Below the pieces are notes generated by a model. The model had not been told where the DNA came from. It worked only from the letters and a program-made list of their open reading frames with translations, and searched no databases. A program made the translations under genes and the position numbers. This document shows, one piece after another, positions 1 to 64,000 of a stretch of 64,000 nucleotides of DNA. The stretch is from Macrostomum lignano. Its lineage: Eukaryota. Location: contig NIVC01000759.1 of the NCBI GenBank assembly GCA_002269645.1, positions 248,001 to 312,000 of the forward strand, given 5' to 3'. Within the stretch, counting starts at the first letter, position 1. The number at the start of each line of letters is the position of its first letter.

Positions 1-312
1 TTTGTTGCCATGACAACCTTCCTGCGCATTTGGAGTGTCAGGTTTGACCTTCCTCATCCTCAACTTCTACTCATAACCAGAAAAACAATGCTGGGACAGG
101 GATCGGGATTGGACTAGATTGGATCCTTGGCCTCTCATTCTGACTGGCTGTAGACGAGATAAACAAAGCCTAAACAGAGGATGGCATAAGATGGGGTGTT
201 AACTGGCTGCAAGGCTGGAAGCGGAGTGTCGACTAGAAGTTTTCAATATCGCCCGAATCCGAGAGAGACACTCAAGCAAAAAGTAATTTAAACACAGTGT
301 TCAGCACAGATC

Positions 313-514
313 ATGCAGTCCAGCAGCGAGAGCCGGTCGGCTCAACTGGTCTTGATCTGCTTTGCCGTGCTTCAAATGGCACCGTCTGTGCTCAACTACT
401 CCGATATTGGTAAGAGTGATCCAGCTTCGGCTGGAGTAGCTGCAGGTTGCTTGGACAAGCCAGGCGGGTGTGACGAAGAGATGCTGCCTAGCCTTGCTGA
501 CTCACTCGTCGTCG
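313..514 (+). CDS. PKD1-like 5' exons: signal peptide (LVLICFAVLQMA) and start of first discoidin-like module
   Basis: ATG at 313, hydrophobic stretch, donor G|GTAAG at 409/410, acceptor TGCAG| at 445, donor G|GTATT at 514/515. The 36-nt intron is in frame and may be retained. Confidence 0.6.
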
Positions 515-3500
515 GTATTGAAGGTGGCGCGCAGCAGGCCATGTCACACCCCCACATAGCGTTGACTTTCTTGCAACGTAGAATAATTTCGGTCAATTTT
601 GTTGGCTGCAAAATCTTATTCCTAATTTCGGGTTTTGTTATACTGTTAAAATGATAGTCTAGTTGCGATTTACATTTTTCTAAGCCTTACAATAAAAAGT
701 ACTTCCTTAGCAGAATATTCTGGTCCCATCAACAGTTGTAAAAGTACCTCACTGTACTCTTAAAGGATAAAATGATCAATAATTCTTGAGTTCCTAAAAA
801 TTCTTTACGCTATCAATCACCGGCCATCAAAGCTCCTTTTAAAGGTTTCTAAGTGTCACGTACGTTCTTCTGGACGAAATAAATCTAGCTTAAGTAAGAG
901 AGTTGCAGGCGAGTCTTAGGGAGTTGCAGACGAATCCCAATCAGGTAAATCTCAATCACCTGCAGCGAGTCCCAATCACCTGCAGCGAGTCCCAATCACC
1001 TGCAAGAGAGTCCCAATCACCTGCAAGAGAGTCCCAATCACCTGCAGTGAGTCCCAATCACCTGCAAGAGAGTCCCAATCACCTGCAGTGAGTCCCAATC
1101 ACCTGCAGCGAGTCCCAATCACATGCAGCGAGTCCCAATCACCTGCAGCGAGTCCCAATCACCTGCAGCGAGTCCCAATCACCTGCAAGCGAGTCCCAAT
1201 CACATGCAGCGAGTCCCAATCACCTGCAGCGAGTCCCAATCACCTGCAGCGAGTCCCAATCACATGCAGCGAGTCCCAATCACCTGCAGGCGATGATCAG
1301 CCACTCGTGACCTACGGGCCGCACCAGGTCAGCGCAGTGGGCGCCTCGTACGCCGAGTTTCCGCCTGTCGCCGTGAAGCTCAGCTGGTCGACGGACGGCG
1401 AGCCCAGCCTGGCCAACCAGTCCTGCAACAACGGCTTCGCCGCTTCCGACTACCTGCTGTTCGAGTTCGACCTCGCCAACCTCATCTGGGGCTACGTGAT
1501 CGGCCAGGACTCGCCGGAAATCTACGTGAAGACATTTCACCTGGCCTACGGCAGCTTGCTGGAGTCGCTGCAGACCTACGGGGGCAGCGCACCGGCTCTG
1601 CTGCCGGGCATCAACAGCAGCGACATGATCAACCAGACCTACTCGCTGCCACACGGCAGCATCCAGGCCAGGGTGCTGAAGCTCACGCCGGTGGATTTCG
1701 TTGGCAACAAGTCGATCAAGATCGAGTTCATCGGTCTGCCCGCTGGTGAGGAAAATGCAGGGTTGTTACGGTGCCCCCTGGATAGCGCCTCCCCCCTCCC
1801 CCTCGAGGTGGAGCCTCTGGTATTGACGCCTCTCGCTGTCGACCCTCGGCACGCGCTGCGCCCCCTCCCCAAAGGCGCCTCCAGGACATAACCAGGTTCA
1901 CCAGGAGCTAAAATGACTCTGAATGGCGGGCTCGTGACTGTATTCTGCTGTCTAGGAGGCTAGCGGGTGTCGAAAGACTCAATATTCTACTCTCAAAACA
2001 GTACTTCCACTGTCTAAAAATGCTTAAAATGGACGTGAGGACTGGCGGACAGAGGTATAGTGCAAGATTCACCGAGCTGGCTTAAGAAGCTCTGCACCGC
2101 CACTTCACCTGCCCGGCCAAGCAAAATGAATTTGACTTACGAAAAGTAAAGTATCGGTACATACTCGGTGATCACTAGCAGCTATCCCAAGCTCTAATAT
2201 ACCTCTTCATCTAGCTAGTTAAGTAGACTGTCTTTATGACAGTTCAGCTCAGAAAATATTCACATGTGCCCCATCCAGCCCGGCACTTTGGGCTTCCGTC
2301 ACAAACACGGCAGCTCATTTTCCATTGCTCACTATTTCGTCTCCAAAGTGCGTCCGCACTGTATCCGGGCTCTTCTTGCTTAAGTTCTGCTTCAGTGTGG
2401 TTCAGCCTCCCGCAACAGCCATTGATGAAGCGCGCTCAAAAAGTCAGCTTTGCCATTTTCGCCTACCTATTAATGATAACGCGGTAGATTGTCCGTTGGC
2501 AGCTTTTTCTGCACCCACAGATAAAGCAGACCATTGCGAGCGTACTATTAAGCTCACGCCCAGCTTCCATCAGGTTGAGAGCAGCAAGGTCTGACAGATC
2601 ACGCTTCTTTAACTCAGGCGCATCTCCATTTCGATTGCAGAAAAGCTATCCAAATCCTTTAGCACCAGCACTACCCTACGCCGCTCTCTACCACATGCTC
2701 TCTTCCAGTCTCTCCAATACTGCCTTGTACGCAAACTCAGAGTGCTCCAACTTCGCTACTGGCTTCAATGCGTCACTCTGAAGGCACTGTCTAAGCTGCT
2801 ATAACTCGTACACCTGTAACGAGGGTGCAGCATCTTCTTTTGATATGCTTGCTTGAACCACGCTTTGCTGCCAGTTTTGCTGTGGAGACGAAAGAACATG
2901 TTTGAATATGTTTGGTTTTACGAGCGTATGTTTGAATCAGACCAAAAACATAGGGCACTGATCGACACAAAAAATGTCATACAATAAAATTTAATGCATC
3001 CTCTTACTAATAGTAATTTCTGATCGCAGATTTTTGACACTTCAAAACGACGCCACTTGCAGAGTGTCCGCCGATTGAGAGGTACAGACTGGTTCAGCCG
3101 ATCCCGGTGCAGATCAACTCAACATCTGTGACGCTCAGCACTGCAAACTCTCATCACACCGTGTTCTTAATGGACCTGTACCACCTGACCAACGTGACTC
3201 TGACGGGAGCCAACTGCAATCAGTCGCAGACGATGCTCGTCACCTTCGTCGATCATGATAACAATGCCGTGCGCAGCCCGCTGGTGAGTTGAGCTGCTCT
3301 ATTGTCAATGCGAGCTCCGCCTATTTGATCAGCAGAACTTTGACACGCATAGCGCCGCTTCAAATTGACAGAATTTGACAGCCAGCCCAGAGGACGAGCC
3401 CGGCACAATGTACGCCTTGAACGGTACCATCAACGCGGCGAGATTCAGAGTCTACTTCAAAAGCAGAGACTGCGAAAATGTGACCTTCAAACTTTATGGC

Positions 3501-6500
3501 TGCTTGGCAGACGGTATGTTGAATTCAAAAAATCATTTTTAGCTCAGGAAGTGCAACCTCTATTCTACGTGCGAGTAGAGATGAAAGCCAAGAGGAATGC
3601 CATAATAAAAGTATAACAACTTTTAAGTGATTCAGTAAGTCTTTGTGTTCCGTAAAATTTAGCTGTTTAAAAACCAGGCCATAAGATCATAGCTTTTCTC
3701 TCGAGAAATATAAACAGGTATTAATAAGGAATACTAATAAACAGTCGCCGTAGGGCTGTGACTTTTGTAGGCAACGCCTTCCAAGACATCGTCCCACAAC
3801 CAGTGCTGAGGCAATTCTGCCATTCTGCTGACTTCTGAGCACATAGAAGAGTGCGGATGCTGACGCAGGCATGCACTCACACAAACTCACACAAGTTGCA
3901 AAACAGCCCTGATTTTCTTTTCAAAAGACATGTGCACTCTTTGTGCTTTGGAGGCTGGCCTTCGAAAGTTTGTATCGCACGTCAATCCCCTGGCCAAGTT
4001 TTCGCACACAAGGCTCCACTGTTTAGCCTTGTAGCGCTAGCTTCCATAAGAAGTTTCTGGATGCTGGTTTTCCATTGAAGTTGAGAAAATTCCTCAAACA
4101 AACCCCTTACCGCCTCGAAACAATGAACAGCATAAAAACGCGCCATCTTTGCGCTTGAGAGCAGCTCAGACCAGGTTGAGCAGGTCGGCGAAGTCTGCAA
4201 ACAATAGGACGAGGAATAGCAACTCCGCATTGCCAGCTGCAGTTGGCAGTCCCCACGCCGGCGTTGGCTGCCCTGTCAAGAAGTTTGCGACCTGCTGCTT
4301 CACATTAGCAGAAACCAGAAGCTGAGATCTCCTACTCACTACCCAGTACTGTCTGGGCTTTTTTCGCCAATGTCAAACTCCTGTGCTTGTGTTGCAGAAA
4401 CACTGACTTGGTCTGAATGGAAGGCCCATCTTTCAGCTCAATTGTCTTCACGCATCCCAGCGCTCCCAACCCTCTCCCCTTTCTTTCAATATTTCTTTCT
4501 TGCTTCAAAAACACATTGCTTGAGTGCCCTCAGAACTCACCTCGGGAGTCCCAGCTTGGTCTGAACCGGTCGATGAGACGAGGGGGAGGGGCAGAGGCGA
4601 GGGACGGTGCAGGTCATTGAGCCACTTCTCAAGCTTGGGCTAAATAGCGACAATACAGACAGGAAAATTTGGTGGCAAAAATGCAAAGGGAGCTGCAAAG
4701 CTACTCAAAAACCTTGAACTGGTGCTCAATCAGCGTTAGCTGAGAGAACAGCTTTCAGCGGCTATGGTTTTTCGAGGATAATCGATGACAATCCAAGAAA
4801 AATACAGCGCATTCTGCCTCCGCCCTGTCTGCCTTATTCTTCCCCATAGCTACTGAGTGCCGGGGCAGTTCGCCCTTGAATACATGAACCACAAAAAACT
4901 CAAATCCGGGAACTTTGGCTGGAGACTCGGGCATGTTGCAGCTCTCATCTCTCACCCCTCATTTTTTAGCTGCCGACTGTTTGGGCGCACCAAGAATTAA
5001 TTATGCGCTCGTCCCAACCACCCCACAGAATGCCCCGCCTCGTCCTTCTACTTCAACGGCCAGTGCTACTTCGCCGCCAAGCAGCCGCAGCACCGCGTCC
5101 TGGGCCAGCAGCTTTGCGCCGGAATCCGCTGGATGGACAGAGGCCGCCTATTCCTGCCGCGCTCCTTCGAGGACAACATCATCGTCTCCATGTCGGCCTT
5201 GCAGTTCGCTGGGTCCCTGACCAGCGAGTTCATGGTCCACCTGGGCCTGGTCAGGGACGGCAGCGGCTGGGCGATCGAGGGCAGCCCCTCCGCGAAAATA
5301 AAGTGGAGCTTCTGGGAGCCGTTCCAGAGCCAGCCGGAGCACACCTTGGCACTGGCCAACCTGAGCCGCATGAGCTGGTGGGGCTCCACCAACTCGACCA
5401 TTTCCGCCCACGTCATTTGCGAGATCACTGCCGGTGAGGCCTGAAACACGCGATACGCGTTATTAGTGCATCTCGGAATCTCTCAGATCACCGAGAACGT
5501 CTTCTACTGGTAATTTTCACGAGCTAAAACACCCGCCACTCTACTTTTCTCAGCCCGAAGGTGGAACCGCAGCTGCGATGAGCCGTACTTCCTGCCCACA
5601 CTGGACCGCTACTACCCCACTAGCTCGCACGAGGTGGCCGGCTCCACGCCAGAGAACGTCTCCTTGTTCGAAGCGGTGAAGAGGTGCCTTGACGGCTCTT
5701 TCGTGGCCGACTGCAACTATGTCCGGCAGAGCGGGCAGCAGTTCGTCCTGACCAAGAAGCCCGAGAGAGACTTCCATGCCTTCAGCAACGAGGTTCTGAA
5801 CAGCTCCGTTGGAGTTCTTGTCTTCTGCAGGCGTGAGATTTCTATCGCAGTTAATCTTATTTTCAATTGTCTTCAAATCAGCTTGACTTGATGGGATCAG
5901 AACTTGAAGTGAGAACCCTAATCACCGAATTGCAGTACCTGAGGACGAGAAAGTGTTCCAGCGCTTCGGATCTATTAACAGAGTTTCGAAGCCTGCCGTG
6001 AGCACCACTGGGTTGCCCTTGTTCACTTCAACCTTCTGGACCGGAACTCGGCTGACAGTAAGATGAACGAGCTGGTGAAAAACAAGCGGGTGACTTGAAT
6101 ATACGTAGAAAAAATATAATTTCGACGAAAAATATTATTTCAGCTGATTCTACCAAAGAAATACCTGCTACAAAGCATGTTAATGCTTAATTTCATCCCG
6201 AACATTCTCTTCGTCAGTCAAGATCTCAACTTTGTTATGGAGTTTTACAACTATAACGCAAAGAGCTGGGACATGACATCGAATGACTTGAAACTGGGTC
6301 AACCGGTGAGTTTTTCTGAGAAACTTTACCAATGAACTGCAAACTTTACCAATGCACACTGCAAACTTTACCAATGCACACTGAAAACTTTACCAATGCA
6401 CACTGCAAACTTTACCAATGCATACTGCTACCAATGAACATTTTAACACTTTCGAGATGCTTCAGAATTGCATAAAAACAACTTTAACAGTCGGCGTTAT

Positions 6501-9500
6501 GTCGACTGTCTACTGGCTGACGCCGGCGCCCCGGACACTGCCGGTGGCGCGGCCTTTGTTCGCGCCCAAGCCATGAAGCGCGCCCTGTGACGCTGACTTT
6601 TGCCATCCTGACAGCGTATTTTGTTGTTGTTGTTATAAAAACAAGTTTTGATGCTTACCCTCTAAATCTACTGTTGAATTATTTTAGCTGTCTTTAGGTC
6701 TTTACTTTCATGCAGAAGACACAAGGAATTCGCTCCTGACGGACACAATTAATCAAAGTGAAGAGGCATCGAGAAGTCTGAAAAATAAAAGCTTGAGAAG
6801 GCAGCACTCCAGCCTTTCAGCTAATAAATTAAAAAAATTCATATTCCAGGCTCCAATAAAGATACCGAAGTCGACAATTTTCACCCCGGTGTACTACCTC
6901 ATCGTTAACCTGGCCTACACGAACAAACTGCGGTTGACGACAACGTGGGATCGCAGCTTAGGAATCAAAATGGATCTTTTCGTCCGAGCGAAAAACCTAA
7001 CAGGCAAGATGCCAAAGCTTGTAATTGCTTCCATTATTACCAGCAACATAAATTCATAATGACTTCAGATCCATTTGTTTGTTTGACAATGCGCATTACA
7101 GTGATTGATCAGGCAATCTGCAATGGCACTCAATCAGTAACGCTCGAGCACCCCTACCACGGATCCGCCACCCTGCCTTGCTTTCGAAACTCCCTGGTCG
7201 TGTACCAGAAGCTGTCCCCGAACCTGGAGACCGGACGCACCCCAGTCGACTACCGCACTGGATTCGCTCTGGGCCGACCCGCCATGGACTTCAACTTCAC
7301 GCAAGCTGACCAGATGAGCTTCTGGAACGGACTCGACTTCCTCGAGCTGCTGCCGACATACTTTGCGAGTCAGTGGCCGCTGGCACTGAGGCTGGAGGCC
7401 ACGAACTCGCAGGGACTCGGCAAGTATGTCGAGTGCAAAGAGTGGTGGGTCGGGTCTCGAGCGGGCGGCTACCCGATGCACGCGAAAGACTGCCGGACGG
7501 GAACTCTGGACGAGTACACCTTTGTTGAGCTGAACAACGCTCAGTTCGGCCTGTTCTCAAACCTGTCTTGTGCCCAGCCGCTCTCACCGTGGTGGCAAAG
7601 TCAGTGCGATGGCAAAAATCTGATCAAGCTGGCAAAAGACTCGAATGGAGCTCCTCGGTGGATGCCGGACCTGCCTGCCGACAACGGTGTGTCGGTTCGA
7701 ATGCGGCTGTTTGCGCCGAGTATGATCCCAAAGGGTGAGAAAAACACTTCAACTCAAATTTGGGTAACTAAAGTAAATTAAGAGTAACTCAAAGTTACTT
7801 CTTACAGCTTGGCTTTTCTGTTTCATTAATTATTGCTCAACTCATTTGCCTTTACCTATTTCGATCCGAATTTAGCAACAGAATCAGACCAAGTGAGCGA
7901 TGCGTGCACTATGGATGCCGAGTGCTCAAGTGAGAACATGACCGTGTGCATTCCTCGTGGCTCAGCGCTCACGCCTCAGTGCGGCTGCGCGAATCTTCAA
8001 GACCAGAGCCAGCCAGTCTGCACCATCACGGTGGACATGAGCATCGTTGCTTTTAACGTTACTTTCGACCCAGTGCCGGTTCGCGGCTGCGCCAGTCGGT
8101 ACACGGCAACAATCCATCTGAAGCACGCAAGTGGCAGCGCCGACATTCCAGAGGCTGCTCCGCCGAAAGTTCTGGCGAATTTTTTCTCTTACTTTCTGAA
8201 CAAGTCGTCAAGCGTGTATCCTCCAGTTGACCAGGAGTTTTACCTCCAACACAACCCTGTGACTGTCATTGAAGGCAACCTGCAAGGCTCATATAAGCTT
8301 TATGAGGAGTTTGAGTTCGTCATAACCGCCAACTTCACGATGCCGGAAGGAGGCCAGTGCGTCTCAGCGTCCTACCTGTGCATCGGCTTCAGCGCGTCGG
8401 AAAATGAAACGGTGCGCGACTCCGACCCGACTAATAACGCCTTATGCGTTGAAATCGATAGTTTGAAGGAGTGCCAGCCCTTAGGTGACACTGAGCTGAC
8501 AAATTATACATTGCTACATCTGACCCCAAATCCTCTGGTGAGACATCAGAATGTTTCTGTTGGGTACCATCTCTCAGTACACACCAGGAATGTAAGCAGC
8601 GGAATACAGGGTTCGGTGAATGACAACAACTTTATTGTACTTTTGCATCTTACTATCAGTAACTGCCAGAACCTGGCAGGCAATGACGGCCATGTCAAAT
8701 CATGCCTGGCTGAGTCGCTTTCTCGCATCGAAATGAGAGCCGCAAACGAGTCCGTGTTCAAGAGCCGATACGTCAGCGGAGACACTTTCTCTGTCAGCGT
8801 TCATGCTCCACTTTTTGAAATAAGCCAAAATCAGTGCAACAAGACGACACATTTCTGTGTTTTGCTAACGAGTTCAGTGAACTCGTCCTACTCGGAGAGC
8901 AACTTCAGCAACAGCTTGGCATGCCATCCGGTTGAGACATTTTGCACGGTTTGTAAGTATGGCTTGATATTTTTCAGATAATTTCTATACTTTTCATCGG
9001 TAATGACTGTTATAGTTATTGAAATTGCTTTCAGTCTCGGATATCGCACTGCAAACTGTGGCTCCGCTTCGCAACGCCAGCAACCCGTGGGTTCCGGAGT
9101 ATCGCCACACCGCCTCATTCTTATTTGTATTGCAACTGGTCAATGGGTCGAAGATCGACCCCGTGCTGTCTCCCAGCATCAATTTCGAACCCAACATTTC
9201 GATCATATTTCAAAACGCATCCTACGCTCCGCTGGTTATGGAAGGAATCGAATGCGTAGAGGAAGACCGAACTCAAGGCATGGAGGTTGGCCAGCTTGCC
9301 TATGTTGTATGCGATGCTGTATTCTTTCTGAGCTTCCAGCAGTGCACTGCGGAGCAGGTGACCCTGCGGGCTGGAATGATCAACCCGGAAAACCCCAGCT
9401 ACGCAGAAACCAATTTGGAAAATAACTGGAATGAAATTGAAATTTCAAACATTTTTAATTGCGCCGGTAAGATTCTCTATGCAACTTTTTAGAAGCCTAA

Positions 9501-12500
9501 AATTTCTCTTTTTTACACTCTAGAATATAAATAGCACAACCAAACTTTCCTACAGGCCTTAAAATTGATAGCTGGCGGGCAATTCATGATAACTTTACAA
9601 TGCCGGGTGTCGCAGCTAAGTTCCAAATCGCGTGGAGCCTCGGCACCTACATGGATTGCGTCATATCCGTCCAGGACGGGTACAGCGCCACGTGGAATTG
9701 GAAGATAAATGGGAGCATCGACAGCTATCGCAACTATAAATTTACCGTCAGTCACGTGCTGAATCAGCCGTATGGCGAATACTTTGTGAATTACAGTTGC
9801 AGCAATGAAATTAGCCATTTTAAAGAAACAAATATCATTCTGCTTAACCCCAACCTAAATACTTCCTTGACCATCACGACTCTGTACGAGCGCATGCCGG
9901 CACCAAACAATGTTACTTTTCTATTTCGAACAAACGGTACAGGCGATGGATACTTAAAGTTCAATTGCAATTTTACCTTCTATTCAGACAGCGTAAAGTT
10001 TTATCAGGACCTCAAGCTGTACTACGATTTTCCGCTCAGCATTTCGCATGTCTACGATCTTGAGCAATCTTCTGTCACTTCGAATGTGCAGTGCTGGAAC
10101 TCGGGCGGCAATTATACTGAAAACTTCGATCTTCTGTTTTATGCAGCATTTCAAATTTCAGGCGTCAAAATAAGCGTCAATAAATCAGTCCTGCTCACAG
10201 GAGAGCAGTTTCCGGTGCAGCTCACTGTTCAAAATGGTACTGATGTCACCTACACGGTGAACATGACTGATGGTACAAGCCAAGTGATTGTGCATCCCGA
10301 GCCTTTGTCATATACAGAGCCCGTTAACATCACCCACTCATTCAATGATCCTGGAGTCTATGACATCCATGTTCTGGCTTCTAGCCCAATTAATGAGGAG
10401 AGCTCAATTTTGTCTGGAATCATCGTACAGAACACCGTCACTTTAATGACTCAGCCTGAATATTTTAGCGCTAAAGCACCGCAATTTGACTTTCCTTTGA
10501 CCCACACTGGAGCTGTGCCTACGAATGTGACTTGTAAATTCATATTCTCTGAAGCAGAGCTCAATAGAACAGTTAGGCTTCAAAATTTTTCAGAACCTGT
10601 GGTCCTTGACTGCCCTTCACACCTCATCACTGAGGAAATGACTCTGTCGGTTCACTGCTGGAATTTAGTGAGTCAGTACGCCAAAAACTCAACTGTGGTT
10701 TGCAATGAGCCAGTGTCAGGACTTACAGCCAATGCCAGTCACGTGTTTGTCCAGACTGGTCAAAACTTGACAATTACTATTCAAGTGTCCAACGGAACAT
10801 CCGTCCAATTCACAACAAGCTTTGGTGACTCCAGCCCAGAAAAGGTTAAAACATACTCTAGCAAGTACGCGGCGAGCAGTGAGACTCGGTTGGCGCACTT
10901 GTACTCAGCTGCAGGAAACTACACTGTTATAGTCAACGCCTCGAACCCAGTGAGTTGGCAAACAGCTCAGATCAACCCAATCGTTGTTCTGAATCCACTG
11001 ATCAACGTATCCGTCACCTACAGACAAACCGTTCTGTGGCCGTTCGAGGGGGCTGAGTTCGTCATCAACAATGAGCCCAATATGCAAGCTGGTCTTGTTG
11101 TTTGCGATTTCGGGTTCTCTACATACGGATCGAAAAGAATCTTCATCGAAAACCTGACGGACAGCTCAAACGCAGTTGTGACATTCAAATATTCGGTTGA
11201 AGCCATTGGAACTCAGCGTGTGAGCATGAGCTGCTGGAACCCATTGAGCATTGATGGCATCGAGCGGAACTTTTCAATAGTTGTGCTCAAGGACTCTGTA
11301 AAAATAGCCAACTTTAGCACAAACGGGACGGTTTGGCTTGGCACGCCGGTCGAATTCGTGCTTGATATGACAAGTTTCCCAAACGATACCTGCATTCTCG
11401 TGTACTACAATCAGACCAGCCTAATTAATGAAATTTTCGGTGCGCATAATTCCTGCCGGTCCATCGCAACACCGAACAGTCCAGCCTATACACAGGTCAG
11501 TCCCTCTAACTTGCGAATCACCTGGAAGCGAGATCAATCAAAAGTAGGCGTCTATTCTGTCTTGGTTTTCGCCTACAACAATGTGAGCAATGACTCGGCG
11601 CAAACATTTGCCACCGTGATTGACATCCCTTGCTACAAGCCAAGGCTGAGACTGTTTGACTCGGACGCATCTCCATTGCAAGTGTCGTCAGTGCAGACAA
11701 TCAGGAGGTCCGAGCAAATCAACCTCACTGCCGTGGCGCCATACAACTGCTCCAAGCTGACCAACATCAGCACATACTGGACCATCATTGCTGTACAATC
11801 ATCTACCCAGCTTCCTCTGTGCACTCACAACTCCGATCAGTGCTTGGTTCAGCGTCGGGTGTTGCCATACGGGCTGTACAATGTCTCATTCACTGCCGAT
11901 CTGACTGTGGATGCTGCTATGGCAGAGACTGTGTGGATATTGCTGAACGTCTCAAAGACTCCATTGAGTCTAGAAGCTATTACTGGTCCGGAATATGTTT
12001 CATTCAATCAGACCTTCGTGCTAAATGCGTCTGCGACGGCCACGGACTTTGACGTGGAAGATGGAGATCTTAGCGGCATGACGTTCCAGTGGAGCTGCTT
12101 CAGACCTGAAGAGTCAGACTCAGCCAAAACCATCAGCATCCTATCGCAGACTGAAGCCAGAGCGCTCTCAGAACTGAGAGGCTGCTTCGGTAACGGACCC
12201 GGTGTCGTGTACTTGGGAAACGCATCCATTGCGGGATCCCTCACTGTGAACTCATTCGATCTTGTGCCGAACGCAAGCTATGTGTTCCGAGTCCGTCTTA
12301 CAAAAGACACCAGAGAGGTTTGGCAATCAAAGACTGTGTTTGTTGAGTCACAGCCGAAGCCTGTAGGCCGACTTGATTGCGAGCAGAACTGCGGAGCCAA
12401 AGTTGTCGCCAAGAGGCCGCTTGTCTACAGACTTGTGTGCGAGCAGAACTGTGGCCACAAGTTCTTTGCCGTGAGCAGCAACTTGACGATTGTTCGGCTC

Positions 12501-15500
12501 GGTGTCAGCGGAGACGAGATCGAGGGAACTCGCCAGTCAAGCAGCGATGGCCAGGAGCTCTCGATTTCGGCTGGCACACTGATGGAGAGCTCCTACTACA
12601 GAGTGATGGGACAGCTGTGGAATCTGGGTCAAGAGACTTCATACCTTGTTGCCAACATAACTGTGAATGGGCCTCCAGTAGGCGGCACCTGTCGTGTGGA
12701 TCCTCCTGGAGGTATGTGCTAGCAATTTAATAACAGTTTTGCATATTGCTTAGCAAATATCAATTTTTATTTTGTGCAGCGTTTTTTAAGATGGAAAAGT
12801 CTCCCATTGCTTAAGATTTTCTGACCTATAAGATAATTTTGGATTGTATCGCAAACGTTGTGTGACGGATCTGGTCTCCTGCATGAATTTTTCACTTCTA
12901 TTTGCTTCAGTGGTTAACATGAGGACGCTGGCCTATCTGACCTGCGCCAACTGGACGGAATTCGGAGCGTTCGTTGCTCCGCTGGCGTACTCGGCAACAC
13001 TCTTCCGGTGGGATCCGACTGAGTCGCCGACTCGATTCGACTCTAGTAGCGCCAGTTTTCCCACAGTTTTGCTGCCTGTCGGGGCAAGCAGCGGCTTGGG
13101 CAGCATTGAGTTTAAAATCGCAGATTCTCTTGGAGCAGAGGCGATCTTCACCATCAACATTTCAGTCAGTCTCAGAAAAGCTGTCAAATCTTTGGTCTGG
13201 GAAGTACGATTAAAATGAGACTTGCTCTCGATGTTTTAGATTTCGGCTCTGACGGGCACATCAAGCGAGTTGCTTTCTCTGTTGGAAAAGCTGCTGCACC
13301 CTCTCGACTCGATAATCGCAAGTTTATTCGCCTCCGGTGACTACAGCGCCGCGGCAGTCACCTTGAAGTCAATCGCGCTGGCCATGAATGCCTGGAACGA
13401 AGATGCCTACGGAGCAGCATTGTCTCCGGACGATTTGGCCGCATTCCAGCTGCGAATGACTGCGGTACAATTAGAGATTAAATGTCATTTACAAAGTGGC
13501 AAAAGTTTTAATTATTGTTCTACCTTTTCAGATGAGACTGAAGTATTTGAATTTTGTTAACGCTCTTCCGTTCAACTTCTCGGATGCGTTGCAAGTAACA
13601 ACCATTCTCTTGCGATTTGGAGTGAATTCAACAAGCCAGTTGGATATACCTGGACAGGTAATTAATGTTTGCAGATCAAGAAGCGTAAATAGTTTTTCTT
13701 TAAAATTGGCTTTATCTTTAAAAAACTTTCATCAGGAGCTTGCGGCAAAAACGCTGAGAAAAGTCATCGAACAAGCGCGTATCGAAAGAGCGAACCTGTC
13801 GCACAAAGCCAGCGAAGAAATTCAGGACAATCTACTCAAATCAGGGCTGAGCATTTGGAATGCCTCTGGATTTTGGGCTGGCAACTACAGTAACCGCAGC
13901 ATGGTCAAAGATGTCATGCTGAAGACACTCGACTGCATTGACTCTATAGGGCTTCTAGCGCTTGAGTCTGTCAGCAACTTCACAAAGGTCGAACCCGGCT
14001 TCGCTCTAATGGGCATAACACAGGACGTTCAGGATGCAAATGTCACTGGAGTGAAGGTGGAAACAGATATGGGAAGCGTCTCACTGCCCAGGTTCAGCGC
14101 GGCAGATCCGTCCGGCAAATGCAACATCACATTCATGATGAGCGCAGCCGATCCGTACCACTGGAGCCAGTCGGAGTCCAAAGTCACAACGTCTTTCCTT
14201 CGTGGCCGATCGCAAGGATGCAGCTTTTACGACTTTCCACCATCCCGTGGGCGATCAAGGCGGTCAGCTTCCTCTTCTCCGACCTATGAGATGCAGCTGG
14301 CCGGAGCTCAGGTACCGTTGCTCAGAGTGGCTAAGACTCCCACTGACAAGTGGCTCATGATGTATCACAGCTTCAATGCAACAGGAGAGGTCGTCCAGCT
14401 CGTCATCCAACCCGATGCTGGACATCAGCTCGAAGTTTTCCTGCACGAAGGCACCGCGCCAGATCCTCTTAACTACACTCTCCACCGAGTAGTGCCGCAG
14501 TCACTCAACTCGACCAATGACACCGCAACAAAGGAGCTGATTTTCATTCCAGCTGATATGTTCTCAATTAACCAAACGGTGTTCGTAGGAGTGAAGAAGC
14601 TGGGCTGCTCAAGGGACTCGTCTGGCTCACTGACTTGCAGCAACTGCACCTTGCTGTATCATCTGGGAATCTCCACTCAACAGTGCTACGCATGGGACAG
14701 CGGGGTCGACGAGTGGCGCCTGTTGGATAGCGCCAAGTGCCAGGTAAGACGACTTAAGTGACAGTCGAGCTCACAATTTTAGAGCTAGAATTCGAGTCTG
14801 ATTTGCAAATCGATCACTCTAACTTTCAGGCAAGCGAGCAGACGGCGGTGGCGAGGCCGGCTTTCAAGGTGAACCTATTCGGCAGCATCGGAGCTGGAAT
14901 CTCATTCGTGCCCAACACGATCGACTTCGGCAAGCTGTTCGAAAACTGGCAGGGCAAGCTGAGCGAAAGCAGGGCAGTGCTGTCTGTTGTGATCGTTCTG
15001 TGGGTTCTGTTCATTCCTCTGGCAGTGTTACTGAGACGAATGGACCTGCGGGATGCACAGAAGGTGAGCAGTCAGCCCAGCTCTGATGAGTCGTGTTTTA
15101 TGTCTTGTAAACCAGTTGACTTACTGTGAATCGTCTCTCATTTCAGTTTCAATTTTTGCCCCTGAAAGACGAGCGGGAGCAGAAAGGCTTCGTCTACAAA
15201 ATTGAGGTGTTCAACGGGTCGAAAAGAGGCTATGAAGTCCCTGTTGGAGTCTTCATCTCAGTTAAAGGCCTGAATGCGAGCGAGCTACTGAGAACTCTGG
15301 ATGACGGAGAGAGACGGGTCAGCTTCTTGTTTTTTTACTTTCCGAATTTTTTGATTCAAGGTAAACTGATTTTCAGATTAGTTACAATTCGAACCTTACA
15401 GAACTTTGAAAGCGGTGGTGTTGACAACTTCCTGATGACGACTAAAGCGCATCTGGGTGACATTCGATCCATCTGTCTGACATTTGACAAGACCGAGTCC

Positions 15501-18500
15501 GGTGCCGGCCGATGGTACGTCAGTCGCCTGATCGTCACTGACTGCACCAACGACAACAAGTACATCTTTGTGATTGAAGACTGGTTGAGTCCGGGCATCG
15601 ACTCTGCTGTCAACTGCGCCTCATCGATCGACCTCAAGTTCTCAAAGAACCTCGTCCGCAACCACCTGAGCAGACGGATGCAGGATGACCACATCTGGTT
15701 TTCAATGCTGCGACGGAAAGTGGACACAAACTTCAGTCGATTGCAGCGTCTCGGAGTGTGCTGGAGTCTACTCTTCATGACGATGATTGCCAATGCCATG
15801 TGGTATGAGCGAACTTTGTGTATTCAACTTCAAAGTATCTCATTTTTACAATAAGGATAAAGAGTAAAAGTAGTAAAATGAAATCCATCAACCTCTTGCT
15901 TGATTTGCCCTGTCTGATTCCTGCAGGTACGAAGTCGCCGACAGCTCGTCGGAGGCCTTCCGAATCGGACCGGTGAAGGTTTCTTACGGCTCCCTCATCA
16001 CTTCAATACTCGGTGCGCTCACAGTGCTGCCCGTGTCCATGGCGACTGTCCTGCTGTTTCTCAAGTCCAAGCGACAGCCGCAACATATCGAGCCTGCGCA
16101 GCGGTACCGACCTCAGTCGAGTCGAAGTCGGCGCGTCATCAACAGCGATGCGGCGATGACCGAGGATGTGACTGAGTCTGAGGAGGAAGAGAAGACCTGG
16201 ATCTCTAAATTCTCTCTGCCTCACTGGTGCCAGTACGTTGGTTGGGTGCTTCTCGTTTTAAGTGTGCTCACTGCCGGCGTGTTCATTGTCTTCTATGCAA
16301 TGGACTGGGGCAAGGAGAAGTCGGAAGGCTGGTTGCTTGCGTTTTTCTTTTCCTTCTTTGAGACGGTGTTGCTTCTCCAGCCGCTGAAAGTGTTGGCTGT
16401 CGGGTTGGTGCTGGCTCTGCTGATGAGGAAGGACTACGACTCCATGGATGCCCACAGCGTCCGAGTTCGCGAGATTCATGACGGTCGAGGTGAGATTTTG
16501 AGTGTTCTGAAATACTTTCTTTTATGCTGTAGAAATATGTTATTATTCATCAAATTTCAGAGAAGTTCATGCTTCTCCAAGACGTCCTCGCTTCGCAGTC
16601 GAACGACGCACTCCGCAAGAAGGCAAAGTCAACAGCGATCAGCATCGGCCTGAACCTTGCGTACCTGTTCCTTTTGTACTGCGTCTGCTATGGCTCCATG
16701 GATCCGGTCGTGTTTCACCTGAACAACGGCTTGAAGATGCGGCTTACCGTCAACCAGCCGAGTCCTCAGTTCAGCCTTGACAAGGTTTGCAATAAGGCCC
16801 TTTTTGCAATATTGGGATACAAGTTGTGCTCACTGTTTCTTATGTTTGCACTTCCCTGACGAACTCCAGGTGCAGAAATGGGAGGACATTCACACCTGGC
16901 TGAACCGCACAGTTCTACCAAATCTCTATCCGACTGTGGCTGCGAATGGCCAACCATTGAGTGAAGCTGAGCAGAAGTTCATCTCCGATGGTGTTGGCTT
17001 TCGGTTGGGTCGCGTGAAGCTGAGACAGCTCAGGGTGCGTCCCGTGTGGCGCGACTCTCTGGCAGTGTCTGCCGAGTACAGTGCGAGCACTGAAGATCGC
17101 AGCTGCTACGGCATCGGCTGGCGCACCCAACTGCCCTGCAACCACACTGGGAGCGGCCTTGACGCTGCATTCCACGCCAGAACGGTCACCCCGTGGCCAA
17201 CATGGGGCACGTACAACTCATACAGCGGAAGGGGCTACGTGCTCGACCTGCCAAACAACTTCTCTAAAGCCATCTCGCTCCTGCAAGAGGCCACGCATTG
17301 CCATTGGATTGATAACTACACACGAGCCGTGCTGCTTGAATGCAGCTTGTTCTACCCTGACACCAACTTCTTTACATCCGTGTCCATCCTGACCGAGCTG
17401 CCTCCGTTCGGCGGCGCCTTGAGCTCCGCCAGTCTGCGATCAACGAGCCTTTACCGGTACATCGGCGCCAGCGGAGCCCTTCGACTGTGTGCTGAGCTGC
17501 TGGCCGCTGCAATCACTCTGGTACTGTTGCTGCTGCAACTGCGGTCTTGTTGGCTTCAGGGCTTCTCAAAACACTTCTCCAATCCGTGGAATGTGTCGCA
17601 CCTGCTCACAAACCTCACCATGATTGCCGGCCTCGTGTTTCTTCTGCTGCGCAGCTTCGCCACAGTTGCAGCCCTGGAGTCCATGCAGAACTCCAACTCT
17701 GGCAATCTGGAAACTGTCATGTTCTTCGACGAGTCGTTCTACTACTGCCTCGGCATCGCCATGTTCCTCGTCCAGATCGGCTTTCTCAACCTGGTCCGCT
17801 ACTCCCGCAGTCTGGCCCACCTGTCGGGCACTCTGAGGAACTCACTGTCGGAGCTGAGGTCGTTCTTCTGGGTGTTTCTCGTAATCTTCTTGGCCTTCGC
17901 CTTCATCGCCAATCTGGTTCTGGGACCCGTGGACGGAGAGTACCGCAGTCTGATGCAGACGATGATCACACAGCTGTCCGTGATGCTGGGAAAGTTCAAT
18001 GCCACTTTTGAAGACAGCCGCAGCGCCCTGTACAAGATCCTGTTCTTCTCCTACACATTCACGATCGTGTTCATAGTGCTGAACATCTTTGTGGTTCTGC
18101 TGAATGAGAGCTATGCGGATGCGACCAACTCCAGCGACGACGAGCAGCAGCAGGAGGCTTTCCAGGTCGTCGACACTGTCATCCAGTCGTTTAAGTCCAT
18201 CTTTCGTTTGGAACGCCAACCGCAGTACTGTGATTTTGGTAAGTGAAACGTCCGACTGCAATGATTTTGCACAGTTGTCATAATAGTTTCCACCATAATT
18301 AGATCCAATACTTGTAAATGCAAAAACGTTTTAGTCAGTTCTCAGAGGTATATGACTCGACATAATCATTATAACGCAAACTTTATGAATCGTCCCATTG
18401 TCGGGAAGTCTTCAGATGATGGTTAGCTCTACCAGTCGATGCCAGTCAGCTCTAGTCAGATTAGATTACAGGCAGGGGGCTGTGTGCACCTTGGCGCACT

Positions 18501-18948
18501 TTAAGCGACATTGTCACACAACCGGCGAGAGGCATTACTGCCCATTCCGCAGACTCTCCTGAGCAGGCACACAAGCGCGTGGATACGCACGCAGTCATAC
18601 GGACACACTCACACAGCGGCCCTGACCTTATTTATTTATCGATAGGCATGTACACTTCACTCTGCATTGGGGGTTGGCCCTCAAAGGCGTTAATTGCACG
18701 AGCAGATCCAAGCTGGGATTCCAATTTAGCCATAATTAATGTGACTGCACTTGGAATCGAGCCTGGGCCGCTGGCACATCAGAGCGCCGCGCCAGACCGC
18801 TGGGCTGCGGCCCCCTCCCAAATCAGCTCTAAACAGTATAAAACTCGCCCCATACTCAGGAATGGACAGTCGCCTTCTGACTCTTATGGAGAAGTTCGAG
18901 GAGATGCAGCACGCCTTGGAAGCCGCTGTTTTTGATAAAAGAGGATGA
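313..18948 (+). CDS. Polycystin-1 family (PKD1-like/PKDREJ-like) receptor-channel gene, spliced, whole span
   Basis: Phase-consistent GT-AG exon chain read by hand: 313-409, 446-514, 1290-1745, 3063-3283, 3372-3513, 5029-5433, 5554-5832, 5936-6057, 6144-6305, 6850-~7020, ~7113-7734, 7876-8952, 9035-9466, 9556-12711, 12911-13164, 13240-13464, 13532-13657, 13736-14743, 14830-15063, 15147-15317, 15402-15802, 15927-16489, 16561-16784, 16870-18238, 18827-18948 (TGA). Domain order: signal peptide, lectin-like modules, PKD/REJ, GAIN, TM1 after FVPNTIDF, PLAT, TM2-5, TOP (RLGRVKLRQLRV) and six-TM channel. Subfamily cannot be assigned without phylogeny. Confidence 0.92.
950..1289 (+). repeat. Intronic minisatellite, ~20-bp unit AGTCCCAATCACCTGCAGCG
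   Basis: About 16 tandem units; the last unit ends in the CTGCAG acceptor of exon 1290. Confidence 0.95.
1290..1745 (+). CDS. PKD1-like exon, F5/8 type C (discoidin)-like domain 1
   Basis: LLFEFDLANL...YVKTFHLAYG...SIQARVLKLTPVDFVGNKSIKIEFIG fits the discoidin pattern (YVKxF.l.Y...I.AR.iRl.P..w...lRlE.yG). Acceptor CTGCAG| at 1289, donor G|GTGAG at 1745. Confidence 0.75.
3063..3513 (+). CDS. PKD1-like exons 3063-3283 and 3372-3513, discoidin-like domain 2
   Basis: ECPP...HTVFLMDLYHLTNVT...|...GTINAARFRVYFKSRDCENVTFKLYGCLAD, with the typical discoidin C-terminal ARxFRV...xYGC. Splice sites and phases are consistent. Confidence 0.65.
3865..3985 (-). mobile_element. Diverged partial copy of the SINE-like repeat at 18590-18815
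   Basis: Shares ordered motifs (cactcacac, gccctga, catgt.cact, tgg.gg.tggcc.tc.aa.g, gcacg) with 18600-18700. Confidence 0.4.
5029..5433 (+). CDS. PKD1-like exon, C-type lectin-like domain
   Basis: ECPASSFYFNGQCYFAAK...QQLC...HLGLVRDGSGWAIEGS...KWSFWEP...W...HVICEI is a CTLD skeleton (C..F..CY, xLGL, W, ICE). Symmetric phase-1 exon. Confidence 0.8.
5554..7020 (+). CDS. PKD1-like exons 5554-5832, 5936-6057, 6144-6305, 6850-~7020: Cys-containing module plus discoidin-like domain 3
   Basis: Joined translation ...FWTGTRLT|LILPKKYLLQSM...FVMEFYNYNAKSW...|...LRLTTTWDRSLGIKMDLFV resembles a discoidin beta-sandwich. Phases match. Confidence 0.55.
6326..6437. repeat. 22-bp tandem repeat (CTGCAAACTTTACCAATGCACA) just after the donor at 6305
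   Basis: About 4-5 units visible. Confidence 0.85.
7113..7734 (+). CDS. PKD1-like exon, fibrinogen C-terminal-related (FReD) domain
   Basis: VVYQK..RTPVDYRTGF..FWNGLDFLELL..LRLEATNSQG..YVEC..WVGS..YPMH..LNNAQF..SCA..WWQSQC..NL..RMRL aligns by eye to the FReD consensus (TVFQR, Y..GF, FWLGL, LRI.L, F.VG, CA, WW..C..NL, MKI). Confidence 0.75.
7876..9466 (+). CDS. PKD1-like exons 7876-8952 and 9035-9466: EGF-like Cys cluster plus Ig-like (CARDB-like) repeats
   Basis: CTMDAEC...C...CGC cluster, then repeated modules ending in D/ExDxxNN..C (DSDPTNNALC, ESNFSNSLAC). Confidence 0.55.
9556..12711 (+). CDS. PKD1-like giant exon: PKD repeats and REJ domain
   Basis: HSFNDPGVYDIHVLASS and HLYSAAGNYTVIVNASNPVS are PKD repeats. 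PCYKPRLRL...LPYGLYNVSF...LNASATATDFD...TFQWSC...VNGPPVGGTCRVDP is REJ. Confidence 0.9.
12911..15063 (+). CDS. PKD1-like exons: end of REJ, GAIN/GPS region and TM1
   Basis: Exons 12911-13164, 13240-13464, 13532-13657, 13736-14743, 14830-15063. CYAWD...W...C then FVPNTIDF followed by a hydrophobic helix (VLSVVIVLWVLFIPLAVLL). Confidence 0.85.
15147..15802 (+). CDS. PKD1-like exons: PLAT/LH2 domain and TM2
   Basis: YKIEVFNG...VFISVKG...|NFESGGVDNF...LGDIRSI...WYVSRLIV...DWL, then HIWFS...FSRLQRLGVCWSLLF...ANAMW. Confidence 0.88.
15927..18948 (+). CDS. PKD1-like exons: TM3-5, TOP domain, polycystin cation-channel TM6-11 and C-terminal coiled coil
   Basis: LPHWCQYVGW, WLLAFFFSFFETVLLLQPLKV, RLGRVKLRQLRV, YSGRGYVLDL, WIDNYTRAV, FFTSV, FIVLNIFVVLLNESY. 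Last exon 18827-18948 ends DSRLLTLMEKFEEMQ...KRG*. Confidence 0.92.
18590..18815 (-). mobile_element. tRNA-derived SINE-like element in the last PKD1-like intron
   Basis: Minus strand reads GCCCAGCGGTCTGGCGCG (A-box-like) ... GGCTCGATTCC (B-box-like, one mismatch), then a body and a TG-rich tail. A related copy is at ~3865-3985. Confidence 0.5.
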
Positions 18949-19954
18949 GAGCACGAACAGTCAAACGAACTTATATTAATATTTGTCTTTTCTTTTTTCT
19001 CCATTTAGTTCAGTGTTAAGTTCAGTCCAATTTTCGTATTGTTCTTTTGGTAATGGACTATGATTGAACTAAATCGCCTCTTTTAAACGTGCGTTACGAG
19101 CTAACAATATTTAAAACTGTCTTTCTGCGAAAACTTTTTACTGTAAGCTTCTAATAATATTTACTATTTTTCTGCAACAGAATTACTGTATTCTTTCATA
19201 TTTAACTTTCTTTACTTGCACTACGCAGCATGCAGCGGTTCGAGTACCAGATTAGAGGGATCGCACCTACGTATACAGCGGGTGGCTTACTGGGACAAAA
19301 GAGGAACTGAAAAATTAATTTCTCTACACTGGCGCTTGCATGCTTCAACTTGATAATTAAACAATAAACCTTTACTGTCTTACAAATACTTTATTGGATT
19401 AGCTATTCTACTGCACACTGTTTTTTGCGCTTTGATCAGTCTTATTCGAGTTATTTATAATTAATCGACATTTCTATAACACAGTGAGGTACCGTGTGGG
19501 GCATTTTCTCAACAATGACGTTTGATACGATGCATTTACATGCAATTTGTTAAGGATGGAGGACCGTAGAGGTGATATAATATTATCAAACGAGTATTTA
19601 TACCTGAAATGAATATTTAGCGCCATGGATTTGATGCTTTATTCGGGATGCTGGCTGATTTTGTTGGTTAGACACTCCGATCATTTTGGCGCATTGGAGC
19701 AAAATTCTGGATTTGCATTATTGAACTGTGCAGGTTTAAGATGACTGTTTTTGGTCATTTAAGCGTTTTGAAAAAAAACTACAAAACCGGTCACAAAGGG
19801 CCTTTTCATATTACCAATTCCAGAACCAGAATCGGTTCGGAATTTCAAGAAAAACAGCAGTATAACTATTAAACTCTGTTAATATTTGACTGCCTTAACA
19901 ACCTGTCGGAGGGGTATTTAAACTGAGTTGGGAATCCTACAATTGCCACCAAGT

Positions 19955-20661
19955 TGTCGCAGGTGTAATTAATTATTGAATTTTATCTTATTTTACTAAT
20001 GCTGCCAGGTTGTTCCAGGGGAAATTTCGCTATAATTCTAGAGTTTCATTGAACTACTAAAATACGATGTTAGGAAGGTAAGATTATTGGCTTTCGCGTA
20101 AGTACGGATTGCCCTGGTAGCGCCCAGTGCCCGAGCGGCAAGACACTGTTTAGCTAGGGGGATAGGGGGGGAATGACTAAGTCCTAAAGCAGCGTCCTCC
20201 AATGGATCGAGGTTGCCCGGTGAATTTCAGTTTCCTCTTACGGATTTGCTTTTGTCATATACGACTTCACATTGGTTGTTCAGTTCGAATATTTCTATTG
20301 GGATATTTCTCCCTCTTCAATTGGCTCTCTACGCCTTTACTGCTCGCGGTTCCGCTATTGGCTTTTAGACTGATCGTCTTGAGCTTTCGGTAATTTTTAC
20401 CTGGCCAATGAGCATTCGCTCTTTATTCTTGGCAAATAAGGAAGGCTTTAGCAAGATTCGCTTATTCAGTTTGTTAGGCAAATAGCCTTGAACCAAAAAC
20501 GGTTGCCTGAATTGCCCAGAATTGCCCAGAATGACTCTGGGCGCTGAATTCCCTTCTATTTATACGAAAAATTGGGGTGGGGACGGGTGCATTCAAACAA
20601 AATTCTACAAACTTCGTGGTTACTAAGAAAACGGCGGGGATTCAAAACTTGGCCTCTCTCA
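19955..20661 (-). repeat. 3' LTR (707 bp)
   Basis: No difference from 29027-29733 found by eye. On the - strand: TATAAATAG (20556-20564) and AATAAA (20422-20427). Confidence 0.95.
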
Positions 20662-20664
20662 ACT

Positions 20665-20676
20665 GGCTTCCCTAAG
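20665..20676 (-). promoter_or_regulatory. Probable polypurine tract (TAGGGAAGCC) before the 3' LTR
   Basis: Short purine-rich run separated from the LTR TG by AGT; weak. Confidence 0.45.
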
Positions 20677-21288
20677 GATAATTTTCGAATAAGAAAAATA
20701 AAAGTGAGAAAATTATTCTACTCATTACTATCAGTAGTAAAACGGTGCAATAAAGTAATTAATGATAGAGCTAGATAAACAGACACAGAGATAAAACTTG
20801 TTTAGAAATAGGTGCACATAAAGTGTAGGCAGAATATGAAAGCATATAAAAATTAAGCAATAAATGTGATAGATTAATCGCAAAGCTAAGTATGAAGTTG
20901 CAAACTAGCATTTGGTGATACATGCTTAGGGATTAAAATGAGTGTAGGGTAAAATTCGTAAGCGTAGGTGTGAGAGTGCATTTCTTATGTAGAAGAGAAC
21001 ATTTATGCTTTACCTGGCGGATAAGTGAAAAAGATCGTCGATGAGTACTAGTATACTAATTGAGCAACGGTGCATAATCGCGTGCATAAAAATCGAACTA
21101 TAAAAAATGTAGCGCGTTGCAGGCACAAAGTCAACAAGTATTATTTCAAAGCACCATAGAATAATAATTCAAACAATTGAGTACTAAACTGACATAGATA
21201 AACATTAAGCTCACGCGTCTATGAATGACCTGTAATATTATAAGTAAGTAAACCTGTGCTAGCATCACTGGTATTAATAGTTCATATC

Positions 21289-23245
21289 TCACTCCATGTC
21301 GAACTCCTCAGGCAGCGGTCCTCCCCAGTCGAGAATCTCGGCCATCCACCTCACTTCGATTCGGAGAAGAGTGGCGTAGTACGGCTGGCCAGCCGCACGT
21401 AACGCCTGCAGCGCGTAGGCAACTGCCCGCCTCCAAGCGGCAATCGCCTGCTCCTGCGAGTAACTGTTGATGAGCAGAGTTAGAACCGGCCGCACATGGG
21501 CTCTCTGTGGTAGAGCGCGATCCAATCTGACGTTCGCAATGCGCATGAGGTACCTCCTGGTATGCCTTAATCAGGGCAATCATTTTCTTGAAATGGGCGT
21601 GCCGCTCTTCCGGCATCTCGCTCAGAATGCGACTTAGGTTGGCGCCAAGCCCATTCTCGTCGATGGGGCGCGGGAACTGTCTCCGCTCCGGTTGCTGTTG
21701 ATATTGAGGCTGGCTCACGGCGCAAGCCCCTGTCTTCCAGTCATTCGCCTGCGGGTAGATCATTGTCTGACGCGGCGGATAGGAGGCCGATTGTGAAGCC
21801 TGCGGTTGTTGTTGCAGCAGAGGTGGCGACGCTTGCGGCTGCGCCTGTTGCGACCATACCAGCGGCTGTGGCTGTGGTTGCTGCTGCGGCTGCGGCGGCT
21901 GCGGCTGCGGCGGCTGCGGCGGCTGCGGCTGCGGCGGCTGCGGCTGCGGCTGCGTCAACAGCTGCGGCGGCGGCTGCGGCTGCGGCTTTGGCTTTGGTGG
22001 CTGCTGCGGCTGTGGCGGCTGCGGCTGCGGCGGCTGCGGCTGCGGCTGCGTCAACAGCTGCGGCGGTGGCTGCGGCTGCGGCTGTGGCTTTGGCTTTGGC
22101 TGTCGCCGAGCCGGCTGCCGGCGGGGCGCTGATGACTTCCTCCGTGATGCTGTTGACTCCTGCCGAGCCGATCGCGCTTTCGGCGGGGATGTTCGCACTG
22201 GTCGCTGCTGCTGTAGCGGAGGCCTGGGCAGGATCCGCCGCACTGCGGGGCCAAGACGCAGCATTACCGTCGAATTCGCGGCTTCGGGGTGCCTCTTGGC
22301 AACATTAGGGCTGTCGATGACTCTGGCCGCCTGCCATTGCAGGATGGCAGCACGATTCTCAGCAGCCTGAGACACCGGGATCCGTGACGTAGCAGTCTTC
22401 TTGGACTGCACTGGGGCCCGCACTGGTGACCCGACTCGCTTGACCACCGACCGTAACCGGGCTCCGGGCTTAGTCGGCAGTGTGCGCTGTCTTTCGGGCA
22501 CCTCTATATCTCGGTCACCTTGAATCGGTGGGCGTTTCGGAACGGTGCTCCGGTTGTCATTGGCTGCGTCGCCCTGCTTGCCTGCAGTAGCGCCGGCTTT
22601 AGTGCCAGTTCCGGCTGGTGCCGACACAACAGTGCCAGCGTCGGCGGTTGCGATCGTGCCGGGGTCGGCCAGTACAGGGTTGCCAGATTCGGCAGATGCG
22701 GCTGTGCCAGGTTCGGCAATTGTGCCAGATTCGGCGGTTGCTGATGTGCCAGGTTCGGCAATTGTGCCAGATTCGGCGGTTGCTGATGTGCCAGGTTCGG
22801 CAATTGCTGATGTGCCAGGTTCGGCAATTGCTGATGTGCCAGGTTCGGCAATTGTGCCAGATTCGGCAATTGCTGATGTGCCAGGTTCGGCAGTCGCTAC
22901 CACTACTTCCTCCTGGAGATCGAACGGGTCGTCCAAACTCGGGAGCTCGTTGAGCAAGAAAATTCGTCTTCTTGATCGCTCATAGCTGTTTCCGAAATTC
23001 TCGGTATCTCTGCAAATATGTGTGGCTTCCTGGGCCTCGCTTATATAGGCCTCTCCGGGGGGGGGGGGTCCCAGGAAAGGGATCGTGGCCTCTGATTTGT
23101 TTAGACAGCCAATTTCCCACCAATGGGATTGCTTCCTCACGCCTTTGCGCCTGTGCGCGCCTTCCTTCTGTTTCCCGTCTCTCAATAGGTCAGATTGGGC
23201 AATAGGCGCCACACTGTAATCAGCCTTTTCAGATAGCACGAGCAT
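21289..23245 (-). CDS. Third ORF of the LTR element, unknown function (repeat-rich, no TM)
   Basis: 645-aa ORF from ATG 23245. AEPGTSAI/AESGTI repeats and a Q/P tract. A likely 1-nt shift near 21550 continues it into the helical ORF 21289-21546. Confidence 0.6.
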
Positions 23246-26200
23246 CTGTTCGGGGGCTTAATCTGACTACGAGTGTTGTACCTCTTCTCAGGTCTAGGCG
23301 CCTCTTCGGTAATCTCGTTTGCCTCTTGCTCAGGTTCGAGCTCTTCTCTTTCTTCCTCTTGTATTGACTCTGCTTCTTCTACTTCACTGCCTTCTTCCTC
23401 AAAAATCTCACTATCAGACTCACTTGATGCTTCATCCTCGCTTCCACTTTCTTGCTCTGATTCTTCATTGTCTCGGAGATTGCATTGCCAATTCAGGCGA
23501 TCTTCATCTTCCGATTCTTCATCTTCTTCTATCTCTTCCTTCCGGGGGTGGCTTCCCTTAACTTTCGCTTCTGCGGTGCTGCGCTGGCTTCCCTTAACTT
23601 TAGGTTCCCTCGCAATCGCAGTTTTGTCTAACTGGCTGGCGGCAATTTCTTTAACTGAATTTGGCACTACAGCTAAATTGTCCCTATGCACTAACAACTC
23701 TTGCCCTACTAGCTTTCCTTCTTCCTCCTTCTGCACCTTAAAGACTACTTCTGAAATTTGCTTCAAAACTCGGTATGCTGATCTTCGCTGTCTATGGAAT
23801 TTATGCGACTCCTCGTTATCTAGCTGCGGGTTATTAATAAGCACTAAACTCCCTAACGGTACTCGTTTTGGCTGTTTGCTAGTTTCAGCAGCGGTCTGTC
23901 TTTGGTTTATCACCTTCTCCAATTTCTCTTTTACGAGCTTCTGTGCGACATTTAGTCTTTCGGCATGTTCGGAAACATAGGATGGATAGCCTGCGTAGTG
24001 CTTTGAGTCCTTGATCTGATTATCCATAGGTAACACGGCTTCCCTTCCAAATAACAGGAAATGGGGTGTGAAACCTGTTGTCTGATTGACACTGGTTCGG
24101 ACAGCAACTAGCGCAGCGGGAATCATTAGATCCCAGTTATTGTGGTCTTTCTTGATAAGGCACGTAATAATAGACTTTATCTGTTTATTGAACCTCTCTA
24201 CCAAGCCGTTGCTCTGGGCATGGTAGGGGGTAGTGAATGTCTGTTTGACATTATAGAGTTCACAGAAAGCCTTGAACTGCCTGCTGGAGAATGTTTTACC
24301 GTTATCGGTATGAATCCAGTGGCACTGTCCGTACTCACTAAAGATTCTCTCCTGCAGGATTTTAATGACAGTATCTGATTTCTGGTTGCGGATCGGAAAG
24401 GCAAAGGGGTATCGCGTGGTGCTATCAACCACTGTGAGCACATATCGATGCCCTCTTCTACTCTGCTTGGATATTGGTCCGATTATGTCAATATGGAGGC
24501 GGTGAAATGGCTCGCTGATAGGGAAGGACTGGATGGGGGCTTGGACCTTATGTCCTCGTTTGCTTTCCAGACAGGATATACATTCAGAGATGTACTTCTC
24601 AACTGCCGTGGTCAGACCGGGTCTCCAAAATATCTCTCGGACCTTCTGGATGGTCTTGTCTCTGCCCAGGTGTCCAGCTAGTGGGCTATCGTGGAGATCG
24701 CCAAGAACTAGTCTGTCTAATGACTCTGGCAGGACAACCTTCCAATTTTCGTCCTCTTTCACGATTAACAATTCGTTTTCGATTCTCATAGCCTCATAGG
24801 CTTTGCACATTTGCTTTAACAGCGGGGGGTCGGTTCTCTGGGGCACTGGGATTTCAACTTTCGCACATTTCCATTGCACGAGGGTTCGGATCGAGGGGTC
24901 CTCTCTCTGGGCATTAACAATTTGGTCACGCTTCAGCGGGACGGGGAGGTAGTCAGTCAAGAGCTTATCGACTCTTCGCACCTCGCTCTCTTGTTCGAGT
25001 CTGGACATTACAGGGATTTGGCTTGATTGTGCAAGGTTCAAGCTCAGTGGCTCCAAATTGTTATCCTGAACACGTTTACAAGGGGCAGAGGGCTGGGGGA
25101 CTGATTGGCACGGGGGCTGGGCGGCTAAATGGTTGAGCGAGAGGGGGGTTGGGGCAGGGCAATCGGGTATTGAGTCCTCAACTGGCGGCTGGGCCTGGCT
25201 TGTACAGCTGTCCTCTGCCTTTGCCTTCTGACTCAGTTCGGCCAATTCGGCTCTGTTGGGGAAGGGAAATTCTGTGTTGGCATTATCGCCTTTAGTCACC
25301 AATTCAGTGTTGGATTTATCATTCTGGCCTGTTTCGGCTGTCTCAGCGGGTCTCCTGGACAAGCTGTCCGCGTTGGTATGCTTGGCACCACTTCTGTGTT
25401 CAATGTCAAATTGGAACTCAGTCAGGCGCTCAATCCAACGTCCTAAGATACCCTGGGCTTCAGTCTGCCGTAGTAACCAAAGGATTGCTTTATGGTCAGT
25501 TCGGGCAAGAAATCTTTTTCCGATCAAATAGAAACGAAAGTGTCTCATAGCGTCTACTAGTGCTAACAACTCTTTTCGAGTGATAGGGTAGCGCTTTTCC
25601 GACTCTTTCATTGCACGGCTAAAGTACGCAATAGGCCTTTCGACACCATCGGACTGGATCTGGCCTAAACAGGCCCCAATCCGTCCTTCACTGGCATCGG
25701 TATCCAGAACCATTTTGACATTTTCGTCATCTACGAATTCAGGATACGCAAGCACCTCTGTTGACATCATGCGCTGTTTTAATGATTCAAAAGCCTTATC
25801 ATGCACCTCTGTCCACTTTGCTGAGAAATTTTGCACTCCCTTTCGGGTGAGCTGGAACATTGGATGCGCGGCTTCAGCATAGTTTTCACGAATCGACTGT
25901 AATAATTACACAGTCCTAGAAAGCTACGTAGCTCTTTCACCTCTTTCGGTTTAGGCCAGCTTTTGATCGCTTCGATCTTTGCTTCGTCAGTTCGAATACC
26001 ATCCCTTCCTATCACGTGGCCTAAATACTTCAGCTCTCTATGGAACAAATTGCACTTTTTCGCTCTAAGCTTTAATCCGGCATTGATTAGTCTCTGGAAA
26101 ACTTCTTTCAAATGAGACAAATGGTCTTCGAACTGCTTTGAATAAGTGACAAATATCGTCAATATAGGACATTGCAAACTTGTGCTGAATTCCAGCAAGT

Positions 26201-27975
26201 ACTAGGTTCATTAACCTCTGAAATGTACCGGGGGCATTGGATAATCCCTGTGCCATCACCTGGTACTCGAACTGTCCTCTAGTCAGGGTGGAGAAAGCTG
26301 TCATGGGCTTATGTTCTTCCTTAATTGGGACCTGCCAATAGCCTGAGTTAAGATCGAGGCTACTGAAGAATTGGCTTCCTGTGAGATTAGAGAAGGTTTC
26401 TTGGATATTCGGGAGGGGATAGGGGAAATAGTTCACTCGCGAGTTTAACACTCGGAAATCGCTGACAATGCGAATGGTGCCATCTTTCTTTGGCACGATG
26501 ACCAATAGGGTGGAATAGGTGGAATAGCAGGGACGGATGGGATTTTTCGCTAGCATATCGTCTAGCTGGGCGTCAACCTGCTTTTGGAGATGGGGAGGAA
26601 TTCGGCGAGTAGGGATTCTCACAGGGGTGTTGTCTTTCAGAGAAATTTCGTGGGTCACTAAATGAGTTAGCCCCATATCGAGGTCATGTTGAGAGAAAGC
26701 TTCTCGGTGTTCTTTTACTAATGCTACTACTGCTGCTCTCTGTTCAGTAGTCAATTCGGAACCAATGCTAATTTCACTCACCCACTCTTCTTCAGTGGCT
26801 TGGACCTGATTGACACGGGCTGAGTCTTGTGCTTCTGCTGCTGATTGCTGATCTGATGTCGGCGGCGACAAATAGAGCAGATCCTTGGCCTTCACGGGCT
26901 TAGCGAGCCCTACCAGTGCAGACTTAGGCAATTTCACTTCGACGGGATGCCGATTCACAATTTCGACGACTGCGGTGCCTTGCTGCATGGTGACCAGAGT
27001 CGGGATCATTTCGATCGTTAGCTCTTTGGCTCTTACGCCATCACCAATTGTTTCTATGGTCATTGGGGCGCCATAGTTAGCTTCGGCATTTTTCGCCATT
27101 CTTACTGGAATGCGCAGTGCGCTGTTCGCAGGGATAATTGCCTTTTCTTGAGTGTACACTCTGCAGACTCGTACAGGCATATGCGTGTACTGCATAGGTA
27201 TGCAGGCTCCTTCTTTCAGGATCAGCATCCCTTTTGTCAGATGAATGCTTTCGCACTGCTCAAGAAAGAATTCCATTCCCAAAATGTTGTCACATTCGTG
27301 GCCACATAATAGGAACGTTATTTCAATTCGAATATCTCCAAACTCAACAGCAACGGAAATTTCTCCTTCTAGCTGTACTGTGGCTCCGTCAAAAGTAGAC
27401 ACTCTTCTACTTGTACTTTTGATTTGCTCAGGCTTGAAAATCTTAGACCAGACTGACTTACTAAGGAAATTATTGCTAGCTCCAGTATCTAGCAGGAAGT
27501 CAATCTCTTGGCGATTGATGTTGCCTACTACGATCGCTTCGTAGCTCTTGGGGCTGATTAGCTCGAGTTTGGCATTGGCTGGAGTCTTCTTGGGTTTGCG
27601 GCGGCGATTTCGACGCGACTTCTTGAACTTGACAGTCGTCGGCGTGATGACTGAGGTCTCGGCGATTGACACATTGGGTGAAGTAAGCAATTGGGATGAT
27701 GCTGCAGCAGATGCGAGAGCTGCATCAGCAGGTGCGGGTGCTGACACTGTAGACGATGCAGGCATAGTGGACGCATTTGGTGCATTTCGCGTATATACAG
27801 GGTGCATTTTCGCATTGGGTGCATAAGCATTTCGCTTGCGTCTTTTTACAAGTTGCCATCCTCCGTTTGCTGTATCGCAAGCGGGTTGGCGGGGAATTTG
27901 GGAGGCCTGCATTTCGCTTGGGGCTCTGCTTGAGGGACGTGGCCTCGACTTCGGACCCTCGCCATTCAGTTTCCC
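23182..27975 (-). CDS. pol: Pol (PR-RT-RNase H-integrase), reached by -1 frameshift; two 1-bp indels in RT
   Basis: FLLDTGAS (PR); [25 protein letters not shown] (RT); LDTDAS, ELLA, TDHK (RH); [25 protein letters not shown] (IN). Assembled from ORFs 26065-27912, 25779-26198 and 23182-25860. Confidence 0.93.
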
Positions 27976-28931
27976 TGATTCGGGTTTCTTGGCGGAAATC
28001 GGTGCTGGTTGGGTCTAGCCGACTGTGGCTGAGACTGCACTGAGAACCTGGGGCGCTGGTTCATTAGCGGGGGTGGCCGTGGCTGATACGCCCTTGGCTG
28101 ATAGCGCACATGCTGGGGCTGAGAAGCCATTTGCTGATAGCGTACAGGCTGAGGCTGTACTACAGCAGGCTGATAGTGCATTGGCTGAGTAGCCATTGGC
28201 TGGTACACCTGCACCTTCTCTTTGCGGCTCTCCGCCTGTAGCTCCTGAATGAGTTTTCGCTGCTTTTCCAGCTCCTCTTTCTGCTTTTTGACAATTTCTG
28301 TCAGACTCTCCTTCTCTCCTTCTTCATCTTTCATCACTCTTACTCCGTTCTTGTGAGACATGTGCCAAGCAGCTTCGATGCGCCTCAACATGCGCCTAGC
28401 TTCCTGCAGGCTAGCTGGCTGCGCAAAGATCAGCTTCTCCCTTGTATCTGAGGGGATTCTGACACCTTTTATGAATTGTTCTACCACCTCCTCTTCTCGT
28501 TGCTCGGCATTCATGTTTGGGAATGCTCGGCTTGACAGCTCTATCAGGGCATCAGCGAACATGTCGGTCGCCTCATTTCTTCCCTGCATCCTTCCTCTAA
28601 ATTCTTCACGGAACTCGGAAGCACTTCCTAGCCTACCAAATCTTTCTACAAGCCTATCCTTGAACTCCTCATAGGTCAACTCTTCTGGCAAATTCAATCG
28701 CTGAACTGCAGCGAAAGCAGTTGACAAGTCCAAATTAGCTACTAACTCAGTTTTCCTATTGGCTACGTCTATTCCTTCGGCGTCACATCGCTGATCAAAG
28801 GCTACCAGCCAGATGCGGATATCCTGGCTGGGGGTGTACTTCTGAATTTTGATATGTCTCATGGGCCCTAATTCTAGTCTATTCCTCAACTCTTCTGCTA
28901 ATAGTCCAATAGCATCATTGATTGCTGCCAT
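27966..28931 (-). CDS. gag: Retrotransposon Gag (321 aa), no CCHC knuckle
   Basis: ATG ORF ~80 nt after the PBS. W...F...C, ANL, ETDMFADALIELSSRAFP and VEQFIKG are capsid-like motifs; coiled and Q/P-rich tail. Confidence 0.85.
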   Translation of the reverse strand: MAAINDAIGLLAEELRNRLELGPMRHIKIQKYTPSQDIRIWLVAFDQRCDAEGIDVANRKTELVANLDLSTAFAAVQRLNLPEELTYEEFKDRLVERFGRLGSASEFREEFRGRMQGRNEATDMFADALIELSSRAFPNMNAEQREEEVVEQFIKGVRIPSDTREKLIFAQPASLQEARRMLRRIEAAWHMSHKNGVRVMKDEEGEKESLTEIVKKQKEELEKQRKLIQELQAESRKEKVQVYQPMATQPMHYQPAVVQPQPVRYQQMASQPQHVRYQPRAYQPRPPPLMNQRPRFSVQSQPQSARPNQHRFPPRNPNQGN

Positions 28932-29011
28932 GGCTTCCGAGTCTATAGTTTCTCTTTGTCAATTCGACTTTTCAGCAATATCGGGTCTGTTCACCGGATC
29001 TCGATCCCTTT

Positions 29012-29023
29012 CCGCTGCCACCA
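29012..29023 (-). promoter_or_regulatory. Primer-binding site TGGTGGCAGCGG, complementary to the tRNA-Leu 3' end
   Basis: Plus strand CCGCTGCCACCA matches the ...CCGCTGCCA-CCA 3' end of eukaryotic tRNA-Leu(AAG-type); it lies 3 nt from the LTR. Confidence 0.8.
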
Positions 29024-29026
29024 AGT

Positions 29027-29733
29027 TGTCGCAGGTGTAATTAATTATTGAATTTTATCTTATTTTACTAATGCTGCCAGGTTGTTCCAGGGGAAATTTC
29101 GCTATAATTCTAGAGTTTCATTGAACTACTAAAATACGATGTTAGGAAGGTAAGATTATTGGCTTTCGCGTAAGTACGGATTGCCCTGGTAGCGCCCAGT
29201 GCCCGAGCGGCAAGACACTGTTTAGCTAGGGGGATAGGGGGGGAATGACTAAGTCCTAAAGCAGCGTCCTCCAATGGATCGAGGTTGCCCGGTGAATTTC
29301 AGTTTCCTCTTACGGATTTGCTTTTGTCATATACGACTTCACATTGGTTGTTCAGTTCGAATATTTCTATTGGGATATTTCTCCCTCTTCAATTGGCTCT
29401 CTACGCCTTTACTGCTCGCGGTTCCGCTATTGGCTTTTAGACTGATCGTCTTGAGCTTTCGGTAATTTTTACCTGGCCAATGAGCATTCGCTCTTTATTC
29501 TTGGCAAATAAGGAAGGCTTTAGCAAGATTCGCTTATTCAGTTTGTTAGGCAAATAGCCTTGAACCAAAAACGGTTGCCTGAATTGCCCAGAATTGCCCA
29601 GAATGACTCTGGGCGCTGAATTCCCTTCTATTTATACGAAAAATTGGGGTGGGGACGGGTGCATTCAAACAAAATTCTACAAACTTCGTGGTTACTAAGA
29701 AAACGGCGGGGATTCAAAACTTGGCCTCTCTCA
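29027..29733 (-). repeat. 5' LTR (707 bp)
   Basis: Direct repeat of 19955-20661, followed on the - strand by ACT and then the PBS. Confidence 0.95.
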
Positions 29734-30166
29734 AACCTAACTTAGCACAATTTTTCACTTTCTTCTTGGCGATTGTCATTCAATAATAAAAACTTTATAG
29801 CACGTATCTCCCTCTAGTTATGGAGACAAAAAGTTATACTTCACAAATTTGTTCTGGTTCTGGAACCAGAACAAGCAATGAAAAGGCCCAAAGTGAAAGA
29901 GCATTGATATATCCTCTACAGTATTTTCCGGGTGGTCGCATGCCCCCCCCCCGGCGCGTGATGCCTTTTCATCGTATTAGTAATAATTAAATTTACTTGG
30001 ATAATAAATAATTACTCTTATACGTATCCACAAAGATTTCTATCAAAATAAAAAATGATAGCAACTTTGGGCTGTGCAAGAATTAATGCATCAAAAATGT
30101 CCATGGCCATTATATCGTTCTTTTCGGAGATACATTGTATGTACTACGAGCTAGCTAGAAGAATTG

Positions 30167-30560
30167 GGGGCGCTTCATAAGACCTAAATTTCACAACCCC
30201 TAAAGCACATGACTTCACATCACCTAAATTTCATAACGCCTAAAATCGAAAATGCAGCCTCCTTCACAACGCCTAAATTTCAGATCGCCTAAATTTCACA
30301 ACGCCTAAATTTCACAACGCCTAAAATTTCTGCACGCTCCTTCACATCGCCTAAATTTCATATCGCCTAAATTTCATAACGCCTAAAACCGAAAATGCAT
30401 CCAACTTCATATCGCCTAAATTTCATATCACCTAAATTTCACAACACCTAAAACTGAATGTGAATGAGAGAAGCAAAGATTTTAGGCGTTGTGAAATTTA
30501 GGCGATATGAAATTTAGGCGTTGTGAATTGTGGTGGTTTTAGGCGTTGTTTAGGTGTTTG
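30167..30560. repeat. Array of 16-bp units (TTCACAACGCCTAAAT), ~14 direct then ~5 inverted: foldback-like
   Basis: CCTAAA cores from 30183 to 30450, TTTAGG cores from 30480 to 30555. Confidence 0.75.
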
Positions 30561-32244
30561 AGCATGATTCATGCTCATCAGGTCACATGCATATGCATTA
30601 CATGTGCATGTAAATATTTAATACTGTATACTGCCCTGTTCCAAGGACCACTAGGAACACGTACGCGTACTTCGTTAAAGGCTAGTAGTCCTTGCCCTTT
30701 TCCTAAACATTCCTAGCATACAATTACCTACCATAATTCAGAATAAATGAAACATCAAGTCATGGACTTGCTTTCCAGCTTTGAGAAAAAATCATAAAAA
30801 TAAGTTGAGTCAATCGACGTACGTACGGTACGGGCTATTGAGATTTTGTTCTGGTGCAGCCTAAAGTATATTTTTATGCTGGTATAGCCACACCTAGCTC
30901 AATCTTAGTACGTGGTCTTAATTCTTAAATTCTTGCCTCGTAATAATCCACATGCAAAAACTGAATCAAATGCTTTATAAACCGATCAACGTTTCTAACT
31001 TTTTAAATTCTGCCTTTCTTAGAAAAATGACAATAATTAATTTATTCGGCTAGGCCTAATTAGGCAGCTCTCAGCAATAATTTTAATGTGATTTGGATTC
31101 TGCCTGCGGCCTGTCTGTTTAACTGTTTCTGAGTTTTCTGAGACCAAAAGCTTTTTTTCAAATAGGCAAGGCCTAGTCAAGTTTTAACTCTAAGTCTAGT
31201 TTCAAGGTTATAAAATTCTTTCTAACCTGCTAAATAAGAATTTACCTGCATTATGCTGGCAGCATTCAGCATAGGCCCCTAGGCCCGGCTAAGCCTAGAA
31301 ACTAAACGAAAACTCAAGTCAAAACTCCACTCCAAGAGTCTAGGCCTAAATAAATTGGCATCATAAAAACAAAGTTTGCAGATACAGGTCCTAACCTATA
31401 TTCCTTTAACAAAGTGTAAAAATTCATCTCAAAGTTGAACTGCTATGCCTAAACTAGATTTTTGGGGATCTATAAAGTTCCCAATATCTTAATGAGCTCA
31501 TATTTAAGTACTATATGCCTTCTTATCATTCCATTGATTTTCATATAGCTTATTTATATATTATATAAATAGGAGCCTAGGGCCTATCTAAAATTTTAAC
31601 AATAGATCTAATTTTGATAGGCCTATTTAAATCATTTGTCTTGTCTTTTAATTATAGATATTGCCTACTATAATCTAAGAAATGCATCAGTGCTTTTTAT
31701 TTTTGAAACTAGTTTAGTATGAATAATAATTAAAGTGTTTCAAATAATTAGGACTTTATCTAAAGATAAACAAGTTAGGCCTAGCATTTAAAAATGATAC
31801 CCTATATAATTATAGACCTAGGCACTAATCTATGACCTAGGCCTATCTTTATAAATATATTTTATACAAAAAAATTATATGAAACTTTATTGTTTAATAT
31901 AGCCATTATAGGATTGGATTAGCTAGGCCTATTTTGAACAAACTATATAATTTTTTTATTTATTGAATATTAAAGGTCAAACAATATTGAAATCATTGGG
32001 TATGGGATTGGGAATAATTTTTTTCTTAAGATTGGTATTAGGATTTGGGAATCAGGATCAGGTCTTCCATACATGCGCAACAGTTGGCCAAGTCGGCCGA
32101 TCCGGCCGACCGATTTGGTGGCCAACCAAGGAAGTCGCAAAAATGCCCACCCAAAAAACACCCAAGTAGTAGTACTAAGTAGCTGACGAGGCATTTTGGC
32201 TTAATAAGACAGTCTGCGGGCTGCGGGCGGTCAGGACCTTGGAC

Positions 32245-35200
32245 GTGTGAGGCAGCCCGTGACAAAGCGTGTCGACGCTGCGGCAAGATGGGTCATTTCA
32301 CTTGGGCGTGTCGAGGAGCAGCTAAAGTCCCTCTGAGGACCGTTAACGAACCGCAGGAGGACGCTCCGCCGGGTCGAGTCGAATATCTGCAGGACGACCC
32401 CGTCGAGCACGAGCTATTCACCCTGTGGAACTGCGGCTCAGCTTGGACGCCTGCGACCATTAACGGGCTCAAGGCAAATGTGCTCATCGACAGCGGCGTG
32501 GCCTGCAACATCATCAACAGGGCGGCCTACGACAGGATGCCGCAAAAAGCCGCGCTGCAACCCGCCAGCGACAAGGTCTACCCATACGGAAGCCAAGAGC
32601 CACTGAGACTGCTGGGCAAGGCAGACCTGCAAGTCACAGCGTGTTCGAGATCCACCAGACACTACCGTTCTTGGTGCTCGACGGTGAGGGCGCTTGCATC
32701 ATTGGCCAGCGAAGCGCTGAAAGACTTCAGATTCTGCCAGTCGGCCCGGAGAACAAGATGGCGTACCAGCTGCGTCCGTCTCCCGAGGTTTCGCTAGACA
32801 GCATGCTCGCAGTGATCCCAAAGGACGTCCTACACGCACCGGGGGCACCGGCCCTGGGCGAAATCCTGACAGAGAATGCACAAGTCTTCAGCGGAATCGG
32901 CAGGCTCAAAAACTATGCCGCCCGCATCTTCCTGGAAGAGGGAGCCAGGCCGATCTGTCACCCCCATCAAGGGTGCCAATACATCTCGCACAGGCAGTCG
33001 ACGCCGAGCTGCAGTGCCTCGAGGACCAAAGCATCATCGAGTCGGTGGAAGGCCCCTGCCCACGGTAGCCCGCATCGTCGTCGTGCCCAAGCAGACTCCA
33101 GGCGAGATCAGGGTTACGCAGGACTTGAGAGACATGAACAGGTCGGTCATTAGAGAGCGGCATCCCATCCCGACATTCGAGGAGGTGACGGGAGACATGG
33201 CAGGGGCGCAGCTATTCTCAGAGCTCGACATCGCGAAGGCATTTTATCAATCCCAGTCGCCGACGAATGCCGCCATTTTCTGACTTTTTCGACGCCACGA
33301 GGCGTACGGCGGCTGACCCGACTCTGCATGGGACTGTCTACGGCCCAGGAAATTCTTCAGGCGGTAATGTCATCCGTGCTAGCTGGGCTCCAGAAAGTAA
33401 AATGGATTCACGACTTCATCGTGTATGGGCACAGCGTGGCGGAGCACCACAGCAACCTGCAGGCATGTCTGCGACGACTGGTGCAGCACGGGCTGACGCT
33501 AAATCCGTTAAAATGCAATCTAGCCCGTACCGAGGTCACGTTAATGGCCCTGTCTCGTGAGGCAGTCAGACCAACCGAGTCCAAGCTGGAGGCCATCCAC
33601 GCATTCGCCGAGCCAACGACCGCCACAGAGGTGCGCTCGTTCCTAGGCCTAGTCAACTATCTGGCCTCATTCACCCCGGGCTGGCGGACGTAGCGAGGCC
33701 GCTGCGAAATCTGATTAGGAAAGGCGAGCCCTGGGCATGGACCGACCTCGAGAAACGATCTTTTGGCGACGTCAAGACCTGGATTACGGCCAGCGGCACC
33801 CTCGCCTTCTTCAACCACCGCCTAGCGACGCAGCTCATCGTCGAAGCCGGCCCAGCGGGCCTGGGCGCGATCCTAACTCAGACGCAAGCGGGCGGCACCA
33901 ACCGGCCCGTCGCGTACGCCAGCCGGACGCTGTCCGGTGTCGAGCAGCGCTACTCCCAGACTGAGAAAGAGGCGCTGGCAGTCAAATACGGCTGCTTGAA
34001 ATTTCAGTACGGTGGTGACGGATCACAAGCCGCTCATCGCATTGTTCAGCAGTGGCTCAAGGCCTCCCCCGAGGATCGAAAGAATGGCGCTGCGCATTCA
34101 GCACATGAAATTCACAGTCGAATACCACCCTGGCCCACTAAACCCAGCCGGCAGCCGCTGCCAACACAAGGAAGAAATGTCGGCGAGGAGCTCGACACCC
34201 TCTGCATCGCTGCAATTGTCCAGGCGGCCATATCGAACGCGCTGTCGTTGTCCTCAGTGCAAGAGAGTTCGCTGCAAGATGCAACAATTCAAGCCGCTAT
34301 TTGGTCGCTGGAGACAGGACGATGGAGCCTCGAGTCGGCGGAGTTGCCATCGCTTCACGCGTTACGGGACGAGCTATCGGCAGCGGACGGCGTGCTCCTG
34401 CGGGGCCAGCGGATCTTAGTTCCAACGGCGCTTCGGCGCCTGGTGTTGGACCTGGCACACCGCGGTCATCAGTGCATGCGCAAGACGGTTGACCATTTGA
34501 ACACCAAAGTCTGGTGGCCGAGGATGCAGACAGAAGCGGGGCTCTTTGTGCGTGCGTGCCGAGCCTGTGCAGCTACGTCGCACGCGGCCGAAGTGACTGA
34601 CGTGAAGCGCTGATTCCCAAGCCGTTCTCCTCGGCCCAGTTCAAAGGCATTCTGGACAGCTACGGAATCCGGCAGCGTCTCATCACACCGCTGCATCCCC
34701 CGCAGGCCAACGGCATCACCAAGCGCCTGAACCGCTCCATCAATAAGGTTGTACGGGCTGCCATTGCCAAGAAGTGCGACTGGAGGGCGGCCCTTGACGA
34801 GTGGCTGCTGGCCTACCGTTGTACACCGCAGCGAACCTCCAACCGGGCACCAGCCGAGCTTCTCATGGGGCGCGTCCCAAACGACGCCATCCCGTCAGTC
34901 AGGCCGTCGAGACCGGTGGGCATCGCGGACAGGAGGCTCCGAGAACAGGACGCCAGCAGCAAGGCAAAGAGCAAGCGCTACTCCGACAAGCAACGGCAGG
35001 CGAGACCGCACGGGCTCAAAGTCGGCGACACAGTGCTGCGGCGCCGACTAAATCCGCTCAAGGGCGAGGCTCCGTTCGAGTGGGCACCCTGGCTGGTCGA
35101 GAAGGTCAAGGGCGACTCGATGACCATTCGGCAGGGCGCCAGAGTTTGCAGGCGGCACTGCACTGACCTAAAGCGGGTAGCGAGGATACTGAGCCCGATT

Positions 35201-35300
35201 TTCCTGTCGGGGAACCCGCGCCGCCGATCCAACAAGCTGCGGGGAGCGAACCCGCGACCTCGCCAATTGCGCTGCGACCACACCCCCGAGAGGCCAAGGT
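32245..35300 (+). pseudogene. Decayed Ty3/gypsy (Mag/K02A2.6-like) gag-pol remnant
   Basis: CRRCGKMGHFTWAC (CCHC), LIDSG (PR), RHPIPT/FSELDIAKAFYQ (RT) with YxDD altered to WIHD, RPVAYASR/YSQTEKEALA/TDHKPL (RH), HRGH..CRAC, PQANG..RLNRS (IN). Many frameshifts and deletions; no LTR pair found. Confidence 0.88.
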
Positions 35301-35910
35301 GAAAGTGAACTATAGGGTTGAACTAAAATTCGCGCTTGGCAGACTGACGCTAATATCCTTGGGTGCGTTTTGATTTTGCTTTTGCGTCGCGAGCTTGCGA
35401 AAAAATAGTCATTCTGTAGCTAATGCACTATAATCTGTAACATTTTGCCGACTAATATTCTTCTTTGCAATGTTTGTGGTAACTTTCATTTTAAAAAAAA
35501 CCTTTTACAGTTGTACTTTTAATCCGATACGAGGCATTACAATAGGCATAATGTTGTAATCATATTAGTAATGACGTAATGAGTACAAGTAATCACTAAA
35601 TCTACTAATTTTGAATCAAAAGACCTGTTCCCAATTCCCATTTTTTAGAGTTAGGACCCCAATCCTGCAGGGATAGAATTTTCCTTGGGATCCTAAGATT
35701 TCGGGGTTGGGATTAGGATCATTATTAATCAAGAAAATATAGGCTTTTTTATTCCTATATTTAAGTTACTTTAATTTAATTGAAAAAATTTTTTCTGAAA
35801 TTAAGGATTAAAAAAGAAAAATAATAAATTCTTGAATTGTCAACGTTTCAGGCAGTTATAAGGTTACATTGGTAATTTTATTAGCAGCAAAATATTTGGC
35901 AAAGGAGTGA

Positions 35911-41620
<5,710 letters not shown>

Positions 41621-41829
41621 CCCACTGAACCCGAGCCTGACCCATCAAATCTGAGCCCGACTCGAACTAAACTGAATCTGACACTGACCTACCTGACTCG
41701 AGCTCGGCTTCCGAGTTCCGAATTCAAAATCTGACCTGCTGGCACTCACTCAAAGCTTGACCCACCCTTACCCGAGCTTGACCCACCGGTACTCAGGCTT
41801 GACCCTCACCGGAACCCGAGCTTGACCAG

Positions 41830-42605
41830 CCGGTACCTGAACTCAGAATCTGACCAACTGGTACCTGAACTCAGAATCTGACCAACCGGTACCTGAACTC
41901 AGAATCTGACCAACTGGTACCTGAACTCAGAATCTGACCAACTGGTACCTGAACTCAGAATCTGACCAACTGGTACCGGAACTCAGAATCTGACCAACTG
42001 GTACCGGAACTCAGAATCTGACCAACCGGTACCTGAACTCAGAATCTGACCAACTGGTACCTGAACTCAGAATCTGACCAACTGGTACCTGAACTCAGAA
42101 TCTGACCAACTGGTACCGGAACTCAGAATCTGACCAACTGGTACCGGAACTCAGAATCTGACCAACCGGTACCTGAATACAGAATCTGACCAACTGGTAC
42201 CTGAACTCAGGATCTGACCAACTGGTACCGGAACTCAGAATCTGACCAACCGGTACCGGAACTCAGAATCTGACCAACTGGTACCTGAACTCAGAATCTG
42301 ACCAACTGGTACCTGAACTCAGAATCTGACCAACTGGTACCGGAACTCAGAATCTGACCAACCGGTACCTGAACTCAGAATCTGACCAACCGGTACCTGA
42401 ACTCAGAATCTGACCAACTGGTACCTGAACTCAGAATCTGACCAACCGGTACCTGAACTCAGAATCTGACCAACTGGTACCTGAACTCAGAATCTGACCA
42501 ACCGGTACCTGAACTCAGAATCTGACCAACCGGTACCTGAACTCAGAATCTGACCAACTGGTACCTGAACTCAGAATCTGACCAACCGGTACCTGAACTC
42601 AGAAT
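41830..42605. repeat. 28-bp minisatellite (GGTACCTGAACTCAGAATCTGACCAACT) downstream of ATG16L1
   Basis: About 27 units. Confidence 0.95.
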
Positions 42606-43452
42606 TAAAGAGCTCGCATTGATTGAACCGTCCGCACTACTGCAGATGCCGATGGTTTCGAGTTGTCTATTATTATAGTTCAATGTAGACGGAGCCAATC
42701 TATTGCATTGCCAAGCTGCAGGAAGCTTTGCTAACTCACCAAGTTCTCATCAGATCTGCTTGCTGCCCCAATAAAGTTTTGCATCAATTTTTATCACCGT
42801 TTTTATTATTGCTGTTATTGTCAATCCCCTGGCAAATAGTGGCTACCGTGTGTAAATTTTTGTTGTTGCAAATAAACCAGTTGCTGTTAGAGCAGAGTTG
42901 TGATCAATTTTAATTGCATGCTTTAAGAGCACCAGGCAATCATTCAAACACTGCAATCGCATCAGCTTTGATAATAAGAAATCAAACTCTGGCCAGTTGC
43001 TTGGGCTGGAATTGCAAATTGAATTTCTCCGCCAGGCCCCGGCAGCCACTACTGTGAGTAGCCAGTATTATAAGTAAGCATATATTGGTTATGCGGTTAA
43101 AAATATTTATGCATAGAGGCTTGTACAGGATAATCAACACAGATAGGGGAGATGGGATCGGCCGGCAGCAGGGGGGAAAAGATCCCCATAGCAACTGCGG
43201 CGGGATAACAAGCAAGGAAAAGTACAAGACCGCCAGAAATGAACTTGATGAGGCCGCGACTGCTCTAGAATACTAACTAGAAGAGCCTTAATTAAAACGC
43301 AGGCGAAACTGTAAAAATCTGGGCTACAGTATGGGCTGATTAAGGAGGTGCAGCGAAGAGTAAAAACACGGATTTTAATAAAAGCCATTTCTGCATCGCC
43401 AATTTTGGATGACTCTCGGGCCGGCTTTGGAAGAGAGGTTGAGTGCGCGGTC

Positions 43453-46400
43453 TCACACGTCTTCATCTCTGCAGGTGACCCACACGGGCCGGTCCGACTG
43501 CGCAGAGATGACTCGCTTCACCTGGGAGAAAATCTCGTCGAATGACTGGCCCGACACGGTGGCTGCAATTGGGAGCAAGGAAACTGGGTCAGGGTGGCTG
43601 ACCCAGACAGCCAGCTGACCCAAACACAGCAGACTCAGACACAGCCAGCTGACCTAGACACAGCCAGGTCAGCTTGTCAATCCAGACCCAGCTGACCCAG
43701 ACACAGCCAGCTGACCCAAACACAGCTGACCCAGACACAGCTGACCCTGACACAGCCAGCTGACCCAGACACAGCCAGCTGACCCAAACACAGCAGACTC
43801 AGACACAGCCAGGTCAGCTTGTCAATCCAGACACAGCTGACCCAGACACAGCTGACCCAGACACAGCCAGCTGACCCAAACACAGCTGACCCAGACACAG
43901 CCAGCTGACCCAAACACAGCTGACTCAGACAGCCAGCTGACCCAAACACAGCAGACTCAGACACAGCCAGGTCAGCTTGTCAATCCAGACACAGCTGACC
44001 CAGACACAGCCAGCTGACCCAGACACAGCCAGCTGAACCAAACACAGCTGACCCAGACACAGCCAGTGACCCAGACACAGCTGACCCAGACACAGCCAGC
44101 TGACCCAGACACAGCCAGCTGACCCAGACACAGCCAGCTGACCCAGACACAGCTGACCCAGACACAGCCAGCTGACCCAACCACAGCTACCTGACCCAAA
44201 CAGAGCTGACCCAGACACAGCCAGCTGACCCAAACACAGCCAGCTGACCCAACCACAGCTACCTGACCCAAACACAGCTGACCCAGACACAGCTGACCCA
44301 GACACAGCCAGCTGACCCAGACACAGCTGACCCAGACACAGCCAGCTGACCCAGACACAGCTGACCCAGACACAGCCAGCTGACCCAACCACAGCTACCT
44401 GACCAAAACACAGCTGACCCAGACACAGCTGACCCAGACACAGCCAGCTGACCCAGACACAGCTGACCCAGACACAGCTACCTGACCCAAAAGAGCTGAC
44501 CCAGACACAGCCAGCTGACCCAAACAGAGCTGACCCAGACACAGCCAGCAGCTCTCACCAGTAAAATAAGCGGAGAACTCAGCCTCCATGCGAGCTGAGC
44601 GGTCCAGCAGTTTCCTGGCCTGCTCCTCGGTCAGGCCCCGCCTCAGCTGGCACAGATTCTCCATCGAGGCGGCTCGCACGAAGATGGCGATGGGCGGCAG
44701 GCCGGCCGCCTCCAGCCGCCTGATGGCGTTGCCGGACACGTCCAGGATGCAGTGCCGGCCGCTCTGCGCCACCCGCCGCACGCTGCTGACGCTGGTGCCG
44801 TACAGGTTGCCGTTGTACTGGCCGGCCTCGATGAACAGGTGCTCGGCGATGTCGCGCTCCATCTGCTCGCGGCTGTCCACGAAGTGGTAGTCCCGGCCGT
44901 CCTGCTCGCCCTCCCGCTGCGGCCGGGTGGTGTGCGGCACACAGCTGCCGAAGCGGTCGGGGAACTGGCCGATCAGGGCGTCGTTCAGCTGGTCCTTCAG
45001 CGGGCCGAGGATGATGACGGGCCGGGCCAGGCGGATGTCCAGCTGCTGCACGGCCTCGTAGGTGGGGATGGCCACGTGCGAGTCGGACAGGTTGCCGGCG
45101 GAGGCCGTGTCCTCGGACGGTGCGGCCGGCTGCTGCTGCGACTGCTGGGTGTGGACGGACTCGCAGCTGTCCAGGCTGCCCGCGGTGCCGTCCTTGCCAG
45201 ACTTGAGGTGCAGCTTGCGCAGCAGGGAGGCCTTCTTCTTCTTCTCTAAGGTGCCTCCACCGCCGCCGCCGCTGCCACCGCTGCTGCGGCTGTTGTTGCT
45301 GGACAGCTGGCTCTGGTCGATGGAGCTGGACTGCTGCTGCGACTGGGACTGCTGCTGCTGCTGCTGTTGGTTGTTGAAGTTCACCTGGGTATGGGGAGGG
45401 CAAATATTTTAACAAGTGGATTAGGGTCATTCGCTCAATTTCAAGGATTAACGGCGGTTTCTCCCAGGAAAAAGGGCGATTCTGTGAGGGATTAAGGGCG
45501 ATTATGTTACGGAATTAATGGCGATTCTTGTGAGGGATTAAGGGCGATTCTTGTAAGCGATTAAGGGCGATCCTTGTAGGGGATTAAGGGCGATTCTTGT
45601 GAGGGATTAAGGGCGATTCTTGTAGGGGATTAAGGGCGATTCTTGTAAGGGATTAAGGGCGATCCTTGTAGGGGATTAAGGGCGATTCTTGTAAGGGACT
45701 AAGGGCGATCCTTGTAGGGGATTAAGGGCGATTCTTGTGAGGGATTTAGGGCGATTCTTGTAAGCGATAAAGGGCGATCCTTGTAGGGGATTAAGGGCGG
45801 TTCTTGTAAGGGATTAAGGGGGGTTCTTGTAAGGGATTAAGGGCGATCCTTGTAGGGGATTAAGGGCGATCCTTGCAAGGGATTAATGGAGATCCTTGTA
45901 GCGGATTAAGGGAAATTCTTGCAAGGCTGGGTCTGTTCGATGAATCGGTGCGGCAGCGACTGGCGGGTCTCAGTTAATTCAGCCGACCGCGGCTCACCTT
46001 CCGCAGTTTGGCCCGCTCGCGCCGCTCCACCCGCCGCTTGGACGGGATGATGCCGAAGGCGGCCGCCTGCTCGGCCGCGGTTGGCGGGTCGCCGCCGCTG
46101 GCAGCGCAGGCCACCAGCCGGGCCTGCCACCACTCGTCATCGGAGGCGTTGGTGACGTGCAGGATGTCGCCCTGCTGGAAGGCCACGCCGCGGTTCGGCA
46201 GGCCGGTGTCCTTCAGCGGGTCATAGTCAAACAGCGCCCGCACGTAGAGGCTGCGCTTCTGCGTTGTCCGCAGGGCGCCGCTGCTCCCCGTGAGCATTTG
46301 CTCGCGGAGGTCCTGGACTCGAGCCTCGAACCGGTTGTAGTCCTCGGGCCGGTAGGCCACCAGCAGCTGGGCGCAGTCGCCGGCGCCCTTCAGCGCCTGA

Positions 46401-47042
46401 GCGGCCTGCTCGTGCGTGGCGCCGGTCAGGTCGACGCTGTTGACCGCCAGCAGCTGGTCGCCGCGGTGCAGCTGACCGGAGGCGTCGGCGGGGCCGCCAG
46501 TCAGGATGAAGCTGACGAAGATGCCTTCGCCGTTCTCTCCGCCGACGATGTTGAAGCCCAAGCCGGTGGGGCCGCGGCGCAGAGCCACCAGGCGGGGCTC
46601 CCTGAGAGGCAGCAGCGAATTTATGGGGATTTTTTTTCATCGAATGACTACTGGCTTTGTAGCCGATATGTAGCGAAAATAACTTTTAAAAGAAACATTT
46701 CGGGTTTAAATAGAAAGCGCATGCCGTATAATTCAGACTGGCTGACGAAAGTGGAGCGGAATGGCTGAATAGGGAGATGAAGGCGCAGGCATTGGAACAT
46801 AAGGAAAAGCACTAGGACACAGACAGGTCAGTCAGTCAGTCAGTCAGTCAGTCAGTCAGTCAGTCAGTCAGTCAGTCAGTCAGTCAGTCAGTCAGTCAGT
46901 CAGTCAGTCAGTCAGTCAGTCAGTCAGTCAGTCAGTCAGTCAGTCAGTCAGTCAGTCAGTCAGTCAGTCAGTCAGTCAGTCAGACACTAAGACAGACAGA
47001 CAAACAGACAGACAAACAGACACCGACGGAAAGACAGACAGG

Positions 47043-47084
<42 letters not shown>

Positions 47085-47087
47085 GTC

Positions 47088-47128
<41 letters not shown>

Positions 47129-47131
47129 GTC

Positions 47132-47168
<37 letters not shown>

Positions 47169-47191
47169 GTCAGACAGACAGACAGACAGTC

Positions 47192-47222
<31 letters not shown>

Positions 47223-50200
47223 AAATCAAGCATGCCGCACGGCCCTGATCAGCTTCCTGTCAGCAAGTCGCAGGCAGCAGAGTGAAATGGCAAATGCAGA
47301 ACAATATCAAACACAGCACAGAAGTCACACCCAGCTAGGCCAGAGCAGAGCAAAGCTGGGCGGCCACCGAGAGTCCCCGGAATGAACTTGTAAAACAGAA
47401 GACTTGCAACTCATTGAATAAATCAGCAGCAGAGTGGGGCGCAGAGAAAAGTGCAGCAGGGTGCCCAGCTGAGGCAGAGATAAAAAGCTGCAATCGAACT
47501 TTGACAGAAATTCTAATTTGAAATCTACAAGAGAGATAGCGCAGTGCAGGTCACAAACACACGCTGCAGCGGTTCACCCGATTGGAAAGTTCATAAGCTA
47601 CAATTTTGTACTCATTATTGGTCTCTTATAGTACTGTGTGACACCCACCAAAATATAAGCTAGTGTACGAGTGATCAACCTTAGCCCGTGGCAGCTGCGG
47701 CAGTTTGATAGGGTCAGGAAGCTAATGGGTCTACCCAGAAGAAGCTACCCAGTCACAGCCTGAGGGAGGTCAGGAAGCTACCCAGTCACAGACTTGGGGA
47801 GGTCAGGACGCTACCCAGTCACAGCCTGAGGGAGGTCAGGAAGCTACCCAGTCACAGCCTGAGGGAGGTCAGGAAGCTACCCAGTCACAGACTTGGGGAG
47901 GTCAGGACGCTACCCAGTCACAGCCTGAGGGAGGTCAGGAAGCTACCCAGTCACAGACTTGGGGAGGTCAGGACGCTACCCAGTCACAGCCTGAGGGAGG
48001 TCAGGAAGCTACCCAGTCACAGCCTGGGGGAGGTCAGGAAGCTACCCAGTCACAGCCTGGGGGAGGTCAGGAAGCTACCCAGTCACAGCCTGGGGGAGGT
48101 CAGGAAGCTACCCAGTCACAGCCTGAGGGGGAGGTCAGGAAGCTACCCAGTCACAGCCTGGGGGAGGTCAGGAAGCTAGCTACCCAGCCACAGCCTGAGG
48201 GAGGTCAGGAAGCTAGCTACCCAGCCACAGCCTGGGGGAGGTCAGGAAGCTACCCAGTCACAGCCTGGGGGAGTTCAGGAAGCTACCCAGTCACAGCCTG
48301 AGGGGGAGGTCAGGAAGCTACCCCAGTCACAGCCTGGGGGAGGTCAGGAAGCTACCCAGTTACAGCCTGAGGGGGAGGTCAGGAAGCTACCCAGTCACAG
48401 CCTGGGGGAGGTCAGGAAGCTACCCAGTCACAGCCTGGGGGGGGGGTCAGGAAGCTACCCAGTCACAGCCTGGGGGAGGTCAGGAAGCTACCCAGTCACA
48501 GCCTGGGGGAGGTCAGGAAGCTACCCAGTCACAGCCTGAGGGGGAGGTCAGGACGCTACCCAGTCACAGCCTGAGGGAGGTCAGGAAGCTACCCAGTCAC
48601 AGACTTGGGGAGGTCAGGACGCTACCCAGTCACAGCCTGAGGGAGGTCAGGAAGCTACCCAGTCACAGCCTGGGGGAGGTCAGGAAGCTACCCAGTCACA
48701 GCCTGGGGGAGGTCAGGAAGCTACCCAGTCACAGCCTGGGGGAGGTCAGGAAGCTACCCAGTTACAGCCTGAGGGGGAGGTCAGGAAGCTACCCAGTCAC
48801 AGCCTGGGGGAGGTCAGGAAGCTACCCAGTTACAGCCTGAGGGGGAGGTCAGGAAGCTACCCAGTCACAGCCTGGGGGAGGTCAGGAAGCTACCCAGTCA
48901 CAGCCTGGGGGGGGTCAGGAAGCTACCCAGTCACAGCCTGGGGGAGGTCAGGAAGCTACCCAGTCACAGCCTGGGGGAGGTCAGGAAGCTACCCAGTCAC
49001 AGCCTGAGGGGGAGGTCAGGAAGCTACCCAGTCACAGCCTGAGGGGGAGGTCAGGAAGCTACCCAGTCACAGCCTGGGGGAGGTCAGGAAGCTACCTAGG
49101 AAGGTTGGCAGGCACAATGAGCACATCCGGAGGCGGCGGTCGCAGCGAGGTGTCAGACCGGCTGTACGGCAAGGCCCTGGAGCTCTCAACTGACCGTCGT
49201 GGCGCTGGCCGAGGCCGAGCAGCTGGTGCAGGGGGAGCTGCGGGGGCGGCGGCAACTCCGGCAGCGGGCGGCCCAGGCGGCACGGGCGGAGGCGGCGGAC
49301 GAGGCCGTCGAGCAACTGGAGGCGGGAACGACGTTGACGGAGGAATGGCGGCGGCGGGCGCCGCGGTTGCGGCATCCATGACTTCTGCTGCAGGCTGCGC
49401 CACCGCTGCCAGTTCAACAGCGGCAGCAGACGGCGGAACAGACGAAGGGGGAAGGTTAGAAGGGAGAACTTAAATCTACGGCTAGGGGGGGAGGCGGGGG
49501 GACTCGCTCGAAGAGTTCGCAGGCGCAGCTAATAACTAGAACTGGCCCACCGCTACCGCAAACAGGGCTGGGCAAGCGCACAGATATTAAAATGCGCCTC
49601 AGTGAGTCAGCGGCTTTGACTGGAGAGAAATGCAAAATAAGAAGGCGGAGGCGGCTACACTTGGGCAGAGGGAGGCGGCTGTGCCCGGCGACATTCACAG
49701 TACAGAGGGGCAGGGAGAGGCGGTGACGGAAAGAAGATTCACAGTGCGCGGGTTTGGGGGCAGAGCAGCGCGGGCTACGGAGGGGGTTGGCGTCAGGAGA
49801 GAAGGGCAGCAAGACAGCGAATGAATGGCCTGCGCACACAGCAGCAGCAGCAGAGCCCTGCCTGCCTGCCTGCCCTCAGCTGGGCGACAAGAGTGAGCAG
49901 AGATCAAGGGGATACTTTAAGGAGTGACTGTTTTGCCTAATTTTTTATTAATTCATAGTAGACATTTTAAAACCGGAAGTAAAATTTAATTAGACGGACT
50001 TGGGTGAATAGATATATATGCGTGAGACAGAGACGTGAGATGGTAAAGGGACACGAAATTGTCAGAAAGACATGAGAAGGTGAGAGAGAGACATGAGAGG
50101 GTGATAGAGAGACATGAAAAGGTGAGAAGGAGACATGAGAGGGTGAGAGAGACATGAAAGGTGAGAGAGACATGAGTGGGTAAGAAAGAGACATGAGAGG

Positions 50201-53200
50201 GTGAGAAAGAGACATGAGAGGGTGAGAAAGAGACATGAGAGGGTGAGAAAGAGACATGAGAGGGTAAGAAAGAGACATGAGAGGGTGAGAAAGTGACATG
50301 AGAGGGTGAGAGACATGAGTGGGTGAGAAAGAGACATGAGAGGGTGAGAGAGAGACGAGTGGGTGAGAAAGTGACATGAGAGGGTGAGAGAGAGACATGA
50401 GTGGGTGAGAAAGTGACGAGAGGGTGAGAGAGAGACATGAGAGGGTGAGAGAGAGACATGAGAGGGTGAGAGAGAGACATGAGAGGGTGAGAGAGAGACA
50501 TGAGAGGGTGAGAGAGAGACATGAGAGGGTGAGAGAGAGACATGAGAGGGTGAGAGAGAGACATGAGAGGGTGAGAGAGAGACATGAGAGGGTGAGAGAG
50601 AGACATGAGAGGGTGAGAGAGAGACATGAGAGGGTGAGAGAGAGACATGAGTGGGTGAGAAAGTGACGAGAGGGTGAGAGAGAGACATGAGAGGGTGAGA
50701 GAGACATGAGAGGGTGAGAGAGAGACATGAGAGGGTGAGAAAGAGATATGAGAGGGTGAGAAAGAGATATGAGAGGGTGAGAAAGAGATATGAGAGGGTG
50801 AGAAAGAGATATGAGAGGGTGAGAAAGAGATATGAGAGGGTGAGAAAGAGATATGAGAGGGTGAGAGAGAGACATGAGTGGGTGAGAAAGTGACATGAGG
50901 GTGAGAGAGAGACATGAGTGGGTGAGAAAGTGACGAGAGGGTGAGAGAGAGACATGAGAGGGTGAGAGAGAGACATGAGAGGGTGAGAGAGAGACATGAG
51001 AGGGTGAGAGAGAGACATGAGAGGGTGAGAGACATGAGTGGGTGAGGGACATGGATGAGAGGAAGAGAGTAAGAATACAGCATCAGAGGGTGAGCCAAAG
51101 GAAAGCCAGCCAATTTGAAAGACAGCGGGAGCAGCAAAAATGCACAAAAATGCAAGACAAAATACACGGCAAAAGCAATAGAAGAGCAACCAACCAACCT
51201 TGGAAAATCCTCCGCAATCACTTCGACGAAGTTGCAGTCGATGGTGTCGTCAAAATAGCCTTGAATTGCGCGAAAATGGAGGATGGGGAGGCGGTGGCGA
51301 CAGAAGTCAGTCAGGCGCCGCACACGGGCCGCATGCAGCAAAGCGCTAAGTTCAACACCGGTGCAGATTAATAATCCATAACTGTGCCAGGCAGATACCA
51401 AATAATAAGCCCGCAGCCAAGATAGAAACACACAAAACTCCATCTGTTCCAAATAGAAAAGCTACACTTAGATCTTAGGTAATTGGTTTCTTATCTACAT
51501 TAGAATTTCAACAGTCCTACTTACAGTAGACTACTTGCGACATGGCTATAAATAGAAAATTCTAAAAATGAAAATGAAAATAAAATAATCACCCCCAACG
51601 ATTGAAGACAGGCTTTGTAGGAAGCAGAAAAGCACACAGGACGGCCGGCTGAGTGCAATGCGGTTGTTTGCAGTTTATTTCGCAATTAAATTGCCAAAAC
51701 AAAGACGAATAAGAGTATAAAACTGTATAACAGCAATAAACAGTTAGAAATGCCCGGTAAATATAGGAAATAATTCTTAATTCGCGTCAGCTTTGCAAAA
51801 ACAATGTGAAGTTTATATGGAAGTTCTAAAACTCGGCACCTTCAGAAACTGTCTATCTTCATGAGCGTAGGAGCTTGACCTTCAAAGACATTATGACCTT
51901 TATAGGACATCATGACCTTCATAGGAAATCATGACCTTCAAGGACATCATGACCTTCAAGGACATCATGACCTTCAAGGACATCATGACCTTCAAGGACA
52001 TCATGACCTTCATAGGAAATCATGACCTTCAAGGACATCATGACCTTCAAGGACATCATGACCTTCATGGGACATCATGACCTTCAAGAAAATCATGACC
52101 TTCATGGGACATCATGACCTTCAAGGACATTATGACCTTCAAGGACATCATGACCTTCAAGGACATCATGACCTTCAAGGACATCATGACCTTCAAGGAC
52201 ATCATGACCTTCAAGGACATCATGACCTTCATGGGACATCATGACCTTCAAGAAAATCATGACCTTCATGGGACATCATGACCTTCAAGGACATCATGAC
52301 CTTCAAGGACATCATGACCTTCAAGGACATCATGACCTTCAAGGACATCATGACCTTCAAGGACATCATGACCTTCAAGGACATCATGACCTTCATGGGA
52401 CATCATGACCTTCAAGAAAATCATGACCTGGATCTCGTGACCTTCCTGACCTCAGGATCCTCATGGCCTCAAGATTCAACACGGCTCCGATAAGCAAAGT
52501 GGAGAAGGCAGCTGAGACGCCTGATGGAGCTCCGGAGCCCAGACTGGCGCTGCCGACTCGGTGGCAGCGATTTCACCTGATCAACTGGACTGCGCTTGCA
52601 CTCGGTGACAAGGATCTTTGGCGAGTCAAAGTGGCACCACGACTGGCGCTGGCTGCGGGCCGCTGCGGGTTGGCGAGGTGGGATTGGCCCAGTGAAGGTG
52701 TGGGATTGGCCCAGTGAAAGTGTGGGATTGGCACAGTGAAGGTGTGGGATTGGCTCAGTGAAGGTGTGGGATTGGCTCAGTGAAGGTGTGGGATTGGCTC
52801 AGTGAAGGTGTGGGATTGGCCCAGTGAAGGTGTGGGATTGGCCCAGTGAAGGTGTGGGATTGGCCCAGTGAAGGTGTGGGATTGGCTCAGGGAAGGTGTG
52901 GGATTGGCTCAGTGAACGTGTGGGATTGGCTTAGTGAAGGTGTGGGATTGGCTCAGTGAAGGTGTGGGATTGGCTCAGTGAAGGTGTGGGATTGGCTCAA
53001 GAAGGTGTGGGATTGGCTCAAGAAGGTGTGGGATTGGCTCAAGAAGGTGTGGGATTGGCTCAAGGTGTGGGATTGGCTCAGTGAAGGTGTGGGATTGGCT
53101 CAGTGAAGGTGTGGGATTGGCTCAGGGAAGGTGTGGGATTGGCTCAGTGAACGTGTGGGATTGGCTTAGTGAAGGTGTGGGATTGGCTCAGTGAAGGTGT

Positions 53201-56200
53201 GGGATTGGCTCAGTGAACGTGTGGGATTGGCTTAGTGAAGGTGTGGGATTGGCTCAGTGAAGGTGTGGGATTGGCTCAGTGAAGGTGTGGGATTGGCTCA
53301 GTGAAGGTGTGGGATTGGCTCAGGGAAGGTGTGGGATTGGCTCAGTGAAGGTGTGGGATTGGCTCAGTGAAGGTGTGGGATTGGCTCAGGGAAGGTGTGG
53401 GATTGGCTCAGTGAACGTGTGGGATTGGCTTAGTGAAGGTGTGTTATTGGCTCAAGAAGGTGTGGGATTGGCTCAAGAAGGTGTGGGATTGGCTCAAGAA
53501 GGTGTGGGATTGGCTCAGTGAACGTGTGGGATTGGCTCAGGGAAGTTGTGGGATTGGCCCAGTGAAGGGTGTGGGATTGGCCCAGTGAAGGGTGTGGTAT
53601 TGGCTCAGTGAAGGTGTGGGATGGCTCAACTCTGCGAAATGGCGTGTGGGCAGACTTAGAACAAGTGTGGGACGGTTAGAAAAGGTGTGGGAAGGCTCAA
53701 CAATACCATGACTCACCAGCGTAGATGAAGCTGAGGTACCAGATGTTCGCCTTTAGGCTTCTTTCTTGGTAGTAAAAGCAGAGACAGGCGTTTCTGAGAC
53801 AGCCTGAAAGCAAAACGAGTTGCAGCCTGAAGACTTTCGGTTCTTATGGGGCCAGAGCGAGAGAAAAGGTATTAAAATAATAAAAGGTGACAACATAAAA
53901 GTAGACAAACAGATAAACAAAGGAGAACTTTTATAAACACTTGCATGTCTAGCCAGTGTACACACGGGCGGGGGTAGAGGGCAGAGAGGAACACGGCCAG
54001 CCAGTGTACACACGGGCGGGGGTAGAGGGCAGCGAGGAACACGGCCAGCCAGTGTACACACGGGCGGGGGTAGAGGGCAGCGAGGAACACGGCTAGCCAG
54101 TGTACACACGGGCGGGGGTAGAGGGCAGAGAGGAACACGGCCAGCCAGTGTACACACGGGCGGGGGTAGAGGGCAGCGAGGAACACGGCTAGCCAGTGTA
54201 CACACGGGCGGGGGTAGAGGGCAGGGAGGAACACGGCTAGCCAGTGTACACACGGGCGGGGGTAGAGGGCAGCGAGGAACACGGCCAGCCAGTGTACACA
54301 CGGGCGGGGGTAGAGGGCAGCGAGGAACACGGCTAGCCAGTGTACACACGGGCGGGGGTAGAGGGCAGAGAGGAACACGGCCAGCCAGTGTACACACGGG
54401 CGGGGGTAGAGGGCAGCGAGGAACACGGCTAGCCAGTGTACACACGGGCGGGGGTAGAGGGCAGCGAGGAACACGGCCAGCCAGTGTACACACGGGCGGG
54501 GGTAGAGGGCAGCGAGGAACACGGCCAGCCAGTGTACACACGGGCGGGGGTAGAGGGCAGGGAGGAACACGGCTAGCCAGTGTACACACGGGCGGGGGTA
54601 GAGGGCAGCGAGGAACACGGCCAGCCAGTGTACACACGGGCGGGGGTAGAGGGCAGCGAGGAACACGGCCAGCCAGTGTACACACGGGCGGGGTTATCAA
54701 ACAAGATCATGAAAAGATAATAAAATGCATAGAAACTAAAATTTAGTAAAACATGGCAGCATGACAGACTTGATACTGCAATATAAATGGACTATTTTGC
54801 ATTTAGCTACTGAACATGTACAATATCAATTGCGCACGCCAAAAGGAGGCATTTAGTTTCCGCAGACACCGAAAGCTGGAAAATATCCGGTTGAAAGCTA
54901 TCGGAAATTTTTAATAGGCAGACAAAATGGGCAACAGGCGATCGGGCCCGTGTGCACAACTCTAATTATCTGCTGCGCTCGGGAGTTCTTGACAGGCAGA
55001 ACTTTCCCGAAATGGCCCACTAGAGGCTTGAATTTGAGAGCTCCCCGGGGGAGGGCAGGGGTAGCGTGATGGTTGAGCTGAGAAACCCGATACTGTGAGC
55101 ACCGAGATGCCGCCCCCTCCCACTACCCCGAGCAAGCGGGTTGGCACCGGATCTGCGTGTTCCACGGTTCCACGAGTTTCAACCCGCACCAGGCAATCTC
55201 GAATGCCGAAATTGGTCGAATCTCGAAGTTTGCATCGGGCCGGGGCATCCAGTTTCAATGGGGTGGAGCGGCAACTGCGGATACACAGCAAAATATTCGC
55301 TGAGAGGGGAGGTTAATATTTTGGGTAGGGCTTGGTGATCGTTCTGATTCTGAAGCCCTGAAGGCCCTGACGCCAAGAATTTTAAAGCCTAATAAGAAAC
55401 GTCTAAAAGACAGGAATGTAGGATGCCTGAAGTATGAGGCCCTGAAGGTCCTGAGGCCCTGAAGGTCCTGAGGCCCTGAAGGTCCTGAGGCCCTGAAGGT
55501 CCTGAGGCCCTGAAGGTCCTGAGGCCCTGAAGGTCCTGAGGCCCTGAAGGTCCTGAGGCCCTGAAGGTCCTGAGGCCCTGAAGGTCCTGAGGCCCTGAAG
55601 GTCCTGAGGCCCTGAAGGTCCTGAGGCCCTGAAGGTCCTGAGGCCCTGAAGGTCCTGAGGCCCTGAAGGTCCTGAGGCCCTGAAGGTCCTGAGGCCCTGA
55701 AGGTCCTGAGGCCCTGAAGGTCCTGAGGCCCTGAAGGTCCTGAGGCCCTGAAGGTCCTGAGGTCTTGGAGTTTTGAGGCCCTGAAGGTTTTGAGGGTACT
55801 GATGCCCGTGAAAGTCTTGAGGCCCTGAGGGTCCTGAGGTCATGAAGGTATTTCAGCGAGGCTTTAAGCTAAAGCACAGAAAGCTACAAAGCTACACAAT
55901 ATTGCATAAAAACGCAAAAAAGTCACGATAGTCACGAGTTAATAACATAAAAAAGCATTTAACACACAGACAGGCCATGCAGAAATAAAGAATACAGTAC
56001 TCAAATGGCTAACGCTGGGGCTAACTGAATTCAACAAGGAAAAATATGTAACACAATATGCGCGGCGATTTTTTATCAGGGCAGCAAAAACTCTCACTGC
56101 CCTATGACTACTGTGCTTACCTTTCAGGCTGGGGCGATGGGACAGCAGAGGCGCAGACCGGCTTGGGAACACTCCGGGCCTACTCAAGCGGCTGTGACTT

Positions 56201-56259
56201 TGCAGTGTATGCGTAACCCACAGATACACCACCCGCGAGCCTAATACACTCTGCTGCCT

Positions 56260-56330
<71 letters not shown>

Positions 56331-59300
56331 GCAGACTGATCATTCGGACTCTCACCAGGTGCAAATTCTAATGCCGTAGTGTCGGTGGGCAAGAGCTGCT
56401 GCTGCTGCTGCTCCTGCTGTTGCTGATGGCGCTCTGAGGACTCCGCAGCAGCCTCCGCGGCAGCCTCCTCAGCCTCCTCCTCCATGCCGATGAGCACTGC
56501 CAGCTGCTCGGGGCTGGGCTTCACCACAGACAGCAGGACCTCCTGGCCGGTGCGCTTCAGTGCCGCTACCGCCTCCTCGTGGGTGACGCCGCGCAGGGAG
56601 GCTCCGTTCACCGACACAAGGCGGTCGCCGACAGCGATTCGGCCGTCCAGTTGTGCGGCGCCGCCTTCGATCAGCTTCGTGATGAAGATGCCGCTGTCGC
56701 CTGGCAGGTGCTCGTTGTGCATTCCGCCTGAGGGACGATTGAGTGGGTCAGCGACTAGTTGATGTGGGTCAGCGACTGGTTGATGTGGGTCAGCGACTGG
56801 TTAATGTGGGTCAGCGACTGGTTGATGTGGGTCAGCGACTGGTTGATTTGGGTCAGCGACTGGTTAATTTGGGTCAGCGACTGGTTAATGTGGTTCAGCG
56901 ACTGTGTGATGTGGGTCAGCGACTGGTTAACGTGGGTCAGCGACTGGTTAACGTGGGTCAGCGACTGGTTGATGTGGGTCAGCGATTGGTTAATGTGGGT
57001 CAGCGACTGGTTAATGTGGGTCAGCAAATGGGTGATGTGGGTCAGCGACTGAGTGATGTGGGTCAGCGACTTGGTGATGTGGGTCAGCGACTTGGTGATG
57101 TGGGTCAGCGACTGGTTAATTTGGGTCAGCGACTGGTTAACGTGGGTCAGCGACTGGTTGATGTGGGTCAGCGACTGAGTGATGTGGGTCAGCGACTTGG
57201 TGATGTGGGTCAGCGACTTGGTGATGTGGGTCAGCGACTGAGTGATGTGGGTCAGCGACTGGTTGATGTGGGGTTGATGTGGGTGAGCGACGGGGTCAGG
57301 TGACTCAGTCAGGTAGGTCAGAGACTAGGTCTAGTGAGTCAGCAACACGGTGAAATGGGTCAGGACCTGAATGGAGTGGGTCATGGTACTATAGGCAATA
57401 CTACAGAAACAAGCAGAGACGGCATGTATGCCACCCATTTTTGGCATTTAATGGAGCAAGCATTAAGGGCGGCAGCCCCTCACCGGCAATGCTGAAGCCG
57501 AGGCCCCTGGCCGTCTTGTTCAGCAGCACGCGAGTCTCCTGCTGATGCTCGCCGAAGATCGCCGAGGCGGCAGCGCCCAGGACGGCGCCAGCGGCCGGCA
57601 GCGGCGGGGTTGGCGCGGGTCCCCGCAGCACCAGGAGGCGCAGGCGGCTGCCCGCCAGCTTCAACGCCTCCACAGCCTCTGCGTGGGTGACACAGGAGAC
57701 GTCGACGCCGTTGACCCGAAGCAGCGCGTCGCCAACAGCCAGGCGGCCTTCGGCGGCTCCGCCGGGCACCAGGCGGGTGACGCGGATCCGTGGGTCCTCG
57801 GCGGCCGCCGCCGGCGCCGGGGCGTCCGAGCCGCCGGCGATGCTGAAGCCGAAGCCGAGGCCTGACCGCTCGAGCGTCACCTCGAAGGTGGACGCCGGCT
57901 GCGCCAGCGACGAGGCCGACGGCGAGGCGGCGTCTTCGCTCGGTGGCAGCGGCGGAGGCGGCGTGGGCGGAGCCGGCCGGCCGTTGTTGCGGCCGCCGCT
58001 GCTGCTGCCGCTGAAGTCCGCCAGCTGGTCAAAGTCGCGCTCGGAGGTCGGCGCGGCGAACTGATGATTTTGCTGCTGCGGGCGACGGTGACAGCTGACT
58101 GACTGCCTGACTGACTGACTGACTGACTGACTGACTGACTGACTGACTGACTGACTGACTGACTGACTGCCTGACTGACTGACGGCCTGACTGACTGACT
58201 GCCTGACTGACTGACTGACTGACTGACTGACTGACTGACTGACTGACTGACTGACTGACTGACTGACTGACTGACTGACTGACTGACTGACTGACTGACT
58301 GACTGACTGACTGACTGACTGACTGACTGACTGACTGACTGACTGACTGACTGACTGACTGACTGACTGACTGACTGACTGACTGACTGACTGACTGACT
58401 GACTGACTATAAAGAGCTCCCAGCAGAATTTACCAGAGCCAGCCAAGCTGCCTACTTCGCTAGCGGTGACCCACCCGTGTCCTCCCCGCCAGCGCAAATT
58501 GGCCGTGAACTCATCCCCCACCCCAGGGGCCTCATTAAACAGGCGGTCAGGGTGTGGGCGGGGGTTGGGCAATAAAAGGCTGTAGGATTCGCCGCCGGCA
58601 GCCGGGATTTAGCGGCGGCACCGAGCTGAGCACCTGGAATCGAACCCGGGACCTCCAGATATTATCTCAATGCTCTATCGGTATTCGGGCGCTGAGCTTT
58701 GCGACTTTAGCGGACACAGGGGGGGGGGGGCAATAATTTGAGCTTGCGGGCAGCCACGCCAGCTCGGGACGCGCGGATGGGTAGAAATCCCACTTCTTAG
58801 CTGCCCCTCCAGTGGGAATTGAGCCATCAGAGCGGCCACCAGAGCTGCTCATCCTCTCTCGTCTCTGCACACGCTCGGCCATCAAGACCGAAGCCGGCCC
58901 GACACCCCCCGGGTCCCAGACACGCAAGGCAGCGGGCAGACGCACTTTACAACCGCGCCAGGCCCAGCCACACGAACTGTTGGCTGACTAAATTTTTATA
59001 CATCTGTGCCCGAGCGGCGTCCCCCCAACCTAGACAGCGGGACGGAGATGAGGCCCAGCGGAGGCTGGAAAATGCTCTCCCGCGGGCTAGTCGATAGGCT
59101 TGGCCGGTTGGATAAGAGGGCCGAAAAAAGCTAAATTGACCCGCCGGTTGAAGCCGCTGCTGGCCGGAGAAACTTTGGTGGGGGGGGGGGGCACTGCCCA
59201 GCTCCATCCTGCCCAGCTCCATCCTACCCGGCTTCATCCTGCCCAGTTCTCCGGGCAATGAAATTAACGACCAAGCCAGCGGCCTCAGTAAGTGTGTTAG

Positions 59301-61009
59301 CATTAGCACAGCTGATAAAATATTAGGCCTGCAATGCAAATTTAAATTGCCTCACAGATTTTTGTGCTCAAGAAAAAAATACTTCCCCAAGCACTTGGCC
59401 GCCCACTTGACCTGCAAAAGAATAATGGCTCCATCATGAGATCTGTGAACTAGTCAGTGCAGCATTAGGCCCTGCCGAACTTGGAGACAGGCATGCAGAC
59501 AGAGTTGCTGCTCTATCTGCCTCATCCCAAGCCAACTCGGAAAACTGTGCGGATATGAATGCGTGCCACAGCCTGCGGGATCCCCTGCGACTTTCTCCCC
59601 AGTTCCCTCGCCAGCCTGCCGGCTTATCAATAATGAAACAGCTTTCCCGCTCTCTGCAACATCCAGCAGCAGCAGCAATAAGCTGCTTGTACCGCAGTCC
59701 TGCCCAACTACAAGCCCGCCAGTCACGCGAAACCCTCAGCTGACCCCCCCTGGCAACTTTGCTTCGCTAAGCATAGGCACAGAACTAGAAAGACTGTCCT
59801 TCTGAGCTGACCTCCCTGACAGCTCAGCCTCATATATTGGATACAAAATAACCCCTCAGCTGACCCCCCTGACAGCTCAGCTTCAATTATCACAGGCATA
59901 AGTTTGACTCCCTCAGCTGACCCCCCTGACAGCTCAGCTACATTTATCATAGGCATAAGTTTGACTCCCTCAGCTGACCCCCCTGACAGCTCAGCCTCAT
60001 ATATTGGATACAAAATAACCCCTCAGCTGACCCCCCTGACAGCTCAGCTTCAATTATCACAGGCATAAGTTTGACTCCCTCAGCTGACCCCCCTGACAGC
60101 TCAGCTACATTTATCATAGGCATAAGTTTGACTCCCTCAGCTGACCCCCCTGACAGCTCAGCTACATTTATCATAGGCATAAGTTTGACTCCCTCAGCTG
60201 ACCCCCCTGACAGCTCAGCTTCATTTATCATAGGCATAAGTTTGACTCCCTCAGCTGACCCCCCTGACAGCTCAGCTTCATTTATCACAGGCACAAAACT
60301 CTCAACTGCCCCCCCTGACAGCTCAGCCTCACTACTCAGAGGCACTGGACTAGAACAGACCGTCCCCCTATTGAACTGATAAGAATGAAAAGCCAGTCTA
60401 TTAATATCGGTAATTAAGTCGGGAAGCCATGTACATGCAAGCGAGGCCATACCGAAGCCCGCCATCCATCACCCAGCGGCCGATCGCCCATTCCCCCCCC
60501 CCATCCGACCTCGGCTGGAGGAACTTTGCTTTCGCCGCCATGTCGAGTCTGTTAATCAACTGGGACAAGAGAGTGGAGAGAGGACAGGATGGGAAAATGG
60601 GATCGCTGGGATGCAGCTGGGATTATATTGAATACCCCCGGCCTGCTCAGACAGCAGGCTCCTCAGCGCTAATCATAATTAACATTCCAGCCGGCATCTC
60701 CCACTCAATCAATCCCCGATCCCCGGGATGCCGCGGACGAAACCGAGATTGCATTAAAGACACGGCGCGCGCGCCACCAGATTACATTACAGACTGCGGA
60801 AACAATGCCAGGAAGGCCGTCCCGATCCCCATGGCAACCAACTCAAAATGGCTTGGACTTGACCCTGCCAATCACTGCAATGCCATGCCATATTTATCCA
60901 GTTTTGAGTCGTTAATGCCCCCACTAAAAAATCCCATTTTCATTAATCTGGCTGGGCAAACTTGCTCGGGTCCGCCCTGCCTATCTTGCCATCCCCCTCT
61001 GCCTTCCTC

Positions 61010-61075
<66 letters not shown>

Positions 61076-62256
61076 TCTCTGTGCCTCTCTCCCTCCCTCT
61101 CTCTGTGCCTCTTTCTCTCTCCCTGTCTCTTTGCCTCTCCCTCTCTATGTGCTTCTCTCTCCCTATCTCTGTGCCTCTCTCTCCCTGTCTCTGTGCTTCT
61201 CTCTCTCCCTCTCTCTGTGCCTCTCTCTCCCTGTCTCTGTGCCTCTCTCTCCGTCTCTGTGCCTCTCTCTCCCTGTCTCTGTGCCTCTCTCTCCCTCTCT
61301 CAGCCTCTCTCCCTCATCTCTCTCTGCCTCTTTCTGTCTGCCTCTCTTTCTCTCCCACTCTCTCTACCCGATTACAGAGCCAAGTTTCGGCGCAAATTTC
61401 ATATTAGCCCTGAGGAAGAACATAAAGTTTTCCAAATATCGGCACTTGCTTCGCTTAAACATCTGCGTTACCGCATCAGTGTTTTGGGGTTTTGAGGACT
61501 CTTCCTTCTCTCCCCTCCATCTGCCCGATTTCAGTTTTGGGGCAAAGTGCAGCCCGGCAGAGGCTGAGCGAACACAACTGCACTGCCTCCTGGCTAAGCG
61601 GTCAGTAATAAGCGGGGCCAAAGTGGCTCTCTGACCCCCCGTGCCCCACGCCACTCTCTCTGCGCTAATTTATTCAGCCATGATTTGCCACCACAGTCGG
61701 CACACTTGCGGAATCTTTTCAGCTGCTCCTTCTAGAGCCAAATTTTTTTTTTGGGGGGGGGCTAGAAATATGGAATAATAAATGAGATATGATTAATCAC
61801 AGATGCGAAACATCGATAATCACGGGGTGAAATATTGATTGACACATGAGAAATTAATAATCAAACATGGGATATTGAAACACGAGATAATCGCACGTGA
61901 GGTCCGGATAATCACATACAAGATATGGATAATCTCGTCAGATATGGATAATCACACACGAGAGATAGATAATCACATGAGATATGGATAATCACATGAG
62001 ATATGGATAATCACATGAGATATGGATAATCACATGACATATGGATAATCACATGAGATATGGATAATCTCACGTCAGACATAAACAATCACCTGCAACT
62101 GAGCCAGCCTGGCCAGGGAGGCAGCGGCGAGGCCGCCGGGCCCCGCCAGACCCTGAGAGTTGGACCAGCGCTCGGCGACCTTCATTGTCTCCAGCGTCTT
62201 CTGCTCTGTGCTCTTGCTGTCGTCCAGCAGAGTGGCTTCGTAGAATTCTTGAATCT
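43453..62256 (-). CDS. dlg1: Discs large 1 MAGUK (L27-PDZ1-PDZ2-PDZ3-SH3-HOOK-GK), first exon not in window
   Basis: Exons 62093-62256 ([16 protein letters not shown]27), 57484-58060 (PDZ1, GFGFSIAGG), 56329-56727 (PDZ2), 49096-49405 (Pro-rich linker), 45998-46601 ([16 protein letters not shown]3 plus SH3 YVRALFDYD), 44559-45384 (HOOK plus [10 protein letters not shown]), 43453-43562 (last exon, TGA). Phases are consistent. Confidence 0.95.
43600..44550. repeat. 15/19-bp minisatellite (CTGACCCAGACACAG[CCAG]), last dlg1 intron
   Basis: Tandem array filling nearly the whole intron. Confidence 0.95.
45490..45910. repeat. ~23-bp minisatellite (GATTAAGGGCGATTCTTGTAGGG)
   Basis: Tandem units between the SH3 and GK exons. 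Confidence 0.9.
46826..47220. repeat. (CAGT)n followed by (CAGA)n microsatellite
   Basis: Direct reading. Confidence 0.97.
47740..49095. repeat. ~33-bp minisatellite (AGGTCAGGAAGCTACCCAGTCACAGCCTGGGGG)
   Basis: About 40 units; begins exactly at the donor of exon 49096-49405. Confidence 0.95.
50060..51050. repeat. 21-bp purine-rich minisatellite (GAGAGACATGAGAGGGTGAGA)
   Basis: Direct reading; explains the SLSHPLM ORFs. Confidence 0.95.
51875..52430. repeat. 18-bp minisatellite (GACATCATGACCTTCAAG)
   Basis: Direct reading. Confidence 0.95.
52675..53620. repeat. 22-bp minisatellite (GGTGTGGGATTGGCTCAGTGAA)
   Basis: Direct reading. Confidence 0.95.
53950..54692. repeat. 48-bp minisatellite (AGCCAGTGTACACACGGGCGGGGGTAGAGGGCAGCGAGGAACACGGCC)
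   Basis: About 15 near-identical units. Confidence 0.97.
55430..55850. repeat. 17-bp minisatellite (GAGGCCCTGAAGGTCCT)
   Basis: Direct reading. Confidence 0.95.
56259..56328. repeat. (AC)n microsatellite whose first GT (- strand) is the PDZ2 exon donor
   Basis: Minus strand reads TCTGCAG|GTGTGTGT... Confidence 0.95.
56745..57290. repeat. 21-bp minisatellite (GATGTGGGTCAGCGACTGGTT)
   Basis: Fills the PDZ1-PDZ2 intron up to ~15 nt from the acceptor. Confidence 0.95.
58095..58408. repeat. (CTGA)n microsatellite
   Basis: Direct reading. Confidence 0.97.
58615..58710 (-). mobile_element. tRNA-like fragment / SINE head with B-box
   Basis: Minus strand GGAGGTCCCGGGTTCGATTCCAGG gives a T-arm and perfect B-box; no complete cloverleaf seen. 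Confidence 0.4.
59735..60330. repeat. ~57-bp composite minisatellite (CTCAGCTGACCCCCCTGACAGCTCAGC core)
   Basis: Direct reading. Confidence 0.9.
61010..61360. repeat. (CT)n and CT-rich low-complexity tract
   Basis: Direct reading. Confidence 0.9.
61890..62075. repeat. 19-bp tandem repeat (GAGATATGGATAATCACAT) next to the L27 exon donor
   Basis: Direct reading. Confidence 0.85.
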
Positions 62257-62299
62257 CTGCGCGGAATGGGAAATCAGGCATTGCGCTTTCACATCATGC

Positions 62300-64000
62300 A
62301 GTGAAGGCCCCTGCCAATACCATTTAGTGAACCCCTGCCAATACCATTCAGTGAACCCCTGCCAATACCGTTCAGTGAATTCCTGCCAATACCATTCAGT
62401 GAACCCCTGCCAATACCATTCAGTGAACCCCTGCCAATACCATTCAGTGAACCCCTGCCAATACCATTCAGTGAACCCCTGCCAATACCATTCAGTGAAC
62501 TCCTGCCAATACCATTCAGTGAACTCCTGCCAATACCATTCAGTGAACTCCTGCCAATACCATTCAGTGAACCCCTGCCAATACCCTTCAGTGAACCCCT
62601 GCCAATACCCTTCAGTGATCCCCTGCTGCCCCTGCCAATACCATTCAGTGAACCCCTGCTGCCCCTGCCAATACCCTTCAGTGAACCCCTGCCAATACCC
62701 TTCAGTGATCCCCTGCTGCCCCTGCCAATACCATTCAGTGAACCCCTGCCAATACCATTCAGTAAACCCCTGCCAATACCATTCAGTAAACCCCTGCCAA
62801 TACCATTCAGTGAACCCCTGCCAATACCATTCAGTAAACCCCTGCCAATACCATTCAGTGAACCCCTGCCAATACCCTTCAGTGAACCCCTGCCAATACC
62901 CTTCAGTGATCCCCTGCTGCCCCTGCCAATACCATTCAGTGAACCCCTGCCAATACCATTCAGTGAACCCCTGCCAATACCATTCAGTAAACCCCTGCCA
63001 ATACCATTCAGTAAACCCCTGCCAATACCATTCAGTGATCCCCTGCTGCCCCTGCCAATACCATTCAGTGATCCCCTGCTGCCCCTGCCAATACCATTTA
63101 GTGATCCCCTGCTGCCCCTGCCAATACCATTCAGTGATCCCCTGCTGCCCCTGCCAATACCATTTAGTGATCCCCTGCTGCCCCTGCCAATACCATTCAG
63201 TGAACCCCTGCCAATACCATTCAGTGAACCCCTGCCAATACCATTTAGTGATCCCCTGCTGCCCCTGCCAATACCATTCAGTGATCCCCTGCCAATACCA
63301 TTCAGTGATCCCCTGCCAATACCATTCAGTGATCCCCTGCAGCCCCTGCCAATACCATTCAGTGATCCCCTGCCAATACCATTCAGTGATCCCCTGCCAA
63401 TACCATTCAGTGATCCCCTGCAGCCGCTGCCAATACCATTCAGTGATCCCCTGCAGCCCCTGCCAATACCCTTCAGTGATCCCCTGCCAATACCATTCAG
63501 TGATCCCCTGCAGCCCCTGCCAATACCATTCAGTGATCCCCTGCAGCCCCTGCCAATACCCTTCAGTGATCCCCTGCAGCCCCTGCCAATACCATTCAGT
63601 GATCCCCTGCAGCCCCTGCCAATACCATTCAGTGATCCCCTGCAGCCCCTGCCAATACCATTCAGTGATCCCCTGCAGCCCCTGCCAATACCATTCAGTG
63701 ATCCCCTGCAGCCCCTGCCAATACCATTCAGTGATCCCCTGCAGCCCCTGCCAATACCATTCAGTGATCCCCTGCAGCCCCTGCCAATACCATTCAGTGA
63801 ACCCCTGCCAATACCATTCAGTGAACCCCTGCCAATACCATTCAGTGAACCCCTGCCAATACCATTCAGTGAACCCCTGCCAATACCATTCAGTGAACCC
63901 CTGCCAATACCATTCAGTGAACTCCTGCAGCCCCTGCCAATACCATTCAGTGATCCCCTGCAGCCCCTGCCAATACCATTCAGTGAACCCCTGCCAATAC
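62300..64000. repeat. 24/33-bp minisatellite (GAACCCCTGCCAATACCATTCAGT plus a 9-bp insertion variant), runs off the window
   Basis: Direct reading. Confidence 0.97.

What the first reader, a model, noticed from the sequence alone, without database searches (positions are those of the whole stretch)
313..9466. Polycystin-1-type channel with a multi-lectin ectodomain (3 discoidin-like + CTLD + FReD + EGF/Ig-like)
Seen: phase-consistent exons join these modules upstream of an intact PKD/REJ/GAIN/11-TM polycystin. Known: vertebrate PKD1 starts with LRR-WSC-PKD-CTL, PKD1L2/L3 with CTL/SUEL, and urchin REJ with EGF/CTL/CUB. Inference: this combination may be an undescribed carbohydrate or microbe-sensing receptor-channel (chemosensory, immune or gamete recognition). 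Novelty is not verified.
Basis: partly seen in the sequence, partly recalled or inferred. Interest (0 to 1): 0.75.

Follow-up and report, generated by a model that had tools for sequence, protein, structure and literature searches.

The report
Flatworm polycystin-1 gene with lectin-like modules
This is an intact gene of about 4,000 codons for a polycystin-1-family receptor/channel subunit of the flatworm Macrostomum lignano, and its unannotated front end carries very divergent discoidin-like, C-type-lectin-like and fibrinogen-like modules, a modest new variation on a known theme.

Summary
The exons are real. I rebuilt a 24-exon plus-strand gene (313..18948) with a 12,000-nt CDS encoding 3,999 aa and a single terminal stop. 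All nine module boundaries are in phase 1. A codon model trained only on the polycystin exons scores every upstream exon as coding in its predicted frame.

The body is a PKD1-family protein by Pfam: PKD x2, REJ 1e-46, PLAT, Polycystin_dom and PKD_channel. No GPS/GAIN match was found.

The organism is Macrostomum lignano. UniProt holds only 5'-truncated paralogue models, which confirm the junctions of exons 10-21.

No upstream module hits Pfam, and two single-sequence AlphaFold runs failed (pLDDT 32 and 35).
- exon 2 is F5/8C-like (z 7.5, 5.1, 3.2)
- exon 5 is CTLD-like (z 8.3, 3.1)
- exon 10 is fibrinogen-related (z 8.4, 5.9)

The other two "discoidin" modules and the "Ig-like" modules have no support. 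The canonical CTLD sugar/Ca2+ residues and the fibrinogen Ca2+ loop are missing, so "multi-lectin" overstates the case.

Verdict: new variant of a known kind, moderate interest. Whether exons 1-9 sit on the same transcript as exon 10 onwards is inferred, not shown.

The parts
313..409 (+). Exon 1: ATG plus a signal peptide (MQSSSESRSAQLVLICFAVLQMAPSVLN...). Ends in phase 1 at TTG|gtaagagt.
   Evidence: Hydropathy peak at aa 9-27. Codon LLR +0.35.
953..1289 (+). Tandem repeat in intron 1: a 20-nt unit, 16.6 copies. Each unit carries CACCTGCAG, and the last copy supplies the exon 2 acceptor.
1290..1745 (+). Exon 2 (phase 1-1, 152 aa): module D1, distantly F5/8C (discoidin)-like. It lacks the flanking disulfide cysteines.
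   Evidence: SW z 7.5 vs lactadherin C2, 5.1 vs neuropilin-1 b1 and 3.2 vs FVIII C2; phmmer --max P 5e-5 and 2e-4. No Pfam hit. LLR +0.64, GC3 0.89. AF2 pLDDT 32.
3063..3283 (+). Exon 3 (phase 1-0): first half of module D2 (4 Cys, fold unassigned).
   Evidence: No similarity to F5/8C references or to D1.
3372..3513 (+). Exon 4 (phase 0-1): second half of module D2.
5029..5433 (+). Exon 5 (phase 1-1, 135 aa): module D3, a divergent CTLD. The C0-C0' and C1-C4 cysteines are present. C2-C3 and the EPN/WND motifs are absent.
   Evidence: Full-length PDB alignments to DC-SIGN-family CTLDs, E 1.4-3.5. SW z 8.3 (0 of 20,000 shuffles) and phmmer P 1e-5 vs DC-SIGNR; z 3.1 vs MBP-C. No Pfam hit. AF2 pLDDT 35.
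5554..5832 (+). Exon 6 (phase 1-1, 93 aa): module D4, a 4-Cys module of unassigned fold.
5936..6057 (+). Exon 7 (phase 1-0): module D5, part 1.
6144..6305 (+). Exon 8 (phase 0-0): module D5, part 2. Weakest coding score of all exons 1-12 (LLR +0.20).
6850..7003 (+). Exon 9 (phase 0-1 with GC donor CAG|GCAAGA; alternative end 7020 with GT donor): module D5, part 3.
   Evidence: 96% identical to M. lignano A0A1I8JK18 (P0007), where it is joined to exon 10.
7102..7734 (+). Exon 10 (phase 1-1, 211 aa; alternative start 7113): module D6, a divergent fibrinogen-related domain. The CA..WW..C pair is kept and the Ca2+ loop is deleted.
   Evidence: SW z 8.4 (0 of 20,000 shuffles) vs fibrinogen gamma C and z 5.9 vs ficolin-1; phmmer P 1.5e-4 and 4e-4. 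An exhaustive phmmer search found only two M. lignano proteins. No Pfam or PDB hit.
7876..8952 (+). Exon 11 (phase 1-1, 359 aa): an EGF-like six-Cys motif followed by Cys-rich modules of unassigned fold (17 Cys, 12 N-glycosylation sequons).
   Evidence: Nearly all cysteines are conserved in three paralogues. No Pfam or PDB hit.
9035..9466 (+). Exon 12 (phase 1-1, 144 aa): unassigned module. It is the fastest-diverging part between paralogues (73% and 36% identity).
9556..12711 (+). Exon 13 (1,052 aa): PKD repeats and most of the REJ domain.
   Evidence: Pfam PKD 4e-24 and REJ 1e-35. REJ 1.3e-46 on the spliced protein.
12911..13164 (+). Exon 14: end of the REJ region.
   Evidence: Junction matches P0004 (...NIS|ISALTG).
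13240..13464 (+). Exon 15.
13532..13657 (+). Exon 16.
13736..14743 (+). Exon 17: region before TM1, where a GAIN domain would lie. No Pfam match.
14830..15063 (+). Exon 18: degenerate GPS-like stalk (..AFKVNLFGS.., no HL|T) and TM1.
   Evidence: The motif reading is my inference.
15147..15317 (+). Exon 19: PLAT, first part.
15402..15802 (+). Exon 20: PLAT, second part, and TM2.
   Evidence: Pfam PLAT 4e-9..
15927..16489 (+). Exon 21: TM3-TM5.
16561..16784 (+). Exon 22: TM6.
16870..18238 (+). Exon 23: polycystin (TOP) domain and TM7-TM11 with the pore loop. LGK sits where PKD2L1 has its LGD filter.
   Evidence: Pfam Polycystin_dom 1e-33 and PKD_channel 3e-21. PDB PKD2L1/PKD2 1e-39 with alignment. 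92-98% identical to M. lignano PKD_channel proteins.
18860..18948 (+). Exon 24: short helical-looking tail (MDSRLLTLMEKFEEMQHALEAAVFDKRG) and stop codon TGA 18946-18948. Predicted.
   Evidence: A similar tail is present in paralogues P0001 and P0008.

Best explanation
The region is the 5' half of one intact Macrostomum lignano gene of the polycystin-1 (PKD1/REJ) family, with 24 exons encoding about 4,000 aa.

Order of parts, N- to C-terminus:
- a signal peptide
- an exon-shuffled array of extracellular modules: F5/8C-like, unassigned, CTLD-like, 4-Cys, unassigned, fibrinogen-related-like, EGF-like plus Cys-rich modules
- PKD repeats and the REJ domain
- TM1, PLAT and TM2-5
- a TOP domain and a 6-TM channel-like region

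Most likely mechanism (inferred from the family, not shown here): it is the receptor-type subunit of a heteromeric channel with a PKD2/TRPP partner, probably on cilia of sensory cells or on sperm. Binding of a ligand, or mechanical load on the long ectodomain, would gate or tune cation entry.

It carries Lys where TRPP channels carry the filter Asp (LGD->LGK), so it is unlikely to form a cation pore on its own. The N-terminal modules are binding modules that derive from lectin-type folds but have lost the canonical sugar/Ca2+ residues. Their ligands may be proteins or non-canonical glycans.
For: Shown by tools:
- A single open 12,000-nt CDS across 24 exons with consensus splice sites.
- Coding-type codon usage in exons 1-12 under a model trained only on exons 13-23.
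- Every module boundary is in phase 1.
- Pfam REJ, PKD, PLAT, Polycystin_dom and PKD_channel.
- Closest solved structures are PKD2L1/PKD2 (1e-39), PC1 6a70_B (8e-34) and PKD1L3 (4e-25), with LGD aligned to LGK.
- Hydropathy peaks for a signal peptide and about 11 TM segments.
- M. lignano UniProt models reproduce every junction from exon 10 to exon 21, and one of them joins exon 9 to exon 10.
- Module identities rest on targeted Smith-Waterman and phmmer tests against references verified in PDB (for verification; 62, 64, 65, 72 for the tests).
- Cysteines of exons 11-12 are conserved among three paralogues.

Inferred:
- Partnership with a TRPP subunit and the site of expression. Planarian pkd1L/pkd2L genes are expressed in sensory neurons (PMC11448475). 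Sea-urchin REJ proteins are sperm receptors that carry CTLDs (PMC1934368).
Against: - No transcript evidence links exons 1-8 to the rest.
- Public paralogue models start at exon 10 (P0004, P0006), or read intron sequence upstream of exon 9 (P0007).
- The E9-E10 junction needs either a GC donor or a weak acceptor.
- None of the N-terminal modules reaches Pfam thresholds.
- Both AlphaFold runs were uninformative, so the fold assignments rest on twilight-zone sequence statistics.
- No GPS/GAIN was detected.
- Function, partner and expression were not tested.
Confidence: 0.7

Rival explanations
1. There are two genes. Exons 1-9 encode a separate secreted multi-module protein. The polycystin mRNA starts at exon 10, for example by spliced-leader trans-splicing, which is common in M. 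lignano.
For: - UniProt models P0004 and P0006 begin exactly at the first full codon of exon 10.
- If exon 9 is left unspliced, its frame stops at 7054-7056, 45 nt before the exon 10 acceptor.
- The E9-E10 junction lacks a strong canonical solution.
- Trans-splicing is widespread in this species (PMC8629364, PMC5730564).
Against: - Exon 10 begins in phase 1 and has no ATG followed by a signal peptide, which a protein with a very large ectodomain ahead of TM1 needs.
- Only 98 nt separate exons 9 and 10.
- Paralogue model P0007 contains exon 9 fused to exon 10.
- All module boundaries share phase 1, including E9|E10.
Confidence: 0.15
2. The window copy is a decaying duplicate in this neopolyploid genome. 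It is damaged at the exon 9/10 junction, so the upstream modules are no longer expressed with the channel.
For: - The GT-AG path used in paralogue model P0007 (donor after GKMPKL, acceptor before IHSIYLTMRFT) runs into a TGA in the window.
- M. lignano carries recently duplicated subgenomes (PMC10733133).
Against: - There are 12 kb of coding sequence in 24 exons with no internal stop.
- Codon bias is retained in all exons.
- Two other in-frame junctions exist.
- P0007's own N-terminus is read-through intron sequence, so that model is not a reliable standard.
Confidence: 0.07
3. The F5/8C, CTLD and FReD resemblances are chance or compositional effects, and the N-terminal modules are lineage-specific folds unrelated to lectin families.
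For: - No Pfam hit at E<=10.
- No PDB hit for exons 2 and 10 in database-wide searches.
- An exhaustive search with exon 10 found only Macrostomum proteins.
- AlphaFold gave no usable model.
- The shuffle null ignores local sequence order.
Against: - In 7 of 7 reference tests the predicted module was the best of nine.
- The best scores were reached by 0, 0 and 1 of 20,000 shuffles.
- Independent phmmer P values were 1e-5 to 4e-4.
- Each module was replicated with a second family member.
- Reversed sequences score at the null level.
- The alignments cover the family's landmark positions: CTLD cysteines and the WIGL position, FReD TVFQ/GF/FWLG/LR/CA..WW..C, and F5/8C WLQ.DL..V.G...QG...YV...Y.VAY...FPGN...ARF.RI.P...L..E..G.
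Confidence: 0.1

Closest known systems
Human polycystin-1 (PKD1; structure 6a70_B) and PKD1L2/PKD1L3
   Same: PKD repeats, REJ domain, TM1-PLAT, 11-TM layout, TOP domain and a 6-TM channel-like end. One CTLD-type module sits in the ectodomain. Size is about 4,000 aa against 4,303 aa for PC1.
   Different: - No LRR, WSC or LDL-A modules were detected.
- It has an F5/8C-like and a fibrinogen-related-like module instead.
- Only two PKD repeats are detected by Pfam, against 16 in PC1.
- No GPS/GAIN match, and no HL|T motif.
- The CTLD-like module is unrecognisable to Pfam.
Sea-urchin receptor-for-egg-jelly proteins (SpREJ1-10; PMC1934368)
   Same: PKD1-family proteins whose N-termini combine CTLDs, EGF, SUEL, WSC and PKD repeats ahead of REJ. 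Their lectin modules evolve fast, as exons 11-16 do here between paralogues.
   Different: No F5/8C or FReD modules are reported for SpREJ. SpREJ CTLDs are recognisable carbohydrate-recognition domains. A sperm role is demonstrated there and is unknown here.
Planarian PKD1-like genes (Smed-pkd1L-1, -2, -3; PMC11448475)
   Same: Flatworm PKD1-family members with REJ, PLAT, polycystin and channel domains. They are expressed in ciliated sensory neurons, which makes that the default expectation for this gene.
   Different: That paper describes them as lacking the complex N-terminal ectodomain, which it says is found only in chordate PC1. This Macrostomum gene has about 1,400 aa of extra modules ahead of its PKD repeats.
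M. lignano UniProt models A0A1I8JK18, A0A1I8JIH8, A0A1I8JK13, A0A1I8GK20, A0A1I8JK36
   Same: Paralogous or homeologous copies of the same gene. Identity is 73-100% by exon for the first group and 36-95% for A0A1I8GK20. Junctions are the same from exon 10 to exon 21.
   Different: All are fragments. None contains exons 1-8, so the N-terminal architecture is not in the public protein set that I could reach.

Membership tests
Polycystin-1 (PKD1/REJ) family | REJ domain | tested here: met
   Pfam PF02010, E 1.3e-46, profile positions 6-447 of 452.
Polycystin-1 (PKD1/REJ) family | PLAT/LH2 domain directly after the first TM segment | tested here: met
Polycystin-1 (PKD1/REJ) family | 11 TM segments, with a C-terminal TOP domain and a 6-TM PKD channel region | tested here: met
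   Polycystin_dom 9e-33 and PKD_channel 3e-20. Hydropathy peaks are consistent with 11 TM segments; TM2 is a weaker peak and was read by eye. PDB PC1, PKD2 and PKD2L1 hits.
Polycystin-1 (PKD1/REJ) family | GAIN domain with GPS autoproteolysis motif (HL|T) | tested here: not met
   No GPS or GAIN Pfam hit on the spliced protein. The stalk reads ..AFKVNLFGS.. where PC1 has ..RHLTAFGA.. (my reading). Several family members are also uncleaved, so this does not exclude membership.
Polycystin-1 (PKD1/REJ) family | PKD (Ig-like) repeats in the ectodomain | tested here: met
   Pfam PF00801, two stretches, E 8e-22. The two repeats are similar to each other, z 13.8.
F5/8 type C (discoidin) domain | Match to the family profile (Pfam PF00754) | tested here: not met
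   No hit for exon 2, exons 3+4 or exons 7-9 at E<=10.
F5/8 type C (discoidin) domain | Significant similarity to bona fide members over the beta-sandwich core | tested here: met
   Exon 2 only: lactadherin C2 z 7.5 (1 of 20,000 shuffles; phmmer P 5e-5), neuropilin-1 b1 z 5.1 (P 2e-4), FVIII C2 z 3.2. Exons 3+4 and 7-9 give z<=1.4, so the feature is not met for them.
F5/8 type C (discoidin) domain | Disulfide linking the N- and C-terminal cysteines | tested here: not met
   Module D1 has a single Cys. D2 has a Cys near each end but no sequence similarity to the family.
C-type lectin-like domain (CTLD) | Match to the family profile (Pfam PF00059) | tested here: not met
   No hit at E<=10.
C-type lectin-like domain (CTLD) | End-to-end similarity to solved CTLDs, with the conserved cysteine framework | tested here: met
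   Alignments to DC-SIGN/DC-SIGNR chains cover residues 2-133 of 136. z 8.3, 0 of 20,000 shuffles, phmmer P 1e-5; MBP-C z 3.1. C0, C0', C1 and C4 are aligned. C2 and C3 are replaced by Leu and Ser.
C-type lectin-like domain (CTLD) | Ca2+/carbohydrate site (EPN or QPD, plus WND), which defines C-type lectins proper | tested here: not met
   In the alignment EPN aligns with QSQ and WND with WGS. This is a CTLD at most, not a predicted Ca2+-dependent lectin.
Fibrinogen-related domain (FReD) | Match to the family profile (Pfam PF00147) | tested here: not met
   No hit at E<=10. No PDB hit at E<=10, although at least 68 FReD chains are present in PDB.
Fibrinogen-related domain (FReD) | Significant similarity to bona fide members across the B and P subdomains, including the CA..WW..C disulfide pair | tested here: met
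   Fibrinogen gamma C z 8.4 (0 of 20,000 shuffles; phmmer P 1.5e-4), aligning D6 residues 29-174 to gamma C 37-193. Ficolin-1 z 5.9 (P 4e-4).
Fibrinogen-related domain (FReD) | Ca2+-binding loop and ligand pocket residues | tested here: not met
   A 6-residue gap lies opposite DNDKFE of the gamma chain. His after the second Cys is replaced by Asp (alignment). The functional meaning comes from established knowledge of gamma C and the ficolins.
All three lectin-type folds | Three-dimensional fold | tested here: inconclusive
   AlphaFold2 single-sequence models of exon 2 (pLDDT 32) and exon 5 (pLDDT 35) were unusable. No fold search was run.

The most novel reading that the evidence does not exclude
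A flatworm-specific polycystin-1 has recruited three recognition folds normally used by soluble immune or adhesion lectins (F5/8C, CTLD, FReD) onto a TRPP-type channel complex. Its middle ectodomain modules are diversifying between recently duplicated copies: exon 12 is 73% or 36% identical, against 98-100% in the membrane part. This pattern is expected for a gamete-recognition or microbe-recognition receptor that signals directly through ion flux.
Probability: 0.2. Interest if true: 0.6.

Novelty: new variant of a known kind. Interest (0 to 1): 0.35.

Why it matters
Polycystin-1 proteins are known to carry variable adhesive or lectin-type N-termini, so the principle is not new.

Three things are new here:
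1. A flatworm member has a complex, PC1-sized ectodomain, although planarian PKD1-like proteins are described as lacking one (PMC11448475).
2. The ectodomain contains F5/8C-like and fibrinogen-related-like modules. I found no report of these in this family (one search returned no paper), but I could not query architecture databases.
3. The whole 5' part, exons 1-8, is missing from the public protein models of this species that I could reach.

M. lignano is a model for sensory regeneration and for sexual selection. It has transgenesis and RNAi, so expression and function can be tested directly.

The case also shows that profile libraries can miss very divergent extracellular modules that targeted pairwise tests still detect.

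Tried and rejected
- Pfam on raw open segments and on correctly spliced modules, at E up to 10: nothing for any of the eight N-terminal modules.
- The search for homologous proteins with the 1,394-aa N-terminus and with exon 11: no hits. These nulls are unreliable. The exon 11 search missed UniProt proteins that contain exon 11 at 85% identity, which I found by other routes.
It found two Macrostomum proteins and nothing else.
- The look-up of encoding contigs for P0001, P0002 and the 1,040-aa ORF of exon 13: not on record. No paralogue DNA and no transcript contigs were obtained, so dN/dS and junction checks for exons 1-9 were not possible.
- AlphaFold2 single-sequence runs on exon 2 and exon 5: pLDDT 32 and 35. 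I did not run fold search on them because the matches would be meaningless.
- PDB phmmer with exons 2, 10 and 11, and with a three-paralogue profile of exons 11-12: only chance-level hits.
- A PDB search of D2+D4+D5 joined by GGGGS linkers returned artefacts, namely linkers of scFv and NS2B-NS3 constructs. This was my error, and the search is uninformative.
- tblastn and blastp of modules against the window and against each other: no second copy and no internal repeats. D2 and D5 against D1: z<=1.3. D7 and D8 against the gene's own PKD repeats: z<=2.5.
- An exon 14 donor at 13203/13206 was rejected in favour of 13164, after comparison with P0004.
- I considered feeding AlphaFold an alignment of true family members and rejected it, because that would bias the model towards the family fold.

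Full report
**What is in the sequence**

Reading the plus strand gives 24 exons with consensus acceptors and donors. The first is ATG 313..409, which encodes a signal peptide with a hydropathy peak at aa 9-27. The twelfth ends at 9466.

After correcting the exon 14 donor to 13164, the exons concatenate to 12,000 nt. This is 3,999 codons plus one terminal stop at 18946-18948. The protein is therefore about 4,000 aa, not about 4,600.

Every boundary between protein modules lies in phase 1: signal peptide | E2 | E3+4 | E5 | E6 | E7-9 | E10 | E11 | E12 | E13. This is the classic signature of exon-shuffled extracellular modules (established knowledge). Nine boundaries sharing one phase would be improbable by chance.

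**Are the upstream exons coding?**

I trained a codon log-likelihood model only on exons 13-23, the part Pfam recognises as polycystin, against intron sequence.
- Each of exons 1-12 scores +0.20 to +0.64 bit per codon in its predicted frame.
- Each scores negative in the other two frames.
- The best of 59 intron windows, in its best frame, reaches +0.08.
- GC3 is 0.57-0.92 in exons 1-12.

This matters because exons 2 and 5 are so GC-rich that all three frames are open there. ORF length alone would not choose the frame.

**The weak link**

The E9-E10 junction has no obvious canonical solution. An enumeration of all in-frame donor/acceptor pairs leaves two plausible paths:
- a GC-AG intron (CAG|GCAAGA at 7003, acceptor at 7102 or 7069)
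- a GT-AG intron (CTT|GTAATT at 7020, weak acceptor at 7113)

**The polycystin body**

Pfam on the spliced C-terminal 2,606 aa gives:

| Family | E-value |
|---|---|
| REJ | 1.3e-46 |
| PKD (two stretches) | 8e-22 |
| PLAT | 4e-9 |
| Polycystin_dom | 9e-33 |
| PKD_channel | 3e-20 |

No GPS or GAIN match appears, even though the query spans the E17/E18 junction. By my reading, the stalk has VNL-F where PC1 has HL|T, so autoproteolysis is not predicted.

The closest solved structures are:

| Structure | E-value |
|---|---|
| PKD2L1 and PKD2 | about 1e-39 |
| PC1 (6a70_B) | 8e-34 |
| PKD1L3 | 4e-25 |

In the printed alignment, the LGD of PKD2L1 aligns with LGK here. From established knowledge, that Asp is the selectivity-filter residue of TRPP channels. 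A Lys there argues that this protein is a PKD1-type partner subunit rather than a pore-forming homotetramer.

**Organism and public models**

Exon 23 is 92-98% identical to Macrostomum lignano UniProt entries.

An exhaustive phmmer search of 1.84 billion representative proteins with exon 10 found only two proteins, both from M. lignano.
- P0004 (A0A1I8JIH8) and its cluster-mate P0006 start exactly at the first full codon of exon 10. P0004 reproduces every junction of my model from exon 10 to exon 21.
- Cluster-mate P0007 (A0A1I8JK18) also contains exon 9 fused to exon 10. Upstream of exon 9 it reads through intron sequence.
- None of these models contains exons 1-8.

Identity to these paralogues is mosaic:

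| Exon | Identity to P0004/P0007 | Identity to P0005 (A0A1I8GK20) |
|---|---|---|
| E9 | 96% (P0007 only) | - |
| E10 | 97% | 95% (partial) |
| E11 | 85% | 55% |
| E12 | 73% | 36% |
| E13 | 83% | 62-66% |
| E14 | 91% | 39% |
| E15 | 82% | - |
| E16 | 74% | - |
| E17-E23 | 98-100% (E21-E23 against best-matching P0001/P0002/P0008) | - |

The species is a recent hidden polyploid (PMC10733133, PMC12869490), which explains the multiple copies. Nearly all cysteines of exons 11-12 are conserved in the three copies.

**What the N-terminal modules are**

Database-wide methods fail:
- no Pfam family at E<=10 for any of the eight modules
- no PDB hit for exons 2, 10 or 11
- nothing for a three-paralogue profile of exons 11-12
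- single-sequence AlphaFold2 gave pLDDT 32 for exon 2 and 35 for exon 5, so no fold search was worth running

The only database-wide hint was exon 5. It gave end-to-end alignments to DC-SIGN-family CTLDs at E 1.4-3.5.

All nine module segments were compared with seven reference domains.
- fibrinogen gamma C
- ficolin-1
- FVIII C2
- lactadherin C2
- neuropilin-1 b1
- MBP-C

The seventh, the DC-SIGNR CTLD, was copied from the output.

| Module | Reference | SW | z | Shuffles reaching score | phmmer P |
|---|---|---|---|---|---|
| Exon 10 | fibrinogen gamma C | 77 | 8.4 | 0 of 20,000 | 1.5e-4 |
| Exon 10 | ficolin-1 | 61 | 5.9 | 0 of 1,000 | 4e-4 |
| Exon 5 | DC-SIGNR CTLD | 71 | 8.3 | 0 of 20,000 | 1e-5 |
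| Exon 5 | MBP-C | 37 | 3.1 | 11 of 1,000 | - |
| Exon 2 | lactadherin C2 | 62 | 7.5 | 1 of 20,000 | 5e-5 |
| Exon 2 | neuropilin-1 b1 | 53 | 5.1 | 0 of 1,000 | 2e-4 |
| Exon 2 | FVIII C2 | 43 | 3.2 | 14 of 1,000 | - |

No other pair exceeded z 3.1. Reversed sequences scored at the null level.

With 63 comparisons, the three best P values survive Bonferroni correction. The alignments cover the landmark positions of each family.

I conclude that exons 2, 5 and 10 are very divergent relatives of F5/8C, CTLD and FReD domains. This is homology at the twilight level, not membership by the families' own profile thresholds.

Exons 3+4 and 7-9, the other two 'discoidin-like' modules, show nothing against three F5/8C references or against exon 2. 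Exons 6, 11 and 12 remain unassigned, apart from an EGF-like six-cysteine spacing at the start of exon 11. Exons 11 and 12 are also not detectably similar to the gene's own PKD repeats.

**Is it a multi-lectin?**

The alignments argue for caution.
- In the CTLD-like module, EPN aligns with QSQ and WND with WGS, and the inner disulfide is lost.
- In the FReD-like module there is a 6-residue gap opposite the gamma-chain Ca2+ loop, and the His after the second cysteine is Asp.

Fold ancestry from lectin-type domains is supported. Carbohydrate binding is not predicted by these residues.

**How it most likely works**

Shown: the architecture of a PKD1-family 11-TM protein with a large, glycosylated, cysteine-rich modular ectodomain.

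Inferred from the family:
- assembly with a TRPP/PKD2 subunit, as in the PC1-PKD2 and PKD1L3-PKD2L1 complexes
- location on sensory cilia, as for planarian pkd1L genes (PMC11448475), or on sperm, as for sea-urchin REJ proteins (PMC1934368)
- gating or tuning of cation entry by ligand binding or force on the ectodomain

The fast divergence of exons 11-16 between copies is compatible with a recognition role. It could equally reflect relaxed constraint or patchy gene conversion.

**Rivals**

1. Exons 1-9 form a separate gene, and the polycystin mRNA starts at exon 10 by trans-splicing. This is favoured by the 5' ends of P0004 and P0006 and by the awkward junction. It is disfavoured by the lack of a start codon and signal peptide for the downstream part, the 98-nt gap, the shared phase, and the E9-E10 fusion in P0007. 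I give it 0.15.
2. The window copy is a damaged duplicate. I give it 0.07, because 12 kb of intact ORF with retained codon bias argues against it.
3. The module resemblances are chance. I give it 0.1.

**Novelty and verdict**

Variable lectin or adhesion modules on PKD1-family proteins are well known: CTLD, SUEL, WSC, EGF and LRR. This gene is a new variant of that kind.

It is a flatworm-lineage combination that includes F5/8C-like and FReD-like modules. A literature search returned no paper combining these terms, but I could not query architecture databases. The 5' exons are absent from the public protein models I could reach.

Interest is moderate. The claim that all modules sit on one transcript, and the fold assignments, both still need RNA and structure evidence.

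Noticed in passing
window 953-1289: A 20-nt tandem repeat (CAATCACCTGCAGCGAGTCC, 16.6 copies, 94% matches) fills the end of intron 1. Every unit contains an acceptor-like CACCTGCAG, and some units contain GTGAGT. The last unit provides the exon 2 acceptor. All three frames are open across the array, so use of an upstream copy as acceptor could add repeat-encoded peptide.
   Followed up: partly
window 6321-6428: A 22-nt tandem repeat (AAACTTTACCAATGCACACTGC, 5 copies) lies in the intron between exons 8 and 9.
   Followed up: no
window 21308-28931, minus strand: Four long ORFs lie end to end. Together they encode aspartyl protease, reverse transcriptase, RNase H and integrase (Ty3/gypsy-type LTR retroelement pol), about 2.4 kb downstream of the polycystin stop codon. 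The ORF at 27966-28931 has only a sub-threshold Maf hit, and 21308-23245 matches nothing. I did not search for LTRs and did not print the element.
   Followed up: partly
window 33996-34613, plus strand: An ORF with an integrase zinc-binding domain (H2C2, E 7e-13), probably a fragment of a second retroelement.
   Followed up: no
window 44395-45384, minus strand: An ORF with a complete guanylate kinase domain (Pfam E 1e-54), probably an exon of a MAGUK-type or guanylate kinase gene on the opposite strand.
   Followed up: no
window 50001-52000 and 37455-38526: Strongly skewed base composition at 50-52 kb (GC skew +0.47, AT skew +0.40). Overlapping long ORFs lie on both strands at 37.5-38.5 kb and 50-51.5 kb, with only low-complexity Pfam matches. 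This looks like simple or satellite-like sequence rather than genes.
   Followed up: no
window 7876-13657 (exons 11-16) versus 13736-18238 (exons 17-23): Identity to the M. lignano paralogue models is mosaic: 73-91% in exons 11-16 but 98-100% in exons 17-23 and 96-97% in exons 9-10. The third paralogue falls to 36% in exon 12. This could reflect diversifying selection on the middle ectodomain or patchy gene conversion between homeologous copies.
   Followed up: partly
window 15318-15401: The intron between exons 19 and 20, inside the PLAT domain, is 84 nt long, in frame and free of stop codons. Retaining it would insert 28 residues rather than truncate the protein. Paralogue model P0004 splices it out.
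   Followed up: partly

Follow-up and report, generated by a model that had tools for sequence, protein, structure and literature searches.

A Ty3/gypsy element with a third open reading frame

The window, by which we mean the entire stretch of 64,000 nucleotides of Macrostomum lignano DNA that was analyzed, carries a 9.8-kb Ty3/gypsy element on its minus strand, and this element contains the open reading frame studied here, ORF3. All coordinates of the element are positions in the window, and all its features lie on the minus strand. LTRs, primer site, polypurine tract, gag and pol are all present, as expected of this class. The 5′ LTR (TG...CA, 29027 to 29733) is identical to its 3′ counterpart; its ends were set by comparing relatives, and a TATA sequence is found about 98 nt from its start. 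It is followed by a primer-binding site of the tRNA-Leu type (29012 to 29023), whose longer form in relatives matches tRNA-Leu genes of the host. gag (27966 to 28958) gave a weak match to Pfam Retrotrans_gag (E 0.036), and the slippery heptamer near 27975, at its end, suggests a frameshift from gag into pol. pol (23182 to 28014) encodes, in order, protease, RT, RNase H and then integrase, followed by an acidic tail; it is in three separate frames in this copy, and pol frames of other copies are 1500 to 1640 aa long. Beyond ORF3 come an AT-rich 3′ untranslated region with the polypurine tract (20663 to 21288) and the 3′ LTR (19955 to 20661), which with 11 nt of primer-site sequence makes up the segment from 19944 to 20661.

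The insertion sites of family members are AT-rich and 4 bp long. Target duplications of 4 bp, long LTRs and a frameshifted gag-pol are traits of the Gmr1/Osvaldo clade, and they suggest that the family may belong to it. The Ty3/gypsy clades reported for M. lignano are Mag, CsRN1, Gmr1/Osvaldo and Mdg3 (PMC12801592).

Next to the insertion, a multi-exon polycystin-1-like gene with PKD, REJ and polycystin channel domains occupies 6900 to 18250 on the plus strand. On the other side are an array in which a 16-nt unit is repeated and is accompanied by an inverted copy (30173 to 30540), the arms being up to 98% complementary, and a second, decayed LTR-retrotransposon pol with RNase H and an integrase zinc finger (32183 to 35302, plus strand). 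Unrelated minisatellite arrays are densely packed between 36100 and 64000.

ORF3 is a pseudogene in the window copy

The initial annotation had described a large sense frame that overlaps the end of pol. A 649-codon stop-to-stop frame is indeed present on the minus strand (23257 to 21308), but its overlap with pol is leader DNA that is open by chance in this copy. Intact relatives begin at an ATG ahead of an acidic helix, which in the window corresponds to 22983, approximately 200 nt past the pol stop. The segment previously read as a Cys/His/Trp-containing N terminus is thus part of the leader. With bounds taken from these relatives, ORF3 extends from 22983 to 21289. The frame from the ATG at 22983 closes after 26 codons, revealing a break near 22960 that had escaped the initial annotation. 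The second break, near 21550, is real, because contigs of runs X3 and X4 span the site without a gap; its explanation by one extra base disagrees with sister copies. Beyond that break, the helical C-terminal part lies in a second frame (21570 to 21289), which stops about 630 nt short of the 3′ LTR, as had been proposed.

The two LTRs show 0 mismatches over 719 nt, and their identity had been taken to imply that the ORF is retained. That inference does not hold for this copy: pol is also in three frames, no target-site duplication was found at the element, and 11 nt of primer-site sequence are attached to the 3′ LTR. At 19944 to 19954 the primer-site sequence continues past the 3′ LTR with no target duplication, and the end of one other fetched element (L040) is similar. 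With two breaks in ORF3 and two in pol, the window copy is a dead member of its family. Its movement would have used proteins from other copies.

ORF3 is conserved and under purifying selection

We searched the genome with the C-terminal 87 residues. All 150 of the candidates scored, out of 224, were matches, with identities from 100% down to 30%, so that the genome contains at least 150 matches to the domain. Eighty further stretches were fetched (L020 to L099), 60 of which contain the domain; 40 of these 60 have an intact ORF3 of 279 to 535 aa, a share inflated by the fact that 40 of the 80 stretches were picked mostly for long open frames. Among 20 stretches picked on integrase alone, 18 bear the domain, and ORF3 is intact in 9 of them, compared with 8 of 18 for pol (at least 1450 aa). 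ORF3 is broken in each of the four nearest copies examined, as it is in the window copy. The tandem elements L034 and L035 (G000 C1098) are identical to each other, with an intact pol and a shared stop within the ORF3 domain.

A codon model on 27 domains gave an omega of 0.051 (log-likelihood of -7873, versus -8528 when omega was set to 1 and kappa to 2), a rough value, as synonymous sites are largely saturated. Three unsaturated pairs gave 0.15 to 0.25, and the 25 measurable pairs ranged from 0.15 to 0.79, with a median of 0.37. The domain is therefore under purifying selection, with dN/dS well below 1. No ancestral host gene was found that would make ORF3 a captured fragment. Thus, the three outcomes named at the outset as counting against the proposal, namely, frames broken at many positions across copies, a dN/dS near 1, and capture from the host, were not observed at the family level. 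ORF3 is a conserved accessory gene of one gypsy clade, broken in the window copy.

Outside this clade, at least 12 of 18 more distant elements (integrase 53 to 61% identical) carry an ORF after pol. One group of these gave a weak profile match to ORF3 (probability of 19%, E 0.0012, 94 columns) and may be remotely related to it; a second group gave no homology match. The ORFs after pol in the distant gypsy families L080 to L087, L091 and L095 to L097 are other unclassified proteins of the disordered-plus-helical kind. A profile search of 1.84 billion proteins returned 7 hits, 5 of them named, all hypothetical or chimeric models of M. lignano, and 2 unnamed. One database protein, P0001, resembles the ORF3 of locus L073. 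Because repeat-derived proteins are under-represented in such protein sets, the range of the family may exceed M. lignano.

Protein layout and predicted fold

The conserved order of the protein is an acidic amphipathic helix, a disordered basic and Q/P-rich middle and a basic five-helix domain. The N-terminal helix (22900 to 22983 in the window) resembles an activation domain or an export signal. Of 46 ORFs, 45 have a net charge of -4 to -9 over residues 1 to 25, and the remaining one is a truncated frame. The AEPGT/AESGT repeats of the initial annotation are present (22681 to 22898), but the weight placed on them was not warranted: they are a subfamily-specific linker that occurs in none of the 40 intact ORF3s. 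The middle region contains a few short conserved motifs (22320 to 22500), i.e., a PxRxPTRP-like motif (32/40), a basic cluster (27/40) and a short helix (23/40), and its repeats vary freely between families. The Q/P tandem tract (21862 to 22118), also noted before, varies in length and sequence.

The C-terminal domain (21289 to 21660), of about 120 aa, is conserved, and in the window copy it is split by the frame break. It is basic in 27 of 27 sequences (median pI of 9.8). AlphaFold2 predicted five helices for the domain of a natural relative, with a mean pLDDT of 87.9. Pfam searches with the window ORF3 and the 27 domains gave nothing credible, the best E value in a PDB sequence search with the domain was 0.22, Foldseek found no match at E 0.001 among solved and viral structures, and the ESM Atlas gave no usable hit. 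With VIA-align, the best Z score over 48,161 chains was 7.2, with no clear winner, which does not establish a new fold. A Bcl-2-like or death-fold domain found no support in this comparison; Bcl-xL rows reached only Z ≤5.1, at an rmsd of 4 to 5 over about 105 aligned residues, and there was no sequence match.

We confirmed the earlier view that ORF3 is not an envelope protein. It has no signal peptide or transmembrane segment in the window copy (maximal 19-residue hydropathy of 0.93), and the maximum over the 40 intact ORFs is 1.11, with no hydrophobic segment in 40/40 and an acidic N terminus. The Cys-rich fusion ectodomain of an Env protein was likewise rejected, given a median of 2 Cys, no Pfam family and a mostly disordered model.

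ORF3 and the LTR differ together between elements with similar gag-pol

We compared families with near-identical gag-pol and found that ORF3 and the LTR differ sharply between them. In five autonomous pairs, gag-pol bins are 87 to 100% identical and ORF3 bins 37 to 64%. Because the integrase dS is about 0.1 while that of the domain is about 1.5 in one pair, the divergence of ORF3 is better explained by cassette exchange than by fast change in place. Among 26 pairs with the same backbone, which were drawn from 14 elements and are not independent, domain identity correlated with identity over the initial 250 nt of the LTR (rho of 0.59), as opposed to the last 250 nt (0.03) or integrase (0.25). 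Physical linkage of ORF3 and U3 alone could explain this co-variation without any function. In the pair L051 and L056, the LTRs are 98% identical and the domains only 77%. The motif TTGTTT[AGT]A is present in 20 of 28 LTR starts (first 260 nt) and in none of 28 LTR ends or 36 integrase windows, counts that are uncontrolled for AT content; it is possibly a host factor site.

Eleven of the fetched elements, 4.9 to 6.0 kb long, have no integrase. Their LTRs are at least 99.4% identical in 9 of 11, and ORF3 is intact in 10 of 11, although these elements were picked for long frames. In three pol-less elements, the domain is identical to that of an autonomous partner. In five of the pol-less elements (L044, L055, L061, L063 and L069), a diverged gag-like ORF of about 200 aa and residual pol-tail sequence accompany an intact ORF3.

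A predicted internal promoter, a histone H1 element and an LTR-less gene

The region upstream of ORF3 has features of a promoter. A TATA box is found at positions -125 to -55 in 10 of 24 families, compared with 0.8 expected, while a strict TATA is missing in the other 14. The 70 nt ahead of the ORF3 start contain 1 ATG; 20.9 would be expected, a figure that falls to about 14 once the choice of start is taken into account. In the window, the predicted promoter and 5′ leader extend from 23200 to 22984, with the TATA at 23047 to 23041; the CCAAT-bearing segment of the promoter in other copies is absent here.

A longer promoter element is located at -118 to -149 in 11 of 24 families, all of one branch, which is not that of the window copy. 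Its 30-nt form occurs nine times in the genome, six times before ORF3 and three times in the promoter of linker histone H1, in the same orientation. The loci of this form are L130 (1501 to 1530), L131 and L138 for one of these two contexts and L132 to L137 for the other. The H1 protein did not match ORF3 proteins, and a literature search on H1 promoter elements returned nothing. The 21-nt core has 400 genomic occurrences. In L115 to L123, L125, L127 and L128, it is mostly in tandem arrays with a period of 29 to 50 nt and unrelated spacers, and two are before a GPCR-like ORF.

We also found an LTR-less gene at three near-identical loci (L103, 1501 to 1857, on G000 C846; L104; and L105). It consists of the internal promoter of the element, an ATG-started helical domain of 118 aa and a downstream AATAAA, and no gag, pol or LTR was found within 10 kb. 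The loci differ pairwise by 1 to 4 synonymous and 1 or 2 conservative changes. The gene is an annotated gene model, and the M. lignano models of this set were built from RNA data (PMC5730564). In an unrooted tree it groups with one element branch (bootstrap of 100), and it has the promoter of that branch, which points to its derivation from the element. No orthologue was found among 13 candidates. We regard this gene as a candidate domesticated inhibitor.

Because of the TATA, the depletion of ATG, the element shared with H1, and the retention of the promoter by the LTR-less gene, transcription of ORF3 probably starts at an internal promoter of its own. A conserved splice acceptor was not found before the ORF3 ATG; one branch has an AG there that its sisters lack. 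Contigs of putative RNA runs cover parts of the element and include no joint between LTR and ORF3, but contigs cannot show starts or levels. Local alignments of the internal promoter with the LTR of the same element revealed no shared response element (mean rank of 0.39 over 19 elements), although this approach would overlook a site that is short or degenerate.

ORF3 as a putative activator of element transcription

We favor, at a probability of roughly 0.4, the reading that the ORF3 product is a nuclear activator of element transcription, similar to foamy virus Tas and made from its own internal promoter. Host factors would start a short mRNA immediately upstream of the ORF3 ATG. Its product would attach through the basic five-helix domain to the U3 region of the LTR, or to a host factor located there, and would draw in co-activators through its acidic helix and Q/P tract, yielding more genomic RNA. 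We prefer this reading because a layout like that of Tas agrees with the predicted promoter, with the acidic helix, the Q/P tract, the basic clusters and the basic domain of the protein, and with the linkage of its gene to U3. Foamy virus Tas combines an acidic activation domain with an internal promoter (PMC517496). Like Bel1/Tas, ORF3 is an accessory gene near the 3′ end with an acidic region of the activation type and an internal promoter, the latter predicted here. Unlike in Tas, the acidic region is N-terminal rather than C-terminal, and the element has no env (PMC517496). We found no sequence or fold match between ORF3 and Bel1/Tas, and no shared response element. Several observations argue against a transactivator: the internal promoter and its own LTR showed no common response element, no DNA-binding fold was recognized in the C-terminal domain, a strict TATA is missing in 14 of 24 families, and the N-terminal helix suits an export signal equally well (14/20).

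The main rival, which we consider rather doubtful, is an RNA export factor similar to Rev or CERV. The basic domain would recognize an RNA element of the LTR or 3′ region, and the helix at the N terminus would act as a CRM1 export signal for unspliced genomic RNA. N-termini were scored with the class-1 export-signal pattern, which is present in 14 of 20, compared with 3.7 in shuffles and 1 of 119 30-mers from the middle region. Nevertheless, any amphipathic helix outdoes shuffles (11 versus 4.6), and 6 of the 20 N-termini have the acidic helix without the pattern. The co-variation of the domain with the LTR would suit an RNA element too, and a structured LTR stretch (z below -2) was found in 6 of 10 elements, although the other 4 gave no such signal. 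As no conserved splice acceptor was found, there is no evident intron for an export factor to bypass. The precedent is CERV, an RNA export factor encoded by the gypsy element Cer1 of Caenorhabditis elegans (PMC10309623). ORF3 resembles it as a lineage-restricted accessory protein of an animal gypsy element, with no homologues elsewhere and candidate nuclear import and export signals. CERV differs in being spliced, in sharing gag exons and in having three folded domains and a Cys loop, whereas ORF3 forms a distinct 3′ gene and has a single helical domain (PMC10309623). In the host, the coding sequence of the CRM1 binding groove is split by an intron.

Anti-silencing, one of the functions suggested initially, is still a live rival, though an unlikely one. 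ORF3 would then be a counter-defense adaptor that engages a host silencing or chromatin factor, or draws it away, and an arms race between host and element, instead of sequence-specific binding, would account for its rapid turnover. Very different ORF3s on near-identical gag-pol, short conserved motifs in a disordered region that would suit protein docking, the retention of ORF3 by pol-less elements and the failure to find a specific DNA element are all consistent with such a role. On the other hand, purifying selection acts on the domain, neither an enzymatic nor a reader domain was recognized in ORF3, and no host partner was found.

The initial annotation had also suggested a condensate scaffold or a targeting factor, neither of which gained support from the copies. 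A factor that cooperates with Gag or integrase in the particle, in a condensate or in integration targeting would agree with the long low-complexity region and with insertion at AT-rich 4-bp sites. It is improbable, however, since ORF3 does not track the gag or integrase sequence, is retained in elements without integrase and has a separate predicted promoter, and its repeats vary freely among families.

That ORF3 has no protein function is very improbable and largely refuted; it would then be a chance or passive frame, a fragment captured from the host or a decayed env. The broken window copy, the four nearest copies examined, also broken, and the 20 of 60 domain-bearing stretches that are not intact speak for this view. 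Against it, omega is 0.05 over 27 domains and 0.15 to 0.25 in the three unsaturated pairs, the predicted fold is confident, a hydrophobic segment is absent in 40/40, and the sole homologue found outside the elements groups with one element branch, whose promoter it has.

Beyond the transactivator reading itself, one can envisage a broader scenario, which we offer as speculation and judge quite unlikely as a whole. An animal gypsy clade would have independently become a “complex” retroelement, in which the helical domain, undescribed so far, belongs to a transactivator encoded by a swappable cassette of ORF3 and LTR. In one branch, the promoter element would have been taken from the host histone H1 gene, timing expression to dividing cells, and the host would have domesticated the bare domain as a dominant-negative brake.

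Relation to other accessory genes and significance

Extra ORFs in the env position are already known in rotifers (PMC5408684), plants (PMC11963269) and nematodes. Like ORF3, the accessory gene of maize Grande and the ORFs of Retand lie between pol and the 3′ LTR, and a nuclear protein and an own promoter have been described for them; they are antisense, whereas ORF3 is sense, and no Pfam domain is in common (PMC11963269). The ORF3s of bdelloid rotifer LTR elements are non-env cargo in the env position with modular exchange, as here, but they are recognizable enzymes (GDSL esterase, DEDDy exonuclease), while this ORF3 looks non-enzymatic and is unclassified (PMC5408684). The passages and supplements of the M. 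lignano LTR-element paper that were accessible do not mention a third ORF (PMC12801592), and no term for this ORF was found in the main text of PMC13524379. Literature searches returned no description, though repeat libraries, subscription papers and preprint supplements may annotate it. ORF3 represents a real, apparently undescribed accessory gene family. The earlier proposal of an undescribed non-env accessory protein is upheld at the family level, where no catalogued family matches, but neither the argument from the window copy, a pseudogene, nor the protein boundaries then drawn can be retained.

Few extra ORFs of LTR retrotransposons have an assigned function, and CERV is the one worked-out animal case in the literature that we found. 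The present family offers dozens of natural variants, pol-less carriers, a predicted promoter and a domain that is small and well folded and for which structure comparisons gave no clear match. Together with a host gene, free of LTRs, that consists of the bare domain, and an animal in which transgenesis is available, it would make a retrotransposon-encoded regulator and its putative host brake directly testable.
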